Shown here: positions 1 through 64,000 of the stretch, piece after piece
Numbering within the stretch: the stretch's first letter is position 1
How the letters are laid out: every line of letters begins with the position of its first letter
IMG/VR virus record: IMGVR_UViG_3300027976_000036
Coordinates: 143-64,142 of that record
Direction: 5' to 3' (one strand)
DNA from: a virus
Taxonomy: Duplodnaviria; Caudoviricetes
Length of the DNA: 64,000 nt
The notes under the pieces: generated by a model
What the model saw: only the letters and a program-made list of their open reading frames with translations
The model's database searches: none
What the model was told of the DNA's origin: nothing
Made by a program: the position numbers and the translations under genes

Positions 1-772
1 TAAAAACCATAGAACCGCCCCTAAACCACACCAAATGGTTAAAAACGGACTAATATCCTCTCAAGAGGATATTGAGGCAAACAGAAATCTTCAACGAAAT
101 TTATTGACAGAGGTATTAGCTACTTTACCATTTTACAATATTAATCTTGTGGATCTTGAAGCTGATGATATTATTTCAAAGTTAGCTCAAAAATTTTCAC
201 ATAATAATGATAAAGCTATCATTATTTCGAACGATAAAGACTTTTATCAACTATTAGATGATAATATTTCTATTTATCGTTCGACAAATAAAACACTATA
301 TACCAAAGAAGATCTTCTAAGAGATGTTGGTATTCACCCTCACAATTTCGTTTTAGCAAGAGCATTAGAGGGTGATAAGAGTGATAATTTACCGGGGCTT
401 AAAGGCGCTGGTTTAGCTACTATTTGCAAGAGATTTCCAGGTATTTTAAAAGAAAAAAAACTTACATTTGAAGAATTATATTCCCAAGCTGTTGTGGATA
501 ATGAATTAGATAAAAGAAAAAAACCATATACTATTTATACGGAATTATTTCAAAATCAGGATTTAGTAAAGAAAAATTATGCGATTATGCAACTATATGA
601 AGTCAATATGTCTTCTGAAGAAAATCAGCAATTAAAAGACATTATTGAATGTAATAGATTATTTAAAGAATCTGAATTTAATAATCTTTGTGATATATTT
701 GCAAACAGGAATATGATGAAAAATTTTAAGATGTTATTGAGTAAATATTCTGAACACTCTGATTATTTTTAA
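1..772 (+). CDS. 5'-3' exonuclease / T4 RNase H-like flap nuclease (5'-truncated by window edge)
   Basis: EADD, ISNDKD and GDKSDN-x-PG motifs. The frame is open back to position 2 (KNHR...), so the start lies upstream of the window. Confidence 0.88.
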   Translation, partial: KNHRTAPKPHQMVKNGLISSQEDIEANRNLQRNLLTEVLATLPFYNINLVDLEADDIISKLAQKFSHNNDKAIIISNDKDFYQLLDDNISIYRSTNKTLYTKEDLLRDVGIHPHNFVLARALEGDKSDNLPGLKGAGLATICKRFPGILKEKKLTFEELYSQAVVDNELDKRKKPYTIYTELFQNQDLVKKNYAIMQLYEVNMSSEENQQLKDIIECNRLFKESEFNNLCDIFANRNMMKNFKMLLSKYSEHSDYF

Positions 773-782
773 GGACAATTTA

Positions 783-2162
783 ATGGAACTTACTAGTAGA
801 AAAAAACAACTTTCAGACTTTGGACCGGAATTCCAAATTAAATTAGCTAAATTGATTGCAATTGATAGACCTTTCTCAAATAGAGTAAAAGACGTTATCA
901 ATATTGAATCATTTGAATTAGACTATCTAAAGATTTTAGTATCCAAGATTTTCGATTATAAAGACGAATACAAATCACACCCTTCGCTTTCTACAATTGA
1001 AAGTATTGTCAACACAAAAATTGTTTATGACAATAAAATCAATGAAAACGCTGTTAAAAATTTCGTTTCAGGATTAAAAAGAAATTCTGAAGTAATTGAT
1101 GAAGAATTTGTAAAGAATGAATCTATGACATTCTTTAAGGTACAAAAAACTAAAGAGGCCATTGGTAAATACCACGATCTATTAGATTCTGGCGAATTAG
1201 ATGCCTTCAAGGCAAAAATTGATGAATGCTTTAAGCTTGGTGTTGATTTAGAATCAGGCTTAATATATAGCGAAGATGTTGAAAAAAGGTATGAAGAGGA
1301 TCAGCGCGAGGGTATATGCACTAGCGGCTGGGATGTCGTAGATGATTATACTGGTGGCGGACCCGTCGCCAAAGGTGAGATAGCTGTATATCTCGCCCCT
1401 ACAGGCACCGGTAAGAGCATGAGAATGGTATATACAGGTGCTGCTAATTTACTTAGAGGTAAAAATGTATTATATATTTCTCTTGAGTTAAAGGATAGCG
1501 TTATCGCTAGACGATTTGACTCTTGTTTGTTTGGTATAAAACTTCAAAATTTGAAGAACAATAAAGACTTAATTAAGAAATATATGCATACAGTACCGGG
1601 CAAATTGTTTATTAAACATTTTCCCATGTATTCAGCAACGGCTCAGACAATTGAAAATCACTATCATAAAATGATAGAACATGGTCATAAAATTGACCTT
1701 ATTATTATTGACTATCTTGATTTACTTGTATCCTCTACAAAACGACAAGATGAATTAGGTTTTCAAGTCTATTCAGAAGTCTGTTCTATGGTTAGTCGTA
1801 ATAATATGGCGACCTTATCAGCTTGCCAAACAAACAGGGCTTCGATTGAGGCTGATGTAGTTACTTTTAATCATATCCAAGATGGATACAAAAGAGTATC
1901 ACCAATTGACTATGCTATGTCATTTTCAACAACGGGTAATGCTCTTATTATTAAGAATCGTAACGGCCCAAGCGATAAAATTTTAAGAGAAGAAAAAGAT
2001 TTATCAACAGTGTCTACTAGAATTATTGATGATTCTATTCAATTTGGATTTGATCTATATGAAAAAGAAGAGACAGCAGCGGAAGCGGAAACAAATCTCC
2101 AAAACTTTATCCTCAAAAAGAGACTTGAGCTTGAACAAAGACTCTCAAGAATTGCCAAATAA
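783..2162 (+). CDS. Replicative SF4 helicase (DnaB/T4 gp41-like)
   Basis: Walker A APTGTGKS, YISLE, Walker B IIIDYLDLL, QTNR, and KNRNG arginine finger. Confidence 0.9.
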   Translation: MELTSRKKQLSDFGPEFQIKLAKLIAIDRPFSNRVKDVINIESFELDYLKILVSKIFDYKDEYKSHPSLSTIESIVNTKIVYDNKINENAVKNFVSGLKRNSEVIDEEFVKNESMTFFKVQKTKEAIGKYHDLLDSGELDAFKAKIDECFKLGVDLESGLIYSEDVEKRYEEDQREGICTSGWDVVDDYTGGGPVAKGEIAVYLAPTGTGKSMRMVYTGAANLLRGKNVLYISLELKDSVIARRFDSCLFGIKLQNLKNNKDLIKKYMHTVPGKLFIKHFPMYSATAQTIENHYHKMIEHGHKIDLIIIDYLDLLVSSTKRQDELGFQVYSEVCSMVSRNNMATLSACQTNRASIEADVVTFNHIQDGYKRVSPIDYAMSFSTTGNALIIKNRNGPSDKILREEKDLSTVSTRIIDDSIQFGFDLYEKEETAAEAETNLQNFILKKRLELEQRLSRIAK

Positions 2163-2358
2163 TGAAAACTGCGAAATATTAGAATGCGAATATTTTTATC
2201 CATCCAAGATGAGTTGGTACTCTCACGAAAAAGATTCTGAATTAAGAATCTGGATGAGTGGTAAAACAAAAGGTGGAATAAAACTAGGCATTTGGAATAC
2301 CTACAGTGTCGATGGCAAAATTATTAGTACCGTAAACCACGATATTAGACCTAATTAA
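2152..2358 (+). CDS. Small hypothetical protein with MORN-variant/YwqK-like repeat
   Basis: G-x-W-x-x-Y-x-x-DG pattern. A TTG start overlapping the helicase stop is assumed. Confidence 0.4.
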   Translation: MPNNENCEILECEYFYPSKMSWYSHEKDSELRIWMSGKTKGGIKLGIWNTYSVDGKIISTVNHDIRPN

Positions 2359-2515
2359 AAACCCACCCAAAACAGTGAACAAATGAAGATTAAGAAAATT
2401 TTAAATTATATTGATAAAAAATCATATAAAATTAGCACAAAAATTGTCAAAACTTTAAAAAAGTTGATAAAGAATATAGATAGAAACTTTATATAATAAG
2501 GAAATTATAAATTAG

Positions 2516-5020
2516 ATGCCAAACAATAACAATTCACCATATGCATATGAATATGCATTAGAAAAATCTGTAAATTATTTTAATGGAGATAATTTAGCAG
2601 CAGAAACATTTATTCATAAGTACGCTCTCAGAGATCGTGATGGTGAATTATTAGAGTGTATTCCTACGGATATGCACAAACGCATTGCCAAAGAATTCGC
2701 TAGAATTGAGCAAAAATACGAAAACCCCCTGTCCGAAAAAGAAATTTTTGATTACTTGGATAGTTGGATGATTGTTCCTCAAGGCTCTCCAATGTCTTCA
2801 ATTGGTAATGTTTGTCGGACACAATCATTATCAAATTGTTTTGTAATTGCACCACCTTATGATTCTTATGGCGGTATTTTTAAAACAGATCAGGAAATGG
2901 CGCAATTAATGAAGCGTCGTGGTGGTGTTGGTACTGATTGTTCTACTATTCGCCCAAAAGGAATGAGAACAAATAATTCTGCTGGCACCACCGATGGTAT
3001 TGCAGTATTTTGCGAAAGATTTTCTAATACGTGCAGAGAAGTTGCCCAAAACGGTCGTCGTGGCGCTCTAATGATTTCATGTGATGTAGAACATCCCGAA
3101 ATTGAGACCTTTATTTCCATGAAAAAGGATTTAAAGAAAGTTACAGGAGCAAATGTTTCTATTAAAGTATCAGATGCCTTTATGGAAGCAGTTGAAAAAA
3201 ATGAAGATTTTGTGTTGCGCTGGCCGACTGATGTTGTACCCAACTTAGCCAAGTTTACCAAAACCGTTAATGCCAAAGAAATTTGGGACTCTATTGTAAT
3301 GGCAGCTTGGCAATCAGCAGAGCCCGGTGTATTATTTTGGGATACATATTTACGAGATACGCCCTCTGATTGTTATGTTGATTTTGGGTTTAAGACAATC
3401 ACGACAAACCCATGCGGCGAACTCGGTATGTGCGCAGATGATAGTTGCAGATTATTATTGGTTAACTTGATTAAGTTTATCAGAAATGCATTTACCAAAG
3501 ATGCTTATTTTGACGAGGTTGAGTACAGAAAAGTCTGCATGGTTGCCCAAAGACTGATGGATGATCTTGTTGATTTAGAAATCGAAGCATGTGAAAAAAT
3601 TATTGCCAAAATTAATGCAGATCCTGAACCACAAGAAGTTAAAGCCATTGAAATAGATCTTTGGAAAAGAATTACACTTAAGGCTGTAAATGGTCGCAGA
3701 ACTGGTACAGGTATTACAGCATTAGGTGATGCGATAGCTTTTATGGGATATCGATATGGCTCTACGGAATCAATTGAATTTACAGAAAAAGTCTATTCGT
3801 GTTTAACTACATCGTGTTATAAAGCTTCTATAGATTTAGCCAAAGAAAGAAATCCGTTCCCGATATTCGATTTTTCCTTAGAAAAGGATCACACATATCT
3901 CAATCGCGTCATACAGGCTGCTGATGCTCACTACGGGGATAGCACACTGGCGGACTGGCGGGACTATGGCCGACGTAACATCGCGCTCACAACCACAGCC
4001 CCAGCGGGGTCTGTGAGCATTTTGACACAGACGTCTTCCGGGTTCGAGCCGGTCTTTATGATGTCGTATAAAAGACGCAAGCGTATTGCCGTGACTGATT
4101 CGACTATTCCCGATTTTGTTGATGATATGGGTGATAAGTGGAGTGAATTTACCGTAAGACACCATGGATTAACTAAATGGATGGAAGTTACTGGATTGAC
4201 TGATGAATCCTTGTCACCATATGCTAATTCATGTGCAAATGATATTGATTGGTCTGCTAAAATTGATATGCAAGCAGTAGCTCAAAAATGGATTTGTCAC
4301 TCTATTAGTAATACCTTAAACCTACCAAAAGACGTTTCAGTTGAAACGGTTGACGATGCTTATTTTAAGGCGTGGAAAACTGGTTGTAAAGGTATTACAG
4401 TATATAGAGATGGTTCTAGAGCTGGTGTTTTGATTAGCACCGAACCAAAAGCAACGATTAATAATATTAGTCTTACAAATGCACCTAAGAGACCAAGAGA
4501 AATGGAATGTGATATTCACAGAGCTTCTGTGGGTGGAGAACCATATCTAATTCTCGTGGGCTTAATGAATGGCTTGCCGTATGAAATTTTTGCGGGTTTA
4601 TCAGAAATGGTAGAAGTACCCAAAAAGATTAAATCAGGATTTCTTGTTAAAGACGGTAAGAAAGATGGTGTAGCAATATATAATCTAAGAATTCCAATCA
4701 ATGATGATGATGAAATTGTCTACAAGAATGTTGTAGAATTATTTGCAAATCCAAATTATTCAGCATTTGGTAGAACTATCTCACTGGCATTGAGACACGG
4801 AGCACCTGTTAATTATCTTGTAGAGCAATTGAGAAAAGACAAATATTCAGATTTGACATCCTTTTCAAGAGTTGTCGCAAGAGTATTAAGTAAATCATAT
4901 ATTGCAAATGGCACAAAATCTCTGGTTGAGAAAAAATGTGACGAATGCGGTGGTATTAACATTGCGTATCAAGATGGCTGTATCACTTGTATGGACTGCG
5001 GCTCTAGCAAGTGTGGATAA
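2516..5020 (+). CDS. nrdJ: Adenosylcobalamin-dependent (class II) ribonucleotide reductase
   Basis: SNCF, RRGA, TNPCGE, TAPAGS, KGITVYRDGSR, and a C-terminal CxxC...CxxC zinc ribbon. No adjacent beta subunit gene. Confidence 0.92.
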   Translation: MPNNNNSPYAYEYALEKSVNYFNGDNLAAETFIHKYALRDRDGELLECIPTDMHKRIAKEFARIEQKYENPLSEKEIFDYLDSWMIVPQGSPMSSIGNVCRTQSLSNCFVIAPPYDSYGGIFKTDQEMAQLMKRRGGVGTDCSTIRPKGMRTNNSAGTTDGIAVFCERFSNTCREVAQNGRRGALMISCDVEHPEIETFISMKKDLKKVTGANVSIKVSDAFMEAVEKNEDFVLRWPTDVVPNLAKFTKTVNAKEIWDSIVMAAWQSAEPGVLFWDTYLRDTPSDCYVDFGFKTITTNPCGELGMCADDSCRLLLVNLIKFIRNAFTKDAYFDEVEYRKVCMVAQRLMDDLVDLEIEACEKIIAKINADPEPQEVKAIEIDLWKRITLKAVNGRRTGTGITALGDAIAFMGYRYGSTESIEFTEKVYSCLTTSCYKASIDLAKERNPFPIFDFSLEKDHTYLNRVIQAADAHYGDSTLADWRDYGRRNIALTTTAPAGSVSILTQTSSGFEPVFMMSYKRRKRIAVTDSTIPDFVDDMGDKWSEFTVRHHGLTKWMEVTGLTDESLSPYANSCANDIDWSAKIDMQAVAQKWICHSISNTLNLPKDVSVETVDDAYFKAWKTGCKGITVYRDGSRAGVLISTEPKATINNISLTNAPKRPREMECDIHRASVGGEPYLILVGLMNGLPYEIFAGLSEMVEVPKKIKSGFLVKDGKKDGVAIYNLRIPINDDDEIVYKNVVELFANPNYSAFGRTISLALRHGAPVNYLVEQLRKDKYSDLTSFSRVVARVLSKSYIANGTKSLVEKKCDECGGINIAYQDGCITCMDCGSSKCG

Positions 5021-5041
5021 TGACTTGATCAATCATGGTTG

Positions 5042-5052
5042 GTGTGTATAGT
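5042..5052 (+). promoter_or_regulatory. Putative promoter motif GTGnnTATAST
   Basis: GTGTGTATAGT, intergenic. One of 6 copies found upstream of gene starts. Confidence 0.55.
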
Positions 5053-5074
5053 CATAAACGAAAAAAGGATAGGT

Positions 5075-5239
5075 ATGTTTACATTAAAAAATAACAAAGG
5101 TGTAGTTTTAAAAACTTCTCCAGACTTAGAAAAAATTCAACAATATGCTAAAAACTATTTAAAAGAAAATAAAGAAAATCTTATTGTTTATAACGATGAT
5201 GGCGAAAAGATTTCTGAATTTAAAATTCTTAATGGATAA
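5075..5239 (+). CDS. Small hypothetical protein
   Basis: ATG preceded by AGGATAGGT. Fills the gap between nrdJ and purA. Confidence 0.6.
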   Translation: MFTLKNNKGVVLKTSPDLEKIQQYAKNYLKENKENLIVYNDDGEKISEFKILNG

Positions 5240-5255
5240 TTTATAAAGGATTATA

Positions 5256-6347
5256 ATGATTAAATTTGTAGATGTTGTTGTTGATTTAGCTTATGGCGAT
5301 TGTGGCAAGGGTGCAATTACTGCTCAAATTTTAGGAGAAGAGCGTTATAATGTAGTAATGCGAGTAAGCGGCGGCTCAAACGCTGGGCATACCATTTATC
5401 ATGAAGGTAAACAAATTATAACACATTTAGTCCCTTGTGGTTTTCTGTATAATACAATGTCAATTATCGGAAATGGCTGTGTTTTAAATGTAGATAAATT
5501 TTTGGCCGAAGTTGCCTATATTAAAACTCTTGGTTATAATACAGATTGTATTAAAATTGCAGGTAATTGCCATATCGTTACAAATTCTCATATTGAAGAA
5601 GAAAACAAAGAAAGCAGGATTGGCACGACTAAGCAAGGTATTGGTCCGTGTTATCGCGATAAATACGATAGAAAAGGTATCTTAGCTAAAGATATTCCTG
5701 AGTTAAAAGAATATATTATTGATTTATATGAATTTTTATACGATTCTTCTTCTTCTCATTCAATTCTTGTAGAAGGTGCTCAAGGCCACTTTTTAGATGT
5801 TGATTATGGCGATTATCCATATGTCACATCTAGCCATCCGGGGATTTCTTCCGTGTTGGCAAATTATATTTCGTATGATAAAATTCGTAATGTTTATGGC
5901 GTGATCAAACCATATGAAACTTACGTCGGAGCAAAAGAATTTCAGCCTAAAAACTCAAATCATGAAAAATATTTTTCAAACATTGTTAAATTTGGTTCTG
6001 AGTTTGGTGCAACCACAGGACGTCAACGCCAAATTAATTTTTTAAATTACCCTAAACTAATTGAAGCCCTTTGTGTTACAGGTAAACTTAAGAAATTGTT
6101 TATCAGTAAGATGGATGTCATGGTTCAAAGTAACTTTAGGGATGTCGAAGATAATAGCTATCGTGAAATTTTTGAAGTTACCAATTATTGTGGTAGTATT
6201 TTTCAGGTTTTCAATTATCGTGGGGAGTTGTATGACTTGAAAACACATGAAAACTTCATTGATTATATGAAAAAAACTTTAGCTGATTATACAGAATCAA
6301 TTCAATTTCGGTATCACCCGAATCAACCAGTAGATATAAAGGAATAA
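5256..6347 (+). CDS. purA: Adenylosuccinate synthetase
   Basis: GDCGKG (catalytic Asp kept), GGSNAGHT, IGTTKQGIGP, EGAQG, GATTGR-x-R, and KMD motifs. Confidence 0.9.
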   Translation: MIKFVDVVVDLAYGDCGKGAITAQILGEERYNVVMRVSGGSNAGHTIYHEGKQIITHLVPCGFLYNTMSIIGNGCVLNVDKFLAEVAYIKTLGYNTDCIKIAGNCHIVTNSHIEEENKESRIGTTKQGIGPCYRDKYDRKGILAKDIPELKEYIIDLYEFLYDSSSSHSILVEGAQGHFLDVDYGDYPYVTSSHPGISSVLANYISYDKIRNVYGVIKPYETYVGAKEFQPKNSNHEKYFSNIVKFGSEFGATTGRQRQINFLNYPKLIEALCVTGKLKKLFISKMDVMVQSNFRDVEDNSYREIFEVTNYCGSIFQVFNYRGELYDLKTHENFIDYMKKTLADYTESIQFRYHPNQPVDIKE

Positions 6348-6348
6348 T

Positions 6349-6690
6349 ATGTCAGATAAGATTAATCATCCATCGCATTATAATCAAGGAAAAATTGAAG
6401 TGTATGATTTTATTACAGATCAGAAGCTAGATTTTTCTCTTGGTAACGTGGTAAAATATGTTTGTAGAGCGAAACATAAAAAAGGTCTCGAAGACTTAAA
6501 AAAAGCTCAGTGGTATCTTAACAAATTTATTAAAGAATTTGAGGCTGAAGAAGAAGCTTTGCTTAAATCTTCAAACGTGACTGCATCATCTATCTGTGAT
6601 CCACAGGGAGATACCGTCGCCCTGTGGACCGACAATGAACAACGGCAACGAACCGCATTAGCCAAAACTTATGCGAAAAACGGTATTTAA
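6349..6690 (+). CDS. DUF3310 / SaV-like protein
   Basis: INHPSHY...GNVVKYVCRA...EDLKKAQWYL signature. Confidence 0.85.
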   Translation: MSDKINHPSHYNQGKIEVYDFITDQKLDFSLGNVVKYVCRAKHKKGLEDLKKAQWYLNKFIKEFEAEEEALLKSSNVTASSICDPQGDTVALWTDNEQRQRTALAKTYAKNGI

Positions 6691-6708
6691 CAAAATAAGG
6701 AAATTTAA

Positions 6709-7448
6709 ATGTTCGATTATATTAAAAAAATGACGCTAATTTTAGCGTGTCTAATTCTATTTGAAAATACGGCAAAATCACAAGAGTTTCCGTTGGAATG
6801 TTCGATTTCCGATTATGAAGTTGGCTTTCCCTCTAACGAGCCTGCCAATTTATATGAACGTTTTTTTATCTATTCTTCTTTAGAAGAATGTAAACACGGG
6901 GTTCCTGATAATTTTAATTTTATTTTAGCTTTAGATTTATTGCGCCAAGACAAAAATATGTCTCTACATAGTTCACTAATTGGAATTTCCTTAGCAACTT
7001 GGTGTATTGAAGGTGGTTTACGAACAAAAAATAAAAATGGTGGGCCTATTATGGGTGATTATAGAGAAGGTAGGGTTATCTTTCTCACGGCCCCATGCAA
7101 TTAATGGAAAACCGTTGGAAGTTATGTGACGGTAACCCTATTATTGTTCAAAATGTAAAGTGGGCTGCTCGTTGTTGGCATCGAGAATATAAAAGAGTCA
7201 ATAAAAAGTATGAGAATAAATTTCTTTTTTGTTCTGAGACAGATAGAATGATGGTGATTGAGGCATTAACCTCAAATCATCCACGTTATAAGATGAAGTG
7301 TTCTAAGGATTCTAATAATTGTACTCGCAATTATTGCAAAACAAGGTCTAAACATACTTTGCTTTTAGAAAAAATACACACAAGATCTCAAATTAATATG
7401 GATAAATACCGGGAGAATGATGAAAAATATATTGTATCAAGTAAATAA
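6709..7448 (+). pseudogene. Secreted lytic transglycosylase-like gene split by a 1-nt frameshift (ORFs 6709-7104 and 7095-7448)
   Basis: ORF1 has a signal peptide and IEGG (candidate catalytic Glu). The other frame, open from 7074, reads GYLSHGPMQL (GxMQ motif). Confidence 0.5.
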
Positions 7449-7737
7449 TTTTCTTCTTATTGAAAGATTAGATTCTAATGCTATTAAATTGCCACCTCAA
7501 TTCGCTTCTTCAAAAGAGAATCTAGAAAAAATTGGAGTTTATAAAGCTAGTAGAAGTAATATTTTTCAACTTAATTTATTGAACCGAGAATTAACTGATG
7601 CGGAAGGTGAGTTTTTGGTATATGTTGATAACTTCTCTGTGTTGACGGTTGAAAAATTTAATACCGAGAGAATGTTTGTACCAAAGTCATCAATTATTTT
7701 AGTTGAATTTGTTCCTAAATACCAAGATGAAGATTAA
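7417..7737 (+). CDS. Hypothetical protein
   Basis: ORF overlapping both neighbours in an operon-like layout. Confidence 0.6.
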   Translation: MMKNILYQVNNFLLIERLDSNAIKLPPQFASSKENLEKIGVYKASRSNIFQLNLLNRELTDAEGEFLVYVDNFSVLTVEKFNTERMFVPKSSIILVEFVPKYQDED

Positions 7738-8605
7738 AAACCTCGTCTTGGGAAGCAACTTGGAATCTCTGTTATATGCATTTTTAACAGATTCCAAGTT
7801 GCTTTTTTATGGAAATAATTATCCTTTTCCGTGGTCAATTATTGAGGATGATTTTTCTTGGTATTTATATCCATTTAGAAAAAAAATATCAAGAATTAGT
7901 TCCAAGTTTTATGATAGTAGCAGATCAGATATTTCCACAGAGTCTACTCTATATAGAGAATTGAGATATCATCTCAATTCAAATGGTAAACTACTAGATT
8001 TTCATTGTGATAAATTTAAGTTTACTTCACAAAATACATTACTGGCTTATACAAATAACAATGCTAACCCGGTTAAGATTGAATTTGATATTTTGACCTT
8101 CATAAATTTTAACTCTGTTGAAGATGAGTTACAGTTCTTATTTGAAAAAGCTGAATTAAGTAATATATACAATATATATGATATATTTGAATATAAACAT
8201 GTAGATTCTCACGTCTGTAGTGCAAACGACTATTTTAAAATATTTAAAACAGGTATTGAATTTCCATCTGAGTTAAGTTATTATCACTTCAACAAGGGTT
8301 TTTTCTTAATGTGTAAATCAGAAGTCACAGCAGAAGATATTAAAAAATCCACAATTCCAGATATAAATGAAATATATACTAGGAAGATTCTCTTTGATAA
8401 CCCAAAGACGTTCTTACAGAAAAACATGCCGAGATCATTTAGGGCAATCAAAGAATTTAAACATAGACACATTTTGGACAATCATAATATAACATATAAT
8501 TCAATAGAGTCAATAGAGTTTTTAGAGCTTAACAAAAAAGAACTTTTAGAAGATTTAAAACTTACATTAAAAGAGAGATCTAAAGTATTGTGTCATGTCT
8601 GGTAA
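7727..8605 (+). CDS. Hypothetical protein
   Basis: Long ORF. N-terminal LVLGSNLESLL resembles a degenerate Rossmann beta-alpha start. Confidence 0.65.
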   Translation: MKIKNLVLGSNLESLLYAFLTDSKLLFYGNNYPFPWSIIEDDFSWYLYPFRKKISRISSKFYDSSRSDISTESTLYRELRYHLNSNGKLLDFHCDKFKFTSQNTLLAYTNNNANPVKIEFDILTFINFNSVEDELQFLFEKAELSNIYNIYDIFEYKHVDSHVCSANDYFKIFKTGIEFPSELSYYHFNKGFFLMCKSEVTAEDIKKSTIPDINEIYTRKILFDNPKTFLQKNMPRSFRAIKEFKHRHILDNHNITYNSIESIEFLELNKKELLEDLKLTLKERSKVLCHVW

Positions 8606-9422
8606 ATTATTAAAGTTTAGAAAATTAGTCGTTGGTTGTGTTTCAACCATTTCACACAATACAGACATGCGCTATATGCCTGCTAATTGTATGGTACCTG
8701 TATCTTCTAATATCAGCGCAATAAAAAAATGTTTACTAGATTTAACACACATGGGCTCAGATTATATAATAGTTGTTACATATCCTCATTTAAAAAAATT
8801 CTTTCAATTTCATTTAGGCAATTATATACATTCTAGAAAATCCAATTCTAATAAACTTAAACTTATGAAAATCCCTGTGTTGTATGTATCACCGTCTTAT
8901 GAAGATTTAATGATGGGAATTGGGGCTACTGAAGCGTGTCTTAAAAGTTGTGAATATTTTAGACAATCATTTAAGCAAATTCTTAGTAATCAATTATCTA
9001 TAAAGTTTATTATACATTATTGGGATTGTATGGCTAAAATTTGCAAAAATACACTTTGGGAAAAATATATAATTCCAAACATGAATAAAGCTATTAGAAG
9101 ATATCACGTAAATTTTAAAAAAAATATTCAATTTACATTTGAAGGAAAAGGGTTTTTAGATGGCTACAATTATCCATTTATAATAAATACAGAAATATTG
9201 ACAAAGTCTTTGGAAAGTATTAATTCTAAAAAAGAAATTGTAAAAATTAAAAACAAATTTGGAAAAATAAAAAGCGAAATTTATAATACAAAATTTCTAA
9301 CAAATAAAAAAATATTTGATTTTTTAAAGAAAGAAAACATTTTTCATATTGAAATGAATAATTGTTATATGATTAATACTAATAGAAAATATAAAAAATT
9401 TATACAACAGGAATTCGTATGA
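8595..9422 (+). CDS. Hypothetical protein, possibly degenerate sugar-nucleotidyltransferase fold
   Basis: MPxxMVPV...AIKKCL...G-x-DYIIVV resembles an NTP_transferase N-terminus. Weak match. Confidence 0.45.
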   Translation: MSGKLLKFRKLVVGCVSTISHNTDMRYMPANCMVPVSSNISAIKKCLLDLTHMGSDYIIVVTYPHLKKFFQFHLGNYIHSRKSNSNKLKLMKIPVLYVSPSYEDLMMGIGATEACLKSCEYFRQSFKQILSNQLSIKFIIHYWDCMAKICKNTLWEKYIIPNMNKAIRRYHVNFKKNIQFTFEGKGFLDGYNYPFIINTEILTKSLESINSKKEIVKIKNKFGKIKSEIYNTKFLTNKKIFDFLKKENIFHIEMNNCYMINTNRKYKKFIQQEFV

Positions 9423-9476
9423 AAACACAAGATATAAACTTAAGAGACTATAAGTTTTTTAATAAAGAAGTATATT

Positions 9477-12400
9477 ATGAGTAAAATTAAATTTGTCGGA
9501 TTACATGCTCATTCTGGTCTATCTATTTTAGATGGTTTTGGGGCTCCTTCAGAACATCTTGACTTTGCCCAACAGAATGGGTTAGAAGCGTTTGTATTCA
9601 CTGAACATGGTCACATGAACAGTCTATCTTTCCATTTTATTCATCATCAAAAGATGAAAAAAGAAGGTAGGGCTATTAAGCCAATTTATGGTATTGAAGC
9701 ATATTATCATGATTCAATTGATGAATGGAGGGAGCTAAAGGCTAATCGCGTAATTGAAAAAGATAAATCCTCGTCTGAAACAAATTTTGAAAATGAAGAA
9801 GAATCAAAAACAAACTTTAAAAAGAAAGATCCTATTCGGTTTAGGTCTCATCTTGTTATTTTGGCTAAAAATCAGAAAGGATTAGAAAACCTTTACAAAT
9901 TGACATCCATGTCAAATACTGGTGATAATTATTATTATTTTCCACGTATTGATATGAAAATGTTAAAAGAACATTCTGAAGGTTTGATTTTATCTTCAGC
10001 GTGCCTTGGTTCACATTTAATGAATCAATATTGGCACAATCGCGATAAAACGGATGATGAAATTTTTCAACTGATGCTTGAAAAAGCATCAGGCTTCAAA
10101 GATGTATTTGGACAAGATTATTATCTTGAGCTACAATGGAATTCTATACCTGAGCAACACTGGTACAACACTAAACTAATTGAAATTTCTAAAATTTTAG
10201 ACTTACATCTCTTATCAACGTGCGACTCTCATTATCCCAAGCCGGCTGACTGGAAAGATAGGGAGATTTACAAAAGGCTCAAGTTTCTTAATCAGAAGAA
10301 TTTTGATAATACCCTGCCCGAAACAGTTGAGGATGTTGGATATGACATTTACCCTAAAAACGGGGACCAAATGTGGGAGTCGTATAAATCATATTCAAAA
10401 AAATGTGGATATATATATGACGATCAATTGATTTTAGAATCAATTGAGAGAAGTTTTGATATTGCAATGAATCAAATTGAAAACGTGATTCCTGATACGA
10501 GTATCAAACTTCCTTCTTTTGCTACACCTAAAAACAAAAGTGTTTCGCAGGCACTTGAGGAAATGTGTAGAGAAGAATTAATCAAACGTGGATTAGATAA
10601 GGACGAAGTCTACAGCAAGAGGATGGAATATGAATTATCCGTAATTAATGCTCGTGATTTTGGTAGTTACTTTCTAACTACCAAGCAAATCACAGACATT
10701 AGTAAAGATTATTGTATTTCTTATAATGGTCGTGGTTCAGCAGCCGGTTCATTTGTTTCATATTTGCTTGGAATTCATCAAGTTGACCCTATTAAATGGG
10801 GAACATCATTTGAACGGTTTCTTCGACCATCTGATACAAGTTTGCCAGATATTGATATTGATATCACTTCAAATTTTAAGAATATTTCTTTAGATGTATT
10901 CAAGAGCCATTGGGGTGAGGACACTATTGTCAATATCAGTAACTTAAATACTTTTAAAATTAAATCCTTATTAAAAGATATTACCAAGTTTTATAATATT
11001 CCTTTTCAAGAAGTTAATGAAGTATCAGTCAAGATGATTGATGAAGCCATGCCACGAGCAAAAGAGGCTCACGGTATTACGGCGGGCGTTTATGAGCCTA
11101 CACTTGAAGAAGTATTGGAATATTCAGAATCTTTCAAAGGATTCATCAACAAATATCCATTCGTGTTTGATCACATCAAGAATCTATTAGGTGAGGTTCG
11201 AAACCTTTCCTGTCATGCCGGCGGGGTGATCATCTTGGACGATGTGAGCGCCAAATTGCCCCTTATCAGCGTGAAGGGCACCCTACAGACACCTTGGGTA
11301 GAGGGTATGGCAGGGAGGCACCTAGAGGCTCTAGGATACGTGAAATTTGACCTCCTTGGTCTAAAGACTTTGGATCAGATTGAGGCTTGTATTGAATCTA
11401 TTTTAAAAAGGTCCAAACAACCATATGCCAAGAAAGATGTAATCAGTTGGTATAACGAAAATTTACACCCTGACAAAATTGACTTCAATATTGAACAGGT
11501 TTATGAGAATGTTTTTGATAAGATGAATTTCCTATCCATTTTCCAGTTTACCGAAAATGGAGCCCAATCTTTTGCTAATCAATTTAAACCACGAAGTCTA
11601 TTAGATATTTGTGTAATTACCAGTATTTATAGGCCCGGCCCATTATCATCCAATGTTGATAAAAAGTTTCTTAAAGCCAAAGAATTTCCTGAAGAAGTTG
11701 TTTATATTCATCCCTTGGTTAAAGATATTCTTGGACTCACATTTGGCATGGTTATTTTTCAAGAAGATATCCCAAAGATTCTATGTTCTTTAGGAGAAGA
11801 AATTTCTCAAGATGAAGGACAATTAGTAAGAAAAATTCTTATTAAAAAAGGACTGTCAAAAGGTTTATCAGAAATAAGCGATATTGTTGAAAGATTTCAC
11901 AGGGGGTGTATAAAATTAGGTCTTACACGAACTGAAAGTAATGAAATAATGAAATCACTTGAAGAATTTGCTCGCTATGCATTTTCTTATAATCACGCCC
12001 TCTCATATTCAATGATTTCATATCAATGTTCGTATTTATTTACTTTTTATCAAGATGATTGGTGTGCCTCTTATCTTGATACAGAATCAGCAGAATCAGC
12101 TGATTCAAAACAAAAAAGTATTATGAACATTCAAAAATTAGGATATGAAATCCTTTTACCTGATATTAATTTATCTCAAGAAAAATGGAAAATTTTAGGT
12201 GATAATAATTTACTAGCACCTTTTACGATGGTAAAAGGAATGGGCTCTAAATCAATTGAGCAAATTATTAATAACCAACCATTTAAAAACATTGAACACT
12301 TTTTGTTTAATCCGAATATTTCCTATTCAGCACTTAATATTAGAAAAATAAAGGATTTAGCATCTGGTGGTATTTTAGATTCATTAAAAGATAATAGGTT

Positions 12401-12938
12401 TTTAAATAAAAAACATTTTTTCCAATCTATTGAGCTAAAAAACGCAAGAAAAGTTGACAAAAATAACTTTTCTGAAATTATTGCTTATGGAAAGTTAACA
12501 GAAAAACAAATTGATTTATTTTCTCCTACTAAACAAGAATTAAAATTATCAGATATAGAAGAATTTTCTAAGCAAGAAATTCTAATGCAAAAAATTGAAA
12601 TCCTTGGTTATTATGATATGAAATTAATCTTAAACGCAAAAAGAGAAGCATTTTTACATAAGAATAGTATTCAAAATATTTCTTCATATAGCGCAGAAGA
12701 TAACACTGTTTGGTTTATCCCAATTGAAAAAACAGCTAAAATCAGCAAGAATACTCAAAAACATTATGTTGAAATAGTTGTATTGGATGATACATTCAAT
12801 AAATATAAAATATTTTGTTTTAATATATTTGAAATTAGTATTGAATTACACAATATTTATGTTGCCACAATTGACTCTTTCAATAGTTTTTTTGGATTTA
12901 CAATTTTTGATGCTAAACAAAAACTTATAAAATTATAA
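9477..12938 (+). CDS. dnaE: DNA polymerase III alpha subunit (family C)
   Basis: PHP domain (LHAHS...DG, TEHG, DSHY), GRGSAAGS, FERFL, PDIDID, HAGGV, KFDLLGL, YRPGP, FQE. Confidence 0.95.
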   Translation: MSKIKFVGLHAHSGLSILDGFGAPSEHLDFAQQNGLEAFVFTEHGHMNSLSFHFIHHQKMKKEGRAIKPIYGIEAYYHDSIDEWRELKANRVIEKDKSSSETNFENEEESKTNFKKKDPIRFRSHLVILAKNQKGLENLYKLTSMSNTGDNYYYFPRIDMKMLKEHSEGLILSSACLGSHLMNQYWHNRDKTDDEIFQLMLEKASGFKDVFGQDYYLELQWNSIPEQHWYNTKLIEISKILDLHLLSTCDSHYPKPADWKDREIYKRLKFLNQKNFDNTLPETVEDVGYDIYPKNGDQMWESYKSYSKKCGYIYDDQLILESIERSFDIAMNQIENVIPDTSIKLPSFATPKNKSVSQALEEMCREELIKRGLDKDEVYSKRMEYELSVINARDFGSYFLTTKQITDISKDYCISYNGRGSAAGSFVSYLLGIHQVDPIKWGTSFERFLRPSDTSLPDIDIDITSNFKNISLDVFKSHWGEDTIVNISNLNTFKIKSLLKDITKFYNIPFQEVNEVSVKMIDEAMPRAKEAHGITAGVYEPTLEEVLEYSESFKGFINKYPFVFDHIKNLLGEVRNLSCHAGGVIILDDVSAKLPLISVKGTLQTPWVEGMAGRHLEALGYVKFDLLGLKTLDQIEACIESILKRSKQPYAKKDVISWYNENLHPDKIDFNIEQVYENVFDKMNFLSIFQFTENGAQSFANQFKPRSLLDICVITSIYRPGPLSSNVDKKFLKAKEFPEEVVYIHPLVKDILGLTFGMVIFQEDIPKILCSLGEEISQDEGQLVRKILIKKGLSKGLSEISDIVERFHRGCIKLGLTRTESNEIMKSLEEFARYAFSYNHALSYSMISYQCSYLFTFYQDDWCASYLDTESAESADSKQKSIMNIQKLGYEILLPDINLSQEKWKILGDNNLLAPFTMVKGMGSKSIEQIINNQPFKNIEHFLFNPNISYSALNIRKIKDLASGGILDSLKDNRFLNKKHFFQSIELKNARKVDKNNFSEIIAYGKLTEKQIDLFSPTKQELKLSDIEEFSKQEILMQKIEILGYYDMKLILNAKREAFLHKNSIQNISSYSAEDNTVWFIPIEKTAKISKNTQKHYVEIVVLDDTFNKYKIFCFNIFEISIELHNIYVATIDSFNSFFGFTIFDAKQKLIKL

Positions 12939-12966
12939 TTGACAATAATATCAAGGTGGATATACT
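12939..12966 (+). promoter_or_regulatory. Putative promoter (TTGACA plus GTGGATATACT)
   Basis: Perfect -35 hexamer, 16-nt spacer, then TATACT. A near-identical copy lies at 26083. Confidence 0.6.
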
Positions 12967-13022
12967 TGGGTGTCGAGTAAACAGACTCTAGTTAATTACC
13001 AATTTACCATAAAAGGAATAAA

Positions 13023-13457
13023 ATGTCAAGTACTTTAAAGATTAAACTTTTACGAGAAAGTAGCCAACTACCATTCCAAAAAAGCGATGAAGATGCAGGT
13101 TACGATCTGTATTATTGTGGAACAGAAGGTATTTTTATTGATGCGGGTCAAGGGGCTTTAATTCCAACTGGAATTTCTACATCTTTTGATAAGGAATATG
13201 TTCTAGAGATTAAGAATCGTAGTTCTGTTGCATCTAAGAAAAGTCTTATTGTAGGTGCTCATATTGTAGATTCTGGTTATCGCGGAGAGATTTTTGTAAA
13301 TTTACATAACGTAAGTAACAAGTCTCAAATTGTTAAACCCGGCGAGCGTGTTGCTCAATTTCTGTTTTATAAAATTGAACACCCAATTTTGCTAGTTCTT
13401 CAGGATTTAGAAGAATCTTCCCGTGGCGTAGGTGGGTTTGGCTCAACAGGGCAATAA
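13023..13457 (+). CDS. dut: Trimeric dUTPase
   Basis: AGYDL, RSS, VDSGYRGE, RVAQ, RGVGGFGSTG motifs I-V. Confidence 0.95.
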   Translation: MSSTLKIKLLRESSQLPFQKSDEDAGYDLYYCGTEGIFIDAGQGALIPTGISTSFDKEYVLEIKNRSSVASKKSLIVGAHIVDSGYRGEIFVNLHNVSNKSQIVKPGERVAQFLFYKIEHPILLVLQDLEESSRGVGGFGSTGQ

Positions 13458-13458
13458 T

Positions 13459-14133
13459 ATGAAAATCTTACTTAGAAAAATCTTCACTCTGTTTGCGTTA
13501 ATGCCTATATTTTTTGTGATGCCAATATTGGCAATCACAATAATTTTTGGCATTTTTGATACCGTTGGTATTATTTGGTTAATAAATTGTGCAATTGTTA
13601 CGCCTATTTTTATATATAGTACTTATTCACACAGAGTTATTAATAGCGTGTCAGAAGATAGTCTATTTTTTCAATCATTATTAATTAAATATAATGGTTT
13701 GATTAATAGTCCTGAGTTTTGGGAAAACGACCCTAAATACATTGCAAAATGTTCAAGAGCTAGGAAAAATATTGTTTGGTTTTTGCGTATGAAAGTTGTG
13801 GTAATAGATATACTTAAAAGGTATCCTACGTTTTTTGCATCTTTTTATATGATGCATGTAACAAATTTTGAAAATTCATATCATAATCAATTTCCTTGTA
13901 AACCTGGAATGTTTGTGTATATAGAAGAGCGTTTAATTCTTACTATTATATATAATTTGAAACTTGATACCAGTGTCAAAGTAACCTTTGACGACGAAGA
14001 TCCATTAAAAGTTGTTAAGTTTCAGATATTTAACCAAGACGGATCATTAAAGGATACATATTATCCTAACGATAATGGAAAATTTATTATTGACAACAAC
14101 AGGGAAAAAGATGAAAGAATTATTTTGCTTTGA
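13459..14133 (+). CDS. Hypothetical membrane protein
   Basis: Two N-terminal hydrophobic segments. Confidence 0.6.
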   Translation: MKILLRKIFTLFALMPIFFVMPILAITIIFGIFDTVGIIWLINCAIVTPIFIYSTYSHRVINSVSEDSLFFQSLLIKYNGLINSPEFWENDPKYIAKCSRARKNIVWFLRMKVVVIDILKRYPTFFASFYMMHVTNFENSYHNQFPCKPGMFVYIEERLILTIIYNLKLDTSVKVTFDDEDPLKVVKFQIFNQDGSLKDTYYPNDNGKFIIDNNREKDERIILL

Positions 14134-15181
14134 TGACTTTGTGATGTTACCACTATATTCAGAAATTGAATCTAGGTTTACAGTTGACACAACTGTAAAC
14201 ATAGAAAAGAAAGATGTTGATACTAATGAAGTTATCTCTCTATGGAGATTTAATAGTCCTATTATCTCTGCGCCTATGTCTAACGTAACTGATTATGAAA
14301 TGTGTTCGGCTATGGGTAACATCAACTCCATGGCAATTCTACACAGATTTCAATCATTGGAGAGCAAGCTTGAGAAACTTAAAAAGCTTAAAAGTGAACA
14401 TAATTTTACTTTTACTTCGGTCGCGGTAGGTGTTCAACAACAAGATTATGATGATCTGTTAGCATATATTGATGTTGGAGTAGATCTTATTTGTGTTGAT
14501 GTGGCGCACGGCGTCAATATTAAAACATTAAAATTTGTTGAACATGCAAAAAAATTACTAAGTGGAACAGGTATTTTCCTTGTAGTTGGTTCTATTTCTG
14601 ATCATACTCATATTAGTGAGTATATTTCTAGGGGTTTAAGTGTAGATGGTTATCGTGTAGGAATTGGCGGCGGTAGTATTTGCACCACTACTATTCAAAC
14701 AGGTCATGGCGTACCATTAGCTTCTAGTCTCTCTGTTATTCAAGAATATAGAGACACACTACCTCCAAAAGATAATGATTTTTTCATAATTGCAGATGGT
14801 GGTATTAGAAATTCTGGCGATATTGTTAAGTCTTTATATCTTGGTGCTGATTTTGTCATGTGCGGTAGCTTACTTGCAGGCACAAAAGAATCGCCCGGCA
14901 ATTATGTGAGTATAAATGACAAACAATATAAACAATATTTTGGAATGGCATCCAAAGAAAATCAAGTCGGGAAAGATAATATTTACGAAGAAGGTATTTC
15001 ACACCACATCCCAGCAAAAGGATATGTACATTTAGAAATTAATAATTTAATGAACGGTGTTAGAAGTGGTTGTTCGTACTCAAATTGTAAATCAATTTAT
15101 GAGTTGCAAACTAAAGGTAAATCTTCTTTCATTACAAGTAATTCAATAGCTGAACGTAAGGCTCATATTCGTGAATTATAG
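14111..15181 (+). CDS. IMP dehydrogenase / GMP reductase family protein (no CBS domains)
   Basis: [24 protein letters not shown] (catalytic Cys), IIADGGI, GMAS, EG. Confidence 0.9.
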
Positions 15182-15572
15182 ATATCTTTTTATAAGAAAA
15201 AATAAAAAATTACCTTATACATACCCTTATAGTATGAGGCATATTTTAGCTAGATATATTTCACCAAGAGAATTAAACGCATTACTATCTAATGTAGATA
15301 GAATTAAGTTTATTTCCAAATTAGCAAGAAGAAAAATTGATCACATAGAATTTCTTGGTTTTTTTATTCACCACTTAATGAGAAATAAAGATTTAAGAAA
15401 CACCCTCTTCAAACGTTTTCAAAGAACTAAATACAAATTTAGAGATTTGAAACAAAAAGAGAAAAGGAAGATGTTAATAATTGAAAAAACTGCTATAAAC
15501 ATGAAGGAAATCTTTAATTTAAGCTACGAACCTGAAGAAATTCAAACATATTATAAAATACTTAATAATTAA
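15171..15572 (+). CDS. Hypothetical basic protein
   Basis: ORF overlapping the upstream stop. K/R-rich. Confidence 0.5.
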   Translation: MNYRYLFIRKNKKLPYTYPYSMRHILARYISPRELNALLSNVDRIKFISKLARRKIDHIEFLGFFIHHLMRNKDLRNTLFKRFQRTKYKFRDLKQKEKRKMLIIEKTAINMKEIFNLSYEPEEIQTYYKILNN

Positions 15573-15580
15573 ACTATTTA
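15573..15580 (+). promoter_or_regulatory. Candidate late-promoter motif ACTATTTA
   Basis: The same 8-mer lies ~25-37 nt upstream of this gene and of the giant gene (50378-50385, -). Confidence 0.35.
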
Positions 15581-15605
15581 ACACTATAGTTTCTCGGAGA
15601 AAAAT

Positions 15606-16241
15606 ATGAAAACAAAAAAAATGATCAATGAAAGTACTCAGCGAAGAATGGCCGCTTTAGCTGGTATCAGGCTTTTGACAGAATCTGAAGATTTTGATAT
15701 GGAGACTGATGATGATGAAATGACAGGTGGTTTTGGCGGACCTCCTACAGACGGACCTCCTGCACCCGTAGGTGCAGATCTAGGTGGTATGGGCGGCGGT
15801 GATGACGAATTTGACGATCTAGATGACGTCGGCGATGATTTCGGGGGCGATGATTTCGGGGGCGATGATTTCGGAGACGATGATTTCGGAGGTGGTGGTG
15901 ACCTCGGCGGCTTTGGCGACGGCGACGACGGCGGCGAAACGGTTTCGGTTTCACGATCAGAACTAGAGCAAATGCGCAGCTTGATTGATGGATTGCTCGG
16001 TGGCGGCGGTGGCGGTGCAGATATCGATCTCACTGGCGATATGGGCGATGACGACTTAGACGGCGACCTAGAAGACGACATGGGTGGACTAGAAGACGAC
16101 ATGGGTGGATTTGAAGATGACTTAGAAGAGGAAGAAATTCTTCCCGAATCCAAGAGAAAACCCGGTAAATTAGTTGAATCATTGACCAATAGAGTTTATG
16201 ATAGACTACTAAAAGAAAGTCTTAATAGAAAGAAAAAGTAA
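15606..16241 (+). CDS. Gly/Asp-rich low-complexity protein, possibly head-internal
   Basis: N-terminal INESTQRRMAALAGI and C-terminal LVESLTNRVYDRLLKE flank acidic GDDFG repeats. GGAG RBS upstream and a terminator downstream. Confidence 0.6.
   Translation: MKTKKMINESTQRRMAALAGIRLLTESEDFDMETDDDEMTGGFGGPPTDGPPAPVGADLGGMGGGDDEFDDLDDVGDDFGGDDFGGDDFGDDDFGGGGDLGGFGDGDDGGETVSVSRSELEQMRSLIDGLLGGGGGGADIDLTGDMGDDDLDGDLEDDMGGLEDDMGGFEDDLEEEEILPESKRKPGKLVESLTNRVYDRLLKESLNRKKK
15831..15890 (+). repeat. 15-bp coding tandem repeat (GGCGATGATTTCGGG-like, ~4 copies; GDDFG)
   Basis: Seen directly. Confidence 0.8.
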
Positions 16242-16259
16242 GTAATTTTATTAAGATAC

Positions 16260-16290
16260 AAGGGCAATATTGAAAAATATTGCCCTTTTT
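16260..16290 (+). terminator. Intrinsic terminator
   Basis: AAGGGCAATATT-GAAA-AATATTGCCCTT followed by a T-run. Confidence 0.85.
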
Positions 16291-16327
16291 CATTTTTATG
16301 AAATTACTTATTGTTACATTATAAGTC

Positions 16328-16338
16328 GTGTTTATACT
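16328..16338 (+). promoter_or_regulatory. Putative promoter motif GTGnnTATAST
   Basis: GTGTTTATACT located between the terminator and the ClpP start. Confidence 0.55.
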
Positions 16339-16364
16339 TGTACGCAATCACCAAAGGTAAGAAC

Positions 16365-16973
16365 ATGGAAGAAATTATTGAACTTGTTTCTGCAAATTCA
16401 TGCGAAGATGAAAGTGAGATATTGGCGACAGTGACTAACAGGCTATATTTCTTCGGGGAAGTAGAAGAAGAAAATTCTCTCAAATTTATTAAAGAATTGC
16501 ACGAAATGACTGATATTTTAATATATTATTATGAAAAGTATACAGATAAATTTATCGAGAAATTTGGAAACAATTTAATTATATATTTATCAACTCAAGG
16601 TGGAAGTATACACGAAGGTTTTGCAATTTATCAAGCTATTAAAGAATGCTCAAGGTATTTCAACATTGTTATTCATTGTTATGGTAAGATTATGTCGGCT
16701 GGTTTATTGATCCTTGCAGCGGGTAATGAGAGAGTTTCGTCACAAAATACTACTTTTATGGTCCATGAAGCATGGTTGAGCGCCACGGGGCATACTTCGC
16801 ACCTACTTAATGAGACGAGTGACTTGAAAAGGATAAGTCACAAGTACCTCGAAACCCTAAAAAAAGAATTTGGCAATGACGGAATTAGAAATTTAATTAA
16901 ACCAAATATTAATACTTATTTTTCTACAACTAAAGCCAAGCGATTAAATATTCTCACCAAAATTATTCGATAA
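16365..16973 (+). CDS. ClpP-like serine protease
   Basis: LYFFGEV, IYLSTQGGS, GKIMSAG (nucleophile Ser), FMVHE. Confidence 0.85.
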   Translation: MEEIIELVSANSCEDESEILATVTNRLYFFGEVEEENSLKFIKELHEMTDILIYYYEKYTDKFIEKFGNNLIIYLSTQGGSIHEGFAIYQAIKECSRYFNIVIHCYGKIMSAGLLILAAGNERVSSQNTTFMVHEAWLSATGHTSHLLNETSDLKRISHKYLETLKKEFGNDGIRNLIKPNINTYFSTTKAKRLNILTKIIR

Positions 16974-16985
16974 GGAGATATAATT

Positions 16986-17771
16986 ATGTTTAATTTTTTA
17001 AAAAGTTTTTATAACAAAAACAAAGACTTAGAAGAAAAGATGAAAGAGGAAACAGTAAAAGAATTAAATGGTTTTGCTTCTACTCTTTTAGATAATTTTA
17101 TTTTATGTGACGGTAAGAAGGTCCCAATTGATTGCAAGGTTATTCAAAAATCATTACCACCATCATGTTATCGAACAGAAAAAAAACCAAGACACCCTAA
17201 TATGATTGTGACCCATTGGGATGTGGCTCTTTCTGCAACAAGTTGCTTTAATATTCTCAAAAAAGTTTCTATTTCTACGCATTTTTGTATTGATAATGAT
17301 GGAACCATTTTTCAGTTTGTTGACACAAACAATATTGCTTGGCACGCTGGCCCGACTAGTATTGATAAAAAACAGTTCAAGGGTATAAAAGTTGCTTCTT
17401 GGAATAATAATTCAATTGGAGTTGATATTTCAAATGCATATTATCTCAAGTACCAAAACACTTACATTAAAAACGGATTTGGACCACGACCAATTATGAA
17501 TGCTAGAGTTCATAAAACAAATCTTGGTCCATTTTTAGGTTTTTACCCAAGACAAATTGAATCATATAAAAAATTAGTAAAGTGTTTAACTACACAATAT
17601 AACATTCCTCTTGTTTGTCCGTCTAATATAGATGGTATTTGTGATGAGGCTGTAATCGGTGAATTCAATGGTGTGTTAAATCACTATAATTTAACGCGCA
17701 ACAAAATTGATTGCGCCGGGTTGGATTTGCCAACTCTATTAGAAGAAATAAGGAAAAATACTAGTGGATAA
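16986..17771 (+). CDS. N-acetylmuramoyl-L-alanine amidase (Amidase_2), probable endolysin
   Basis: IVTHW, STHFCIDNDG, AWHAG, NNNSIGVD, H...KIDC. Confidence 0.85.
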   Translation: MFNFLKSFYNKNKDLEEKMKEETVKELNGFASTLLDNFILCDGKKVPIDCKVIQKSLPPSCYRTEKKPRHPNMIVTHWDVALSATSCFNILKKVSISTHFCIDNDGTIFQFVDTNNIAWHAGPTSIDKKQFKGIKVASWNNNSIGVDISNAYYLKYQNTYIKNGFGPRPIMNARVHKTNLGPFLGFYPRQIESYKKLVKCLTTQYNIPLVCPSNIDGICDEAVIGEFNGVLNHYNLTRNKIDCAGLDLPTLLEEIRKNTSG

Positions 17772-19140
17772 TATTATAAAATCAGTAATCTTACTTCAAA
17801 CTCAGGAAATATCTGAGATCGAAACCTTGTTAGGTAAATATCCTGGATATTTACGTAAATTGTTTAAAAAAAACAATCTACCTTCTCCGTCTATATTCAC
17901 TAATTTAAAAAAATTAGTGATATTATCTGAAGACGACAAGACAAATATTAAAATTTTATATGAAAATTATTTTGGGAAGTCTAAAACAGTTAAACAGATT
18001 TCAAAAGATTTAAATATTCCCGATTATATTATTAAATCTTTTCTCAAAGAAAATAATATAACTCATGATTCAAATATTCTTTCATATGAAGAAGAAAATC
18101 TAGAAAAAGAAATTAAAAAAATTGTTAATTTTAAATTACAGAAAAATTTAGAAGATAAAAAACTTTCAGAAATTAAAACCAATTCAGACAAGTGGTTAAC
18201 TTGGAAGGATTCGTTTTTAGAACCATTTATTAATTTTTGCAAGACCCATAAGCATATCAATATCCCGATTGAAGAATCTTCTAAAAAAAGCGAATATTGC
18301 ATTGTCCTACCTGTCCAAGATTTCCATTGGGGTAAGGTGACCAATTATAATGAAATCAATAAAACTTCTCAAAATAGTTATGAAATCCTAGAAAGTAGAT
18401 TAGTGCATTGCACAGCGAACTTAATCGGAAATGCTAAAAACTTTGGCGTTGCCGAAGAGATCTATTTAACTGTTGGTGGCGACTTTTTCAATATGGATAC
18501 TTGGACGGGAACAACAACTGCTGGAACTGCTCAAGATAATGAGAATTCAATTGTTAATGCTTTGTTAAGCGGACTTATGTTAAAAGTTGCCTATATTAAT
18601 TATTTACTCGATAGTGGAGTTACTAATAAAATCAACCTAATTGTAACACCCGGCAATCATGATAGATTAAGTTCTATTTCTCTTTATACAATGATATCAT
18701 TATTTTTTATGAACAATGACAGAGTATGTAGCAAGTTAAAAGATGAACTAGTCGGTCAAAATGTTGGTATTGACAATTATATGTCAATTGCTAATAATTT
18801 AGATGTTAGAACTAGACAATATGTCAAATATGGGAACACTTTAATCTGCTTCACACATGGCGATGGGATGAAAGCCGAAGACCTTCCACTCACAATCGCC
18901 CAAGAAGCACGCGAAATGTGGGGACAAACAGAAAATTGTGTATTCTTCAATGGTCACTTTCACCACAAAATTGTAAAAGAATTCTCTGGTGTTATCCAAT
19001 TCCAAGTGGGTTCTCTATCGGGCGCTGATAGGTGGCACCAAAATAAAGGATATGTCACCAGCAATAAGACATTAAGCTTCTTTTTATTAAATAAAGATAA
19101 TGGCGTATTCGCAGAATTATGTGAGAAGGTTAGGTTTTAA
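17764..19140 (+). CDS. Calcineurin-like metallophosphoesterase with N-terminal HTH-like region
   Basis: DFHWG, GGDFFN, PGNHD, THGD, GHFHH. Confidence 0.85.
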   Translation: MDNIIKSVILLQTQEISEIETLLGKYPGYLRKLFKKNNLPSPSIFTNLKKLVILSEDDKTNIKILYENYFGKSKTVKQISKDLNIPDYIIKSFLKENNITHDSNILSYEEENLEKEIKKIVNFKLQKNLEDKKLSEIKTNSDKWLTWKDSFLEPFINFCKTHKHINIPIEESSKKSEYCIVLPVQDFHWGKVTNYNEINKTSQNSYEILESRLVHCTANLIGNAKNFGVAEEIYLTVGGDFFNMDTWTGTTTAGTAQDNENSIVNALLSGLMLKVAYINYLLDSGVTNKINLIVTPGNHDRLSSISLYTMISLFFMNNDRVCSKLKDELVGQNVGIDNYMSIANNLDVRTRQYVKYGNTLICFTHGDGMKAEDLPLTIAQEAREMWGQTENCVFFNGHFHHKIVKEFSGVIQFQVGSLSGADRWHQNKGYVTSNKTLSFFLLNKDNGVFAELCEKVRF

Positions 19141-20675
19141 TGAGTAGAAATACCACAAAATCTATCCTAGAATACCTGATAAAAGAAAATAGTATTTCTT
19201 CAATTAGGGCTTTATTACAAGGACAAGAAAAAGCTAGAGTTGATAGAGGTGAAAACAAAGGAAAGCCTTATGGTTTTCTTCATCACCGTATCAATAAATC
19301 TATATTGGAAGTGGATTATAATGCAAGTCCTACATTTAGAGGTGCCATAATTACACCAGCATCCAAATTGGTTCTAAAATCAGAAGGCTCGCAATCTAAA
19401 AGTGTACCAAGCGTTGATTTAATTTTAGCTTTAAAATGGGATTGGAATTATACTTCTTTAAAAGTGCCGCGTGGCACAGTTCGTTTTGTGGAAAATGATA
19501 GACGTAAAAGTTTATGGTTGTTAAACTATATTTATTACTTTTATTCTCAAGAATATATGAATCCATCTGGATCTAAATTGTTAGATCCAAATAGCGGTGA
19601 ATTTAAACAAAGATACAAAATAAGGAATAAAAGCTCCAGGTATGAGACGACTATTGGTTTTTCTAAATTTGAATCTATAGCTAAAAAAATATTTAATAAA
19701 AATAAAAAATATGGTGAAAACAATGATACAAATGGATTCAATGCAAGCTTTCACAGAGAGTTAATGAAAGCAGATGTATCACTTCATTGTCAATGCAATG
19801 CGTTTAAATTTTATTATTCATATGCAGCGACAAAGAAAAAATCAGCATTTCCCGGCATGGAAGAAACAAGGCCAGCAAGTAATAATAATCCAAATAATGT
19901 TGGTATTGGTTGTAAACATATTCATTCAATTCTGTCTGGCCCGATTGGGTTTTCAGGTGTTGTTAAAAAATGTATAGAAGAAAGTGTTCAAGTTGTTGAC
20001 AACAAATTGTTTATTAATAATAGAGATATAAACGATGGAGTTAATTTACCTTCTGAAAAAGTTTTTCAAGAAAAAATAAGAAAAAATAATATAGTTAAAG
20101 ATATTTCTAATTTAGAACAAAAAATATCTAAACTAGAATTAGATATTGACAAGATTGAAAAACTTTTAAATTCAGAAACATCTCAAAGTAAAATATTTAA
20201 ATTAGAGGATAAAAAATTAATTTTTAAATATGATTTAGCAGAAAAAAAGAACCAATTAATTTCTTTAAATAAAGAATTAGATAGTGTTAAAGTTTCAGAT
20301 GGTTCTTCTGATAATAAATTAGCTAAAGAAGAATTAAAAATTTTAGAAAATGAAATAGATAAAGATGAAGTTGAATTAATTTCAAAGAAAAAAAAATATG
20401 CAAGTGAAAAAAAGCCAATTATTAGAAATGATGCATTTAATTCTAAAGTCAACATGGACGAAGCACCAGAGGGCACAGGCACGCCACGGCCGGCACCGAC
20501 ACCCGATGGTGCCACTACGCCCTTGACAGCGCCCGTCAAGGTGCCTACGGTGCCGCCGGGACCACCTGTGTCGCCATTAGATGCAGCCGACGACACAACA
20601 GAACCCAAATTACCATCTGTTGAAGTGATCGAAAATGACAATATTTTTGATCCTGATGATCCTGATTTTTACTAA
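19140..20675 (+). CDS. SWIM-type zinc-finger protein with coiled coil and Pro-rich tail
   Basis: CQCNAF...GCKHI, heptad K/E-rich segment, PT-rich C-terminus. Confidence 0.6.
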   Translation: MSRNTTKSILEYLIKENSISSIRALLQGQEKARVDRGENKGKPYGFLHHRINKSILEVDYNASPTFRGAIITPASKLVLKSEGSQSKSVPSVDLILALKWDWNYTSLKVPRGTVRFVENDRRKSLWLLNYIYYFYSQEYMNPSGSKLLDPNSGEFKQRYKIRNKSSRYETTIGFSKFESIAKKIFNKNKKYGENNDTNGFNASFHRELMKADVSLHCQCNAFKFYYSYAATKKKSAFPGMEETRPASNNNPNNVGIGCKHIHSILSGPIGFSGVVKKCIEESVQVVDNKLFINNRDINDGVNLPSEKVFQEKIRKNNIVKDISNLEQKISKLELDIDKIEKLLNSETSQSKIFKLEDKKLIFKYDLAEKKNQLISLNKELDSVKVSDGSSDNKLAKEELKILENEIDKDEVELISKKKKYASEKKPIIRNDAFNSKVNMDEAPEGTGTPRPAPTPDGATTPLTAPVKVPTVPPGPPVSPLDAADDTTEPKLPSVEVIENDNIFDPDDPDFY

Positions 20676-20695
20676 AATATTTAACAAAGGAAAAT

Positions 20696-22243
20696 ATGCA
20701 AGAAATTAAAAATGAAATAATAGAATATGTAAATAGATTTTCAGAAATAGTTGGAAGTACATTCGGGCCGGGTGGGTTTAATGTATTGATTTCCAATGAT
20801 GGCGGAGACTTTCTTACAAAAGACGGGGTTACTGTTGCTAGAAATTTACATACTAATAACCCGTTAGAAAAATCCGTGTGGAATTTAATGAAGGAAGCAT
20901 GTGAAAAAACCGTGTCAAGTTGTGGCGATGGGACAACAACTACGGCTATTTTAACATCTGCTTTTTACAATAATATGATCAGGGTTATTGATTCTGGGAC
21001 TAATAGACCTTTATTGTTTAAAGAGTTAGATAGGTGTTTAGAAATACTTATTAGCGAGTTAACCAAAGAGGTATATGATATTAAAAATTATGGAGATATA
21101 TTTAGAGTTGCATTATTGTCTTCGAACAATGATAAAGAATTAGCAAAATTAGTTGCTGACACACTTGAATTTATTGGTATTGATGGATCTGTTAAAATCG
21201 AAGAAAGCAAAACTCACTTAAGCCATACTAGTATTAGTGATGGTTATCACTATAACTCTGGTTATAGCAGTTATGAATTTTGTAATACGAATAAACATAC
21301 TTGTGAATTGGAGGACCCATTAATTCTTGTCTACAATGGTAGGCTAAATTTTGGCTCGGATTTTAAAAACACCATTGAAACGTTAGTTTTGCTTAATAAA
21401 CCAATTGTACTAGTGGCAGATGAATTTGATGAAAAAGTATTGTCTACTCTTATTTACAATAAAAATAAAAGTGGGATAAAAATTCTTGCAATAAATGCTC
21501 CTTATTTTGGTGTCAAAAAGAAAAACTCACTTGAAGATTTAAGTGTAATGGTTGGTGCGTCGTTATTTGATGATAGTTTACTACCCTTATCTCTTCTTAA
21601 GCCATCGGAGCATTTAGGTACCTGTAAAATGGTCACGTCTTCTAAATTTAAAACCTTATTTATTGATTGTAATTTTAATGATGCAAAATATGATTCTTGG
21701 ATCGAAAAACTTAAATCAGATATGACAGAAGCTGAAGATGATAGAATGGCACAAGAATTGACTTATAGAATTTCGCAATTAAGTGCTTCTGCAATTATCA
21801 TTTATCTTGCAGGTAACACGCCAGCAGAAATCTTGGAAAAGCGACACCGATTAGAAGATGCGCTCTCGTCTGCAACGACTGCTGTTCGTGGTGGGGTCGT
21901 TGTCGCTGGCGGTGGTCCGTTGATTAGGGCGCTGTCCAATATTAAGCTTAGTGAAAGTGAATTTGTTTATGGTTTAATGATAGATACAATTTTTAAACAA
22001 ACAATATATAGCCTATATGATAGATTATATGATAATTTGAGTGCAAGATCTCATATTATTAGGTCTAAGTTATTAGTCTCAAATATATTTGAGTATTGCG
22101 ATTACAATACTCACGAATTATCTGATTCTAAAGAATTTATTGAACCATACTTAACTATAAAACAGAGCCTTAGTTATTCTTTATCAATCTCTAAGTTACT
22201 GTTGTCAGTCAAAGCATACGTGCTTAATAAAACTCAACAATAA
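20696..22243 (+). CDS. groEL: Phage-encoded GroEL-like chaperonin
   Basis: TFGPGG, TKDGVTVA, GDGTTT, APYFG, EKRHRLEDAL, GVVVAGGG. Confidence 0.9.
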   Translation: MQEIKNEIIEYVNRFSEIVGSTFGPGGFNVLISNDGGDFLTKDGVTVARNLHTNNPLEKSVWNLMKEACEKTVSSCGDGTTTTAILTSAFYNNMIRVIDSGTNRPLLFKELDRCLEILISELTKEVYDIKNYGDIFRVALLSSNNDKELAKLVADTLEFIGIDGSVKIEESKTHLSHTSISDGYHYNSGYSSYEFCNTNKHTCELEDPLILVYNGRLNFGSDFKNTIETLVLLNKPIVLVADEFDEKVLSTLIYNKNKSGIKILAINAPYFGVKKKNSLEDLSVMVGASLFDDSLLPLSLLKPSEHLGTCKMVTSSKFKTLFIDCNFNDAKYDSWIEKLKSDMTEAEDDRMAQELTYRISQLSASAIIIYLAGNTPAEILEKRHRLEDALSSATTAVRGGVVVAGGGPLIRALSNIKLSESEFVYGLMIDTIFKQTIYSLYDRLYDNLSARSHIIRSKLLVSNIFEYCDYNTHELSDSKEFIEPYLTIKQSLSYSLSISKLLLSVKAYVLNKTQQ

Positions 22244-22327
22244 ACTAATTTAGGATTATAATATTGTACCTATATTTTGTCTGATGCAGGAAAGCATCCT
22301 ACAACTTACAACTATAGGTACAATATT

Positions 22328-24031
22328 ATGGATTATTCGAGCAAAATTGGTACTCTTACTATCAAGCAAGCCAAAGAAGTAATTTACAAATTTATGAAGG
22401 CTCAAGAGCCTATTCTGATTCGGGGTCAGCATGGTATTGGTAAATCAGAAATTGTTTATCAGGCTGCCAAACGTTTAATTGAAGAAGGTTTGGTAAACAA
22501 AGTCATTGAAAAACGCCTTAGTCAGTTAACCGATGGTGAAATGACTGGTCTACAGCGCGTAGACGGCGATTTCGTTCAATTTACACCTGTAGATTGGCTT
22601 TGGACAGCCTGCAATGAACCAGTCGTTCTTTTCCTAGATGAAGTTGACCGAGCCATTAGGGAATTGGCACAAGGTGTTTTTCAGCTCATGGATTCACGAG
22701 CCTTTAATGGTATGACTCTCCATCCCGGTACTATTATTATTGCTGCTGTTAATGGCGGGGAGCATGGGTCGAATTATCAGGTTCGAATTATGGATCCTGC
22801 CGAACTTGATCGTTACGCGGTGATTGATGTTCGACCAGATCTTACAGAATGGCTTGAATTCGTTGGTGAAAAGAAACTTGTGCCAACTGAAATTTCACAC
22901 TTTCTTGCGCAAAACCCTGAACACTTTTTCGCTGCTGAGATTGAGCGAAATGTCATTCAGCCAAGTCCGCGCAGTTGGGTTAAGCTTTCACAATTCTTTA
23001 TCAAAAATAAAATTCTTGAAAAAGTTGAAGAACTTGGTGATGAAATTGTCACCTATTCACGACCTCGCGTCGGTATGAAGGCATCGATTGATCTTGTAAA
23101 GTTTCTTCATAATAATTATGCAAAGATTTCAATTGTTGATATTCTTGATGGTAAGAAAAAGACTTCACAACTTTCGACAGCTCAGGTATATTCAAGCATT
23201 GAATATAATGAACTTTTGAATCTTCGCTCTACTATTTTTGAGAAGGGTTATAATAGATCGGCGGTGGATAATCTTACTAAGTGGATATCCGAACTTAGTG
23301 AAGAAGTTATCATGACCGCCATTGGTAATATTATTTATGTTCTAATGTACGAACCAGATATTAACACCAAGGGTGTTAATAGCCTAATATCAATGTTTAT
23401 GGGTTCACTTTTTGAACACAAAAACGTGAAGAGTATTTATGTAAAGAGATCTGACGAACTTGTTTCTCTTGACGGATTTGATTTCGTTGACGCTATTGTT
23501 GCTGGGTGTATGCTTGAAACTAATAAGACTGTTGATGCAGAAAGTATGCTTGACATTATTATTTCAGATTCTGGTATGCCACGCACCACAATGAAGTGGG
23601 AATTTGTTATTGAAGACGGCTATACTGATCAAGATTATGTAACAATGAAAAAGGATGTCGAAAAGATCACAATCAAAGATATGCCGACTTGGAAAGAGCT
23701 TAGTCCTCAAGAAAAAGATGAGCAGCGTTCAATTTGGGCAAAGTTTCTTCGTCACAATAAGAAGATTTACTTTGGACCTCATGCTGATAATAATAAAGCA
23801 ATGGACGACAAGACTTGGCGTGTCAATGCTTTGCTTGCACACAGCGACGTAAAGCATTTGAACATCTTTTATAAGGATCCAAATACCAATCGTATTTCTT
23901 GGTTCTTTTATATCAATGACATCGTTGATGAAGTTAAGCAGCACAGTCTTACTGAAGAAAAGCCGATGACAGATTCAATCCTTATTGCATTCAATAAGGC
24001 TGAAGTTACTCAAATGTACTCGGGGGAATAA
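22328..24031 (+). CDS. MoxR/dynein-related AAA+ ATPase with C-terminal extension
   Basis: GQHGIGKS, LFLDEVDR, AAVN, DPAELDRY, PSPRSW. Confidence 0.85.
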   Translation: MDYSSKIGTLTIKQAKEVIYKFMKAQEPILIRGQHGIGKSEIVYQAAKRLIEEGLVNKVIEKRLSQLTDGEMTGLQRVDGDFVQFTPVDWLWTACNEPVVLFLDEVDRAIRELAQGVFQLMDSRAFNGMTLHPGTIIIAAVNGGEHGSNYQVRIMDPAELDRYAVIDVRPDLTEWLEFVGEKKLVPTEISHFLAQNPEHFFAAEIERNVIQPSPRSWVKLSQFFIKNKILEKVEELGDEIVTYSRPRVGMKASIDLVKFLHNNYAKISIVDILDGKKKTSQLSTAQVYSSIEYNELLNLRSTIFEKGYNRSAVDNLTKWISELSEEVIMTAIGNIIYVLMYEPDINTKGVNSLISMFMGSLFEHKNVKSIYVKRSDELVSLDGFDFVDAIVAGCMLETNKTVDAESMLDIIISDSGMPRTTMKWEFVIEDGYTDQDYVTMKKDVEKITIKDMPTWKELSPQEKDEQRSIWAKFLRHNKKIYFGPHADNNKAMDDKTWRVNALLAHSDVKHLNIFYKDPNTNRISWFFYINDIVDEVKQHSLTEEKPMTDSILIAFNKAEVTQMYSGE

Positions 24032-24032
24032 T

Positions 24033-25529
24033 ATGCAAACGCCAGAAGAATTAGAGTTAGAAATTGCTTTATATCACAAGGAATCAGATAGAGTATATAA
24101 TCTTAGTAAAGAGTATTATCTCAAAATCCTAAATCATAAATCATTTGTTGATTTACCTGATGTATATAAAGATGGACTTAACAACAATTACAAGATTTTT
24201 GAAGATCAAAGAGATTTCTATGTTCAACTAAGAAGTCAATCCTTTGAGAAAAAGAAAGCTGCATGTGAAAAGATCTTTTTTACCTGTATTAATCAAAAAC
24301 TGTTAGGCAACAATACCTTCTTTTATTACATGTTTATTGGTATCAGTGTTATTGCTGATAAAAAGTCTATGTTTGAGGAAAAGACAGCAGCTGTTGTGTA
24401 TGATTCAAGATATAATAATCGTTATATGATTTATAACCCTGATTTTATTCTCTATCAATATAAATTAGGAGGATTATCTTCCATCGAATTTATCATTATT
24501 CACGAAATGTCTCACATTATTCTCGGTCATATTGATTTTAGAAATAAAATCTCGTTTTCTCACAATCTTTTCGAAGATACTGCGAAGATTGAAAACATTG
24601 CTCAAGATCTTCATATCAATTGGAATTGTGCTGTAGATGGGCAAACTATTCTCATTCCAAATATTTGTTTACCCGGCGCATTTCCTTATCAAGATTTTCC
24701 GACAGGGCTCTCTTCGGATGAATATTTAAATATTCTAAGAAAAAAAGACCAGAGTTTCATCAATATGATGAATCTTCATGATAAATCATCTCTTTCTACA
24801 GAGCATGGTATGTCACTGGAAGATTTTAGTGATGCGATCGAAGGCCATGAATCAGCCCAAGGTAGTAAAAAAGGTGGACATGGTTCAAAGAAAGGGCCGG
24901 ATTTCCTTGAAAAAATCTATGATTTGAATAAAATCCAAGATGCATACCTTTCTTCAAAAGGTCAAGGACTTGGTAATTCAACTCTTCTTGAAAAGTTTAT
25001 CAAGACTCGCAAATCCAAGACAAATCCAGAAGATATTTTAAATTTTTTCTTGGAAAGAGCGAATGTTATTTGTGGTAAGGAATCTTCTAATCGAAAGCTG
25101 AATAAAAAGAATCCTTATATGCATCCGGGTAGTAAATTCATCCGACAAGCTGAAATTGCTTTCTTTTGTGATATGTCGGGCTCAGTCTCGGATGAATTGC
25201 TCGCAGATTTCTTCGCGATTGTTAAAAAGTGTTGTGAAGCCGACCGGGAATTTCTTTTCGTGCCGTTCACAACTTCGGTTGACAGTGAGAACATCGTGAC
25301 TATTACTAGTATGGTGCCACCTAAGCTACGCACGGTGTGTGGCGGCACTGATTTTTCCTGCATCAATAGCTACATTAAAGACATGCCTAATTTATCTGGT
25401 GTGGTAGTATTGACTGATTTGGAAGCTCCCTATCCGGGAGAAATTGGGATTCCTAGACTCTGGGTAACTAACCACGATTCTTCGAATTTCAACGGCGAAA
25501 ACGTTCTGAACTTTTCGCAATATAAATAA
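24033..25529 (+). CDS. DUF2201-type metallopeptidase-VWA protein
   Basis: HEMSH (HExxH), DMSGS MIDAS, GGTDF, VLTD. Adjacent to the AAA+ ATPase. Confidence 0.85.
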   Translation: MQTPEELELEIALYHKESDRVYNLSKEYYLKILNHKSFVDLPDVYKDGLNNNYKIFEDQRDFYVQLRSQSFEKKKAACEKIFFTCINQKLLGNNTFFYYMFIGISVIADKKSMFEEKTAAVVYDSRYNNRYMIYNPDFILYQYKLGGLSSIEFIIIHEMSHIILGHIDFRNKISFSHNLFEDTAKIENIAQDLHINWNCAVDGQTILIPNICLPGAFPYQDFPTGLSSDEYLNILRKKDQSFINMMNLHDKSSLSTEHGMSLEDFSDAIEGHESAQGSKKGGHGSKKGPDFLEKIYDLNKIQDAYLSSKGQGLGNSTLLEKFIKTRKSKTNPEDILNFFLERANVICGKESSNRKLNKKNPYMHPGSKFIRQAEIAFFCDMSGSVSDELLADFFAIVKKCCEADREFLFVPFTTSVDSENIVTITSMVPPKLRTVCGGTDFSCINSYIKDMPNLSGVVVLTDLEAPYPGEIGIPRLWVTNHDSSNFNGENVLNFSQYK

Positions 25530-25545
25530 CAAAAAGAGGTATTTT

Positions 25546-26082
25546 ATGACACGGCTTAAGACACGTTTTGTACATTTTCGCGGCTCTGAATTTGAAACCG
25601 GGGCGACTGTTGCTTTTGAATTTACGGGTGAACGCGATGCACCTGAGCGAGAGGTGGTGTTTGGTGTTTCATTTTGTAATAGAAAAGATACATTCAATCG
25701 TGCGACGGGCCGCATGATTGCGGAGAATCGTTTGAATTGTGACAGGACATGTCGACAATTCACTGTGAAGCTTAATAGTTTCGAAAATATTAATATTCAA
25801 ATTATTTGCGCCATCCGAGAATTTATCATGAAGCAACGGTCGGTGCGCGATGATGATGGAAAAATCATCGTTAAGGGTACTCCACAAAATTTCCGCGATC
25901 CGTTTTCGATGTTTTGGCCGACTTTTGGCCTTCTTGATCCATTTATGGAACAAGAAATCGAACGTCGTTATGGACTTGTTTATCATGGACTTGCTTATCA
26001 TCAAGCAGAGTTCTTAGAAGATCCATCTGGTTATCCGATGCGGCAAGTTTTTGATACTACTGACGTTTTTGATAATGTCTAA
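25546..26082 (+). CDS. Conserved phage hypothetical protein
   Basis: FGVSFCNRKDTFNRATGRMIA motif. GAGG RBS. Confidence 0.65.
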   Translation: MTRLKTRFVHFRGSEFETGATVAFEFTGERDAPEREVVFGVSFCNRKDTFNRATGRMIAENRLNCDRTCRQFTVKLNSFENINIQIICAIREFIMKQRSVRDDDGKIIVKGTPQNFRDPFSMFWPTFGLLDPFMEQEIERRYGLVYHGLAYHQAEFLEDPSGYPMRQVFDTTDVFDNV

Positions 26083-26130
26083 TTGACAATAACAAAAGGT
26101 GGATATAGTGTTAGTACTATATCCACCTTT
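26083..26130 (+). promoter_or_regulatory. Promoter motif embedded in a long inverted repeat
   Basis: TTGACA...GTGGATATAGT, overlapping the stem AAAAGGTGGATATAGT / ACTATATCCACCTTTT. Confidence 0.6.
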
Positions 26131-26151
26131 TATAAATACAAGAGAAAATAA

Positions 26152-28587
26152 ATGACATCAACTTGTACAAATTTGGTTTCTCCAAACCTTTCTGATGCTG
26201 CTATTTTTAGCATTGATGCTAATTCTACAATTATGGATATTTTATCCACCAAGATTTATGTTAATAAGGAACTAGCTTTTATCCGTGAAATCATGTGTAA
26301 TGCATATGACGCTCACGTTGAAAGAAAATGCGAAAATATTCCTATTAAAGTTACAATAAATCACGATTCAATTTTAATCCAAGATTATGGCTTCGGATTG
26401 CATCATGATGATATTATTGGACTATATACCACATATGGTTCATCTTCTAAAAAAGGTGATAATCAATTTACTGGTTCAATGGGGATTGGCTGTAAATCTC
26501 CATTAGCATACACTGATTCATTTAGTGTATGCTCAATTTTTGATGGAATCAAATCAACATATTACATTTTTAAAGATGCAAAAAATTACCCACGGTGTCA
26601 ATTAATATCTCAAGTTGAATCCACAGAAGAAACTGGCTTAACAGTAAATATTCCTATTGATTACAACTTTTTATATGGTGAACAATACATTAAACACGTA
26701 GGTTACTTTTTTGAAGTAGAACCTATATTCTACATTGGAGATGTTCTTACACAAATTGGTAACTATAAAAATGATACTGTTGAAATTCATTCAGATTCTT
26801 TTATTCGTTTTTCTAAGCTGGAAAAAACTAATTTGTGTTTAAATTCTAATGTGATTACGTTTAAATTTAAAAATGTAATCTACGATTTAACCGTTAAACA
26901 TGGTAAAACAGATCTTAGTGTTTTGTTTGGAGAGAAATACAACAAGATTTTTAACTACTATGATAGAGATTCATTGGAATATTATCTTATTGAAGTACTT
27001 GACGATAAGGAATGCCAGTTTAATCCCGGTAGAGAATTATTAGAAATTACAGATAATTGCTATAATAATATTGTTAATTTTATTGATAATTATTTTAAGA
27101 ATTATCTTAATGAATTGTTGAATACAGACATTCAAGATGAAACGTTTTTTAATAGTAATAAGGTTATCTTAAGGCTTCTTACTTATCTTTTAAAATCAAA
27201 TAATGGCATTGGCAATGCCCCTCCACTTCTACATGATATTTTCTTGCCTATTGATTTAAAACATGAAGATTTTACTCTTTTGACAAGTGATGAGATCGAA
27301 GCCCTTGAAAAAGAATCTAAATCTAGATATAAACTCGTTTACAACAAAAACATTGCTACCTCAAACATATATATGAATTTTCATGATATTTATAAATGTA
27401 AATTTTCAAATATGAATTTGATAGATTATGTTCATAGTGTAATGAGGGCAAAAGTCTGGAGTGATATCAGATGCACTAATAATAATAACGTATACAGTAA
27501 CAATTGCAATCAGGAAACAAATAACAGAATTGTTATTTGTTTCTACAAACCTGGAACTCGTGGTACTTTTATTTTGGGGTCTGCCAAACGATATCATACC
27601 CTAAAATTAAAATTAGAAGAAGATTGGAAACTGGATTCTACTTTACTATTTTATGCATTCCCAGAAGCAAACGAAGAATTAGTAAAAACCTTATTTACAG
27701 ATAAAGTTGTTGAAGACTTAAAGTTTATTGGTATTGATGTGCATCAATATCATATTAGTAATGAAATTTATTGGCAAGATTTTAAGAACCCTCCAAAGAT
27801 TTCAACAAAAACACCAAATCCAAGAGTAAAAAAAGAAAAAACAAATTATCCTGGTTCTTTTATCTTTGATAAAGATCTAAATGTTATTTCGGATAATATT
27901 GTCTATTTTAGAAAGACTAGACACAACCCTGAATTCGTTGTTAAAAAAGACAACATTATCTTTTTTAATGGTCTAAAACCAGAAAATGTAAGATATAGTG
28001 GGTTTAAATATTTTGAATTACTCAATAAGTTATCTGAAAATTTCAATCCAAAGTTTGAAAATTTTATCAATCCAATTTTTAAAAATGCTAATTTTGTATT
28101 TCTTAATCTAGCAGAAGAGTCAAAAGACTCTGTTATTAATCTAATAAAGACAAATAATCCCGATTGTAATTATCACGAATTTTCACCTAATCACGACCTC
28201 ACAATAACATTTCCAGAATGTTTAACTTCAAAAAAATTATTTAATATAGAAAGTCCTCTTGCGGAAGACGTTGATGACTATAATTTAATAATTATATATC
28301 TATATATTTATTATCGCTTAGATATTGAAGATATATTTAAATTCTTGTCGGAATCTAAATATAAAGATTTTTATAAGAATCTATGCGATAAATATGAATA
28401 TATTAAAAGCGACAATGCGACAGAAGAGGATCTCATTAACTTTTCTAAAATTTATGACAGAGTAACAGAATATTATGATTTTTATTCCAATAAAAATTCT
28501 AAAATAAACGCTAGATCTATTTGTGACTCTATTAATGCAATGAAAAATCACGAAAAACTTATGGATAAATTAATTATCCCACTATAA
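26152..28587 (+). CDS. rIIA: RIIA-like protein (GHKL ATPase N-terminus)
   Basis: IREIMCNAYDAH, DYGFG, YGSSSK, GIGCKSPLAY, followed by a rIIB-like gene. Confidence 0.85.
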   Translation: MTSTCTNLVSPNLSDAAIFSIDANSTIMDILSTKIYVNKELAFIREIMCNAYDAHVERKCENIPIKVTINHDSILIQDYGFGLHHDDIIGLYTTYGSSSKKGDNQFTGSMGIGCKSPLAYTDSFSVCSIFDGIKSTYYIFKDAKNYPRCQLISQVESTEETGLTVNIPIDYNFLYGEQYIKHVGYFFEVEPIFYIGDVLTQIGNYKNDTVEIHSDSFIRFSKLEKTNLCLNSNVITFKFKNVIYDLTVKHGKTDLSVLFGEKYNKIFNYYDRDSLEYYLIEVLDDKECQFNPGRELLEITDNCYNNIVNFIDNYFKNYLNELLNTDIQDETFFNSNKVILRLLTYLLKSNNGIGNAPPLLHDIFLPIDLKHEDFTLLTSDEIEALEKESKSRYKLVYNKNIATSNIYMNFHDIYKCKFSNMNLIDYVHSVMRAKVWSDIRCTNNNNVYSNNCNQETNNRIVICFYKPGTRGTFILGSAKRYHTLKLKLEEDWKLDSTLLFYAFPEANEELVKTLFTDKVVEDLKFIGIDVHQYHISNEIYWQDFKNPPKISTKTPNPRVKKEKTNYPGSFIFDKDLNVISDNIVYFRKTRHNPEFVVKKDNIIFFNGLKPENVRYSGFKYFELLNKLSENFNPKFENFINPIFKNANFVFLNLAEESKDSVINLIKTNNPDCNYHEFSPNHDLTITFPECLTSKKLFNIESPLAEDVDDYNLIIIYLYIYYRLDIEDIFKFLSESKYKDFYKNLCDKYEYIKSDNATEEDLINFSKIYDRVTEYYDFYSNKNSKINARSICDSINAMKNHEKLMDKLIIPL

Positions 28588-28603
28588 ACCAAAGGAAAAC
28601 AAA

Positions 28604-29665
28604 ATGTTAGCATATAATTTTAAAATCAAAGAAGAAAAAATTGTTTCAATTGAATTAATCCTTAATTCAAAAATTGTTAAAATAAATTCTACTGATTTTA
28701 TGTTTGAAGAAGTATATAGGATTCTGTGTAATTCAGAGTCAGAAGAAGAAATTGAAGAACAACTATTAGAAATCTTTAAACCAGAAGAATCTTTAACTAC
28801 ATTAGTTAAAGATCGTCTATTTTATATTACTGATACCATCGTTTTTAAAAATGGTGATAACAGATATGAATTTAAGAGTCAAAAATTTCTAGAAAAAATC
28901 AAACGATTGTTTGCAAATGGTGTAAATCTTAAGTATGTAGCTAATTTTTGCGAGAAACTTACAGAAAATCCATCTGAAGCTTCTCAAAATATGATATTTG
29001 ATTTTCTAGAACACAACGATATCGCAATCGCCACTGATGGCGATATTCTAGGCTATAAGAGTGTAATGTTAGATCTATATGATGCGCATAGCCATACCAT
29101 ACAATATAATGTTGGTACATTTATTACCATGGATCGTAATTTGGTGGATATTGATCCAAATAATCACTGTTCAAGTGGTCTTCATGTTGGCTCTTATATT
29201 TATGCGAATGGATTCTCTCAACAAATGCTTCTAGTTAAATTGTCTCCTGCTGATGTAGTGAGCGTTCCAAATGATCATAGTGCTATGAAATTACGATGCT
29301 GTAAAATGTTCGTGGTATCTAAGATGGACAGTCCGGTAGCACTAGAAGAAGCTTGTTATAGCGTTAAAAATTCTGATGAAGAATATGATGGTGACGACGA
29401 CGACAATGATTGCGAAGATAAATATGAAGATGAATATGAAGATGAATATGAAGATGAATATGAAGATGAAGATGAAGATGAATATTCAGATGAAGATGAA
29501 GTTCTTCCACAAACTTCATATAAATTGCATATTGTTAAGGTAACCAGAGAGCCGGTGAATTCGACGTCGCAAAAGCTGCTCAAAAAAACCATAGTACTAG
29601 CTTCAGTGTGTGACAAACCGTTAAGAGATCCGCTTACGGGTCGATTCGCTAAGCGTGCACAATAA
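28604..29665 (+). CDS. rIIB: RIIB-like protein with acidic repeat
   Basis: ENPS, DGDILGYK, CSSGLHVG, PADVVSVP, KLRCC. Confidence 0.88.
   Translation: MLAYNFKIKEEKIVSIELILNSKIVKINSTDFMFEEVYRILCNSESEEEIEEQLLEIFKPEESLTTLVKDRLFYITDTIVFKNGDNRYEFKSQKFLEKIKRLFANGVNLKYVANFCEKLTENPSEASQNMIFDFLEHNDIAIATDGDILGYKSVMLDLYDAHSHTIQYNVGTFITMDRNLVDIDPNNHCSSGLHVGSYIYANGFSQQMLLVKLSPADVVSVPNDHSAMKLRCCKMFVVSKMDSPVALEEACYSVKNSDEEYDGDDDDNDCEDKYEDEYEDEYEDEYEDEDEDEYSDEDEVLPQTSYKLHIVKVTREPVNSTSQKLLKKTIVLASVCDKPLRDPLTGRFAKRAQ
29412..29500 (+). repeat. 12-bp coding tandem repeat (GAAGATGAATAT; EDEY)
   Basis: Seen directly inside rIIB. Confidence 0.8.
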
Positions 29666-29704
29666 GCTCTATTAAGCATTTTGTACGTTGAATGAGACCA
29701 AGAC

Positions 29705-29755
29705 GTGTATATAGTCTCTTCACGAGGGGGATGTAGGAACAAGTCCTACATCCCC
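29705..29755 (+). promoter_or_regulatory. Promoter motif GTGTATATAGT followed by a 12-bp 5'-UTR hairpin
   Basis: GGGGATGTAGGA-ACAAG-TCCTACATCCCC with no U-tract. Confidence 0.6.
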
Positions 29756-29783
29756 GCCAATAAATCATACCATAGGATACAAC

Positions 29784-30473
29784 ATGAATACTGAAACTAC
29801 TGAAACTACTGAAACCGTCTCTGCGAGCGTACTTGCCAAGCTAGCAACCCTATCGCTTCGCGATAATCTTATGCTAGCTCTTGGTGGGGAAGCTCGCTAT
29901 TTTTCTTTTGAAGAAATTTCTGCTGCCGCCACTAGTCTTAAATTGAATAAGGGTGTAGCGCCCTCGCAACGTGGTCTCAAGATCGCTCTGTCACGCCTAT
30001 CTGGCGAAAATGGCGTGTTTGTTTGTGACGAGTCAAAGTATTGGTTCGGAATTCGAACGAATATGATGGGTGTGCCTTTTCCCGAGGTGCCTGCTGGATT
30101 CGTCTATAAGTCCGGACCGACACCTTCAGCTAAGAAAACGTCTAATGGCCTTAAGGGTCGGCCTTCTAACGACCCTACTGTTAACTATACTCGTATTGTT
30201 AACGCCCTTCTTGCAGGAAAAGATGTTGCTCAAGGCAAGTTGAGCAAGGCACGTAAAGAATATGCTGTGAAGCTAGCATATCAGCTTGCTAATACCGTCG
30301 AAGTTGATGTGCTTGTGGATGGGCTCATTTTGGCGGAATACAAAGCTCAAAAGCTTCAGGACGAAACCGTTGCAGACAATGACGAAACCGTTGCAGACAA
30401 TGAAGATACCGGCGATGATAGTGATAATGATGAATTGGAAGACGAAGAGGGTGACGAAGAAGTTGCTGCATAA
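29784..30473 (+). CDS. Hypothetical protein (possible winged-helix N-terminus, acidic tail)
   Basis: Monocistronic unit with its own promoter motif and terminator. Contains a 21-bp duplication (DETVADN x2). Confidence 0.65.
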   Translation: MNTETTETTETVSASVLAKLATLSLRDNLMLALGGEARYFSFEEISAAATSLKLNKGVAPSQRGLKIALSRLSGENGVFVCDESKYWFGIRTNMMGVPFPEVPAGFVYKSGPTPSAKKTSNGLKGRPSNDPTVNYTRIVNALLAGKDVAQGKLSKARKEYAVKLAYQLANTVEVDVLVDGLILAEYKAQKLQDETVADNDETVADNEDTGDDSDNDELEDEEGDEEVAA

Positions 30474-30488
30474 TTAACTCCTTACTAT

Positions 30489-30524
30489 AAGGGCCGAATT
30501 TGGAAACTGATTCGGCCCTTTTTT
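30489..30524 (+). terminator. Intrinsic terminator
   Basis: AAGGGCCGAAT...ATTCGGCCCTT followed by a T-run. Confidence 0.85.
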
Positions 30525-30575
30525 ATTATTACTATGTTTTAAAGCCTAATTATATGTTCGAATACGGAGAGCATT

Positions 30576-31184
30576 ATGAAATTATATAAATTAGTCTTTA
30601 AATTAGCAATATTAAGTAGATGGACATTATTATGGTCTAAATTTTACAGGAATACTTTTCAGCGTAAATACAATAAAAAAAATAGCCCACTTATTTTGAA
30701 GAGGAATATTTCAACTGAATCAGACGAAAATTATTTTAAACGGGTATATGAATCCGTTAAAGGAATTGATTGGAAGAAAGATGATTGGAAGCAAATGTGG
30801 GATGTAATTTCTACTCCACATTTTATGCAAACTCAAATTAATAGACTTTCTGATAACAAATTACAAGAAGAAAAATCTTGTGATTGTGATGATTATTCAG
30901 TCTATTTTGCTAACATTATCTCTAAAAAATTTAGTCCACAACTTTTGACAGTAACTTACAAGGAACCTGATGCTTTTGTCTTTGGAGGACATGTAGTATG
31001 CCTAGTAAAAGATTCTAATGATGAATATTATCATATTTCCAATTGGGGCATATATGGTGGTTTTAAAACCACCGAGGAAGTTGTTGAGAATATCGTGGGG
31101 GATAGACTACATGTTGGATCTGTTTTGTATACAAAAGATCTAAATCTTTTCAATGTTAAGTTTGTTGATTCTGTCAACAAATAA
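30576..31184 (+). CDS. Transglutaminase/papain-like fold protein
   Basis: DCDDY followed by GHVVC and ISNWG, a candidate Cys-His-Asn triad. Confidence 0.55.
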   Translation: MKLYKLVFKLAILSRWTLLWSKFYRNTFQRKYNKKNSPLILKRNISTESDENYFKRVYESVKGIDWKKDDWKQMWDVISTPHFMQTQINRLSDNKLQEEKSCDCDDYSVYFANIISKKFSPQLLTVTYKEPDAFVFGGHVVCLVKDSNDEYYHISNWGIYGGFKTTEEVVENIVGDRLHVGSVLYTKDLNLFNVKFVDSVNK

Positions 31185-31214
31185 AATATTATTACACATT
31201 ATTACGGTAAATAA

Positions 31215-32075
31215 ATGAACAATTTCGACGAACAATATATCTCTCTATTGAAAGATATTTTAAAAAATGGCACAAAGAAAGAAGACAGAACTGGTGTAGG
31301 TACGATTAGTTCTTTTGGAAAAACAATGGAAATTGATATTTCCGAATCATTTCCACTTCTTACCCTTAGAAAGATTGTTCCTAAAATCTTCCTAGAAGAA
31401 ACATTGTTTTTCCTCGGTGGATCTTCCGATACAAAAGTATTGGAAAATAAAGGCATAAAAATTTGGACAGGGAATACTTCTAGGGAATTTCTTGATCAGA
31501 GGGGATTACATCATTTGCCAGAAGGTGACATGGGTCTCGGGTATGGTCCACAGTGGCGCTCGTTTGGGCAGGGGGACCCGATCGAGCGGGCCGTTGATCA
31601 GGTGTCACAGGTCCTACAAGGGCTTCGCGACGACCCTTACTCACGCCGGCATGTTATCACGGCTTGGAACCCTTTGGCGCTGCCCAAGGTGGCGCTCCCA
31701 CCTTGCCACATTACTTATCAGTTTGTAGTGAATGGTGATAAATTAGACTGTTGTTTTTATATGCGTTCTAATGACGTATATCTTGGACTACCTTTTAACA
31801 TTGCACAATATGCAATGCTGACTTATATATTCGCTAAATCATGTAATCGCAAACCGGGTAAGCTTGTATATTTTTGTGCAGATGCACATATTTATACAAA
31901 TGCGATTGAGGCAAGCGAAACACTTCTTGATAAGAAACCATTTGAATCGCCATTAATGGTGATTACAGTGCCTTTAGAGAAGGTGAGCGATGTCTTCAAG
32001 TTGACATCTGATGATTTTCAAATTGATAATTATCAAAATCATGGTAATGGACCAAAAGTAACAATGGCTATTTAG
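31215..32075 (+). CDS. thyA: Thymidylate synthase
   Basis: DRTGVGT, YGPQWR, SRR, LPPCH, RSND, GLPFN, HIY. Confidence 0.95.
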   Translation: MNNFDEQYISLLKDILKNGTKKEDRTGVGTISSFGKTMEIDISESFPLLTLRKIVPKIFLEETLFFLGGSSDTKVLENKGIKIWTGNTSREFLDQRGLHHLPEGDMGLGYGPQWRSFGQGDPIERAVDQVSQVLQGLRDDPYSRRHVITAWNPLALPKVALPPCHITYQFVVNGDKLDCCFYMRSNDVYLGLPFNIAQYAMLTYIFAKSCNRKPGKLVYFCADAHIYTNAIEASETLLDKKPFESPLMVITVPLEKVSDVFKLTSDDFQIDNYQNHGNGPKVTMAI

Positions 32076-32093
32076 CACTAAAACTGTGATTAA

Positions 32094-32366
32094 ATGATAC
32101 TAAAAATTGATGATAAATCACAATTCTTTTTTTTTGATGAGCAAAAAAAATGGACTTCGTTCGAAAGTCAGAATGAGTATCAACGCGTGAAATTTTTACA
32201 TTCTTCTTTAAGTAGAAAGCGTTTCTATTTGAAGGCACATAATAATTTCATGAATTCAGGTTTTTACAAGATGGGTATATCTTTTAATGGTAGAATGTAT
32301 ATGTTCTACAGATTAAAAGATTATCATTCAACCTGTGAAACGTATATATTCAATAGATTGAATTAA
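32094..32366 (+). CDS. Hypothetical protein
   Basis: ORF filling the gap in the operon. Confidence 0.5.
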   Translation: MILKIDDKSQFFFFDEQKKWTSFESQNEYQRVKFLHSSLSRKRFYLKAHNNFMNSGFYKMGISFNGRMYMFYRLKDYHSTCETYIFNRLN

Positions 32367-32410
32367 TCAAGTTTACCTTAATTCTCATGTACTGTTTAAA
32401 AGGAACACAA

Positions 32411-33553
32411 ATGTTTAAAGTAGAAGTCACTGATATTAAAGACATCAAACCACACCCCGATCCAGAAACTGTTTCACTGGAAATTGCTATCGTATTTGGG
32501 TGGCAAGTGATTGTTCGAAAAGGAACATATCAAATCGGTGAAAAAGTTGTCTATTTGCCCGTTGACTCAGTATTAAATCCTGAGCTAGAAAATAAAATCT
32601 TTGGAGAAAATTCCAAAATTACTCTCAAGGGTTCACGAATTAGAGCTATTAAGATTCGAAAGTTTATCAGTCAAGGGATGATTTTACCTCTTTCCGATCT
32701 TGGCTTAAGTGATAAACTCCCATTGGGTAAAGATGTAGGAGATCTTATTGGCGTAAGTAAATATGAACCACCCGAAAATCCAGCCCTGTCAGTTGAGCAA
32801 GTCGGAAAGAACGGAAAAGTAAAGAAAGTCAAGAAGCATAATAATCCACTATTCGGTGAATATGGTGGATTAACTAAGTTAAATTTTGTTCCACATGCAT
32901 TTAAGCCCGACGATGAATTTATTACGATTCATGAAAAAATTCACGGTTCTAACAGTCGTTGTGGGTGGCTACCCGTTAAATTAACATTTTTTGGAAAAAT
33001 TAAGAGATTTTTCGGATTCGGAAAAGATTTTGAGTTTTGCTATGGATCAAATCGTGTACAACTTCAAAGTCAAACTTTTAACGGTTTCTATAAACAAAAT
33101 GTATATCAAAGAGCTTTTGATATGTATGGCCTAAAGGAAGCCCTCCCAGAAGGATTTATTCTTTATTACGAAATCTTTGGACCTACGATTCAAAAGGGAT
33201 ATCATTACGGATTAAAAAATGATGAAATTGATATTGTTGTTTTTGATGCCATCAAGGTTGAAAAAGATGGTTCAAAATCATGGTTAAATGATTTTGAACT
33301 GCGGAAATTCGTAGCTGACTTAAATTTAAAAACAAAAAAGGTTTTACGTTTGTCACCTGTTTTGTATCGAGGAATTTTCCAATCTCTTGAGCACGTAGAA
33401 TCTTATGCAGTGGGAAATTCTGTATTCGAGCCTTCTCAAAAAATCCGTGAAGGTGTTGTAGTTCGAAATTCTATTGACTATGAATATAACCGTAAAGCTT
33501 ATAAGGTTATCAGTAAAGAATATCTTATGAAAGAAAATTCAGATTTTCATTAA
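32411..33553 (+). CDS. ATP-dependent RNA ligase, DRB0094/Rnl5 family
   Basis: N-terminal OB domain (PHPD...GWQVIV...DSVL...SQG), EKIHG, EIFG, VFD, EGVV, KVIS. Confidence 0.88.
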   Translation: MFKVEVTDIKDIKPHPDPETVSLEIAIVFGWQVIVRKGTYQIGEKVVYLPVDSVLNPELENKIFGENSKITLKGSRIRAIKIRKFISQGMILPLSDLGLSDKLPLGKDVGDLIGVSKYEPPENPALSVEQVGKNGKVKKVKKHNNPLFGEYGGLTKLNFVPHAFKPDDEFITIHEKIHGSNSRCGWLPVKLTFFGKIKRFFGFGKDFEFCYGSNRVQLQSQTFNGFYKQNVYQRAFDMYGLKEALPEGFILYYEIFGPTIQKGYHYGLKNDEIDIVVFDAIKVEKDGSKSWLNDFELRKFVADLNLKTKKVLRLSPVLYRGIFQSLEHVESYAVGNSVFEPSQKIREGVVVRNSIDYEYNRKAYKVISKEYLMKENSDFH

Positions 33554-33562
33554 AGGACAATA

Positions 33563-33841
33563 ATGGGTCTTGTGATAATTTTAGTAATTGTGTTCTGTTG
33601 TGTATATAATGGAGCATTATGTTATATTATAGCTGATAAACTCAATAGAGATAAGAGTTTATGGTCTTTCCTTGGAACATTTTTTGGTCCATTTGCTACA
33701 CTTTTTCTAGTTACACTTGGGAAACAAGACTTATCATCTTATTTATTAAAAGATGAGATTAAAATCTGGGGTTACTTGGCAGTTTTAGTAGTTCTTATTG
33801 TACCCTTTGTATGGTCAATATACTACATGAATCACAACTAG
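33563..33841 (+). CDS. Small membrane protein
   Basis: Three hydrophobic segments. A-x-K-x-N-R...W-x-F-x-G-x-x-FGP pattern. Confidence 0.65.
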   Translation: MGLVIILVIVFCCVYNGALCYIIADKLNRDKSLWSFLGTFFGPFATLFLVTLGKQDLSSYLLKDEIKIWGYLAVLVVLIVPFVWSIYYMNHN

Positions 33842-33855
33842 ATAAGAGCGTAACA

Positions 33856-34263
33856 ATGTGTCGCAAGAAGTTCACTAACTTTCTTAACAAAGCCTACAAG
33901 GCTCACAAACATAGCGACGAGTGTCGCTACCGCCACGTAGCGGTCATCGTGAAGGGTGGTAGCATCCTCTCTGTGGGCTTCAATTCAATGAAGCCACATC
34001 CTATGGCTATGCTGCCGCTCGGCGTCCTAAACAAGGCGGAGATCGTGCCTAACGACACCCGTACCATTCACGCCGAAATGGATGCCATACGTAAAATTAA
34101 AGACAAGAGACTCTTGTCTAGTTGTGAGCTGTGGGTATACTCAGAAATGAAGAACGGCACGCTTCGCATTTCGAAGCCGTGCTCTCTGTGTCAGCACTAC
34201 ATTCAAATGTATGGTATCAAGACCGTACATTTTTCAACGGAATCAGGTTGGGAGAAACTATGA
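33856..34263 (+). CDS. Cytidine/dCMP deaminase-family Zn protein
   Basis: HVAVIVKGG, IHAE, SKPCSLC. Confidence 0.85.
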   Translation: MCRKKFTNFLNKAYKAHKHSDECRYRHVAVIVKGGSILSVGFNSMKPHPMAMLPLGVLNKAEIVPNDTRTIHAEMDAIRKIKDKRLLSSCELWVYSEMKNGTLRISKPCSLCQHYIQMYGIKTVHFSTESGWEKL

Positions 34264-35036
34264 AATTTAATACCTTGAAAATTTTCACAAATGAAGAAAT
34301 TTTGGAAATCAATAGGATAGCGGCTTTGTGTACTCTAAAATATCAGAGTACACAAACACACTCTAATGAAACAAAGAAATTTTTAGAATCTCTTTGTAAT
34401 TATATTGGGTATTTCACCTTAAAGATGTGCAAGTTTCAAAGTCAGGATTGTAATGAAAATTTAAGCGTTGGTTTTCTTGCTGCATATTCAGCAATCGAGA
34501 CATACAATAAAGATCATTCCTTTCTTAATCATCTAAAAATCAACATTGAATTTAAGGTAAGGAATTCTTATTTTAATAGCAAAATTCCAAAATCAATGTT
34601 GAAATTTACTTCACGGGTAAGCCGTGCTCATACGAAGTCATATAAAAAATGGGTGCAGTCTACGGAAGTGTCTGAACTTTCTGATAATGAAAAAATTGAA
34701 AAATATTCATCTATTCACAATTTGAAACCCGAAGCGGTTAAAATGATGCATGAATATATTAGTACGGCTGTTTTTGCGCCAAAAGAAGAGGGAGGCATTA
34801 ACGTTTATTCAATTGAAAAACTACCACAAGAAAAACAGTATATGTTATCTAAAGTTATGGAGTATGTCGAAGATAACTTCACAGATAATCAAAAACAAAT
34901 ATTGCAAAATTATTGTACGGAAAAATATTCCGTACAAGAATTTTGTTTATCGGCTGGATACACGCCTCAGAATTATTCAATTCATCTAGAAAAAATTACA
35001 GATAGACTTAAGAAAAGGTTTAGTAATTTTCTCTAA
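34260..35036 (+). CDS. Divergent sigma-70-like factor
   Basis: Region 2-like NLSVGFLAAYSAIETYN...F and a C-terminal region 4-like helix-turn-helix. Confidence 0.5.
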   Translation: MKFNTLKIFTNEEILEINRIAALCTLKYQSTQTHSNETKKFLESLCNYIGYFTLKMCKFQSQDCNENLSVGFLAAYSAIETYNKDHSFLNHLKINIEFKVRNSYFNSKIPKSMLKFTSRVSRAHTKSYKKWVQSTEVSELSDNEKIEKYSSIHNLKPEAVKMMHEYISTAVFAPKEEGGINVYSIEKLPQEKQYMLSKVMEYVEDNFTDNQKQILQNYCTEKYSVQEFCLSAGYTPQNYSIHLEKITDRLKKRFSNFL

Positions 35037-35073
35037 AAAAAAGCGCGATAGATTTCTATCGCGCTTTTTTTAT
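35034..35073. terminator. Bidirectional intrinsic terminator between convergent blocks
   Basis: A8-GCGCGATAG-ATTT-CTATCGCGC-T8. Confidence 0.9.
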
Positions 35074-35077
35074 TACT

Positions 35078-38000
35078 TTATTTATCAGCCTTTGTTTGTA
35101 ATAATTCTCTCGTGTTTCTAGCTATTTGTACTCTGAGAGTTAACTGATCTTTCTTCTCACCTTCAGGAGTTTTCTTCAGAGCTGCTTCGAGTTGGTGTAG
35201 GTTCAGCTTAGCTTTTTCTAGTGCGTCGGCATCTCTAACCCTATTCAAATCCGACTCTTGCTCGCTGTAGGAAGGCGCTTTAGGGTATTCTCTTGGTGTA
35301 TCTGTGCTGAGGGTAACCGGTGTTCTAGATATCACCTTCGGTGTCCCTAGACTCACAGCCCCCTCAACTTGATCCTTCGGCTTCCTGCTCTTCAGGATTG
35401 CTACTCTTAATCCAATTCTGATTCCTTCTAATGTTTCTTTTCTCATTTTAATGTAGTCTTCAAAAGTAAAGTCAGAAAAATAAGATTGTAATTTCATTAT
35501 TTTTCTATATTCTTCTATTTTACTTTCCCCTTCAATTTCCAAGCGAGCTATTTTTTTCTTCAAATTTTCAACGACAGAATTATTACTATCTACCATACCT
35601 TCGTCGGTTTTTTGTTTTTCTGTTTTTTTCGTTTTTAATTCTTCATCCATGCCAGTAATAGATCTCAAGACTTCAGCTTTTGATTTCGGAATAATACCGC
35701 TCTCTTCATGAGTAAGGTAATTCATAAATTCAGAATATTCTTTTTGTAGTTTTTTGTCTGATTGATTAATTTTCCCTCTAGAAAGAATTTTGATTTTGTC
35801 GGTAATTTCTAATTTGATATCGCGAATAAATCTTTCCCCTGATGTTCCTAGTCGGGAAGAAATTTCAGTGTCAAAAAATACACTATCTTCTTTTCCATAA
35901 TTATTTAAGTTTTCAATATAATTGTTTTTAATAATACTATATTGATCTTTTAAGTTATTGAAAACAACAATTAATTCACTATTGTTTTCTGACTCACTAT
36001 AGAATGATAGTAAATCAGAAATCAAATTAATTTTTGCATAAGTTTCTAATTTAATCTCTTCAATAATTTTTGTTTTGATAAAATTGGAGATGATTTCCAA
36101 TGATTCATCACTTATTACATGATTACTGTTTGATTCAGAGGGCATATTATAGCTACGCTTATAATTGTTAATCATTGTATCAACATCATAATTTTGCTCT
36201 AGTTTTTCATCGTCTTGGCAAATTGTGATTAGTTTTTCTAGTAATTCATTAGATTCGTCTAGAGAATTATTACTATAAATTTTTGTAGCTAAATTGATTT
36301 TTCTGATAAATCTCTCTTCAATATTTGCCACTTTAAATTTGATTTTATAGAAATCAAAAAGATGTAAACTCAATTTATCCATATATTCTTCTAGAGAATC
36401 CATAATTTCCATTAGTTTTTCTCTAGATTGTTCTGGATTGTCTTCGTCAATTTCTAATTCTGAATAATCTGGAATTGATATTTTGTTCAGTTCTTTAGCT
36501 GTTTTCATTATTTCAATAAAGCTTTCATCTTCTTTGAATGTCTTATCATCACCAACACCAAGTTCTAGCATTTTTTCCTTGTATAAAACAAGAGCACTAC
36601 CACTATTATTCTTAGTTAATCCTAGTTCGTCTTCTTTTTTACTACAACTTATTTCACTTGATTCAATTTCTTCTTTGGTTTTTAAATATTTTTTAAAGGT
36701 TTTTTTGTTTGCCTTCACATTTTCCAAAATAGTTTCATCTGATATACTTTCAATTAATGAGATTAAGTATTCTTTATAATTAAGAATAATCTTTGGTCTG
36801 AATTGTCTAGTAAGATTAACAAATTGGTTAAATGAATAATCACCACCATCCAATCTTACCTTCATTCTAGCTGTATTATGTGTACCAAATTTTTTATCAG
36901 CACCACTGTTTTTGTGATTTCTATGCACAGCGTCATTATTATACATTGACATCACATGATCTGAAATTGTATACAAGAAATCTTTATCGTCTTCAATACT
37001 TAAATCAATTTCGAATTGATTTGTTAGAGAATCATTTACAATTTTTTCTCTTGGTGTAGTAAAGTAAATTTTTTGAGTTTGTTTTTTGTTCTCTTCTATG
37101 TTTTTTCTTTGTTTCACCACATCCTCTGCTGAAGACAGAATATTTGCCTTGAGTATTATAAGTTCGTCTAGTTCTTGCCCTGAAGACGTATCAGAGTCTT
37201 CGTATTCTTTTAGAATAGATTCTAGCTCTAATTTCTTTGCTTCCAATGCAAGAATTTCAACCTCTCTTTTTCTCTTTTCTTCTGAGATTAAAGAAAGGTT
37301 CAGCTGTAGACTTCTGATTAATTCTCTAAAAGCATTAATATTTTTAGAGAAAAGCTCAACACTTTTTTCTTCCATTGTTTCAATACTTTTTTCCAATTTT
37401 TCTATTTCAGATACTAATACAGTTATTCCTTTTAATCCATCAGATTCTGTTGAATTTTGTATATTAGTAATTTCTTGTTTAATATCTTCAATATCTTTAT
37501 CAACTCTAATGATTGAAACAGATATATTAATATATGATTCTCTTGCATCACTTGTAATAATTGGTTCGTCGAATTCTCTTAAGGCTTCATTTTTAAACAT
37601 TAATTCCGTAACAACAAACTGAAGATCAGTTCTTTCTGTTTTCATTTCCGCCAGAGCTACAGCAAACTTTGAAATATTTTCGAAATTTTCTATTTTTGGT
37701 TTTGGCGCTGAAGCATCTCCTATACTTTTCCAAACAGCATACGCTGTTCTGTATTCAGCATCATATTTATTCATTTTGTCTATTTCAACATCTTTTAAAG
37801 CTAGTTTAATTTTAGCTTCGACCAATTTATCATCTTGTTCTTCGTTAACTTTAACTTTGCTCTTTAATATGATTTTATCAATATTGTCAATAGTTGTTTT
37901 AATTTTCCCAACTTTACTATCAAATAATGGCTTAATTGTTTTAAATGGTTCAAAATTATTAAAGAAAGCTGAAAAAATGTTTGACAATTCAGATTTTTTC

Positions 38001-41000
38001 ACCGCTTGAATAATTGCTTCCACATTTCGAGAAACTCCATCATCAGAAAATGAACCACCATATATTTTAGATAAATTTTTCTCTTTTATTTGAGTAATTT
38101 TTTCATCATGTGATAAAGTAGGAGAAATATTGTTCAAACTACAAATAATTTCAATCAATACTGTAGAAACCTCATCTATAAAAACAACATAATCATCAAT
38201 ATTGTTTTGCTCTAAGTCTTCATCACAAATTTTTGTGTAATTTTTTAGAGACAAATATACATTATATACAACTTCTGGAATTATGTATAAACTATTGTTG
38301 ATTTTGAATATATCTATTGAAGTTAAGTATCCATTATATTGACCTTTACCACTATTTTGTCTAGCAAACATATTGATAAAGGCGTTTCCTGATGAATACT
38401 TGGGGTCCATACTCAAATACTCGCCACCCGTAATGGGTTTAGCTAAGTCTACTATTTTTTGGAATTCATCTTTTCTGACCTTGTGAACCACGACAGATCT
38501 ATTCTCAGGATCTCCTGACTCCAATGCTTTCAGAACAACTGTTTTAGCATCTATCTCTAATTCAATATTATTGAGAATATTTGTATTCCTTGTAATAGAG
38601 CTGTTGGCACCACGAATCTGTTGATCCAACACTCCTTCATTCTCAAGAGATTCTTTAGCTCTATCAATTTTTTCCTGTGTGTGTTGTCTTGATTTAAAAA
38701 GTCTGAACAACTCACCCTTGACTTTCTGATACTGTCGAGTCTGCTCAGTGTCTGCGATGAACGGTGTTGACACAGAAGCTTCTGTATCAACGGTCAAAGT
38801 TGTTAGACTTTTAATTTTACCCTGAAGGCTTGCTTGGTCGCTTCTTATGTTCTTAAGAAATGGGTCAAGATCCAAAATAATATTTTCAATATCAACATTT
38901 GATATGTTTTCTTCTAGGAGAATATTAACTTGAATCAAATAATCAAGAACAACCTCTTTAAAGATTCTTTTACCATCTTCACCTTGGTCTACTTGATTAT
39001 TTGTGATACGTGTTTTACCAAAGAACTCAGCAAAAGCTTCTTCGAGTTTACTTTCATAGTAATCTTTATTCGCTTCCATCACTTTTACATCTTTGACTAA
39101 CGCCTTGAATTTACTTGATGAAGTGTCAGGCACTGCCCCAATATCAAAACTGAACGTAGTATTATTGATGTTGTTAATTCCAACAAAACTCTCCAGAGTT
39201 TCTTCCTCTTCTGATTCAATCAGATTTTTTATTTTACTAATTGTAAAATATTTATTAATAGTAGAATCAAAAGATTCTTTGTTATTAATTCTTACTCTTC
39301 TATAGTGATTTCTATCTAATCTATCTATTTCATCTTCTTTCAATTCATTTTCTGGTGCATGTTCATCTTCATCCTCAGATGTAAAAATTGCACTATTAAC
39401 TATTTTGAGATGCTTTATAAACTCTTGTAAATCTTTATCGAATTTATCCATATCTCTTCTGTTTTCTCTACCTTTACCAAATACAGATTTATTTGTATTC
39501 GTTGCTATTATGGTTTTGATGAGATAATTATATAATTTCTTGATTGCTCCAAGATTAGAGTTTATGTCTCTTTCCTTCAAGGTACTACTGTTTGCTTGAG
39601 AGATAAACATCATTACACAATTTTTAAAACCTTCGAAAATATCAATATCAATATCTCTGTCTCTCAATTTATTTCTAAGATATGAACCCCTTCTAAGGTA
39701 TTCATCGATAATTTTCTTTAATGCCATGAAGATGTTTTTACTAGCCAGGTTTTCAAAGTTTCTAAATGAATTTTTTGAATCAATATCTCGGCCAACTTTA
39801 TTAAGTTGGGCTTTTAATAAAGTTTCTTTTTCTTGATACTCTTCTAAAACTTTTGGATCAAGTGGTTCCTCCCGATCTTTTGCTTCGGCTTTTTTCTTTC
39901 CAAATTCTTCTCCTAATTCTCTATATTCTTTACCCAAAATCTCTTTTTCATCTATTAAATCAGAATATTCTTCTGTTTCTTTTTTAAAAGAAACATGGTC
40001 TCTACCTTCATAGTCAGCAATTATTCTATTTCTAACAACATTACCTAATCCACTTTGAGATATAATATTTTGTTTTTCTTCAGTATATTTTTGTGAAATA
40101 GAAGAAGCCTCTTTCATTAATTCATTATTTTCTTCTAATTTCTTTTCTAAATCTTTTCTAAATTTATTTAGCTCTAAATTGTAAGAAAATGGAGTTTTCT
40201 TTGAAACTAAAAATTCTGTAATTTTTAAAATTTCGTCAAGAGATTTACTATTATTTTCAATCACGTCTGAATAATCTTTTTTATTTCTTTTATTGCCTAA
40301 TTTATCAGATTTTAATTGAAATTTGGCTTTAAAATTACTATCAATTGTATAATCTTTTTCTGTTTCAAAATTTTTGCTAGTCTGGCTTGATGTACTTAAA
40401 TGGAAGTCAACCAGATCTTGCCCTGCGCTTTCAATTGTATCAGATTTAATTTCTGTGGTTTTCTGTTTGACATCCTCTACGGTGATTCTATTACGTAATT
40501 CCATAGTGATTCTTTGTAGAATTGCCACATTAATGCCGTTGTTCTTAAAAAAGATATTAATAAATTCTCTAAAAAGAGTTACAACATTTACAGTAATTTT
40601 ATCGCCCATTATCGTTTTTTCAGCTCTAATATCGGCAATATTTCTATTAACCACTTCAGAAGCATTTGAATATTCTTCTACAAGCTCTTTCGATTTCGTG
40701 TATAAATCAGATGACTCTTTATTATCAAGAAAACCATTTTTTGCATGTTGTTTATATCTTTCACTCAATTCTTTTGAATTATCTCTGTACTCATTGAATC
40801 TCTCAAGAGGATAATCACCTTGATTGTTTAATGATAAATCAATTTGTTCTGATTCAATTGATGTTAATTTCATTTTTAATCTAATTTGATCAATGGTAAC
40901 AAATGATTTTAGATAGTCAACTAAAGTTTTTCCCGCTTTAATATTTTTTGCAATACTATCTATTTTTGGTAATAAACCTTTAGTAATCTTATCCGCATCA

Positions 41001-44000
41001 TCAGGATTTGCATCGCTATTACCCTCTAAGAAATAAAGCATATTTTCAACACTATTATTCATACTGGCTCGTATTGCAACAATTTCCTCTAGATAAACAG
41101 ATGGGAGAACATTGGCATTGCCAGAGGTTTCTCTTGAAAGCTTTTTCATTCTATTGGTGATTTCCAATATTTCTTTTTTAATGTCTTCTATTTGTACAAT
41201 TATTATTCTGCCATCAGCATCTAGATCTTCATATGAATCGACATTTAACTCTTCTAAAATATCATAATAATGCTTTAATTCTTCTTGTTTATCATCAAGC
41301 AAAGTTCTTAAAAGATCCATCTGATTACTGTCTTCTAATAATCTTTCTTTGATATATAATCTATCTGCATTTTTTTCAAATTCTTCTTTATAATCTTGAA
41401 TAAAATTATTATCTTCAGCATTTTGGCTTATTTTGCTTTCGCTCATTTCTTTTCTTGATAACTTACGACCCTTTAGGATTTTTTCTAATATTTCTTCTGG
41501 AATATCGATATAGTTTTCAATTTTGACTTCAGGTGTGCCCTCATCGTTAAACTTTACTATATTTATATGATTTTTTATAAACTCATAAGCTTCTTGTACC
41601 AATTCTTCTCCGACTGGTATGAAAGTTTTTCTGTATTCTCTTTCTTCTTCTTGTGTTTCAAAAACTGGTTTAGCTTTATAGTTTTCTTTATATTCATCAT
41701 CTTCTCTGATATAAGCTATATCAATACCAATATTTTTTAAAAATGAATCATCTGTAAATTTATAATTTTTCTTTTGTGCAATCTTTCTGCCTTCTTTAGT
41801 TAATCCAATTGCAGAAAATAAAAGTGAATTATTTAAACCTAAATCGCTAACGTGAAGTGATTTAGTTTCATCTCCAAAATCTTCAAAGATATCTTTGATA
41901 TAATATGCACAAATAGATTTAAACCTACTTGACTCTTTAAATTGTTTAAATAACATAGTAAATTCAGGAACCAATTTATCATTTTTATTTTTATTATTTA
42001 AGATAATAATTTCTTTATTATCTTCTGTTAATTTTGCTTTGTCTTCATCAGATAAATCTTTATTGATTTTTTTCAATGGAAGAATGTTGTCTTCTGAATT
42101 CCATCTATCAATTGCTTCTTTATTTACTTTACAAAAATCTTTAACAATCATTCTTTCAAGATCAGAAGAAGACACCCCTGAACTTGATGAAGTTTGTCCA
42201 TTGAATCTTCTCTCAATCATATTCATCGTCAAGCGTCTACGTGCAGCCGTTTGACGATGCTTGGCGACTACCTGCTCTGACATGGCCGTGAGGACCGCCA
42301 ATTCCTTGTCTACGACCTCTTCTCCACCCTCGATGCGGTGCGAGATAAGCCGCGACAGCTTCATACAATCAGCAATCAACGCTTGTGTTTGTTCTACATA
42401 AATATCATATGATTCTTTTATCTCTCTATCTATTTCACCATAATTTTCATGTATGATTTTTAACTTAGCTGAAGAACTTTCCGTTCTACCACTATTACCA
42501 TTTGTGAAAATAGATGTTAAGTATTCAGAAGTTTCATCAATATTCGTTTGAATACTATAAATACTTGTAGTAATGTTCTGTATATTTTCATATTTTTCGA
42601 TGATTAATCTAAGAAAATCTGATTTATTATACTGATGAATTCTTTTCATTTCTATAGGAGAAGGTACATATTCCATTAATAAATTAACCAAAACCTCTAG
42701 TTCATTTTTATCTAATGCCACTTCTCTATTCATATTAAACATTGTATTAATCAATGAAATTACGAAAGGGAAACCATTTTCACTTTGAGAAATGAGACCC
42801 CCTGCATAAGCTAATGTTTTATTCCCATTTTGTTTTACAAAATCTTTAATTGAAGAAAAATCTACAATATTAGGAACATCATTCATATTAAGTTCTTCAA
42901 GGACTTTATTATATTTTGTTCTATTGTTTGGGTTTGTATCCTTAACTCTGGCAGAATATAGTTTCATAAATTGATTAATATTTAAACCAAAATTACTCCC
43001 TATTTCTTCTAATAGATTTTTATATACGTTTTCTGCTTCCGGGAGTGTTTCCGTAAAATGAACTTGGTGAAGGTTGGATATTTTACCACCTATCTTATCA
43101 AAATTGATAGATAATAACTGCTGGACTTTCCAAAACCCACAAATAGATTTTAATTGTTTAATAATTGAAACATCTCTAATTGTATCGAATTCTTTTTCTT
43201 TTCTATCCCATTCTTTTAGAAGCTCATTAAACTCGTTTCTTTTTTCAAAAAGAAAGTTTTGGTCAATAAAGTCTTCAGTAAATTTTTTGCCGAGTGCTGA
43301 GGATTTGTTAGATAGTCTTTTAGTGTTTACTTTTTTATACCCTTCTAAGTTTCCATCTTTGTAGATAGCCACATCAGCCATGTCCAAGTTTGAATTTCGG
43401 GCATTTTTTTGTTGTTCTAGAATTTCATCTAATTTATCTTGAGTATCCTTCTCAAAAGCAAGTGACTGAATTTCATAAAGATATTCGTCTTTTATTTTTG
43501 ATTTCAAATCACTTTCCGTATATAAGGAATTATCATAACTAGACGGATTAATGTCTAATCTTAGTTTTTCATCAATTTCCTCTTCTAGTTTAGCAGTAAA
43601 TTCATTAAGTGCTGCTTCTTGCTCTATTCCAAAATTGTCTTTCTCAAATTTCTTTTTCTCTGCAATTTCAGAAATTGCATTTTCGTCGTTTTTGCTTTCG
43701 TAAACTATATCACTTTTTAAAGTTTCCCACTCTTCTTTAATTTCATTAATTTTATATAATTTTTTGATCTTATCAAGTGTTTCATCTTGTTCGATATCAA
43801 CAACAAGTTTTTCAATATATGGATCTAAAAGTGTTTCTTTTAATTCTTTTAATTTGTAAGATGAATTATCTAGATTTTCATCATTTACAAATCCTGTATG
43901 TAATTTTGCTAATGTATCTGCATTTGGATTATAGTTAAAGTAAAAATCTAATGCAGATACAGCGTGATTTTTTCTCATTAATAAAACATGCATATGAAGT

Positions 44001-47000
44001 AGAATTGGAATTTGGTATTTCTTTTCGTCTGTTTTATCTTGATATTCAACTGTTTCATCGCTATTTAGAATCTCGTTTAAACTGATACTTACATCTTTTC
44101 CGTCAACTTTTTTCTCCATAATATCTTTATACGATCTATTATCAGTTGTATAAATTGAAGTATTTCCTGACAAAATTTCATTATAGAAATCTAAATGTTG
44201 TTCTTTAAGTTTTTCTAATTGGGCATATCTCTCTTTTTTAACGCCTTTTAATTCATTATTCTTATATCTGGTATATTCTGTATTCATAATTATATAGAAT
44301 ATAAATGTAGTAATATTGTTCTTTAAATTTAACAACGTTCTTGCTAAATTATCAACATCATTTATTTGGGTAGACGTGCCTGTTGGCAACATATTCGTTA
44401 AGTCAGTGTACATATTCTGACTATTGATCATAACTTTTTCGAGAATTGATAATTCGGCTTTCATTTGAACAAATTTTTCAGCCGTCCCTGAATCAATTTG
44501 CTTAACTACTTGCGGTACATTTCCAACTGCTGTAAGACCATTTTTTTTGATATCTTCCTCTTTCTTCTCGGATGCACTTCCAATAAAACTATTTACGAAT
44601 TTGGCCAGATTCTCTCTTACTTCAGGAGACATTTGTGTTCTAGCAATTTTTTTGTTAAATTTATCAAAGTGTTCTATTCCTGAATTATTTAGCATTTCAA
44701 CAACTAAATCTTGAGGAATATCAAACAACTCATCAAAAACAGGAAGTAATACTTTCATAATACTGTTGATAGCTTTACCGTCTTGCTTCATTCGTGGTAA
44801 ACTAATCATCATTAGTTTATTATATTCATCATGAAAATCACTCAATACTCTGTCTTTAGACTCTCCAGTAAAAGAAAACTCAATAAAGTGATTGAATTTA
44901 TTAAGAATTTCGTCTTTCTCTATTGTTTTTCTGTTTAAAATTTCTTCTAGTTTTATTATTTGATCATCAAATAATTTTAATTTTGTTTTTTCATCATCAC
45001 TTAGAGATAAACTATAACCCCCTAAAGATTGTGCTAATTCTTCACGAGCTTCAGTTGTTAAAAATATTTCAATATTAATATTTGATTGAAATTTTTTAAA
45101 TGTTTCTTTTACGGAATCAATATAAGATTCTGTTTTAAGTTTACCAACTGATTTTAGATGAAACAACTCTGTAATTAAATTTTCTTTATCCTTCTCAGTT
45201 GGACTACCTGTCTCTTTTTGAATGTCTTGAGCTTTTGATAGATTATCAAAAAATACCACAGAAGTTTCTCTTACAAAATCTTCAATAGCTTGCAAATCGT
45301 TATTAGATTTAATAAATTGATTAAGCGTAACATTAATAACATCATTTAATTTCGTGAAAAGATTTTGTAGTACTTCTGTTTTGTTTGATAATTCTCTTAA
45401 TGTTTCAAAGGATTTCCCCAATAAAACAAATTCTGTTTTAATATTTTCTGAATTTGTTTCCACACCAATATCAATTTTCAATACATTTGCAAGTTGTTTA
45501 AATCCACTTTCTTCGTTGGAGTTTAACAATTTCACGAAGTTTTTAATAAAACCAGAGCTTTCTGTTGGCGTATTTGTTTTTGTATTTTCAATTTTCTTAG
45601 CAACAGTGGCTAAAGTAATCCACTCATTAATTTTAGCTAATTCAATAATTTTATCTGTATTATCTTTAATTTTTTGATTTAGTTCATCAATTTTCGTAAC
45701 ATCAACTTCTTCAATATTCGCAACATCTACTTCTTTATCATAGGGTGTTATAAACATTGAACCATCAGCGGTTAAAATAGTTTTTTCAAAGTCAATCATT
45801 GACTCTCTTATTGCACTATTAAATTTCTTAAAATATGCAACATACTCAGAAAGCTTGGTAAATTCTTTTACTTCTACAGTTCCATCTTCGTTTACTGTTG
45901 CTCTATTTGTGCCTAATGATAAAATAATTTTTTTCACTAATAGATCGTTTTCTGATCTGTTAACTTTTAAGTGGTTGACAAGCTTGATTAAAAATTCATC
46001 ATTATCCACATCTAAGGGGGCGGCTCCATCGTGATATTTGATTGCACGTTCTTTCTGTGTATCAATCAGTTTCGGCAAGATTCTTAAAACCTCTTGATTT
46101 GAAGCAAAAGAGTTTTCTGGCGTCTTTGATGGGTAAATTCTATCAATTAATTCAACAAATTTAGCTAAATCATAATTGTCTTTACTTAGATTTTTTAATA
46201 CTGTAACAAGAAAATTAGCTGATATATTATTTAGTGGCCTATCAGTTGGGTTCTCATCCATTCTATAAGAAAAAATTCTGTTCACAAATGAATCGTTAAG
46301 ATTAGATTCAACTGTTAGTTTACCCAATCTATCGCGGAGAACATTTCTTTTTTCAATTTCATTCTCTGCAATAGCTTTTCTTAATATCTCTGTTTTTTTA
46401 TACAGTGAAGATCTGAATTCATTGTATTCTCGAATTTGTTCATTTTTATCTTCTTCTGAAATGGTTCCTCGTGATAGTTCATTGCTTAGATTTACAACAA
46501 ATTTATTATATTGTTGATTTTTTTCATCTAACCAATCTTGAAAAAATTTCAAATTTAATATCGCATTGATTGGAATATTTAAAGACATATATTCTTTAAC
46601 ATATTTCAATTTACGATTAATTGGTGAAGAATCTAATACTTCACCAATTTTATCAAAAATAGCATTTTTTTCTTTTCTATCACTAGATAAAAATTCTTCT
46701 CTTTTCAGATTAATAACTAATTTTTCGTTTTCTTTCTGTCTTCTTTTTTCGCTATCTGATAATAAATTGGTATATACATCAATTAATGTACTGTAATCAC
46801 AGTAATCTAGTCTCTCCAATTGATCTAATTCTTCTTTTAATGCTGTTCTTTTCTTTCTCTTTTTATTGGTTGCCCCAACAATATAGTTCAATGATCTTGT
46901 TACATCTTCTTCGTCAAGATCAAGTAACCAATATTCTGTCTTTTGAGTATCTATTAACGCTTCAATTTCCAAAGAAATAATATTATAATCTATGGTTTTT

Positions 47001-50000
47001 AAATTCTGGTGAACTCCTTGCATTTTTTTGTTAACAACTTGAAACGCTTTTAGGATATCTTCTTTTTCTGGGTCTTGTGATAGTCTGCCCACAATGTCAT
47101 TGAGTTTTAATACAAATCCTGACAATATATTATTTGAGAACGCATTAATTTCTTTTGCAAATTGAGACTCTCCATAATCAACTTTAGTAATTCCAAAATC
47201 ATTATTGTTAATATGAAAATGAATTTCAGCCATAGCTGAAGTCAACACCTTGAGATAAAACGTCATTTCATCTTCGTTCACTTTAGACAACAAAGGATTA
47301 TTTGTTTTTAGTGTAGAAAATTGATTAAGAATTCCGAGATTGTAAATCATTCTTTGATTTATAACTCTTGGAATGTCTTGAAATTGTAAATTCTCTTTAC
47401 TGACAGGTGTTACTGTTCTTTTTAGTAAATCATAATCCCCAAACATAAAATTATATATAATAGAATTGTGTTCTACATTTGCTTTTGGAAGCACCGTAAT
47501 TGGAAATACGTTACTAGAAACGCTCTGAATCTTTTTAGATAATAATGAAATTGGCTCCAATTTCACTTTAGAGATATTTCCAATTACTTCCAAAAGTTTA
47601 GGGATTTCTATACCCAATTCTTTATAGTTTTTTGCAAGATCATATGGCGTGAAGAAAACCTGCAAAGATGGATTTCCTGTTTTAATAATATCTAAATTGT
47701 CAATATCAATAATTTTACTATTTGTTGCGGTATTTGTTCTTTTTGCAAATTCAGATAGTTGGTTTAGATATTCATACATTTTAAGCTTCATTCTTAATTC
47801 CAATTCTTCTAACTTGGAATTGAAATTGGCGGTATTTTCAATTGATTCTCTAATATTATCACTTTCTTCATTGTATGAATTTTCATACAAGTGATTAATT
47901 TCTCTAGATACGACGAGAATTTCTTGACGTAAAGAGTTTTTACTTGGTGCTCTTGTCGCCGTTATTTGAGAAATTCTCCACTCTTCTTCTTTCGCTATTA
48001 ATTCTTTTTCTAATTTGTTTTTATGGTAATTAAGAGATTTAATTTCTTGCTTATCAGAAGTTGTAATAAGTTTTTCTTTGATTTTTTCTAAAGATTTTTC
48101 TAGTTTTTCAGCTTCTTTTTCTGCTTTATCTGCTTTATCTGTGGATACATTAGTATAAAACTGGGGAATGGCTGGGTTCTTATCGTCAAATCCTGTATTC
48201 TGTAGTAAGTCTAACAGCATTTTAGAAATACCAGAAGCGGCATCTTGTTTTTTAAATAAATTAATAAACTTAGAAAATCCTTGCATCATTGCATTTATTT
48301 CGCTGGAGAAGAATTCCACATCGTTAAATTCATAAATTGATTCCAATTCATTTAATAACAGTTCTACTTCAAGTCGTTTGCTTACATCTACTACATATTT
48401 ATTATCTTCAGGGTTCAATGATTTAAAGAGCCTATCTCTAACTGCATTCACATAATATACAATATACAATAATGAAAAACTAATATATTCATTTTCATTT
48501 TCTAAATCACCAATTATATATTGGTTATTATTTAAGTTAGAGTAATCCTGTTTTCTTGTGATCGTTGTGAAGACGTCTAGGACTGCATTGAGGGCGTCTT
48601 GGTGCTCTTCGGGTATGACTAGTTGATCAGGGGCACCCATAGTGCTCTTGATTGTTTCTAGGCGTCTTCTCTTCTCTTTTTCTACATAGGCTCCTGTTTT
48701 CTCAAACTGTCTAGCGGCCTCATCAACAAACTTGAATTCTTTTTGAGTTTTGTCAAATGCATCAAATGTTGATCTTAGAAATAAATCCCCATTTTTAATA
48801 GGTCCTGAAACTTGTTCGAAATAATCCTTCCATTCATTCTTAATTGAATCTAATTGTTGGAAATCTTCTTCGGTCAAGAATTTTTTAATATAGAAGTTTG
48901 GAGCAATATTAAACTTTTCACTACTTGTTTTTGCATTCTTAAGTGTAAATGGAAGCAAATCTAATCTTGAAATTTTTTCATCTGTTAATTTTGAAGTTAA
49001 TATATTAGAAATTCTATCAACAGTATCTTTCCCAATTTTGGAATTAATAATATTTAAACTTCTTAGAATATTTAAATCAGTTCTGTTCAAATCTAAGACA
49101 GTTAAAATATTAGCAATTTTAACAATTTCAACATTTAGTTCATCTGAAACCTCTGGAGTTTCTTTGATTTCTTCATGAATACTCTTGATTTTATCAGTAA
49201 TACCATCTTTTACTGTATTCGTAATTCTCAAATTATGAATAATAAAACAAAGAGTTTTATGATCATTTTTCAGGATATCGATTAGATTGTTTTTAACATC
49301 TAGTGTTCTTGTATTCATCCCTTCTAAGGCTCTAGTAGTTTGGTTATTAAAAGCTTTCGCATCTTTAATAAGAAGATAGATTCTATTTAACCTTTCGTTC
49401 ATTTTTTTAACATCATAAACTTTAAATTTATTTAATATGTTATTTTGATCTTGAAAGATTTTATTAATTTTATTAATATCGAAATAAAATTCACCTTGTT
49501 TATAATATTTACTAATATATTCGAATTTTGTTTCTGGTTTATTAATTTCCGAACCCGCAAGTTCACAAAGAATGTTGATTAATTTTCTGAATATTTTATC
49601 TTCATTTGAATCAAATTTTTCAATAAAATCTTCTTTATTGTTAATAAATCTAAAATTCATTAATAATGATTCTTTATTAACTAAGAAATCAATTGAAATA
49701 AAATCTTCATAATACTTAATTTTCTGATTAACATTATCTAATTTGTCGATTTCTTTATCTATTTCTTCTTGAATTAAAGCAATTGTGTTGGGGTTATTGT
49801 TCTCCACAATATATCTATTAAGGTCTTTAATTTCTTCTTTGTCAAAAATAAATTTTGACAATTGAATATAATATTTTTTGTCACTACCTTCGCTTGGAAA
49901 ATTCTCTTCAAATGATTCAATTGAATCTGAGTTTTTTAATCTTCTTATGAGATCGGTACTTCCATCAATTTTATAAGATAGTTTTTGGCGTTCATGTAAT

Positions 50001-50341
50001 AGATAGATATAGTAATCTTTACCATATCCTTCATCTACCTTTCTGTCTGCATCTTTTTTTGCGTCGATTCCTTCACTGGTATCGCTATCGCCAACAGATA
50101 AAGCAGAATTTAAACCAGAATTTTTAAAGTAAAAATTAACATCACAAGGCATAAAAGAATTTATTTTTGGAAGATCATATAATCTAACTTTTTCAACCCT
50201 AAAACCTGACTTGCTTTTTATATGTAAATCTTGGTATTTGGCTCTAATTTCAAGAGCCCTTTCAATTAGACCTCTTTTATTTTCTTCTAATACTTTATTT
50301 AAAGCCTTGTTTTCTTTTCTTCCGGTGTTGCTTACAGACAT
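35078..50341 (-). CDS. Giant (~5,087 aa) coiled-coil-rich protein of unknown function, possibly virion-associated
   Basis: Uninterrupted 15.3-kb ORF. ATG at 50341 follows AAAGGA, and ACTATTTA lies upstream. E/K/N/I-rich. Confidence 0.85.
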   Translation of the reverse strand: MSVSNTGRKENKALNKVLEENKRGLIERALEIRAKYQDLHIKSKSGFRVEKVRLYDLPKINSFMPCDVNFYFKNSGLNSALSVGDSDTSEGIDAKKDADRKVDEGYGKDYYIYLLHERQKLSYKIDGSTDLIRRLKNSDSIESFEENFPSEGSDKKYYIQLSKFIFDKEEIKDLNRYIVENNNPNTIALIQEEIDKEIDKLDNVNQKIKYYEDFISIDFLVNKESLLMNFRFINNKEDFIEKFDSNEDKIFRKLINILCELAGSEINKPETKFEYISKYYKQGEFYFDINKINKIFQDQNNILNKFKVYDVKKMNERLNRIYLLIKDAKAFNNQTTRALEGMNTRTLDVKNNLIDILKNDHKTLCFIIHNLRITNTVKDGITDKIKSIHEEIKETPEVSDELNVEIVKIANILTVLDLNRTDLNILRSLNIINSKIGKDTVDRISNILTSKLTDEKISRLDLLPFTLKNAKTSSEKFNIAPNFYIKKFLTEEDFQQLDSIKNEWKDYFEQVSGPIKNGDLFLRSTFDAFDKTQKEFKFVDEAARQFEKTGAYVEKEKRRRLETIKSTMGAPDQLVIPEEHQDALNAVLDVFTTITRKQDYSNLNNNQYIIGDLENENEYISFSLLYIVYYVNAVRDRLFKSLNPEDNKYVVDVSKRLEVELLLNELESIYEFNDVEFFSSEINAMMQGFSKFINLFKKQDAASGISKMLLDLLQNTGFDDKNPAIPQFYTNVSTDKADKAEKEAEKLEKSLEKIKEKLITTSDKQEIKSLNYHKNKLEKELIAKEEEWRISQITATRAPSKNSLRQEILVVSREINHLYENSYNEESDNIRESIENTANFNSKLEELELRMKLKMYEYLNQLSEFAKRTNTATNSKIIDIDNLDIIKTGNPSLQVFFTPYDLAKNYKELGIEIPKLLEVIGNISKVKLEPISLLSKKIQSVSSNVFPITVLPKANVEHNSIIYNFMFGDYDLLKRTVTPVSKENLQFQDIPRVINQRMIYNLGILNQFSTLKTNNPLLSKVNEDEMTFYLKVLTSAMAEIHFHINNNDFGITKVDYGESQFAKEINAFSNNILSGFVLKLNDIVGRLSQDPEKEDILKAFQVVNKKMQGVHQNLKTIDYNIISLEIEALIDTQKTEYWLLDLDEEDVTRSLNYIVGATNKKRKKRTALKEELDQLERLDYCDYSTLIDVYTNLLSDSEKRRQKENEKLVINLKREEFLSSDRKEKNAIFDKIGEVLDSSPINRKLKYVKEYMSLNIPINAILNLKFFQDWLDEKNQQYNKFVVNLSNELSRGTISEEDKNEQIREYNEFRSSLYKKTEILRKAIAENEIEKRNVLRDRLGKLTVESNLNDSFVNRIFSYRMDENPTDRPLNNISANFLVTVLKNLSKDNYDLAKFVELIDRIYPSKTPENSFASNQEVLRILPKLIDTQKERAIKYHDGAAPLDVDNDEFLIKLVNHLKVNRSENDLLVKKIILSLGTNRATVNEDGTVEVKEFTKLSEYVAYFKKFNSAIRESMIDFEKTILTADGSMFITPYDKEVDVANIEEVDVTKIDELNQKIKDNTDKIIELAKINEWITLATVAKKIENTKTNTPTESSGFIKNFVKLLNSNEESGFKQLANVLKIDIGVETNSENIKTEFVLLGKSFETLRELSNKTEVLQNLFTKLNDVINVTLNQFIKSNNDLQAIEDFVRETSVVFFDNLSKAQDIQKETGSPTEKDKENLITELFHLKSVGKLKTESYIDSVKETFKKFQSNINIEIFLTTEAREELAQSLGGYSLSLSDDEKTKLKLFDDQIIKLEEILNRKTIEKDEILNKFNHFIEFSFTGESKDRVLSDFHDEYNKLMMISLPRMKQDGKAINSIMKVLLPVFDELFDIPQDLVVEMLNNSGIEHFDKFNKKIARTQMSPEVRENLAKFVNSFIGSASEKKEEDIKKNGLTAVGNVPQVVKQIDSGTAEKFVQMKAELSILEKVMINSQNMYTDLTNMLPTGTSTQINDVDNLARTLLNLKNNITTFIFYIIMNTEYTRYKNNELKGVKKERYAQLEKLKEQHLDFYNEILSGNTSIYTTDNRSYKDIMEKKVDGKDVSISLNEILNSDETVEYQDKTDEKKYQIPILLHMHVLLMRKNHAVSALDFYFNYNPNADTLAKLHTGFVNDENLDNSSYKLKELKETLLDPYIEKLVVDIEQDETLDKIKKLYKINEIKEEWETLKSDIVYESKNDENAISEIAEKKKFEKDNFGIEQEAALNEFTAKLEEEIDEKLRLDINPSSYDNSLYTESDLKSKIKDEYLYEIQSLAFEKDTQDKLDEILEQQKNARNSNLDMADVAIYKDGNLEGYKKVNTKRLSNKSSALGKKFTEDFIDQNFLFEKRNEFNELLKEWDRKEKEFDTIRDVSIIKQLKSICGFWKVQQLLSINFDKIGGKISNLHQVHFTETLPEAENVYKNLLEEIGSNFGLNINQFMKLYSARVKDTNPNNRTKYNKVLEELNMNDVPNIVDFSSIKDFVKQNGNKTLAYAGGLISQSENGFPFVISLINTMFNMNREVALDKNELEVLVNLLMEYVPSPIEMKRIHQYNKSDFLRLIIEKYENIQNITTSIYSIQTNIDETSEYLTSIFTNGNSGRTESSSAKLKIIHENYGEIDREIKESYDIYVEQTQALIADCMKLSRLISHRIEGGEEVVDKELAVLTAMSEQVVAKHRQTAARRRLTMNMIERRFNGQTSSSSGVSSSDLERMIVKDFCKVNKEAIDRWNSEDNILPLKKINKDLSDEDKAKLTEDNKEIIILNNKNKNDKLVPEFTMLFKQFKESSRFKSICAYYIKDIFEDFGDETKSLHVSDLGLNNSLLFSAIGLTKEGRKIAQKKNYKFTDDSFLKNIGIDIAYIREDDEYKENYKAKPVFETQEEEREYRKTFIPVGEELVQEAYEFIKNHINIVKFNDEGTPEVKIENYIDIPEEILEKILKGRKLSRKEMSESKISQNAEDNNFIQDYKEEFEKNADRLYIKERLLEDSNQMDLLRTLLDDKQEELKHYYDILEELNVDSYEDLDADGRIIIVQIEDIKKEILEITNRMKKLSRETSGNANVLPSVYLEEIVAIRASMNNSVENMLYFLEGNSDANPDDADKITKGLLPKIDSIAKNIKAGKTLVDYLKSFVTIDQIRLKMKLTSIESEQIDLSLNNQGDYPLERFNEYRDNSKELSERYKQHAKNGFLDNKESSDLYTKSKELVEEYSNASEVVNRNIADIRAEKTIMGDKITVNVVTLFREFINIFFKNNGINVAILQRITMELRNRITVEDVKQKTTEIKSDTIESAGQDLVDFHLSTSSQTSKNFETEKDYTIDSNFKAKFQLKSDKLGNKRNKKDYSDVIENNSKSLDEILKITEFLVSKKTPFSYNLELNKFRKDLEKKLEENNELMKEASSISQKYTEEKQNIISQSGLGNVVRNRIIADYEGRDHVSFKKETEEYSDLIDEKEILGKEYRELGEEFGKKKAEAKDREEPLDPKVLEEYQEKETLLKAQLNKVGRDIDSKNSFRNFENLASKNIFMALKKIIDEYLRRGSYLRNKLRDRDIDIDIFEGFKNCVMMFISQANSSTLKERDINSNLGAIKKLYNYLIKTIIATNTNKSVFGKGRENRRDMDKFDKDLQEFIKHLKIVNSAIFTSEDEDEHAPENELKEDEIDRLDRNHYRRVRINNKESFDSTINKYFTISKIKNLIESEEEETLESFVGINNINNTTFSFDIGAVPDTSSSKFKALVKDVKVMEANKDYYESKLEEAFAEFFGKTRITNNQVDQGEDGKRIFKEVVLDYLIQVNILLEENISNVDIENIILDLDPFLKNIRSDQASLQGKIKSLTTLTVDTEASVSTPFIADTEQTRQYQKVKGELFRLFKSRQHTQEKIDRAKESLENEGVLDQQIRGANSSITRNTNILNNIELEIDAKTVVLKALESGDPENRSVVVHKVRKDEFQKIVDLAKPITGGEYLSMDPKYSSGNAFINMFARQNSGKGQYNGYLTSIDIFKINNSLYIIPEVVYNVYLSLKNYTKICDEDLEQNNIDDYVVFIDEVSTVLIEIICSLNNISPTLSHDEKITQIKEKNLSKIYGGSFSDDGVSRNVEAIIQAVKKSELSNIFSAFFNNFEPFKTIKPLFDSKVGKIKTTIDNIDKIILKSKVKVNEEQDDKLVEAKIKLALKDVEIDKMNKYDAEYRTAYAVWKSIGDASAPKPKIENFENISKFAVALAEMKTERTDLQFVVTELMFKNEALREFDEPIITSDARESYINISVSIIRVDKDIEDIKQEITNIQNSTESDGLKGITVLVSEIEKLEKSIETMEEKSVELFSKNINAFRELIRSLQLNLSLISEEKRKREVEILALEAKKLELESILKEYEDSDTSSGQELDELIILKANILSSAEDVVKQRKNIEENKKQTQKIYFTTPREKIVNDSLTNQFEIDLSIEDDKDFLYTISDHVMSMYNNDAVHRNHKNSGADKKFGTHNTARMKVRLDGGDYSFNQFVNLTRQFRPKIILNYKEYLISLIESISDETILENVKANKKTFKKYLKTKEEIESSEISCSKKEDELGLTKNNSGSALVLYKEKMLELGVGDDKTFKEDESFIEIMKTAKELNKISIPDYSELEIDEDNPEQSREKLMEIMDSLEEYMDKLSLHLFDFYKIKFKVANIEERFIRKINLATKIYSNNSLDESNELLEKLITICQDDEKLEQNYDVDTMINNYKRSYNMPSESNSNHVISDESLEIISNFIKTKIIEEIKLETYAKINLISDLLSFYSESENNSELIVVFNNLKDQYSIIKNNYIENLNNYGKEDSVFFDTEISSRLGTSGERFIRDIKLEITDKIKILSRGKINQSDKKLQKEYSEFMNYLTHEESGIIPKSKAEVLRSITGMDEELKTKKTEKQKTDEGMVDSNNSVVENLKKKIARLEIEGESKIEEYRKIMKLQSYFSDFTFEDYIKMRKETLEGIRIGLRVAILKSRKPKDQVEGAVSLGTPKVISRTPVTLSTDTPREYPKAPSYSEQESDLNRVRDADALEKAKLNLHQLEAALKKTPEGEKKDQLTLRVQIARNTRELLQTKADK

Positions 50342-50493
50342 TACTTTATATTCCTTTGAGCGCAAGTGTACTCATGATAAATAGTCTAAGAAGGTGCTAA
50401 ATTAAGCTTTTCTTGGACTATTGATGTAAAAATGGTGCATGGAATACCATGTCATTGCACCTTGCGCAGCTATTATGATTCTCACAGTGAAAC

Positions 50494-50643
50494 TTACATT
50501 TCAATGATTATGGTACCACTATCTTCTTCTTCTTCTTCTTCCTTTTCTTTTTCTAATTGTCTTATATATTCTTCTGGTAAGATGTGATAAGTTGGTATTT
50601 CTAAATATAAATATTCGTAATTATTCAAAATATATTTCTCCAT
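50494..50643 (-). CDS. Small acidic hypothetical protein
   Basis: MEKYIL...EEEEEDSGTIIIEM. Start overlaps the upstream ORF. Confidence 0.5.
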   Translation of the reverse strand: MEKYILNNYEYLYLEIPTYHILPEEYIRQLEKEKEEEEEEDSGTIIIEM

Positions 50644-50875
50644 ATTCGTACGGAATTTTCGTTTTAATTGACCATCCATTTTTAATAGTCAATTTTTCTT
50701 CATCTGATAGAATTTTCATAAATTCTTCTATATCATTTTGGCATCTATCTTTATATAATCTTGCCGACCTCCTATCAAATAAATAGTTTCCACTATAGAT
50801 TATAAGATCACCTATTGAATTGAGGTAAATTGTAACGTCAATTAATTTGGGACTTTTTTCGTTTAATTCATTCAT
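50621..50875 (-). CDS. Hypothetical protein
   Basis: ORF with CAGGA upstream. Confidence 0.55.
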   Translation of the reverse strand: MNELNEKSPKLIDVTIYLNSIGDLIIYSGNYLFDRRSARLYKDRCQNDIEEFMKILSDEEKLTIKNGWSIKTKIPYEYGEIYFE

Positions 50876-50898
50876 TCATTCATTCCTGTTCGTGGCAA

Positions 50899-50936
50899 AT
50901 AAAAAAAATGGAAAAAGCCGAAACTTTTTCCATTTT
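50899..50936 (-). terminator. Intrinsic terminator
   Basis: AAAATGGAAAAAG-TTTCGG-CTTTTTCCATTTT plus a T-run on the - strand. Confidence 0.7.
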
Positions 50937-50939
50937 AAA

Positions 50940-51308
50940 TTAATCTATCTCGATTTCAGACACCCAAAAGAACTTTTCTTCCTTTTGGGAAGTTTTAATA
51001 TCTTCTAAGTCTCTTAAATCTAAATATGATTGTTCTTTAATGAACAATTTTTCTTCTTCTATCATATTTTCTTCTGCTACATGAAGAAATCTTGAGAAAA
51101 GCTTTATCGAAACATCAGAAGCTTCATAGAGTTTCATGATATAATCATCAAGAAAGAGTTTCTTGCTGATTATATCATTATCAACCAGGTTGTTAGCCTG
51201 TAATACTTCAACAAAATTTCCTTTTGGCGAAATTCGCTTGATTTCAGTTTTGACAATGTTTAGTGCGTCAATCAAGGTTTTAAGAGCCTCAATTTTTTCA
51301 ATCTTCAT
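50940..51308 (-). CDS. Hypothetical protein
   Basis: Likely start MKIEKIE, overlapping the upstream stop. Confidence 0.6.
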   Translation of the reverse strand: MKIEKIEALKTLIDALNIVKTEIKRISPKGNFVEVLQANNLVDNDIISKKLFLDDYIMKLYEASDVSIKLFSRFLHVAEENMIEEEKLFIKEQSYLDLRDLEDIKTSQKEEKFFWVSEIEID

Positions 51309-51621
51309 ATTTTTCTGACCTTCTGTTCCTACTTGAACAGATTTGATTGTTATAATACCATACAACAAACTCTAATTCATGGTTCATCATTTCTTCGCTG
51401 AAACTTAGCGTCGAATGAAGTCTTTTTCCTTCGAAAATGTATGCTCCGTTTTTATTTGGGGTGACGAAATAGTTATATTTTCCATCGAAATAATATATTT
51501 CAGTTTTTTCCTTTGTATTAATTCGTGCTTTTATGGTAATACTCAAAAAAATATACCAAACCCTGCTACAGATAGATATATTACCAATATAACAAATCCC
51601 GTAAATAAGGATTTTGCCCAC
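51298..51621 (-). CDS. Hypothetical protein
   Basis: ORF; start uncertain. Confidence 0.4.
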   Translation of the reverse strand: MGKILIYGICYIGNISICSRVWYIFLSITIKARINTKEKTEIYYFDGKYNYFVTPNKNGAYIFEGKRLHSTLSFSEEMMNHELEFVVWYYNNQICSSRNRRSEKYED

Positions 51622-51752
51622 AGTAAATTATTTTCTCTGTGCCATTTTTTTCCCTCTGGGGATTCTCTGAATTCTTTTCTGATTTGTTCAAGTGACTTCA
51701 TAAATACTCCTTCGCTATCATTGTGATAGGTGCCTCAAGTGAGGCATTCATA

Positions 51753-52133
51753 TTATTCTGTCCAATTTTCGAGAGGAAACCAAGTGCTTCCTCTCATGTT
51801 TACATACCATTTATTTTCTATTGGTTTAAAAAGATACAGATATTCTGCACCCATGTAAGGCCAAGACCTTACATTTTTGTGATGTACTGTAGGTACAATC
51901 AGTGCAGGGTCTTCACCTCTTCGGTCTTTATAAAAAGAGCATTCCTTCAAAGTTTCACCCAATACTGATAAATCTCCGCCTTCAATTAGTTCTACTACGG
52001 ATTCCATTGTTTTATAGAATTCCAACAACAGACGCCCAGCAGATTCAACACCTCCTGCATTATGCAGGTATACTGACTTAACGTCGTAGTTTCCGTTGTT
52101 CAACTCAATACCAATAAGTGCTCTTGTACTCAT
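51753..52133 (-). CDS. Conserved phage protein (MSTR-x-x-IG...Y-x-H family)
   Basis: Recognisable widespread phage family pattern (GDLSVL, EYLYLF). AAAGGAG RBS. Confidence 0.7.
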   Translation of the reverse strand: MSTRALIGIELNNGNYDVKSVYLHNAGGVESAGRLLLEFYKTMESVVELIEGGDLSVLGETLKECSFYKDRRGEDPALIVPTVHHKNVRSWPYMGAEYLYLFKPIENKWYVNMRGSTWFPLENWTE

Positions 52134-52167
52134 TTTTCTCCTTTAAACCATTAGCGATGTTGCAAAC

Positions 52168-52178
52168 ACTATATACAC
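52168..52178 (-). promoter_or_regulatory. Putative promoter motif GTGTATATAGT
   Basis: Identical to the 29705 copy; 35 nt upstream of the 52133 start. Confidence 0.6.
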
Positions 52179-52272
52179 AAACACAAGAATCTTCATAAGA
52201 AAATTTTCTTTGTGTATATAAGAATTTATTTTATCTTCAATTAACATTCTTTTCAGATGAAATTTTCTTCAT

Positions 52273-52332
52273 ATAATGTACTCCTATATACTGCGACATT
52301 GCAGAATGTGAGGCACATGTGCCTCATTCGTT
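52273..52332 (-). repeat. Element 1
   Basis: + strand aatgtactcc...ctgcgacattgcag...tgaggc/gcctca-ttcgtt. Confidence 0.9.
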
Positions 52333-53041
52333 ATTCTTCGTCTTCATCATCATCATCAGGTGGATATAATTTCGCATATTGTTCATCAACAAGATGCATG
52401 AAATTGTGTCCAAGCGATGTACGAAACCTGGAGTTAAATGTTTGGGTTAATTCTTCGAATTCTTGATATTCCAATGGAATATCAAGCCTTATACATTCTT
52501 CAATAGAATGTATAATCGCATCATACTCACAGTGTTGTGATATAATAATGTTTAAGTTGTCATCAACATGGTGTTCAGCGTGGAACAAATCGTGAAAAAA
52601 CCACGAAATATTTTCGTATTTCATGACAATTTGAATTTTTCTAGTCCCATGTTCATTCCACCAATAAACAAAAGGTATTAATACATCGACTTTTTCTTCA
52701 AGAATAATTTGCCTATTTTTGTTGTTTATATAGAATCCATTTGCCGAAAACCGGCGCTTTTTCCATTTGCTTGGAAATTCATCATCATCTTCCTCTTCTG
52801 GATTCATGTATGGAATGAATGAATATGGCCAATCTTCTTCACCCATTCCCCACCTTATGATTGTATCATAATCTGGCATTTTTTCTTTGTTTTTATTGCA
52901 ATACCTCTTGTAAGCATCAAATGCTGACTTTGGTATTACCGTTTCATTTAGGCCGATTTCCCCGTTTCCAAAGCTTGAAAAATTCGTTGATTTTTTAAAG
53001 ATAAATTCAATTTTATCTTTGTCTACTGTATGGTATTCCAT
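52331..53041 (-). CDS. Hypothetical protein with HDLFH (HExxH-like) motif
   Basis: Start reassigned to MEYHTV using the element RBS. Stop overlaps element 1. Confidence 0.75.
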   Translation of the reverse strand: MEYHTVDKDKIEFIFKKSTNFSSFGNGEIGLNETVIPKSAFDAYKRYCNKNKEKMPDYDTIIRWGMGEEDWPYSFIPYMNPEEEDDDEFPSKWKKRRFSANGFYINNKNRQIILEEKVDVLIPFVYWWNEHGTRKIQIVMKYENISWFFHDLFHAEHHVDDNLNIIISQHCEYDAIIHSIEECIRLDIPLEYQEFEELTQTFNSRFRTSLGHNFMHLVDEQYAKLYPPDDDDEDEE

Positions 53042-53100
53042 AATGTACTCCTTAGTCATAGCAACATTGCTGTGAAATGGGAAATTAATCCCAAGTCGTA
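53042..53100 (-). repeat. Element 2
   Basis: aatgtactcc...catagcaacattgctgtg...tggga/tccca. Confidence 0.85.
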
Positions 53101-53103
53101 GAT

Positions 53104-53727
53104 TTATTTCAGATATTCTTTTGTTACAAGGCGCTGTAACGAAGCCATCGCGTCTTTAATGGCTTCTCTTTCTGAAGTAATACCGTCGCCTGATTCAATG
53201 ACGTCACCATCTTCATCTTCAATAGTCCATAGAAAGAACGAATCATGAGTAAAACCCTCTCTGTGTTCAACTATCTCAACACACAGAGCACTGAACATTT
53301 TCTCAAAGTTGTCTTTTGAGTATTTCGAATCTTTTCCAAGAACCCTTTCTGAGTGATTGTTCCAAAAATTGGAAGTTTCCTCTCTTTTGATGTAGAAAAA
53401 CCCAAATAAACCTGTGTCCCAACCACTAGCACATACGCTAGTATGCATGGTTAGTCCACTATGGTCAGTGGCGGAAATGCAATACACATGATACCCTCTT
53501 TCTTCCCCAAAGAGATTAACCATTTCTTCTATACTTTCACAATCAAAATTTGCAAAATCAACTCCCAAAGGTTTAATTTTGTCTATATTGGATTTTGGTC
53601 CTTCATAAGACTTGTGAAAACTACAAAATCCAATTCCATAATCCAAAATTTCGTCTTGAAAAAGTTGGGTTACTAGATCTTGCGAGCATTCCATGTCTTC
53701 TTGAACGGTAATTTTGTACTTAATCAT
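53104..53727 (-). CDS. Conserved phage/MGE hypothetical protein (DHSG...WD-x-G family)
   Basis: ATDHSGL...GWDTGLFGF motif. Confidence 0.7.
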   Translation of the reverse strand: MIKYKITVQEDMECSQDLVTQLFQDEILDYGIGFCSFHKSYEGPKSNIDKIKPLGVDFANFDCESIEEMVNLFGEERGYHVYCISATDHSGLTMHTSVCASGWDTGLFGFFYIKREETSNFWNNHSERVLGKDSKYSKDNFEKMFSALCVEIVEHREGFTHDSFFLWTIEDEDGDVIESGDGITSEREAIKDAMASLQRLVTKEYLK

Positions 53728-53784
53728 AATGTACTCCTACATACTGCGACATTGCAGCATATGAGGCTAAATGCCTCATTCGTT
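53728..53784 (-). repeat. Element 3
   Basis: ctgcgacattgcag...atgaggc/gcctcat-tcgtt. Confidence 0.9.
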
Positions 53785-54247
53785 AAGATAGTGTTTTGTT
53801 ATAAACAAAGCTCTCATATTCATGTAAAGCTGTTTCAGCTCTTTGGTATAAGTCTCTGGCTTCTGAGAAAAATGCCGATATCGACACCAGGTGGTTTGGT
53901 ATCGATATTAATGCATTTTCAATTGCAATGTCTCTATTTTCAAAGTGTTCAGCGTTCAGAACACTGTTCAAAGCACTTTTGATTTTCTCTAGGTGCATTG
54001 AGCAAAAATATATGGCCGATTCTATTGGCGTTGCTCCTATTTTTGACCAAATAACAGGAAGAGAGCTTTCTTTAATTAAAGAATTGATAATCTTCAACAT
54101 TGCTTCGCAATTGGTTTCGAACCTACAAATTGACATTATACTTTTGTTTGATTCCCAAAAAGAATACAAGAATTGTATTTCCTTTTCAAAATCGTCATTT
54201 TTGTGGTACGCCTGTATCATTTTTGACTCATTCTTAAATTTAGACAT
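53783..54247 (-). CDS. Hypothetical protein
   Basis: Bounded exactly by elements 4 and 3. Confidence 0.75.
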   Translation of the reverse strand: MSKFKNESKMIQAYHKNDDFEKEIQFLYSFWESNKSIMSICRFETNCEAMLKIINSLIKESSLPVIWSKIGATPIESAIYFCSMHLEKIKSALNSVLNAEHFENRDIAIENALISIPNHLVSISAFFSEARDLYQRAETALHEYESFVYNKTLS

Positions 54248-54311
54248 ATTGTTTCCTTACAAACAGTAGCAACATTGCTACATTATCCAACATTTCTGTT
54301 GGATATCGGTT
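54248..54311 (-). repeat. Element 4 (variant)
   Basis: gtagcaacattgctac...tatccaaca/tgttggata-tcggtt. Confidence 0.8.
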
Positions 54312-54322
54312 TAAAAGATGGT

Positions 54323-54865
54323 TTAAAAAAGAGGAACTTTTTCCAATCTTTTTAAGGAATCGTTTTCGAAATCCTGCGCAAAATTGTTATACTTTGCAAT
54401 CAGGTTTTCCAATTGTCCCTCTAAGTCTCTTGCACCATACATGAGGACTTCTATCTCATAAAATTCAGCCGCCAGCCTCTCAAAAACATAATCAATCAAA
54501 TTTCTGTTTTTTTCTGATTCGACAATGTCAAGGTTTTCGAATTGTGTTTGCCATGGAGTAAAATACTTAATCCGATCACACATCAAATCTAATAACCAAA
54601 TAATCCGGAATATAGAATGCCTATATGCCTCTTCTGGATCTCCATGGAGTTCTTTAGAATTTTCATTTTTCTGTGACTTGAAGAATTTTGAGATCATAAG
54701 TTGAAACAACAATTGCAACACATTTGCCGTCTCAACTCTAGTGACATAACCCGTATCCGTTTTCGGAGTGTGTCCAACTGACACTAGATATTTTTTCATA
54801 ACACTAAAGTCTTTCTCGAAGCCTGTAATGTTATTGTAAATCACAACCGTTTTTCTTTCGTTCAT
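54323..54865 (-). CDS. Hypothetical protein
   Basis: Starts at the element 5 RBS. Confidence 0.75.
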   Translation of the reverse strand: MNERKTVVIYNNITGFEKDFSVMKKYLVSVGHTPKTDTGYVTRVETANVLQLLFQLMISKFFKSQKNENSKELHGDPEEAYRHSIFRIIWLLDLMCDRIKYFTPWQTQFENLDIVESEKNRNLIDYVFERLAAEFYEIEVLMYGARDLEGQLENLIAKYNNFAQDFENDSLKRLEKVPLF

Positions 54866-54926
54866 AACGTACTCCTAGATATCTGCAACATTGCAGAATA
54901 TCTCGGCATTTCTGCCGAGATTCGTT
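54866..54926 (-). repeat. Element 5
   Basis: atctgcaacattgcaga-atatctcggcatttctgccgaga-ttcgtt. Confidence 0.95.
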
Positions 54927-54988
54927 TAATTATTCGAAGCGACGATTTACAATTTTTTTCTTACCACTTTTAAACCCCTAAAACCAAT

Positions 54989-55180
54989 CTAACGGATCAA
55001 ATTCTGGTTTTGGTTTGGTTTAATTCCTGCTGCAAGCAAAGCAAATATTGCCAAAGGACCAAAAAGCCAACCAAAGAAGGACCAACTTCCGGCGCAGCGA
55101 TTATATCTATTAGCAAGTATTGCTGCTATAATAGCAAAGTAGAATGAGAACATAATTATAATAAACCAATATTCGTTCAT
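54989..55180 (-). CDS. Small membrane protein, homologous to 33563-33841
   Basis: Two TM segments and NR...WSFFGWLFGP. Confidence 0.7.
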   Translation of the reverse strand: MNEYWFIIIMFSFYFAIIAAILANRYNRCAGSWSFFGWLFGPLAIFALLAAGIKPNQNQNLIR

Positions 55181-55242
55181 AATGTACTCCTAGATATTCT
55201 GCAACATTGCAGAATATCTCGGCATTTCTACCGAGATTCGTT
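55181..55242 (-). repeat. Element 6
   Basis: Perfect 11-6-11 palindrome agatattctgc-aacatt-gcagaatatct plus the ctcgg hairpin. Confidence 0.95.
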
Positions 55243-55675
55243 AACGAATAAAATATTGGTTAAGATATGTGATAAACATATTAGTTACACGCACTCTATC
55301 ATCTAGCTCAAATCCACACACGGTGGGATCGCCCAAGAAGTTGCGCACTGCACCTTCGTAATCCGTTAAGTTTGCGCACAGTACGCTGTCATAGCAATAT
55401 GACATAAATTTCGCAGGTGAAATTTTAATCAGTTCTCGCCATTTGTCTTCTTTTTCTTGAAAAGAAGACAAGTCAATTAAGCTACTAAGTTCTTTTTCCT
55501 TGTCGCTTAACTCAAAGATTTCGTGGGGCAAAATCTTTAATTGATTCAAAATTTTGATAGAAGTAGCTTGAGCTACTTCTATTTCTTCTATTAGGCTTCT
55601 CCTTTTTTCGAAATCATTTTTGATTGTTTCGATTTTGTTCTTTAACAAGTTTATCTTATATTCTAGTTCTTTCAT
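55241..55675 (-). CDS. Hypothetical coiled-coil protein
   Basis: Bounded exactly by elements 7 and 6. Confidence 0.75.
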   Translation of the reverse strand: MKELEYKINLLKNKIETIKNDFEKRRSLIEEIEVAQATSIKILNQLKILPHEIFELSDKEKELSSLIDLSSFQEKEDKWRELIKISPAKFMSYCYDSVLCANLTDYEGAVRNFLGDPTVCGFELDDRVRVTNMFITYLNQYFIR

Positions 55676-55735
55676 AATGTACTCCTAGATATCTGCAACA
55701 TTGCAGTATATCTCGGCATTTCTGCCGAGATTCGT
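55676..55735 (-). repeat. Element 7
   Basis: Near-identical to element 5. Confidence 0.95.
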
Positions 55736-55856
55736 CTGATTATTCGCTTGGTATAGTCAATGTAAAATTGTGTTTCTTGAATGACTCTACTTTAGAAAAT
55801 ATAGATTGTGCTTTTTTAAGCGTTTCTTCTGATTTTTTAAGTGCTTCTTCTGATTT

Positions 55857-56462
55857 TTAATTGGCTGTACTCAGAGCCAATTCAGCTTTTTTAACTTTGT
55901 CGGTTGTAGATTGTATCGCAACAAATATAGTTTCAATGTCAGGTTTTTTTGTGAGACGATATTCTAACTCTAGAATCTCTTCTTCTAATTCATATGCCCG
56001 TATATGATGCCATACTTTTTCACCTGCTTTCTTAGAATAAAAATCAGCTTTTGCTTCTTCTTTTTTTGCCATAACTAAGTTATTTTGGACATAATAACGT
56101 TTCATGTTGTCGAGAGCCGTCTTAAATTTTTTTATATCAGAAGGTCGCGCTTTTTCTGCTCTATATTCTTTTACTTTTTGTTCATCCATTTGCGTTTGTA
56201 ACTTTTCCATTAGCTTATAATCTGATACTTGTGATTTATAATCTGATACTTGTGATTTATAATCTGATACTTGTGATTTATAATTTTGTGCTATTTGTGT
56301 CCATGCATCGGCATCTTCTTTATAAATCTTAGCTTCAGCGAGTAATTCTTCAACGACTCTTATTCTGTCTTTGTCTAGTGGTTCATTATCATCTGCATTA
56401 GCAGAACTAACACTTATGAATGAAAAAGCGACAGCACCAAGAATCTTACAAAACTTATTCAT
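55857..56462 (-). CDS. Secreted coiled-coil protein, probably truncated by a premature TAA
   Basis: Signal peptide MNKFCK...SSANA. The frame stays open for 38 more codons to 55740. Confidence 0.75.
   Translation of the reverse strand: MNKFCKILGAVAFSFISVSSANADDNEPLDKDRIRVVEELLAEAKIYKEDADAWTQIAQNYKSQVSDYKSQVSDYKSQVSDYKLMEKLQTQMDEQKVKEYRAEKARPSDIKKFKTALDNMKRYYVQNNLVMAKKEEAKADFYSKKAGEKVWHHIRAYELEEEILELEYRLTKKPDIETIFVAIQSTTDKVKKAELALSTAN
56215..56283 (-). repeat. 21-bp coding tandem repeat x3 (YKSQVSD heptad)
   Basis: ttataatctgatacttgtgat repeated. Confidence 0.9.
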
Positions 56463-56540
56463 GTTACTCCTAGATATCTGCAACATTGCAGAATTTTAGA
56501 ATATGATAAACAATTTGTCTGTTTATCATATTCTAAACGT
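56463..56540 (-). repeat. Element 8 (18-bp variable stem)
   Basis: atctgcaacattgcaga plus tttagaatatgataaaca / tgtttatcatattctaaa. Confidence 0.9.
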
Positions 56541-56546
56541 CATATG

Positions 56547-57701
56547 TTATGCGACGAGCTGATACAGATACTGAAGCGCAGGTTGCGCCGTCGTATCAGT
56601 GTTCAGTACATCCTCATAACGAGAACGCAATCGAACCGTCTCAAGATTTACGTCACCGGTGTATCCATGGATATTCGTTCGCTTGCTGCGAAGAGTCCAA
56701 GAGGTTACGCCTTGAGCCCACCCGAAAACCGTTGATGTGTCAATATCCTCGACACCCGGCTGATCATTGTCCAAGTGATTCAGAAAATCAACGTGAAGTT
56801 TTTCCAACGACTTCGTCTGGCGATCCGACAAATCATTGTCAGTCAGAGACTTGCCGAAAAGATTTGAGAAGAATTCCCTCTTTTCACTGTCAACAATCTT
56901 ACGGCTAAGCATCTTGTCCAAAGTCTTCTGATATTGAGACGTAGATTCCACTACGTCCACAAGCGAAGACTTCCAATCATCCAATAGGATATAAGCGTTT
57001 GCCGTGCGCTTTAGATTACCATTTCCAATGGCGGCTTGGGCCTTTACGTGCATCATCGTATTCATGCACACGGTAGCCATAATGGTCTTTCTTGGACTAA
57101 GCGCCATCGAACCATCAAGGCTACCCATGATGGTCAAAAGATACGCATTTCCGTCCGCGAAACCACCTTCCCCAATATCTCCAACGAGATACTGCATACA
57201 GGCTTTCGCCCCATTGTCAAAAACAATCAATCCAAAAGGAATGAGTGCTTCTTCCAATTCTTTAGGCGGAAGAAGAGCATTCTCCCAACTAAAATTGGCC
57301 CATGACGCGCTGACAGAAGCATTCATTTCGAATTGCTTCTCCCCCCAAGTTGCGACAACTTGGGAACCACTTGTAGGAAGATATAATCCCGGATTCTTCA
57401 CACTTGGCATTACCCGTGGCAACACATGGATTCCGAAGTTTTCGGAATCCAGTCCAACCTTTTCCAATAACTGCAAACCAGAAGTAGGAGTTTCCTCCAT
57501 AACTTCTCCCAAACCGTGCCAAGCTTTTCCGGCCTGTGGACTAAAAACCGCAGCAAATCCAAAGGCATGACCATTCGGATTATCGGTAGTGACATCTTCG
57601 CTACCGATTGCCAACTTAGAAACCTTAGAAGCCTTAGCGGGCTTCTCGATGTCGAAGTTGGTATTAGCGAAGATACTGGCGATAGAATTGGTATTCGACA
57701 T
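56547..57701 (-). CDS. DUF932 / TIGR03299-like phage-plasmid protein
   Basis: AWHGLG, S-x-DGS, TVCMNT, T-x-FGW-x-QGVT motifs. Confidence 0.8.
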   Translation of the reverse strand: MSNTNSIASIFANTNFDIEKPAKASKVSKLAIGSEDVTTDNPNGHAFGFAAVFSPQAGKAWHGLGEVMEETPTSGLQLLEKVGLDSENFGIHVLPRVMPSVKNPGLYLPTSGSQVVATWGEKQFEMNASVSASWANFSWENALLPPKELEEALIPFGLIVFDNGAKACMQYLVGDIGEGGFADGNAYLLTIMGSLDGSMALSPRKTIMATVCMNTMMHVKAQAAIGNGNLKRTANAYILLDDWKSSLVDVVESTSQYQKTLDKMLSRKIVDSEKREFFSNLFGKSLTDNDLSDRQTKSLEKLHVDFLNHLDNDQPGVEDIDTSTVFGWAQGVTSWTLRSKRTNIHGYTGDVNLETVRLRSRYEDVLNTDTTAQPALQYLYQLVA

Positions 57702-57735
57702 TATTTACTCTCTTTCGAATGTATGTTTAACAATC

Positions 57736-58026
57736 TCAACTAATCTTGTGCAAGAGTTTGTACAAGATTTCTAAATCCCTTTCGATTTCAGATTGTATAC
57801 TTGGTAGCAATGAGTCGTGCTTCATTATAATACCTGTTTCCAGGTTGAGCGTCATTGTCAAGTAATCATCTACATCGTCAGGACAATATGCTTCAATCAA
57901 GTTAGAATTTCCAACTATCACTATCGCATAATTTTCATTTACGAATGTAATATGTTCTTCCCCGCTTTCTATACACATAAAAACTTTCATGTGCGAGAAA
58001 ATGATTTTTAAATTATCGCATATCAT
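57736..58026 (-). CDS. Hypothetical protein
   Basis: Starts at the element 9 RBS (AAGGA). Confidence 0.65.
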   Translation of the reverse strand: MICDNLKIIFSHMKVFMCIESGEEHITFVNENYAIVIVGNSNLIEAYCPDDVDDYLTMTLNLETGIIMKHDSLLPSIQSEIERDLEILYKLLHKIS

Positions 58027-58086
58027 GATCCTTCTCAGCCCTTGGTAACATTTCCAAGGATATCAGAAATTAATCTGATATTCGGT
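58027..58086 (-). repeat. Element 9 (divergent; stem fully replaced)
   Basis: ccttgg-taacattt-ccaagg plus atatcaga/tctgatat-tcggt. Confidence 0.7.
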
Positions 58087-58089
58087 ACT

Positions 58090-58290
58090 CTAACAAAATT
58101 TACGATAGCCATGAACTTGTGTAAACTCATAAACTTCGTAATATACATTACTGGGGCATGGTTTTTGATTGTGTTTGTATTTTGCCTTTAGCGCAGCCTC
58201 AAAACTCTTATGTCTTGAAATATAAGAGTTTACTGGTTCATTATTTATTTCGCAAAATACAAAAAAATATCTTCTGTGAGGATATCTCAA
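58090..58290 (-). CDS. Hypothetical protein
   Basis: TTG start coupled to the upstream stop. Confidence 0.55.
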   Translation of the reverse strand: MRYPHRRYFFVFCEINNEPVNSYISRHKSFEAALKAKYKHNQKPCPSNVYYEVYEFTQVHGYRKFC

Positions 58291-58766
58291 ATTTCTTCTC
58301 CTGTATCTCTTAAGATTCGTATTGTGAAATCATGAATGTGAGATTGATGAAGCAATTTTGCTTCTCTAATCTTTTCTTCGTTCTTAGAGTTCATAAGTAA
58401 AAATTCCGAGAACAAAGTTATATATCTTTGAATCTCGAAAAGGATACTATGAATCTTGTCAAGACTTTCTTGTGTAAGCATATCATCAATATATAGCATG
58501 ATGAATGTTGGCACTTGCGATACACAAAACTCTAACGAGTCTTTTGTTGTGTCCAAGACAGTTTTGTACTTTGGGCAGTAACCCGAAAAGTACTTCCTCT
58601 CATAATCTGAAAGTACGATTCGTGCCAACTTCTGTAAAAATATTTTCTCTTTAGGATCATCCTCCCTTTTGGACCTATTCCAAATTTTCTGGAAGATTTT
58701 CCAATTCTCAAGGTTTTCCTGGGGGATGTTAATTGTTGTCTCTTGGGTAGTTTTGATTATTTCCAT
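58287..58766 (-). CDS. Hypothetical protein
   Basis: Starts at the element 10 RBS. Confidence 0.75.
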   Translation of the reverse strand: MEIIKTTQETTINIPQENLENWKIFQKIWNRSKREDDPKEKIFLQKLARIVLSDYERKYFSGYCPKYKTVLDTTKDSLEFCVSQVPTFIMLYIDDMLTQESLDKIHSILFEIQRYITLFSEFLLMNSKNEEKIREAKLLHQSHIHDFTIRILRDTGEEI

Positions 58767-58829
58767 GATGTACTCCTAGAAATCTGCGACATTGCAGAAT
58801 ACGAACCCCGTGAAAAGGGTTCATTCGTT
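58767..58829 (-). repeat. Element 10
   Basis: tctgcgacattgcaga plus gaaccc/gggttc-attcgtt. Confidence 0.9.
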
Positions 58830-58831
58830 TG

Positions 58832-59329
58832 TTAGATATTTGTATCATCAGATAACTTGACGATATAAGAATGATATGCGTCTTTCGCATTTTCCATGGC
58901 CACGAGAAATCCATTTGATTCATTGATTACATTCTGGATTCTGTCTAAAATCCAACTCACACGCACGCAAACGTTTTTATATTCTTCAAAAGCTTGCTCG
59001 TTAAGCGCATAACTGTTTATATTAAACGACATCAAACTTTTTACGTTTGATATTGCCATGTTTATTCTGGTGTAATACCAAAACATAGCTTTTTGTTTAA
59101 GAGAGAGAACTAAGTATTCTTCTTCCTCTTTTTCAACTGAGAAATATTGAAACTGCACGTATTCCAATAGATCAGAAATGACACTGAGAATGAATTCATT
59201 CTCATAAAAATTTTCAGTATCCTGATAAAGCTTTATTCTTTGGAATAGACGTTGAACGTTTCCAAAAGATTTTTCGAATTCATAATTATTATATATCTCA
59301 ATTGAAAGCTCTTTCATCAGATTAGACAT
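58832..59329 (-). CDS. Hypothetical protein
   Basis: Start reassigned to MSNLMKE using the element RBS. Confidence 0.75.
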   Translation of the reverse strand: MSNLMKELSIEIYNNYEFEKSFGNVQRLFQRIKLYQDTENFYENEFILSVISDLLEYVQFQYFSVEKEEEEYLVLSLKQKAMFWYYTRINMAISNVKSLMSFNINSYALNEQAFEEYKNVCVRVSWILDRIQNVINESNGFLVAMENAKDAYHSYIVKLSDDTNI

Positions 59330-59388
59330 GATGTACTCCTTAGTAATAGCAACATTGCTATATTTGCCAACAGATGTTGGCAATCGTA
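59330..59388 (-). repeat. Element 11
   Basis: atagcaacattgctat plus ttgccaac/gttggcaa-tcgt. Confidence 0.9.
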
Positions 59389-59838
59389 TTATGTTTTTGT
59401 TATCTCAATCTCATACATGGCGACCAACATTCCTAGATTATCCTCCGCATCTTGTTCCGCTTTTTTGAAAAAAGTGAGTCTCTTCACAAACTCGCGAAAC
59501 TTAGATAACTCGACATTAAGGATTTCATAGTTATAGTTTTCATGACTTGGAAAGCCTGTGCCATTTTTGATGTATGCTTCATCGACATTGTCAACTTCTT
59601 GTTGTATTCTCATTAAGAAGTTGTTAATAACATTGCTGATGCCATGATCGGCATAGCTTTTTGTTTTATCATCTTTTTGGAAATGCTCCTGTCCGGAGAT
59701 AGTTGCATAACTAATTGCTCTTAAATAAAAGAGAGCTAGATTTACTTCCATGATTCTGTGATGGTGAAATTTCTTCCACGCGAAAGTTATGTCTTCCAAT
59801 AATAATTGGGAACAAAATTTGAATTTAACGTTAGACAT
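59389..59838 (-). CDS. Hypothetical protein
   Basis: Bounded by elements 12 and 11. Confidence 0.75.
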   Translation of the reverse strand: MSNVKFKFCSQLLLEDITFAWKKFHHHRIMEVNLALFYLRAISYATISGQEHFQKDDKTKSYADHGISNVINNFLMRIQQEVDNVDEAYIKNGTGFPSHENYNYEILNVELSKFREFVKRLTFFKKAEQDAEDNLGMLVAMYEIEITKT

Positions 59839-59901
59839 GATATACTCCTTGGATACTGCGACATTGCAGAATATGAATCAATTTTCATTGATTCATTCGT
59901 T
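59839..59901 (-). repeat. Element 12
   Basis: ctgcgacattgcag plus atgaatcaat/attgattcat-tcgtt. Confidence 0.9.
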
Positions 59902-59903
59902 GA

Positions 59904-60176
59904 TTATTTAGAAATATTTTTTAGCAATATTTCTTGCAAAATAAGAAGCTTTTCTAAATTTTCTTCTTCTTCTCTATGGTATCGGAACTTTTCCCTATCA
60001 AATCCTTTATAAAAGACTAACCACTGACTATTGAGAGTCAGTCTTTTCTTTAAATCGATAATTGTTTTTTCGGCAATTAAGATTGCCACTTTTGATTCTG
60101 GAGACATTTTATTATTTTCCTTCGAATCAGCTTTTTCAAGCTCTTCGAACCAATTGAAATTGTAGTCTTCTTTCAT
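59904..60176 (-). CDS. Hypothetical protein
   Basis: Bounded by elements 13 and 12. Confidence 0.75.
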   Translation of the reverse strand: MKEDYNFNWFEELEKADSKENNKMSPESKVAILIAEKTIIDLKKRLTLNSQWLVFYKGFDREKFRYHREEEENLEKLLILQEILLKNISK

Positions 60177-60240
60177 GATGTACTCCTAGATATGCTGCAA
60201 CATTGCAGCATATGAATCCCTTTTACAGGATTCATTCGTT
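60177..60240 (-). repeat. Element 13
   Basis: atatgctgc-aacatt-gcagcatat plus atgaatcc/ggattcat-tcgtt. Confidence 0.95.
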
Positions 60241-60731
60241 TATCCTTCGATGGCTACCAACTTTTGATCGAAGTCTGTGGGCATATCCTCTTGCCAATTT
60301 GGAAATCCGAATTTGCAGAAAACATCATCGAAACTTGACACCAAATTGATTCCGTAGACGACGGTCAACTCGGCGTCTCCGTATGAAAAATCCGCGTTTA
60401 ATTCCAAACGCTCCATGAATTCACTTTGCACATCAAAAGCATACTTCTGTTCAAGATTGTAAAGCAAATCGTTGATGTGCAGAATTTCAAAGTCCGTATG
60501 GGTGACTTCCTTGCTCCAAGCATTCAGAGTTTGAAGGTCTTTGAGTTCTTTCAACTGTGAACTCAAAGTCTTCACAATCTCTTTGAGTTCAAAAGTTGTC
60601 TCAAAGACGCTTTGCTCAAGCGTCTTCAAGTTTGCAATGTTTTCCTCTAGATCTTTCCCATATTGAGGAATCAAAGCATTCAGTGTAGCAATGCTGGCGG
60701 TTAATGCTTTCTCTTTGTTGTCAATTTCCAT
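60240..60731 (-). CDS. Hypothetical coiled-coil protein
   Basis: Bounded exactly by elements 14 and 13. Confidence 0.75.
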   Translation of the reverse strand: MEIDNKEKALTASIATLNALIPQYGKDLEENIANLKTLEQSVFETTFELKEIVKTLSSQLKELKDLQTLNAWSKEVTHTDFEILHINDLLYNLEQKYAFDVQSEFMERLELNADFSYGDAELTVVYGINLVSSFDDVFCKFGFPNWQEDMPTDFDQKLVAIEG

Positions 60732-60796
60732 ATTGTACTCCTAAATATACTGCAACATTGCAGCATATGAATCCTGTAAAAAAGGATTCATTCGTT
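60732..60796 (-). repeat. Element 14
   Basis: ctgcaacattgcag plus atgaatcc/ggattcat-tcgtt. Confidence 0.95.
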
Positions 60797-61071
60797 TAAC
60801 AAGAATATTGTGCACAGACGATGTGGAAATCGTCATAATCATCTTCTGCGAATTTGCAGACGATTCCCCAGAAGATAGTTGCATGTTCTGCAAATTGCCA
60901 ACCTTCTTCTGAAGTTGGCATCATATCATTGATATCGTAACAATTGTTACGATATCGAAAGAAACTGGCATCTGTATCAGGTTTTCTATAGTGATCGAAA
61001 TCACTTTTCTCTTCTTTTGTCAGATCGTTCCAACAAAGGATTTTGCATTTTTCTGAATTCTTAATTTCCAT
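60796..61071 (-). CDS. Conserved small phage protein
   Basis: W-x-DLT-x-x-E...FFRYR-x-x-x-Y-x-I-x-D pattern. Confidence 0.7.
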   Translation of the reverse strand: MEIKNSEKCKILCWNDLTKEEKSDFDHYRKPDTDASFFRYRNNCYDINDMMPTSEEGWQFAEHATIFWGIVCKFAEDDYDDFHIVCAQYSC

Positions 61072-61135
61072 AATGTACTCCTGGATATCTGCGACATTGC
61101 AGTATATGAATCAATTTTTCATTGATTCATTCGTT
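61072..61135 (-). repeat. Element 15
   Basis: atctgcgacattgcag plus atgaatcaat/attgattcat-tcgtt. Confidence 0.95.
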
Positions 61136-61302
61136 TAAAGATTTCTTTCTATCCTCCTTAATTTACCTTTTGGAATTCGAGAAGCAATTGCGTCTCTAAT
61201 TTCTTTTAAATCTTTAATTTTTTGTTCTTTTGTTATTGCATGATTAGTGATATCACTAATCAGACATTCAACCATGATTAAAATATCTTCAAGAGATTCC
61301 AT
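61135..61302 (-). CDS. 55-aa hypothetical protein (not in the ORF track)
   Basis: MESLEDILIMVECLISD...RRIERNL*. Start and stop sit exactly at elements 16 and 15. Confidence 0.75.
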   Translation of the reverse strand: MESLEDILIMVECLISDITNHAITKEQKIKDLKEIRDAIASRIPKGKLRRIERNL

Positions 61303-61367
61303 AATATACTCCTGGATATCTGCGACATTGCAGCATATAGAACCCTTTTTATAGGGTTCTGGGCGTT
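61303..61367 (-). repeat. Element 16
   Basis: atctgcgacattgcag plus agaaccct/agggttct-gggcgtt. Confidence 0.9.
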
Positions 61368-61822
61368 TAGTTTTCTTTCAGGTACTGAGCCATCATTCTC
61401 TCGATGGAAGCCATAGGAACGCTATGTACGTTCCTCTCAGCGAATTTTCGACAGAGTTCGTCCCTCTTCAAAGAGGTTGACAAATCGAACTCTTCGAATA
61501 GATTGACGAACTCGACATTATATCCTCGTTTTTCCGCAAAATAAGTATACTGTTTCCAATGAACTTTCATTATGTTCGTGTTGTTCACGAACACATATGG
61601 GGTAAAACTATCCAAAGCTGCCACGAATTTTTTGAAGCAACTGCCATGAGCAGTTGCCAATTGGGCGGGGTTCCAATCATAATGACCATTTTTCATGAAA
61701 TGATCATCTGCCGAGCAGACGACCATTTCTTCAGTTGACAGTTGCATTTCCTTTCGGAAATTGTCGATAAAGAAATCTTTGCCCATTCCGGGCACGCCTT
61801 GCATGATATAAACGGTGTTCAT
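61367..61822 (-). CDS. P-loop kinase (AAA_33 / N4BP2-like polynucleotide kinase)
   Basis: GVPGMGKD, CSADDHF, AH-x-x-C, VNNTN, RNVHSVP. Confidence 0.85.
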   Translation of the reverse strand: MNTVYIMQGVPGMGKDFFIDNFRKEMQLSTEEMVVCSADDHFMKNGHYDWNPAQLATAHGSCFKKFVAALDSFTPYVFVNNTNIMKVHWKQYTYFAEKRGYNVEFVNLFEEFDLSTSLKRDELCRKFAERNVHSVPMASIERMMAQYLKEN

Positions 61823-61883
61823 TATACTCCTTAGCTAATAGCGACATTGCTATGTTTCCCAATGCTTTCATTGGAAATTCGTT
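61823..61883 (-). repeat. Element 17
   Basis: atagcgacattgctat plus ccaatg/cattgg...ttcgtt. Confidence 0.85.
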
Positions 61884-61888
61884 AATCA

Positions 61889-62218
61889 TTAATCATGCAC
61901 AGCGATTAGAAGGTCTTCGAAAAGAACTCCTAACTTTTTCTGTACTAAGTTAATCCAACTCTTGTTCCCTTCATACGAAGAGACTTCCAAATCATCTAAA
62001 ACATGATTTACTATGGGTATTATATCCATTCCCGTCAATATGCAATATTGGAACTTTCCAATATCAAAGCATTCGTCCGTTTTTTCTAACAATACGGACT
62101 CGAAATCTTCTGGGTCAGTGACCCCGTTCAGTTCGCTAAGTGAATTGAACACGATTTCTGAAAATCGCGAAAACATGATTACTTCGATATTTTCAAAGTT
62201 CTTTTTATTTTTCTTCAT
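61889..62218 (-). CDS. Hypothetical protein
   Basis: Bounded by elements 18 and 17. Confidence 0.75.
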   Translation of the reverse strand: MKKNKKNFENIEVIMFSRFSEIVFNSLSELNGVTDPEDFESVLLEKTDECFDIGKFQYCILTGMDIIPIVNHVLDDLEVSSYEGNKSWINLVQKKLGVLFEDLLIAVHD

Positions 62219-62290
62219 AATGTACTCCTAGATATCTGCGACATTGCAGCATATGAATCAATTTTTCATTGATTCATTCGTTCGTTCGTT
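62219..62290 (-). repeat. Element 18 (TTCG end triplicated)
   Basis: Near-identical to element 15, ending ttcgttcgttcgtt. Confidence 0.95.
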
Positions 62291-62502
62291 TAGATATAAA
62301 ATCTACACTTTTGGTGTAAATCCCAAATTCTCCACTTGAAATCATAAGAGATTTCAAATCTTATAATCATTTCTTCGAGCATGTCCACCGTGAGACACAG
62401 AGATGTTTCAAAAGGACTCTTATTTGCCTTGTCCATCAAGAAGTTCCTAAGCTCTCTTATAAAGCTTAGTTTTTCTTCCCAAGTCAATTCTGATACTTTC
62501 AT
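62290..62502 (-). CDS. Hypothetical protein
   Basis: AAAGGA RBS. Stop abuts element 18. Confidence 0.7.
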   Translation of the reverse strand: MKVSELTWEEKLSFIRELRNFLMDKANKSPFETSLCLTVDMLEEMIIRFEISYDFKWRIWDLHQKCRFYI

Positions 62503-62559
62503 TTTTTTCCTTTACAATATTTTTGAATGAAATATTTATTCATTCATTCGATTTTTTTA

Positions 62560-62615
62560 AAAATAAAATAAATAAATGTTGGGAAGTTTTATTTTCCCAA
62601 CATTTATTTTATTTT
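62560..62615 (-). terminator. Long AT-rich hairpin / probable terminator
   Basis: aataaatgttgggaa...ttcccaacatttatt flanked by A/T runs. Confidence 0.6.
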
Positions 62616-62616
62616 G

Positions 62617-62844
62617 TTAGTGAATCGTCGGGTTGGAGCTCATGATCCTTTGCTCTTCAGCAAGAAATCCGCCGATGTTTCCGTCGAGAAACATCTTAAT
62701 GGCCCATTTGCACTTGGAGAGAATCTTGTTCTCACTTTCCCCTTCGAAATTGCCGAGAGTCTTCAGCGTTTCCGCTGCTGCTATCATCACGAACATATTG
62801 GCCGCGAGGCCAATGGCCTCCAACTTCACACATTTCTCACACAT
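62617..62844 (-). CDS. Hypothetical protein
   Basis: TAGGA RBS; downstream of type-B element 1. Confidence 0.65.
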   Translation of the reverse strand: MCEKCVKLEAIGLAANMFVMIAAAETLKTLGNFEGESENKILSKCKWAIKMFLDGNIGGFLAEEQRIMSSNPTIH

Positions 62845-62862
62845 TTTTTTTTCCTAAATTTG

Positions 62863-62935
62863 TTTTACTTTTGAATGATATACTCAAAAGCCGGCATGAT
62901 TGCCAGTTCCCAACCTTTAAAAGTTGGGAATCGTT
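62863..62935 (-). repeat. Type-B element 1 (three hairpins)
   Basis: cttttga-atgatatac-tcaaaag, ggca-tgat-tgcc, ttcccaac/gttgggaa-tcgtt. Confidence 0.85.
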
Positions 62936-63366
62936 TAGTATTCTGTAAATTGGACGAAGGAGAAGGTCGAGACCTTCTCCGTCGTTCCGTCTTCTTTTAC
63001 GACTTCCGAGCTTTTGCGCTCGGAAGTCGCATAAAATGCGGTTTCGCCTTGGTCTGAGATCATTTCGACTAAGTTGTGGACAAGGCCAAAGTGGCCTTGA
63101 ACTAGATATTGGAGATGACTGCGGCCGAACTCCTTATTAATCTTAGGTTGTGGATAGATTTGGTCCAAGATAGTGTTTAATGTGTTTCGCGCAAGTTGTC
63201 GCACTTGCATTCGTGTGAAAGAAGGGTCTACGTTCGGCATCAAATACGCGAAGCACATTATGCTTCGGTCTTTATCATCGTCCTCTCTAAGCGGCATATT
63301 CTGTGCCGCTTCTTTCTGTTCTTTGCTCCACTTACTAACAGGATGATTTGTTAAATTAACAAACAT
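62935..63366 (-). CDS. Csx20-like (CARF-related) putative cyclic-oligoadenylate ring nuclease
   Basis: NLTNHP-x-x-KW-x-x-EQ, PNVDP, LVQG-x-FG, YATSER, E-DG...K-x-S-x-F-x-FVQF-x-EY match my recollection of the Csx20 family. GGAG RBS before MFVNL. Confidence 0.7.
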   Translation of the reverse strand: MFVNLTNHPVSKWSKEQKEAAQNMPLREDDDKDRSIMCFAYLMPNVDPSFTRMQVRQLARNTLNTILDQIYPQPKINKEFGRSHLQYLVQGHFGLVHNLVEMISDQGETAFYATSERKSSEVVKEDGTTEKVSTFSFVQFTEY

Positions 63367-63386
63367 TTTTCTTTCTCCAACATTTA

Positions 63387-63459
63387 TTTTACTTTTGAAT
63401 GATATACTCAAAAGCTGACATGATTGCCAGTCTCCCAACTTTAAAAGTTGGGATTCGTT
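63387..63459 (-). repeat. Type-B element 2
   Basis: Near-identical direct repeat of 62863-62935. Confidence 0.85.
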
Positions 63460-63464
63460 AAAAG

Positions 63465-63536
63465 TTAAAGTAGAACCAATATCATCGGGCTAAAGAATAG
63501 CCCAATGATTGCCATGGAAAAGATAAACATTTTCAT
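63465..63536 (-). CDS. 23-aa hydrophobic peptide MKMFIFSMAIIGLFFSPMILVLL
   Basis: AAGGAATCATT-ATG RBS resembles the element RBS. Stop lies 5 nt before type-B element 2. Confidence 0.5.
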   Translation of the reverse strand: MKMFIFSMAIIGLFFSPMILVLL

Positions 63537-64000
63537 AATGATTCCTTGAGAGTCAATTGGAGAGGATTCTCCATTTTGGAACAAAATGTTTCACTGTGAA
63601 ACAAAATGTTCCGTTGTTTCAATTGTCTAACCTGGAAAACTTTAATAAAATCCAAGGTTTGTGACATTCAACATTGCAGATATTAATCAATGCAACGTTT
63701 CGCCATTAAAGGTGGCGAGTTTTTGAAACTGTAAGTATATGATTATATTGGGTATATTGAGTATATTTGAGCAATATGGGGATTAACAAATCCACCCACA
63801 CTTTTCTAAACTTTTCTCAAACTTATCAACTTTATTCAATTAAATCAAATACTCACAGCTTGGCAATATCGCCAAGTGAGACACACTGAAACACTTGAAA
63901 CAAAACGTTTCAAATGTTTCAATATGTCCCTTCGGAACAAGTTTTATATCATTTTCTAAACCATCGCTGGTCCTCTCTTTATGCACTGTTAATCTTATTA

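Follow-up and report, generated by a model that had tools for sequence, protein, structure and literature searches.

A repeated two-hairpin element between unrelated small ORFan genes of an uncultured phage, a candidate intercistronic module

The window (the whole stretch of 64,000 nucleotides analysed, about 29% of the phage genome) carries an array of about 23 small, unrelated ORFan genes, most of which are preceded by a module of 55–98 nt made of two hairpins and a ribosome-binding site. On the coding strand the module runs in the order stop codon, (A)ACGAAT, hairpin 1, hairpin 2, 7–9 nt, AGGAG, TACATT, ATG, and hairpin 2 has an invariant GC-AATGTY-GC top above a covarying lower stem. Copies were scored with a covariance model, R1, which comprises hairpin 2, the Shine–Dalgarno sequence (SD) and ATG and was run with filters off. 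Array genes and elements all lie on the minus strand, and the features are as follows.

63537–64000, minus strand: non-coding leader, upstream of the array
63578–63592, 63598–63612 and 63897–63911: three GAAACAAAAYGTTYC-type palindromes in the leader
about 63669–63679: partial hairpin-2 remnant CTGCAATGTTG in the leader
63465–63536, minus strand: first ORF, hydrophobic peptide of 23 aa
52273–63464, minus strand: whole array, about 23 ORFs with 18 type-A and 2 type-B elements in a single orientation
62933–63463, minus strand: variable cassette, type-B copy 1 and a 143-aa gene, missing in L013 and in X1 and X2 contigs
63367–63464, minus strand: type-B copy 1, three hairpins, weak SD
62845–62934, minus strand: type-B copy 2
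62560–62612, minus strand: canonical intrinsic terminator inside the array, 16–17 bp stem followed by a T run
62219–62289, minus strand: type-A copy 1, R1 62.3 bits
61823–61888, minus strand: type-A copy 2, stem TAGC/GCTA, R1 40.2 bits
61303–61366, minus strand: type-A copy 3, found by R1
61072–61134, minus strand: type-A copy 4, found by R1
60732–60795, minus strand: type-A copy 5, found by R1
60177–60239, minus strand: type-A copy 6, found by R1
59839–59903, minus strand: type-A copy 7, found by R1
59330–59388, minus strand: type-A copy 8, stem TAGC/GCTA, found by R1
58767–58831, minus strand: type-A copy 9, found by R1
58027–58089, minus strand: type-A copy 10, degenerate, stem CCTTGG/CCAAGG, loop AAATGTTA, SD GAAGGA, R1 30.2 bits
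56463–56546, minus strand: type-A copy 11, hairpin 1 of 18 bp, found by R1
55741–55856: 116 nt upstream of type-A copy 12, open C-terminal continuation of a 201-aa gene past a premature TAA
55676–55740, minus strand: type-A copy 12
55181–55240, minus strand: type-A copy 13, found by R1
54882–55197, minus strand: tentatively variable cassette, a 63-aa membrane gene and one element equivalent, skipped in one X3 contig
54866–54935, minus strand: type-A copy 14, found by R1
54248–54322, minus strand: type-A copy 15, stem GTAGC/GCTAC, SD AAGGAA, R1 35.1 bits
53728–53782, minus strand: type-A copy 16, found by R1
53042–53103, minus strand: type-A copy 17, found by R1
52273–52330, minus strand: type-A copy 18, after which only 10 codons (MKKIS...) of a 164-aa gene remain

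The core GCAATGTYGC has 17 exact matches, on the minus strand only and between 52293 and 62247, whereas 100 shuffles averaged 0.16 and never exceeded 2, and AGGAGTACATTATG with up to two mismatches gives 16 matches, 14 of them inside the array, where 0.32 are expected. R1 recovered the same 18 copies that formed its training set (30.2–62.3 bits, minus strand, all within 52272–62260) and found none in the other 52 kb of the window, the next-best match scoring 15.9 bits (E 0.14). These counts confirm the preliminary description, which had seen 18 type-A and 2 type-B copies in one orientation over about 11 kb and none to the left; the upstream stop codons that it listed (52331, 53783, 55241, 60240, 60796, 61135, 62290 and 62935) are indeed ORF 3′ ends. 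Of its (T)AACGAA link to the stop codon, ACGAA is present in 13 of the 20 elements and ACGA in 16. The order AGGAG-TACATT-ATG stands, though only around half of the copies have TACATT unaltered. AGGAG follows hairpin 2 by 7–9 nt and precedes ATG by 4–8 nt, and every copy is placed exactly with respect to the stop and start codons. In most cases the spacer between genes is almost entirely element, and 16 of the 18 type-A copies measure 55–84 nt. Two spacers are longer; a premature TAA, at a site that reads TTA in two other runs, accounts for one of them, of 181 nt. The element had been said to delimit each gene, which is true of most. Three genes are exceptions: that at 62502 lies behind the canonical terminator, that at 58290 has an overlapping start, and that at 57701 has a spacer of 34 nt.

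In all 18 copies the type-A spacer has a more stable fold than its dinucleotide shuffles (z from −1.3 to −5.8, mean −3.45). Hairpin 1 occurs in at least 12 different sequences and always forms a stem of 5–18 bp, so that structure is kept and sequence is free. In hairpin 2, both sides change in five of the eight pairs, and 86.0% of cells are paired, compared to 78.6 ± 1.2% in shuffles (none of 500 reaches 86.0%) and 17–57% with slid partners. What is kept in the element is structure and not sequence alone. Could the repeat nevertheless lack a specific function, having spread from one intergenic region through serial duplication or gene conversion, or as a small selfish element, and been homogenised by recombination? 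Neighbouring copies at 55.7, 55.2 and 54.9 kb share identical forms of hairpin 1, which does suggest local duplication or conversion. However, hairpin 1 and the linker vary freely alongside an invariant loop, invariant closing pairs and an invariant SD, and compensatory changes keep the pairing; this unevenness within copies, together with the compensation, points to selection and not recent copying. With stop and start positioned exactly in every copy as well, we regard an absence of specific function as very improbable.

Several features concern the strand on which the structure forms. The sense fold is stronger than the antisense fold in 14 of the 18 type-A copies, with one tie and three opposite, and 5 of the 18 hairpin 1s have a GAAA tetraloop when read on the sense strand. 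The type-B hairpin 2s differ by two changes, at both of which pairing survives only as G-U on the sense strand. An automated wobble count over 302 pairs (five G-U versus three A-C on the sense strand) is not decisive, so a DNA hairpin may still be at work. Pairing of the AAUGU loop with the ACAUU spacer reaches at least 5 nt in only 9 of 19 copies, against a chance rate of about 4%, and no compensatory change was found in it. Among known intercistronic hairpins, those between the early genes of T7, in one long early transcript, are cut by RNase III, leaving a protective 3′ hairpin on each mRNA. They resemble the present element in lying between cistrons, but they are single long irregular hairpins not known to have a shared loop sequence or a fixed link to an SD, whereas hairpin 1 here, at 5–18 bp, is mostly too short for RNase III.

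Checks against Rfam and promoter families, proposed in the preliminary description, were both negative: no Rfam family matched the element, and sigma-70 boxes, which had not been seen earlier either, are absent from it, only 2 of the 18 type-A copies overlapping any promoter-like site. In a coding-strand terminator scan no hairpin 1 passed, and hairpin 1 is not followed by a T run, while the array does use a canonical terminator of stem and T run, placed by that scan at 62570–62609. The element is not a host-type promoter or terminator. The system had been called undescribed, yet its logic is already known from the PeSL (promoter-early stem-loop) cassettes in hyperplastic regions of T4-type phages, which the available text of two papers describes as composite repeats of stem-loop, regulatory sequence and SD flanking ORFans, with indels arising via recombination between repeats (PMC2839356; PMC4122927). 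As described there, PeSLs are about 100 bp long and contain consensus sigma-70 −35/−10 boxes with AT-rich sequence upstream, together with a terminator stem-loop rich in G/C, as reporter assays showed (PMC2839356). Common to both are the association with ORFans clustered in one region and indels between close relatives with junctions within repeats; the present element differs in its length of about 55–85 nt, its lack of sigma-70 boxes and of a T run after hairpin 1, and its extra hairpin with an invariant loop. It does not belong to the PeSL family, because what is conserved in it is a hairpin instead of a sigma-70 promoter.

A second published likeness is to the start-associated sequences (SAS) and extended SAS (ESAS) of Cluster K mycobacteriophages. 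According to the available text, SAS is a conserved, AGGAG-containing motif that some non-structural genes carry a few bases ahead of their ATG, all in the same orientation. In about half of the cases an inverted repeat whose spacer varies stands in front of it, and the stop codon of the preceding gene sometimes falls within the motif; its function is unknown, with translation initiation proposed (PMC3203893). The AGGAG motif before ATG, the single orientation and the occasional inclusion of the stop codon are shared with our element. In contrast, the SAS sequence (GGGATAGGAGCCC) is different, the ESAS arms are conserved in sequence and their RNA hairpins found little support from the authors, whereas the arms here are free and covarying, and SAS is scattered across half a genome, with no role in gene turnover reported in that text, while the present element is arrayed between genes (PMC3203893).

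The main rival explanation, which we consider unlikely but credible, is that the element punctuates transcription as a functional analogue of PeSLs. Hairpin 1 would end the upstream transcript, and a phage RNA polymerase would read an extruded DNA hairpin 2 as an N4-style promoter, starting a few nucleotides before or at AGGAG, so that every cassette would be its own early transcription unit. The early promoters of the N4 virion RNA polymerase are small hairpins with a conserved loop, a loop-closing G:C and a variable paired stem, as far as the available text goes (PMC4496689), and hairpin 2 follows this pattern with its invariant GC-AATGTY-GC, covarying outer stem and 7–9 AT-rich nucleotides; PeSLs also combine stem-loop, promoter and SD in matching order (PMC2839356). 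The polymerase could be carried by an ORFan of 5,095 aa with no assigned function, about 2 kb downstream of the array on the same strand. This ORF, however, has no detectable similarity in Pfam, PHROGs, PDB sequences, 5.8 billion proteins or the Atlas, virion RNA polymerases included, which is weak evidence since polymerases of this type diverge fast. N4 is described with three promoters and a GC-rich heptamer centred at −11 (PMC4496689), against 18 copies and an AU-rich AAUGUY loop of 4–6 nt here, and a start eight nucleotides past the hairpin, as in N4, would leave AGGAG at the extreme 5′ end of the mRNA. Moreover, hairpin 1 lacks a T run while the same array holds a canonical terminator, and the changes tolerated only as G-U lie on the coding strand, not the template.

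All-against-all BLASTP of 25 cargo proteins found no related pair (best E 0.004), as the preliminary description had judged by eye, and only 2 of the 22 scanned cargo proteins reach the curated Pfam cut-off, as AAA_33 and DUF932, which does not support the earlier suggestion of early or anti-defence genes. The phage polymerase is DnaE-type, and any cultured phage is only distantly related. Upstream of the array, the GAAACAAAAYGTTYC-type palindromes are confined to the leader at 63.58–63.91 kb, which is likely the regulated promoter region of the operon. Such palindromes, rich in AATGT/ACATT, fit an explanation in which the 10-bp core GCAATGTYGC is a duplex-DNA operator that binds a phage repressor or regulator and blocks or modulates elongation. 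It would also suit the single orientation relative to transcription, the location where one gene ends and the next begins, and the invariant, asymmetric core, a layout shared with the stoperators (13 bp) of Cluster A mycobacteriophages, which the available text of PMC3203893 brings up for contrast. Nevertheless, a duplex site leaves unexplained the compensatory stem changes, a hairpin 1 conserved only as structure and the fixed SD/ATG spacing, and no repressor or lysogeny gene was seen within the 64 kb, making this improbable.

Comparison of near-identical strains, an alignment already suggested in the preliminary description, revealed gene turnover at the element for one cassette, tentatively for a second, and an indel that elements do not bound. 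The segment 62933–63463 is missing in three assemblies (JGI contig L013 and the Logan contigs of X1 and X2), with the joint at the element 5′ edge, AAC|GA, and an overlap of 3 nt. Identity of L013 to the window changes from 93.8% upstream of the joint element to 99.8% downstream. Natural strains differ by the gain or loss of at least one whole gene at the element. Longer shared stretches lie just downstream of the joint, yet the joint is at the edge. In keeping with a recombination role, identical forms of hairpin 1 also recur far apart, at 62.2, 61.1 and 59.9 kb, and at 60.2 kb and in the L022 insert. In addition, one X3 contig skips 54882–55197, with the joint between hairpin 1 and hairpin 2 in a stretch common to two neighbouring copies. 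This joint could be an assembly artefact, because it shares 32 nt, Logan presumably assembles with 31-mers and a single contig at depth 4.6 carries it, and the second element-bounded deletion is tentative. The third indel, of 1.09 kb, falls at 52257/52258; its form in the window is bridged by no Logan contig among those listed, and the 164-aa gene reduced to 10 codons in the window is intact in L022 and L017. In relatives at about 43% polymerase identity, neither element nor cargo was found.

These junctions bear on a dedicated, site-specific capture of genes, in which the element would be a new folded recombination site and a recombinase in the unsampled 70% of the genome would insert and excise cassettes as in integrons. 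In integron attC arrays, unrelated genes that lack promoters follow one another in one direction, and behind each lies a folded site that keeps its structure but not its sequence; the present array recalls them, with a sequence-free, structure-conserved hairpin at the 3′ end of each gene. The solid joint lies exactly at the conserved AAC|GA despite the longer homologies, and the window covers only about 29% of the genome. Against this, the attC boxes (R″/R′, RYYYAAC/GTTRRRY) occur in only 1 of 20 copies, there are two independent hairpins instead of one bulged palindrome, and the SD of the next gene is inside the element; the absence of a single attC-type fold had been noted before. Searches of the 64-kb record found no tyrosine or serine recombinase, integrase, resolvase or reverse transcriptase, as previously reported for the window. 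The two element-bounded junctions, the second tentative, fall at different places within the element, evidence against a single fixed crossover point, and the third indel ignores the element. The earlier idea of a capture system finds no support as a dedicated machine. PeSLs, in the available text, reach the same outcome via homologous recombination alone (PMC2839356), and we find dedicated capture very improbable.

Our best reading, with a probability of roughly 45%, is that an uncultured freshwater phage of the jumbo type (a giant phage) carries the array as a hyperplastic ORFan operon, and that the element is an mRNA-level intercistronic module doubling as recombination homology, like the T4-type PeSL cassettes. 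One or a few long transcripts would start at the operator-rich leader (63.6–63.9 kb). Hairpin 1, just past each stop codon and selected for structure only, may act as a 3′ decay barrier or processing boundary of the upstream cistron, while hairpin 2, with its GC-AAUGUY-GC top, and the fixed AGGAG-UACAUU-AUG would provide a standard, context-insulated translation start. Hairpin 2 is probably also bound by one common phage or host factor, which would give unrelated genes the same expression and the same control; the shared spacer thus probably standardises the expression of unrelated small genes. At the same time, about 20 repeats in direct orientation would offer sites for ordinary homologous recombination or replication slippage, which may add, delete or exchange whole genes with expression intact, as in the one event seen between strains and the tentative second. 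The evolutionary logic of the element is that of the T4-type PeSL cassettes.

All genes between 52.3 and 63.5 kb lie on the minus strand, and the repeat that separates them spans the distance from stop codon to ATG, taking in an ACGAAT motif, hairpin 1, hairpin 2 with an AATGTY loop, AGGAG and a spacer. Within 11 kb of a variable region there are 20 copies, 18 of type A and two of type B, grouped about ORFans. The core GCAATGTYGC was found 17 times against 0.16 expected, always on the minus strand (52293 to 62247), and the SD–spacer–start block gave 14 matches within the array. After four ORF starts, which the mechanical ORF list had placed too far upstream, were corrected, the type-A spacers measured 55–84 nt in 16/18 cases and were filled by the element. 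When run with filters off, a covariance model covering hairpin 2, SD and ATG (model R1) recovered at 30–62 bits the same 18 copies from which it had been built, with the rest of the window at or below 15.9 bits. The cargo proteins are mutually unrelated, and of 22 scanned the curated Pfam cut-off is reached by two, one kinase-like (AAA_33) and the other matching DUF932. Counts, model R1 and the cargo comparison thus agree with the preliminary description of a one-way array of small unrelated genes that share a conserved double-hairpin-RBS element. Two elements and three genes of the array depart from the type-A arrangement.

Array features outside the type-A arrangement
63367-63464, minus strand: type-B copy with an ACGAWT start, hairpin 1, a diverged hairpin 2 and an extra third hairpin
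62845-62934, minus strand: type-B copy of the same build
62502, minus strand: gene with no element, coming after a canonical terminator
58290, minus strand: gene with no element and an overlapping start
57701, minus strand: gene with no element and a 34-nt spacer

One spacer, of 181 nt, owes its length to a premature TAA at 55857-55859 (minus strand), the end of a 201-aa secreted-looking protein. Contigs from two freshwater metagenome runs (X1 and X3) have TTA here and the frame stays open for 38 codons more, its TAA stop lying 4 nt ahead of the next element's ACGAAT motif; the window has a nonsense variant or an error at this position. The cargo gene at 55857-56462 (minus strand) encodes a protein whose N-terminus resembles a signal peptide and which has YKSQVSD three times in tandem, and small hydrophobic peptides are encoded at 54989-55180 and by the first ORF, 63465-63536. 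The array leader contains three GAAACAAAAYGTTYC-type palindromes (63578-63592, 63598-63612 and 63897-63911), which resemble operator sites for a dimeric regulator; the window holds five such matches against 3.2 expected, and the other two, at 31398 and 51776, look like chance.

Each of the 18 type-A spacers has a more stable fold than its dinucleotide shuffles (mean z -3.45). Hairpin 1 is present in every type-A copy, with 5–18 bp and a sequence and length that vary from copy to copy. In hairpin 2 there is little or no variation in the AATGTY loop and in the G:C and C:G pairs that close it, and the outer stem carries the compensatory variants CTGC/GCAG, TAGC/GCTA and CCTTGG/CCAAGG, both sides being altered in five of eight pairs. 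Its paired cells reach 86%, compared with 78.6% in shuffles (0/500 reach the observed value) and 17–57% with slid partners. Conservation is lowest in the 7–9 nt linker and returns in AGGAG and in the spacer that leads to ATG. Conservation this uneven reflects selection on a site that folds and has a sequence-specific top, and not recent copying.

The sense strand is more stable than the antisense in 14 of 18 type-A copies, with one tie, and five hairpin 1s have GAAA tetraloops on the sense strand. Pairing is kept only via sense-strand G-U in the two type-B hairpin 2s and in the extra copy of metagenome contig L022. These hints, short of proof, favour an element that acts as coding-strand RNA rather than as DNA; an automated wobble count over all helices, with only five G-U versus three A-C, does not decide the matter. 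The spacer ACAUU is the complement of the loop AAUGU, the match reaching 5 nt or more in 9 of 19 copies (chance frequency about 4%), with no compensatory change seen across copies; their pairing, a possibility only, would produce a pseudoknot covering the start.

The conserved block has no -35/-10 boxes, as had been noted from the sequence, and sites resembling sigma-70 promoters touch only 2/18 type-A copies, at differing positions. Although a stem-loop is present in 18/18 copies, none passes the coding-strand terminator scan, which hairpin 1 fails because it lacks a T run. A textbook terminator does occur within the array at 62570-62609, and another, strong one precedes the giant gene at 50905-50936. 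No Rfam family reaches its gathering score on the window; the chance-level matches, Ref1C (31.1 bits, gathering 90) and mir-15 (21.2, gathering 57.3), both lie off the element. We tentatively read the element as an intercistronic expression adaptor working at the mRNA level and doubling as recombination homology, with a probability of roughly 45%. On the plus strand the terminator scan accepts hairpin 1 plus TTCGTTTA, whose complement is TAAACGAA, in five copies, and the conserved ACGAA motif could also be a weak antisense terminator tail.

Antisense passes of the terminator scan
52308-52327, plus strand: hairpin 1 with its tail
54900-54921, plus strand: hairpin 1 with its tail
58803-58822, plus strand: hairpin 1 with its tail
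60212-60235, plus strand: hairpin 1 with its tail
62906-62931, plus strand: hairpin 1 with its tail

The most serious mechanistic rival, which we consider rather unlikely, is that the element is a hairpin promoter. N4 virion-polymerase promoters are small hairpins with a conserved loop and closing pair, a free outer stem and a start about 8 nt downstream (PMC4496689), a pattern that hairpin 2 resembles; the loop sequence differs from that of N4, and no such polymerase is recognisable in the record. The 5,095-aa ORF that fills much of the minus-strand half (35078-50365), with the array upstream of it, has no match in Pfam, PHROGs or PDB sequences, retrieves only itself from 5.8 billion proteins and has none in the ESM Atlas (residues 1101–3140); on these searches it was rejected as a recognisable polymerase, and it is possibly a virion or ejection protein. 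A bolder idea, and to our minds an improbable one, is that a dedicated phage protein recognises hairpin 2, a structured site that would be either an N4-style extruded-hairpin promoter repeated about 20 times or the target of a new recombinase that moves cassettes. Most attractively, in the promoter form, the cassettes would be autonomous early transcription units whose polymerase is hidden in the adjacent 5,095-aa ORFan. Either form, if true, would be a plug-and-play gene platform that for phages is undescribed outside Schitoviridae or integrons.

The element is also distinct from integron attC sites. It folds as two separate hairpins and not as a single imperfect palindrome, in keeping with the preliminary description; copy 15 alone of the 20 has the boxes R''(RYYYAAC)/R'(GTTRRRY), within its hairpin 1; and no adjacent IntI, which integrons have together with attI and Pc, was found, as the 64,142-nt record, some 29% of the genome, gives no match to the tyrosine recombinase family PF00589, which matches in 14/14 control genomes. 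No serine recombinase or reverse transcriptase was found in that record either, 70% of the genome lying outside it, so the remark that no recombinase is visible stands for the record as a whole.

Five metagenome contigs (L011, L013, L016, L017 and L022) represent near-identical strains, and comparison with them shows gene turnover in the array. The JGI contig L013 is without 62933-63463, that is, one type-B copy and a 143-aa gene, and its joint falls at the AAC|GA edge of the element. Logan contigs of two freshwater runs, X1 and X2, have the same joint, with a 3 nt overlap. Identity between L013 and the window is 93.8% upstream of that element and 99.8% downstream, a step that marks a mosaic boundary at the element. 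A single contig from run X3 (depth 4.6) skips 54882-55197, which encodes a 63-aa protein, and its joint lies within 32 nt common to two adjacent copies, between hairpins 1 and 2. Logan assembly uses 31-mers; given the low depth and a shared sequence near that k-mer size, we regard this deletion as real only tentatively. Two contigs, L022 and L017, carry an extra 1.09 kb past the last element, consisting of a 164-aa gene, a further type-A copy (50.3 bits with model R1) and an 83-aa gene. Of the 164-aa gene just the opening codons remain in the window, the indel at 52257/52258 is not element-bounded, and none of the Logan contigs listed bridges the window's form. Among the joints listed for the contigs of the three runs none was back-joining, a negative that speaks neither for nor against excised mini-circles.

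The proposal that genes are gained and lost at the element is therefore upheld in part: it is solid for 62933-63463 and tentative for 54882-55197, and it does not extend to the third event, the 1.09-kb indel, which is unrelated to the element. Because the two element-bounded joints fall in different parts of the element, one at the AAC|GA edge and the other, tentative, between hairpins 1 and 2, homologous recombination fits better than a fixed cut site. A dedicated gene-capture system, as the preliminary description had it, is very unlikely on the same evidence, as the joints differ in position (the second being tentative) and the 64,142-nt record contains no recombinase.

The phage itself was detected in three freshwater metagenome runs, and its record, nearly all of which the window covers, is 64,142 nt long and about 29% complete by CheckV. 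The plus-strand half (1–35 kb) holds a replication and nucleotide module with genes for a DnaB-like helicase, ribonucleotide reductase, a PurA-family synthetase, a DnaE-type polymerase, dUTPase, thymidylate synthase, GroEL, rIIA/rIIB and RNA ligase. The polymerase has 25–28% identity to GenBank phage records among the matches listed, and of its 524 matching IMG/VR contigs the best 80 have 41–43%; the phage is far removed from anything cultured. The adenylosuccinate synthetase at 5256-6347 (plus strand) is assigned to the PurZ family by PHROGs (E 3e-60), and the NCBIfam PurA models score it higher than PurZ (229 versus 107 bits), all under their own cut-offs. A ATGAAGATGAA-type 6/12-nt repeat run is found at 29424-29500 (plus strand), within or ending the rIIB-like gene region.

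A pattern scan of IMG/VR found no other contig with the element, megablast of 24 kb against GenBank phages gave no match, blastn with one element gave three chance-level matches (E 0.6), and the count in 185,579 prokaryote genomes was zero. In metagenome contigs 15 loci match the element pattern; five of these are the near-identical strains described above, and L009 and L018 were rejected as looking like chance matches. Eight further contigs (L010, L012, L014, L015, L019, L020, L021 and L023) represent one unrelated temperate-phage-like locus (e.g. L015:2204-2248, minus strand) with Cro-like, Erf-like and replication genes. Here an identical 14-nt hairpin, CTGCAATGTCGCAG, directly follows a TTGACA-17-TAATAT promoter, so that it would be the mRNA 5' end, and 7 nt past it come AGGAGTA and the ATG of a small gene. 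This may be chance, for the match was imposed by the search pattern and the eight contigs make up a single locus family; it may also be a shared host-linked RNA module. For the DUF932 cargo protein only two other homologues were found (58% and 49% identity, the latter on a 77-kb contig), and IMG/VR scans with the single protein and with an alignment found no locus. Two complete distant relatives (G001 and G002) have the replication module in common with the window, and the cargo and the giant ORF are absent from them; model R1 finds no copy there (best 19.6 bits), and 11-mer counting reveals no comparable intergenic repeat. Seven clustered copies each of AAGTCGGTGAT occur in G001 (97.3–106.6 kb, L108-L109) and G002 (170.7–175.2 kb, L122); as an intergenic element this was rejected, for it encodes the conserved N-terminus M-K/Q-V-G-D-L-V of small paralogous genes, a family with overlapping stop/start junctions. 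Since the element is missing from the two complete relatives and its core is not enriched in five large relative contigs (four matches in about 810 kb), it is apparently lineage-specific.

One or another of four 10-mers of the core motif occurs in 149 papers, and the ten listed are all unrelated; searches on phage intergenic repeats, stem-loop/SD elements and hairpin cassettes found no closer system than PeSL and SAS. PeSLs of T4-type phages are composites of about 100 bp with a stem-loop that ends or attenuates transcription from upstream, a sigma-70 promoter and an SD, located around ORFans, and they drive indels and mini-circles through homologous recombination (PMC2839356, PMC4122927). The array shares with them a stop-to-ATG repeat, grouped about ORFans in a region that varies, and indels between close relatives with junctions inside repeats, one case being solid and one tentative here. 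It differs in having neither the consensus sigma-70 -35/-10 nor the AT-rich upstream part, and because this defining promoter is absent the element is not a PeSL member, only one of the same logic. In Cluster K mycobacteriophages, SAS is the 13-bp GGGATAGGAGCCC located 3–7 bp before the start codon; this conserved AGGAG-containing motif, in SAS/ESAS often with an upstream inverted repeat, has no known function, and its repeats do not covary (PMC3203893). The array element has a different sequence and shares only AGGAG and its position.

Host-takeover and counter-defence genes turn over fastest in phage ORFan regions, and T4-type PeSLs are the only case in which it is known in detail how new genes enter there and keep correct expression. 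The array cannot be called an undescribed system without qualification, as the same evolutionary logic has already been published for PeSLs. The evolutionary idea is in print for T4-type phages and the molecular part list is new, with two hairpins and a fixed ribosome site in place of a sigma-70 promoter. On the preferred reading, the same solution, a standard expression adaptor doubling as recombination homology, arose in an unrelated uncultured freshwater giant phage. The hairpin top, invariant as GC-AAUGUY-GC, implies a specific reader, whose identification would yield a new regulator–operator pair or a new promoter class and would also supply synthetic operons with a compact natural insulator/RBS module. 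For functional screening, the array offers about 23 marked candidate early/accessory genes.

What the first reader, a model, noticed from the sequence alone, without database searches (positions are those of the whole stretch)
53057..61853. Hairpin 2 conserves structure and loop rather than stem sequence, and the loop is complementary to the pre-start spacer
Seen on the + strand: stems covary around the same loop. Examples are tctgc/gcaga, atatgctgc/gcagcatat (60190), atagc/gctat (59346, 61838), gtagc/gctac (54266) and ccttgg/ccaagg (58039). This points to recognition of a folded RNA or ssDNA rather than a dsDNA operator. On the mRNA the loop 5'-AAUGU is exactly complementary to the conserved 5'-ACAUU between the SD and AUG, so an H-type pseudoknot or alternative pairing could mask the ribosome site. 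Inference: either a translational switch or processing site shared by a whole regulon, or a template-strand hairpin promoter by analogy with N4 virion RNAP promoters, since the hairpin lies just upstream of the SD.
Basis: partly seen in the sequence, partly recalled or inferred. Interest (0 to 1): 0.75.

Follow-up and report, generated by a model that had tools for sequence, protein, structure and literature searches.

The report
Repeated hairpin cassette before phage genes
An uncultured freshwater giant phage puts the same short control cassette, built around a small hairpin with an unchanging loop, just before the ribosome site of 18 small genes; it is a real shared control signal, but the proposed pseudoknot is not supported.

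Summary
The hairpin is real. A covariance model finds exactly 18 copies, all on the minus (coding) strand between 52.27 and 62.26 kb; the next best hit has E 0.89. The loop AAUGU is identical in 18 of 18 copies. The stem occurs in three sequence classes linked by changes on both sides.

Hairpin 2 is one module of a ~65-nt cassette: stop codon, ACGAAT box, variable hairpin 1, hairpin 2, AGGAGUA ribosome site, AUG. The cassettes punctuate an array of small orphan genes in a jumbo-phage fragment. They are also breakpoints of gene gain and loss between co-occurring strains.

The loop-to-spacer complementarity holds in the consensus, but:
- Five or more contiguous pairs exist in only 8 of 18 copies.
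- It shows no compensatory change.
- It is worth about -1.2 kcal/mol.
- It is missing from the most diverged copies, which still keep the loop.

Best reading (about 0.4): an RNA stem-loop 5-9 nt upstream of the ribosome site, read through its loop by a trans-acting factor that co-regulates the gene set. Main rival (about 0.25): a non-sigma70 promoter nested in the hairpins. An N4-style hairpin promoter is not excluded but has no support (about 0.08). No transcript data exist.

The parts
52270..62297 (-). Array of 18 cassettes, one before nearly every small gene or short operon: stop codon, ACGAAT box, hairpin 1, hairpin 2, AGGAGUA, AUG
62236..62249 (-). hairpin 2 core CUGC AAUGUC GCAG (class 1)
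61839..61852 (-). hairpin 2 core, class 2 (AUAGC/GCUAU); spacer lacks ACAUU
61320..61333 (-). hairpin 2 core, class 1
61089..61102 (-). hairpin 2 core, class 1
60750..60763 (-). hairpin 2 core, class 1, extended to 9 bp with one G.U
60195..60208 (-). hairpin 2 core, class 1, extended to 9 bp (AUAUGCUGC/GCAGCAUAU, 60190-60213)
59856..59869 (-). hairpin 2 core, class 1
59347..59360 (-). hairpin 2 core, class 2 (AUAGC/GCUAU)
58784..58797 (-). hairpin 2 core, class 1
58040..58059 (-). hairpin 2, class 3: CCUUGG A-AAUGUU-A CCAAGG. Same loop, unrelated stem and flanks, no ACAUU spacer
56478..56491 (-). hairpin 2 core, class 1; preceded by the longest hairpin 1 (19 bp, 56496-56538)
55693..55706 (-). 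hairpin 2 core, class 1 (consensus copy; SD 55682-55686, spacer UACAUU 55676-55681, AUG 55673-55675)
55199..55212 (-). hairpin 2 core, class 1, extended to 11 bp
54883..54896 (-). hairpin 2 core, class 1
54267..54280 (-). hairpin 2 core, class 2 (GUAGC/GCUAC)
53744..53757 (-). hairpin 2 core, class 1, extended with two G.U pairs on the sense strand
53059..53072 (-). hairpin 2 core, class 2 variant CACAGC/GCUAUG with an internal C.A mismatch on the sense strand (G.T on the + strand)
52291..52304 (-). hairpin 2 core, class 1. Here it is followed by only an 11-codon remnant; contigs L038 and L043 carry about 1.1 kb more at this point
60212..60235 (-). hairpin 1, example (AUGAAUCC...GGAUUCAU). Present in all 18 cassettes (weak at 53068). 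Stems are 7-19 bp of at least 9 different sequences, with no U tract after them
60234..60240 (-). AACGAAU box, example. A CGAAU-like box ends 24-28 nt before the loop in 17 of 18 cassettes
60183..60187 (-). Shine-Dalgarno AGGAG, example (followed by UACAUC and AUG at 60174-60176)
62850..62935 (-). Second cassette type, copy 1 (approximate bounds): ACGAUU, CCCAAC hairpin, CUGGCA-AUCA-UGCCGG hairpin, CUUUUGA hairpin
63385..63470 (-). Second cassette type, copy 2 (approximate bounds). Strains lack the 531 b between the two copies
62570..62609 (-). Canonical two-way intrinsic terminator (16-17 bp stem plus T run). It shows what terminators look like here, unlike hairpin 1

Best explanation
Hairpin 2 is the conserved core of a ~65-nt expression cassette. 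The cassette precedes 18 small, mostly orphan genes of an uncultured freshwater jumbo phage. I think hairpin 2 most likely acts in the RNA. It is a small stem-loop (4-5 bp core, sometimes 9-11 bp) lying 5-9 nt upstream of a strong AGGAGUA ribosome site. A trans-acting factor, most plausibly a phage RNA-binding protein acting as repressor or endonuclease, would recognise its invariant AAUGU(Y) loop and closing G-C pair. Translation or decay of the whole gene set could then be switched together, as RegA, RegB and gp43 do for phage T4 messages. Hairpin 1, which begins right after the upstream stop codon and has no U tract, would be the 3'-end or processing hairpin of the upstream message.

Shown: the copies, the structure conservation, the fixed position before the ribosome site, and the recombination at cassettes. 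Inferred: the RNA level, the existence of a binding factor, and the regulatory outcome.
For: - 18 copies, all in the sense orientation, each 4-9 nt before an SD and followed by an ATG.
- Stem pairs change on both sides while 5 loop bases and one G-C pair are invariant in 18 of 18 copies. This holds even in the class 3 copy, which shares nothing else.
- As RNA, hairpin 2 appears in 17 of 18 minimum-energy folds and hairpin 1 in 18 of 18. The z-score is -2 or lower in 14 of 18.
- Core stability is -3.7 to -4.6 kcal/mol as RNA against -2.7 to -3.1 as DNA.
- Upstream ORFs always stop 0-8 nt before hairpin 1 and never run into either hairpin.
- Cassette genes use GGAG (16 of 18), whereas the + strand genes mostly use AAGGA. 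This marks a separate translational class.
- No sigma70-type promoter lies in the cassettes, although two canonical ones exist on the + strand.
- No phage RNA polymerase was found in the window or in four distant relatives, one of them 89% complete.
- The identical 14-mer sits between a predicted sigma70 promoter and the SD in an unrelated ~35 kb phage family, at the predicted 5' end of the transcript.
- Known analogues: the T4 gp43 operator is a hairpin with a conserved loop upstream of the RBS, and the RegB site is GGAG plus a long 3' extension (PMC3014915, passages read).
Against: - There are no transcript data at all, so RNA versus DNA is not decided.
- Strand tests are inconclusive. The sense strand folds better in 12 of 18 cassettes, Wilcoxon p = 0.51. 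Internal wobble-type pairs favour the sense strand only 3:1 in hairpin 1 and 3:1 in hairpin 2 (read).
- The loop-closing position is A-U in 10 copies and A.C in 8 on the sense strand, but A-T or G.T in all 18 on the template strand.
- No candidate RNA-binding protein was identified: 38 window proteins scanned with Pfam and 54 window protein queries with PHROGs (23, 31). Only about 29% of the genome is in hand.
- The ACGAAT box and the TATnCT hexamer have promoter-like spacing, which this reading leaves unexplained.
- Invariance among paralogues could partly reflect recent spread or gene conversion.
Confidence: 0.4

Rival explanations
1. Promoter nested in hairpins, of the PeSL/PmSL type but not sigma70. 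The ACGAAT box serves as a -35-like or activator box. Variable hairpin 1 fills the spacer. TATnCT, the 5' flank plus first two bases of hairpin 2, serves as the -10. Transcription starts in the AAUGU loop. The hairpins then form only on read-through RNA from upstream.
For: - A CGAAT-like box ends 24-28 nt before the loop in 17 of 18 cassettes. That is 16-20 nt before a hexamer with A2, T3 and T6 in 13 of 13 class 1 copies and in the class 3 copy.
- The family with the longest hairpin 1 has a second GAAT at the right distance.
- The -10 flavour resembles the two canonical + strand promoters, TATACT and TATAGT.
- A box plus hairpin-1-like element follows a canonical terminator at 62.55 kb, where no 3' hairpin is needed.
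- A distant relative has a classical hairpin-plus-sigma70-promoter array of 15 copies.
- Cassettes are recombination breakpoints, as PeSLs are (PMC4122927, passages read).
- Earlier scan notes describe promoters nested in hairpins (unchecked leads).
Against: - The four class 2 copies lack T6 and have no consistent -10, yet keep hairpin, loop and SD.
- A start site does not explain five invariant bases plus compensatory stem changes.
- The box-to-hexamer distance equals hairpin 1 length plus a constant, so the spacing may be a by-product.
- The h2-less copy at 62.55 kb would give a leader too short to hold its SD.
- The consensus scan flags no cassette as a promoter.
Confidence: 0.25
2. N4-style promoter: the template (+) strand hairpin CTGC-RACATT-GCAG is extruded and read by a phage single-subunit RNA polymerase. 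Transcripts would start about 5 nt past the hairpin, just before the SD.
For: - N4 promoters have conserved and variable stem bases, with the variable ones free as long as pairing holds, and specific loop contacts (PMC4496689, passages read). This matches.
- If the hairpin centre is placed near -11 to -13, +1 falls in AUAUCU just before AGGAG (read).
- The loop-closing pair is A-T or G.T in 18 of 18 copies on the template strand.
- A 5095-aa orphan gene lies next to the array.
Against: - The loop is 4-6 nt and A/T-rich. N4 has a 3-nt loop within a GC-rich heptamer.
- DNA stability is only -2.7 to -3.1 kcal/mol.
- There are 18 copies against 3 in N4.
- No T7-like polymerase signal was found in the orphan: no Pfam, PHROG or PDB hit, and no Rx3Kx6-7YG motif (a recalled motif).
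- PF00940 hits nothing in the window or in four relatives, but its control also rang in no genome, so that search is uninformative.
- The leader would be only a few bases long before the SD.
Confidence: 0.08
3. Loop-spacer pairing: AAUGU pairs with ACAUU between SD and AUG, forming a pseudoknot or alternative fold that masks or tunes the ribosome site.
For: - The consensus is exactly complementary.
- 84.4% of cells are paired in the proposed helix.
- Five or more contiguous pairs exist in 8 of 18 copies, and 4 or more (G.U allowed) in 17 of 18.
- Chance for one such 5-mer is about 4.4%.
Against: - 0 of 5 pairs show a change on both sides, and the spacer changes in 10 of 18 copies without any loop change.
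- The duplex is worth -1.2 kcal/mol before any pseudoknot penalty.
- It would use 5 of the 6 loop bases.
- Copies 58052 and 61848 keep the loop without the partner.
- A conserved 3' extension of GGAG has another known explanation: the T4 RegB/S1 site GGAGRAYARAA (PMC3014915).
Confidence: 0.05
4. Structure only: hairpins 1 and 2 are generic 3' and 5' end-protecting hairpins carried on a cassette that spreads by recombination. The loop is constant through recent common descent and gene conversion, not through recognition.
For: - Strain-level gain and loss of genes occurs exactly at cassettes: skips of 316 and 531 b, and a ~1.1 kb difference at 52.26 kb.
- Assemblies break at the repeats.
- An earlier scan note describes 5' hairpin leader cassettes in an rV5-like phage (unchecked).
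Against: Flanks and stems have diverged to three classes, and hairpin 1 to at least 9 sequences, while five loop bases never changed. That is hard to explain without selection on the loop.
Confidence: 0.12
5. Double-stranded operator for a dimeric DNA-binding repressor (CTGCA-N4-TGCAG).
For: It is an inverted repeat of operator size. In the unrelated ~35 kb phage family the same 16-bp palindrome lies at a promoter next to a divergent Cro-like gene.
Against: The half-sites differ between classes (CTGC, TAGC, CTTGG) but always in step. Meanwhile the asymmetric centre AATGT, which a dimer would contact least, is invariant. Caveat: template-switch repair of quasi-palindromes can also create paired changes (established knowledge, not tested here).
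Confidence: 0.05

Closest known systems
PeSL / PmSL cassettes of T4-type phages (Arbiol 2010; Comeau 2014, PMC4122927, passages read)
   Same: Compact intergenic cassettes (stem-loop, expression signal, SD, start codon) repeated before small variable genes in hyperplastic regions. They are also sites of gene gain and loss between close strains.
   Different: PeSLs carry a recognisable sigma70 (or Mot-box) promoter between stem-loop and SD, and their stem-loops are terminators. Here only ~26 nt separate hairpin 1 from the SD, no sigma70 promoter is detectable, hairpin 1 has no U tract, and a second hairpin with an invariant loop fills the gap.
[quoted passage not shown]
   Same: A conserved asymmetric repeat containing the SD a few bases before the start codon of many non-structural genes, in one orientation, often with an inverted repeat just upstream. 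Function was still unproven in 2025.
   Different: For ESAS the authors found little support for an RNA hairpin, because departures in the two arms do not match. Here the arms do change together and the loop is fixed. The sequences and hosts are unrelated.
Phage N4 virion RNA polymerase hairpin promoters (PMC4496689, passages read)
   Same: A small hairpin with fixed loop and inner stem bases and free outer stem bases, lying just upstream of the expressed region.
   Different: N4 has a 3-nt loop, a GC-rich core, three copies at the genome end, and a known 3500-aa T7-like virion polymerase. None of these was found here.
T4 post-transcriptional regulators: gp43 operator hairpin, RegA, RegB (PMC3014915, passages read)
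   Same: The gp43 operator is a hairpin with a conserved loop upstream of and overlapping the RBS. RegB acts on GGAG ribosome sites of many early genes, with a long conserved 3' extension. RegA represses about 30 messages.
   Different: The gp43 operator is a single site. RegA and RegB sites are unstructured. No homologue of these proteins was found in the window.

Membership tests
N4-type hairpin promoter | 5-7 bp stem with a 3-nt loop inside a GC-rich heptamer centred near -11 (PMC4496689) | tested here: not met
   The core stem is 4-5 bp, the loop is 4-6 nt (AAUGUY), and the centre is A/T-rich.
N4-type hairpin promoter | Conserved inner stem and loop bases; outer stem bases free if pairing is kept | tested here: met
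   G-C invariant, C-G in 17 of 18, outer pairs change on both sides.
N4-type hairpin promoter | A virion-packaged T7-like RNA polymerase encoded by the phage | tested here: inconclusive
   None found in the window or in the 5095-aa orphan. The PF00940 genome search had a silent control. Only about 29% of the genome is held.
N4-type hairpin promoter | Primary transcripts start a fixed distance (about 5 nt) past the hairpin | not testable with these tools
   No RNA run was listed for this sequence.
PeSL / PmSL cassette | Stem-loop just upstream of a promoter, then SD and start codon, repeated in a region of small variable genes | tested here: inconclusive
   The order stem-loop, conserved block, SD, ATG is met. 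A promoter is not shown: there is no sigma70 match, only a box-N16-20-TATnCT pattern.
PeSL / PmSL cassette | Stem-loop is an effective terminator (hairpin plus U run) | tested here: not met
   Hairpin 1 is followed by AUAUnCUGC on the sense strand. The canonical terminators in the same region look different.
PeSL / PmSL cassette | Cassettes flank insertions, deletions and replacements between close relatives | tested here: met
   Skips of 316 b and 531 b between cassette copies, and a ~1.1 kb difference after cassette 52300.
SAS / ESAS (cluster K mycobacteriophages) | 13-bp consensus GGGATAGGAGCCC 3-7 bp before start codons | tested here: not met
   The conserved block here is CUAGGAGUACAUU. 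It shares only AGGAG.
H-type pseudoknot translational operator | Second helix between the hairpin loop and a downstream segment, kept by compensatory change and stable enough to form | tested here: not met
   0 of 5 pairs show changes on both sides; -1.2 kcal/mol; absent in copies 58052 and 61848.
Rfam families | Match to any curated RNA family | tested here: not met
   Two chance-level matches only (E 0.29 and 0.33, far below gathering scores), neither at a cassette.
lambda-type nut site (boxA + boxB) | A linear box followed by a hairpin with a conserved loop; one or two per genome, upstream of terminators | tested here: not met
   A box and a loop-conserved hairpin exist, but in 18 copies, separated by hairpin 1, and with no U-tract terminators between them. 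The nut features are recalled, not taken from a call.

The most novel reading that the evidence does not exclude
The cassettes could be hairpin promoters read on the template strand by an unrecognised phage RNA polymerase, possibly housed in the neighbouring 5095-aa orphan protein. That would take N4-style hairpin promoter recognition outside the N4-like phages and into a jumbo phage, with 18 promoters driving an early gene array. A second bold reading that is not excluded: a regulon-wide RNA operator whose AAUGU loop is bound by a new phage RNA-binding regulator or nuclease.
Probability: 0.08. Interest if true: 0.85.

Novelty: new variant of a known kind. Interest (0 to 1): 0.5.

Why it matters
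Repeated control cassettes in the variable regions of large phages decide when the host-takeover genes are made. They also act as the joints at which such genes are swapped. This cassette has no detectable host-type promoter or standard terminator. Its conserved core is a hairpin whose loop is fixed while its stem is free to change, which is the signature of a structure-specific reader. If it is a polymerase, it would be a second, independent case of hairpin promoters. The phage is uncultured and only a third of its genome is known, so the practical value is limited for now.

Tried and rejected
- Close relatives with the motif: an IMG/VR scan gave 29 loci, each with a single match. None carries the cassette, and some of them belong to an unrelated ~35 kb phage family.
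- The metagenome scan gave 15 loci: 5 near-identical pieces of the same phage, 8 of the ~35 kb family, and 2 unrelated. An expanded, diverged alignment could therefore not be built.
- The phage collection has no similar DNA.
- Relatives by protein: the 384-aa DUF932 protein found none. DnaE-like polymerase homologues at 72% and 50% identity exist in the protein collection, but their DNA could not be reached. Only relatives at 43% identity or less were fetched, and they lack the motif.
- Expression: no RNA holder was listed. The three DNA runs gave only contigs, with no listed variant inside any hairpin 2 (52 further differences not shown).
- Rfam gave nothing at the cassettes.
- The sigma70 consensus scan found 68 sites against 51.3 expected, none at cassettes.
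- Strand of folding: energy comparison and wobble counts were inconclusive.
- An upstream ORF from the AUG in the loop would end at an overlapping UGA only where the gene starts AUGA, about 6 of 18 copies (read). Rejected.
- Integron attC-like reading: the core sites do not fit, and there are two separate hairpins plus an SD (read; attC features recalled). Rejected.
- The 5095-aa orphan: Pfam, PHROGs, PDB sequences, the homologue search, the Atlas and motif regexes were all blank.
- Polymerase and sigma searches in four relatives: none found, apart from one weak Sigma70_r2 hit below cut-off in G009. The PF00940 control was silent.
- Earlier notes of this scan: none for this genome or sequence.

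Full report
**Context.** The window is all but 142 bases of a 64,142-base IMG/VR virus record. CheckV rates it 29% complete, and it is held by three freshwater metagenome runs. The + strand (1-35 kb) carries replication and nucleotide genes: DnaB-like helicase, ribonucleotide reductase, an adenylosuccinate-synthetase-like gene, a DnaE-like polymerase, dUTPase, GroEL, rIIA/rIIB, thymidylate synthase and RNA ligase. The minus strand carries a 5095-aa orphan ORF (35078-50365) and then, from 50.4 to 64 kb, about 28 small genes. Nearly all of these have no family. No phage in the GenBank collection has similar DNA. The best phage match to the polymerase is 28% identical.

**The observation.**
- The core GCRACATTGC occurs 25 times at up to one mismatch against 4.34 expected. 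Seventeen exact copies lie on the + strand between 52293 and 62247.
- Read on the coding (minus) strand, each copy is CUGC-AAUGUY-GCAG or a variant. AGGAGUA follows 5-9 nt later, and an AUG 4-8 nt after that.
- A covariance model of the 18 copies recovers them (E <= 3.5e-5) and nothing else better than E 0.89 in 64 kb on either strand. All 18 are on the minus strand.
- The four core pairs are formed in 97.2% of cells. Two of them change on both sides: C-G 13 / U-A 4, and U-A 13 / A-U 4 / G-C 1. No shuffle reaches the observed covariation.
- A further outer pair forms in 12 of 18 copies with four pair types (read).
- Only the five loop bases AAUGU, one G-C pair and parts of the ribosome site are invariant.
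- There are three stem classes: CUGC/GCAG (13 copies); UAGC/GCUA (4, one with a C.A mismatch); and CCUUGG/CCAAGG (1, at 58040-58059). The last shares neither flanks nor spacer with the others.
- Because the copies are paralogues, the independent compensatory events are few, about five. The pattern is still clear: structure and loop are kept, stem sequence is not.

**What surrounds it.** Hairpin 2 is one module of a cassette of about 65 nt. The order is: stop codon of the upstream gene, (A)ACGAAU, hairpin 1, AUAU-N, hairpin 2, N-AUAUCU, AGGAGUA, CAUU, AUG.
- Hairpin 1 is present in all 18 cassettes (weak at 53068). Its stems are 7-19 bp of at least nine unrelated sequences. It often has a GAAA loop, and no U run follows it.
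- Canonical terminators with long T runs do exist nearby, at 62570-62609 and 50905-50936, and they look different.
- As RNA, 17 of 18 cassettes fold with hairpin 2 and 18 of 18 with hairpin 1. z-scores run from -0.65 to -6.23, with 14 of 18 at -2 or below.
- Genes without a cassette overlap or abut the gene before them, for example 58090-58290 and 56547-57701. The cassettes therefore mark unit boundaries.
- Cassette genes use GGAG (16 of 18), while + strand genes mostly use AAGGA.
- Two canonical sigma70-type promoters with a shared extended motif lie on the + strand at 12939 and 26083. No cassette scores as such a promoter.

**Cassettes as joints.** Near-identical fragments of the same phage from other samples, and contigs of three runs, differ from the window exactly at cassettes.
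- A contig in run X3 skips the 316 b between cassettes 55208 and 54892, removing a 63-codon gene.
- Contigs in X1 and X2, and contig L034, skip the 531 b between two copies of a second cassette type at 63.46 and 62.93 kb.
- Contigs L038 and L043 carry about 1.1 kb after cassette 52300, where the window has an 11-codon remnant.
This is the behaviour described for PeSL cassettes of T4-type phages (PMC4122927, passages read).

**The pseudoknot idea.** The consensus spacer ACAUU is complementary to the loop, and 84.4% of cells in the proposed helix are paired. Against it:
- None of its five pairs shows a change on both sides.
- The loop never varies, while the spacer departs from UACAUU in 10 of 18 copies.
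- Five or more contiguous Watson-Crick pairs exist in only 8 of 18 copies.
- The most diverged copies (58052, 61848) keep the loop but lack the partner.
- The free duplex is worth -1.2 kcal/mol, against -3.7 to -13.1 for the hairpin.
- It would consume five of the six loop bases.
- A 5-mer match of this kind arises by chance in 4.4% of shuffled or random neighbours.
I conclude that the complementarity is real in the consensus but is not supported as a conserved pairing. A conserved extension 3' of GGAG has another known precedent, the T4 RegB/S1 site GGAGRAYARAA (PMC3014915).

**RNA or DNA?** This could not be settled.
- Folding energies of the two strands do not differ: the sense strand is better in 12 of 18, Wilcoxon p = 0.51.
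- Internal wobble-type pairs favour the sense strand 3:1 in hairpin 1 and 3:1 in hairpin 2 (read).
- The loop-closing position is pairable in 18 of 18 copies on the template strand but in only 10 of 18 on the sense strand.

Several points favour RNA:
- The fixed position 5-9 nt before the ribosome site holds in all three classes.
- The upstream ORFs always end just before hairpin 1.
- The core hairpin has low DNA stability, -2.7 to -3.1 kcal/mol.
- No RNA polymerase was detected in the window, the orphan or four distant relatives. The PF00940 control was silent, and the genome is incomplete.
- The identical 14-mer sits at the predicted 5' end of a transcript in an unrelated ~35 kb phage family. 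That match is within chance expectation for the scan.

**A promoter-like pattern.**
- A CGAAT-like box ends 24-28 nt upstream of the loop in 17 of 18 cassettes. That is 16-20 nt before a TATnCT hexamer formed by the 5' flank and the first two bases of hairpin 2.
- This is promoter-like spacing, and it would put the start site in the loop.
- Against it, the four class 2 copies have no such hexamer yet keep hairpin, loop and SD. The spacing may simply equal the length of hairpin 1.
- A distant relative (G009, polymerase 41% identical) has a classical array of 15 hairpin-plus-sigma70-promoter cassettes. So cassette promoters are used in the wider lineage.

**Verdict.** The hairpin with an invariant loop and freely changing stem is confirmed. 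It is the core of an 18-copy expression cassette.
- Best reading (0.4): an RNA stem-loop recognised by a trans-acting factor that co-regulates the set.
- Nested non-sigma70 promoter: 0.25.
- Structure-only cassette: 0.12.
- N4-style hairpin promoter: 0.08.
- Loop-spacer pseudoknot: 0.05.
- Duplex operator: 0.05.
The closest known systems are PeSL/PmSL cassettes and the SAS/ESAS repeats of cluster K mycobacteriophages, whose function is itself still unproven (PMC3203893, PMC12699233). It differs from both in its structure-conserved hairpin with a fixed loop. I rate it a new variant of a known kind, of moderate interest. Transcript end mapping is the decisive missing datum.

Noticed in passing
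window 35078-50365 (-): A 5095-aa ORF with no detectable relative or domain in any library tried; only its own cluster is found. It is rich in K, E, N, L and I.
   Followed up: partly
window 12939-12970 and 26083-26113 (+): Two sigma70-like promoters sharing an extended motif (TAATTGACAATAA..AAGGTGGATATA.T), before the dUTPase and rIIA genes. The second is followed by an inverted repeat of GGTGGATATAG.
   Followed up: no
window about 62850-62935 and 63385-63470 (-): A second cassette type in two copies of about 90 nt: ACGA(A/U)U, a CCCAAC hairpin, a CUGGCA-AUCA-UGYCRG hairpin that resembles hairpin 2 but has another loop, and a third hairpin. Strains lack the 531 b between the copies.
   Followed up: partly
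window 63570-63640, 63740-63775 and 63920-63960 (-): The non-coding right end holds GAAACAUUUUGUUYC-like repeats and a run of four TATAMT hexamers. This may be a control region or the entry promoter for the array.
   Followed up: no
loci L002, L018, L022, L026, L028, L031, L033, L035, L036, L040-L042, L044: An unrelated ~35 kb phage family carries the identical 14-mer CTGCAATGTCGCAG between TTGACA-N17-TAATAT and an SD, beside a divergent Cro-like gene. In the 4 records of this family whose whole length was searched it occurs once per genome. It could be a 5' leader hairpin or an operator.
   Followed up: partly
G009 (loci L057-L058), record positions about 41950-55830: A distant relative has a GC-rich array with 15 copies of a GGGGCTAGCCCC hairpin. 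Most copies are followed by a T run, and several by a TTGAC/TTGCC-N17-TAnnnT promoter. This is a classical PeSL-like array.
   Followed up: partly
window 5256-6347 (+): An adenylosuccinate-synthetase-like gene whose best PHROG is the family named for the PurZ-type enzyme. It may hint at modified adenine in the DNA.
   Followed up: no
window 51705-51750 (-): A degenerate cassette before the 52-codon ORF 51543-51701: AUGAAU, a GCCUC hairpin, then CUAUCA-CAA-UGAUAG and AAGGAGUAUUUAUG. A hairpin is kept here, but with another loop.
   Followed up: no
window 56220-56290 (-): A 21-nt tandem repeat of about three copies inside gene 55857-56462. This is also the most variable stretch between strains.
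   Followed up: no
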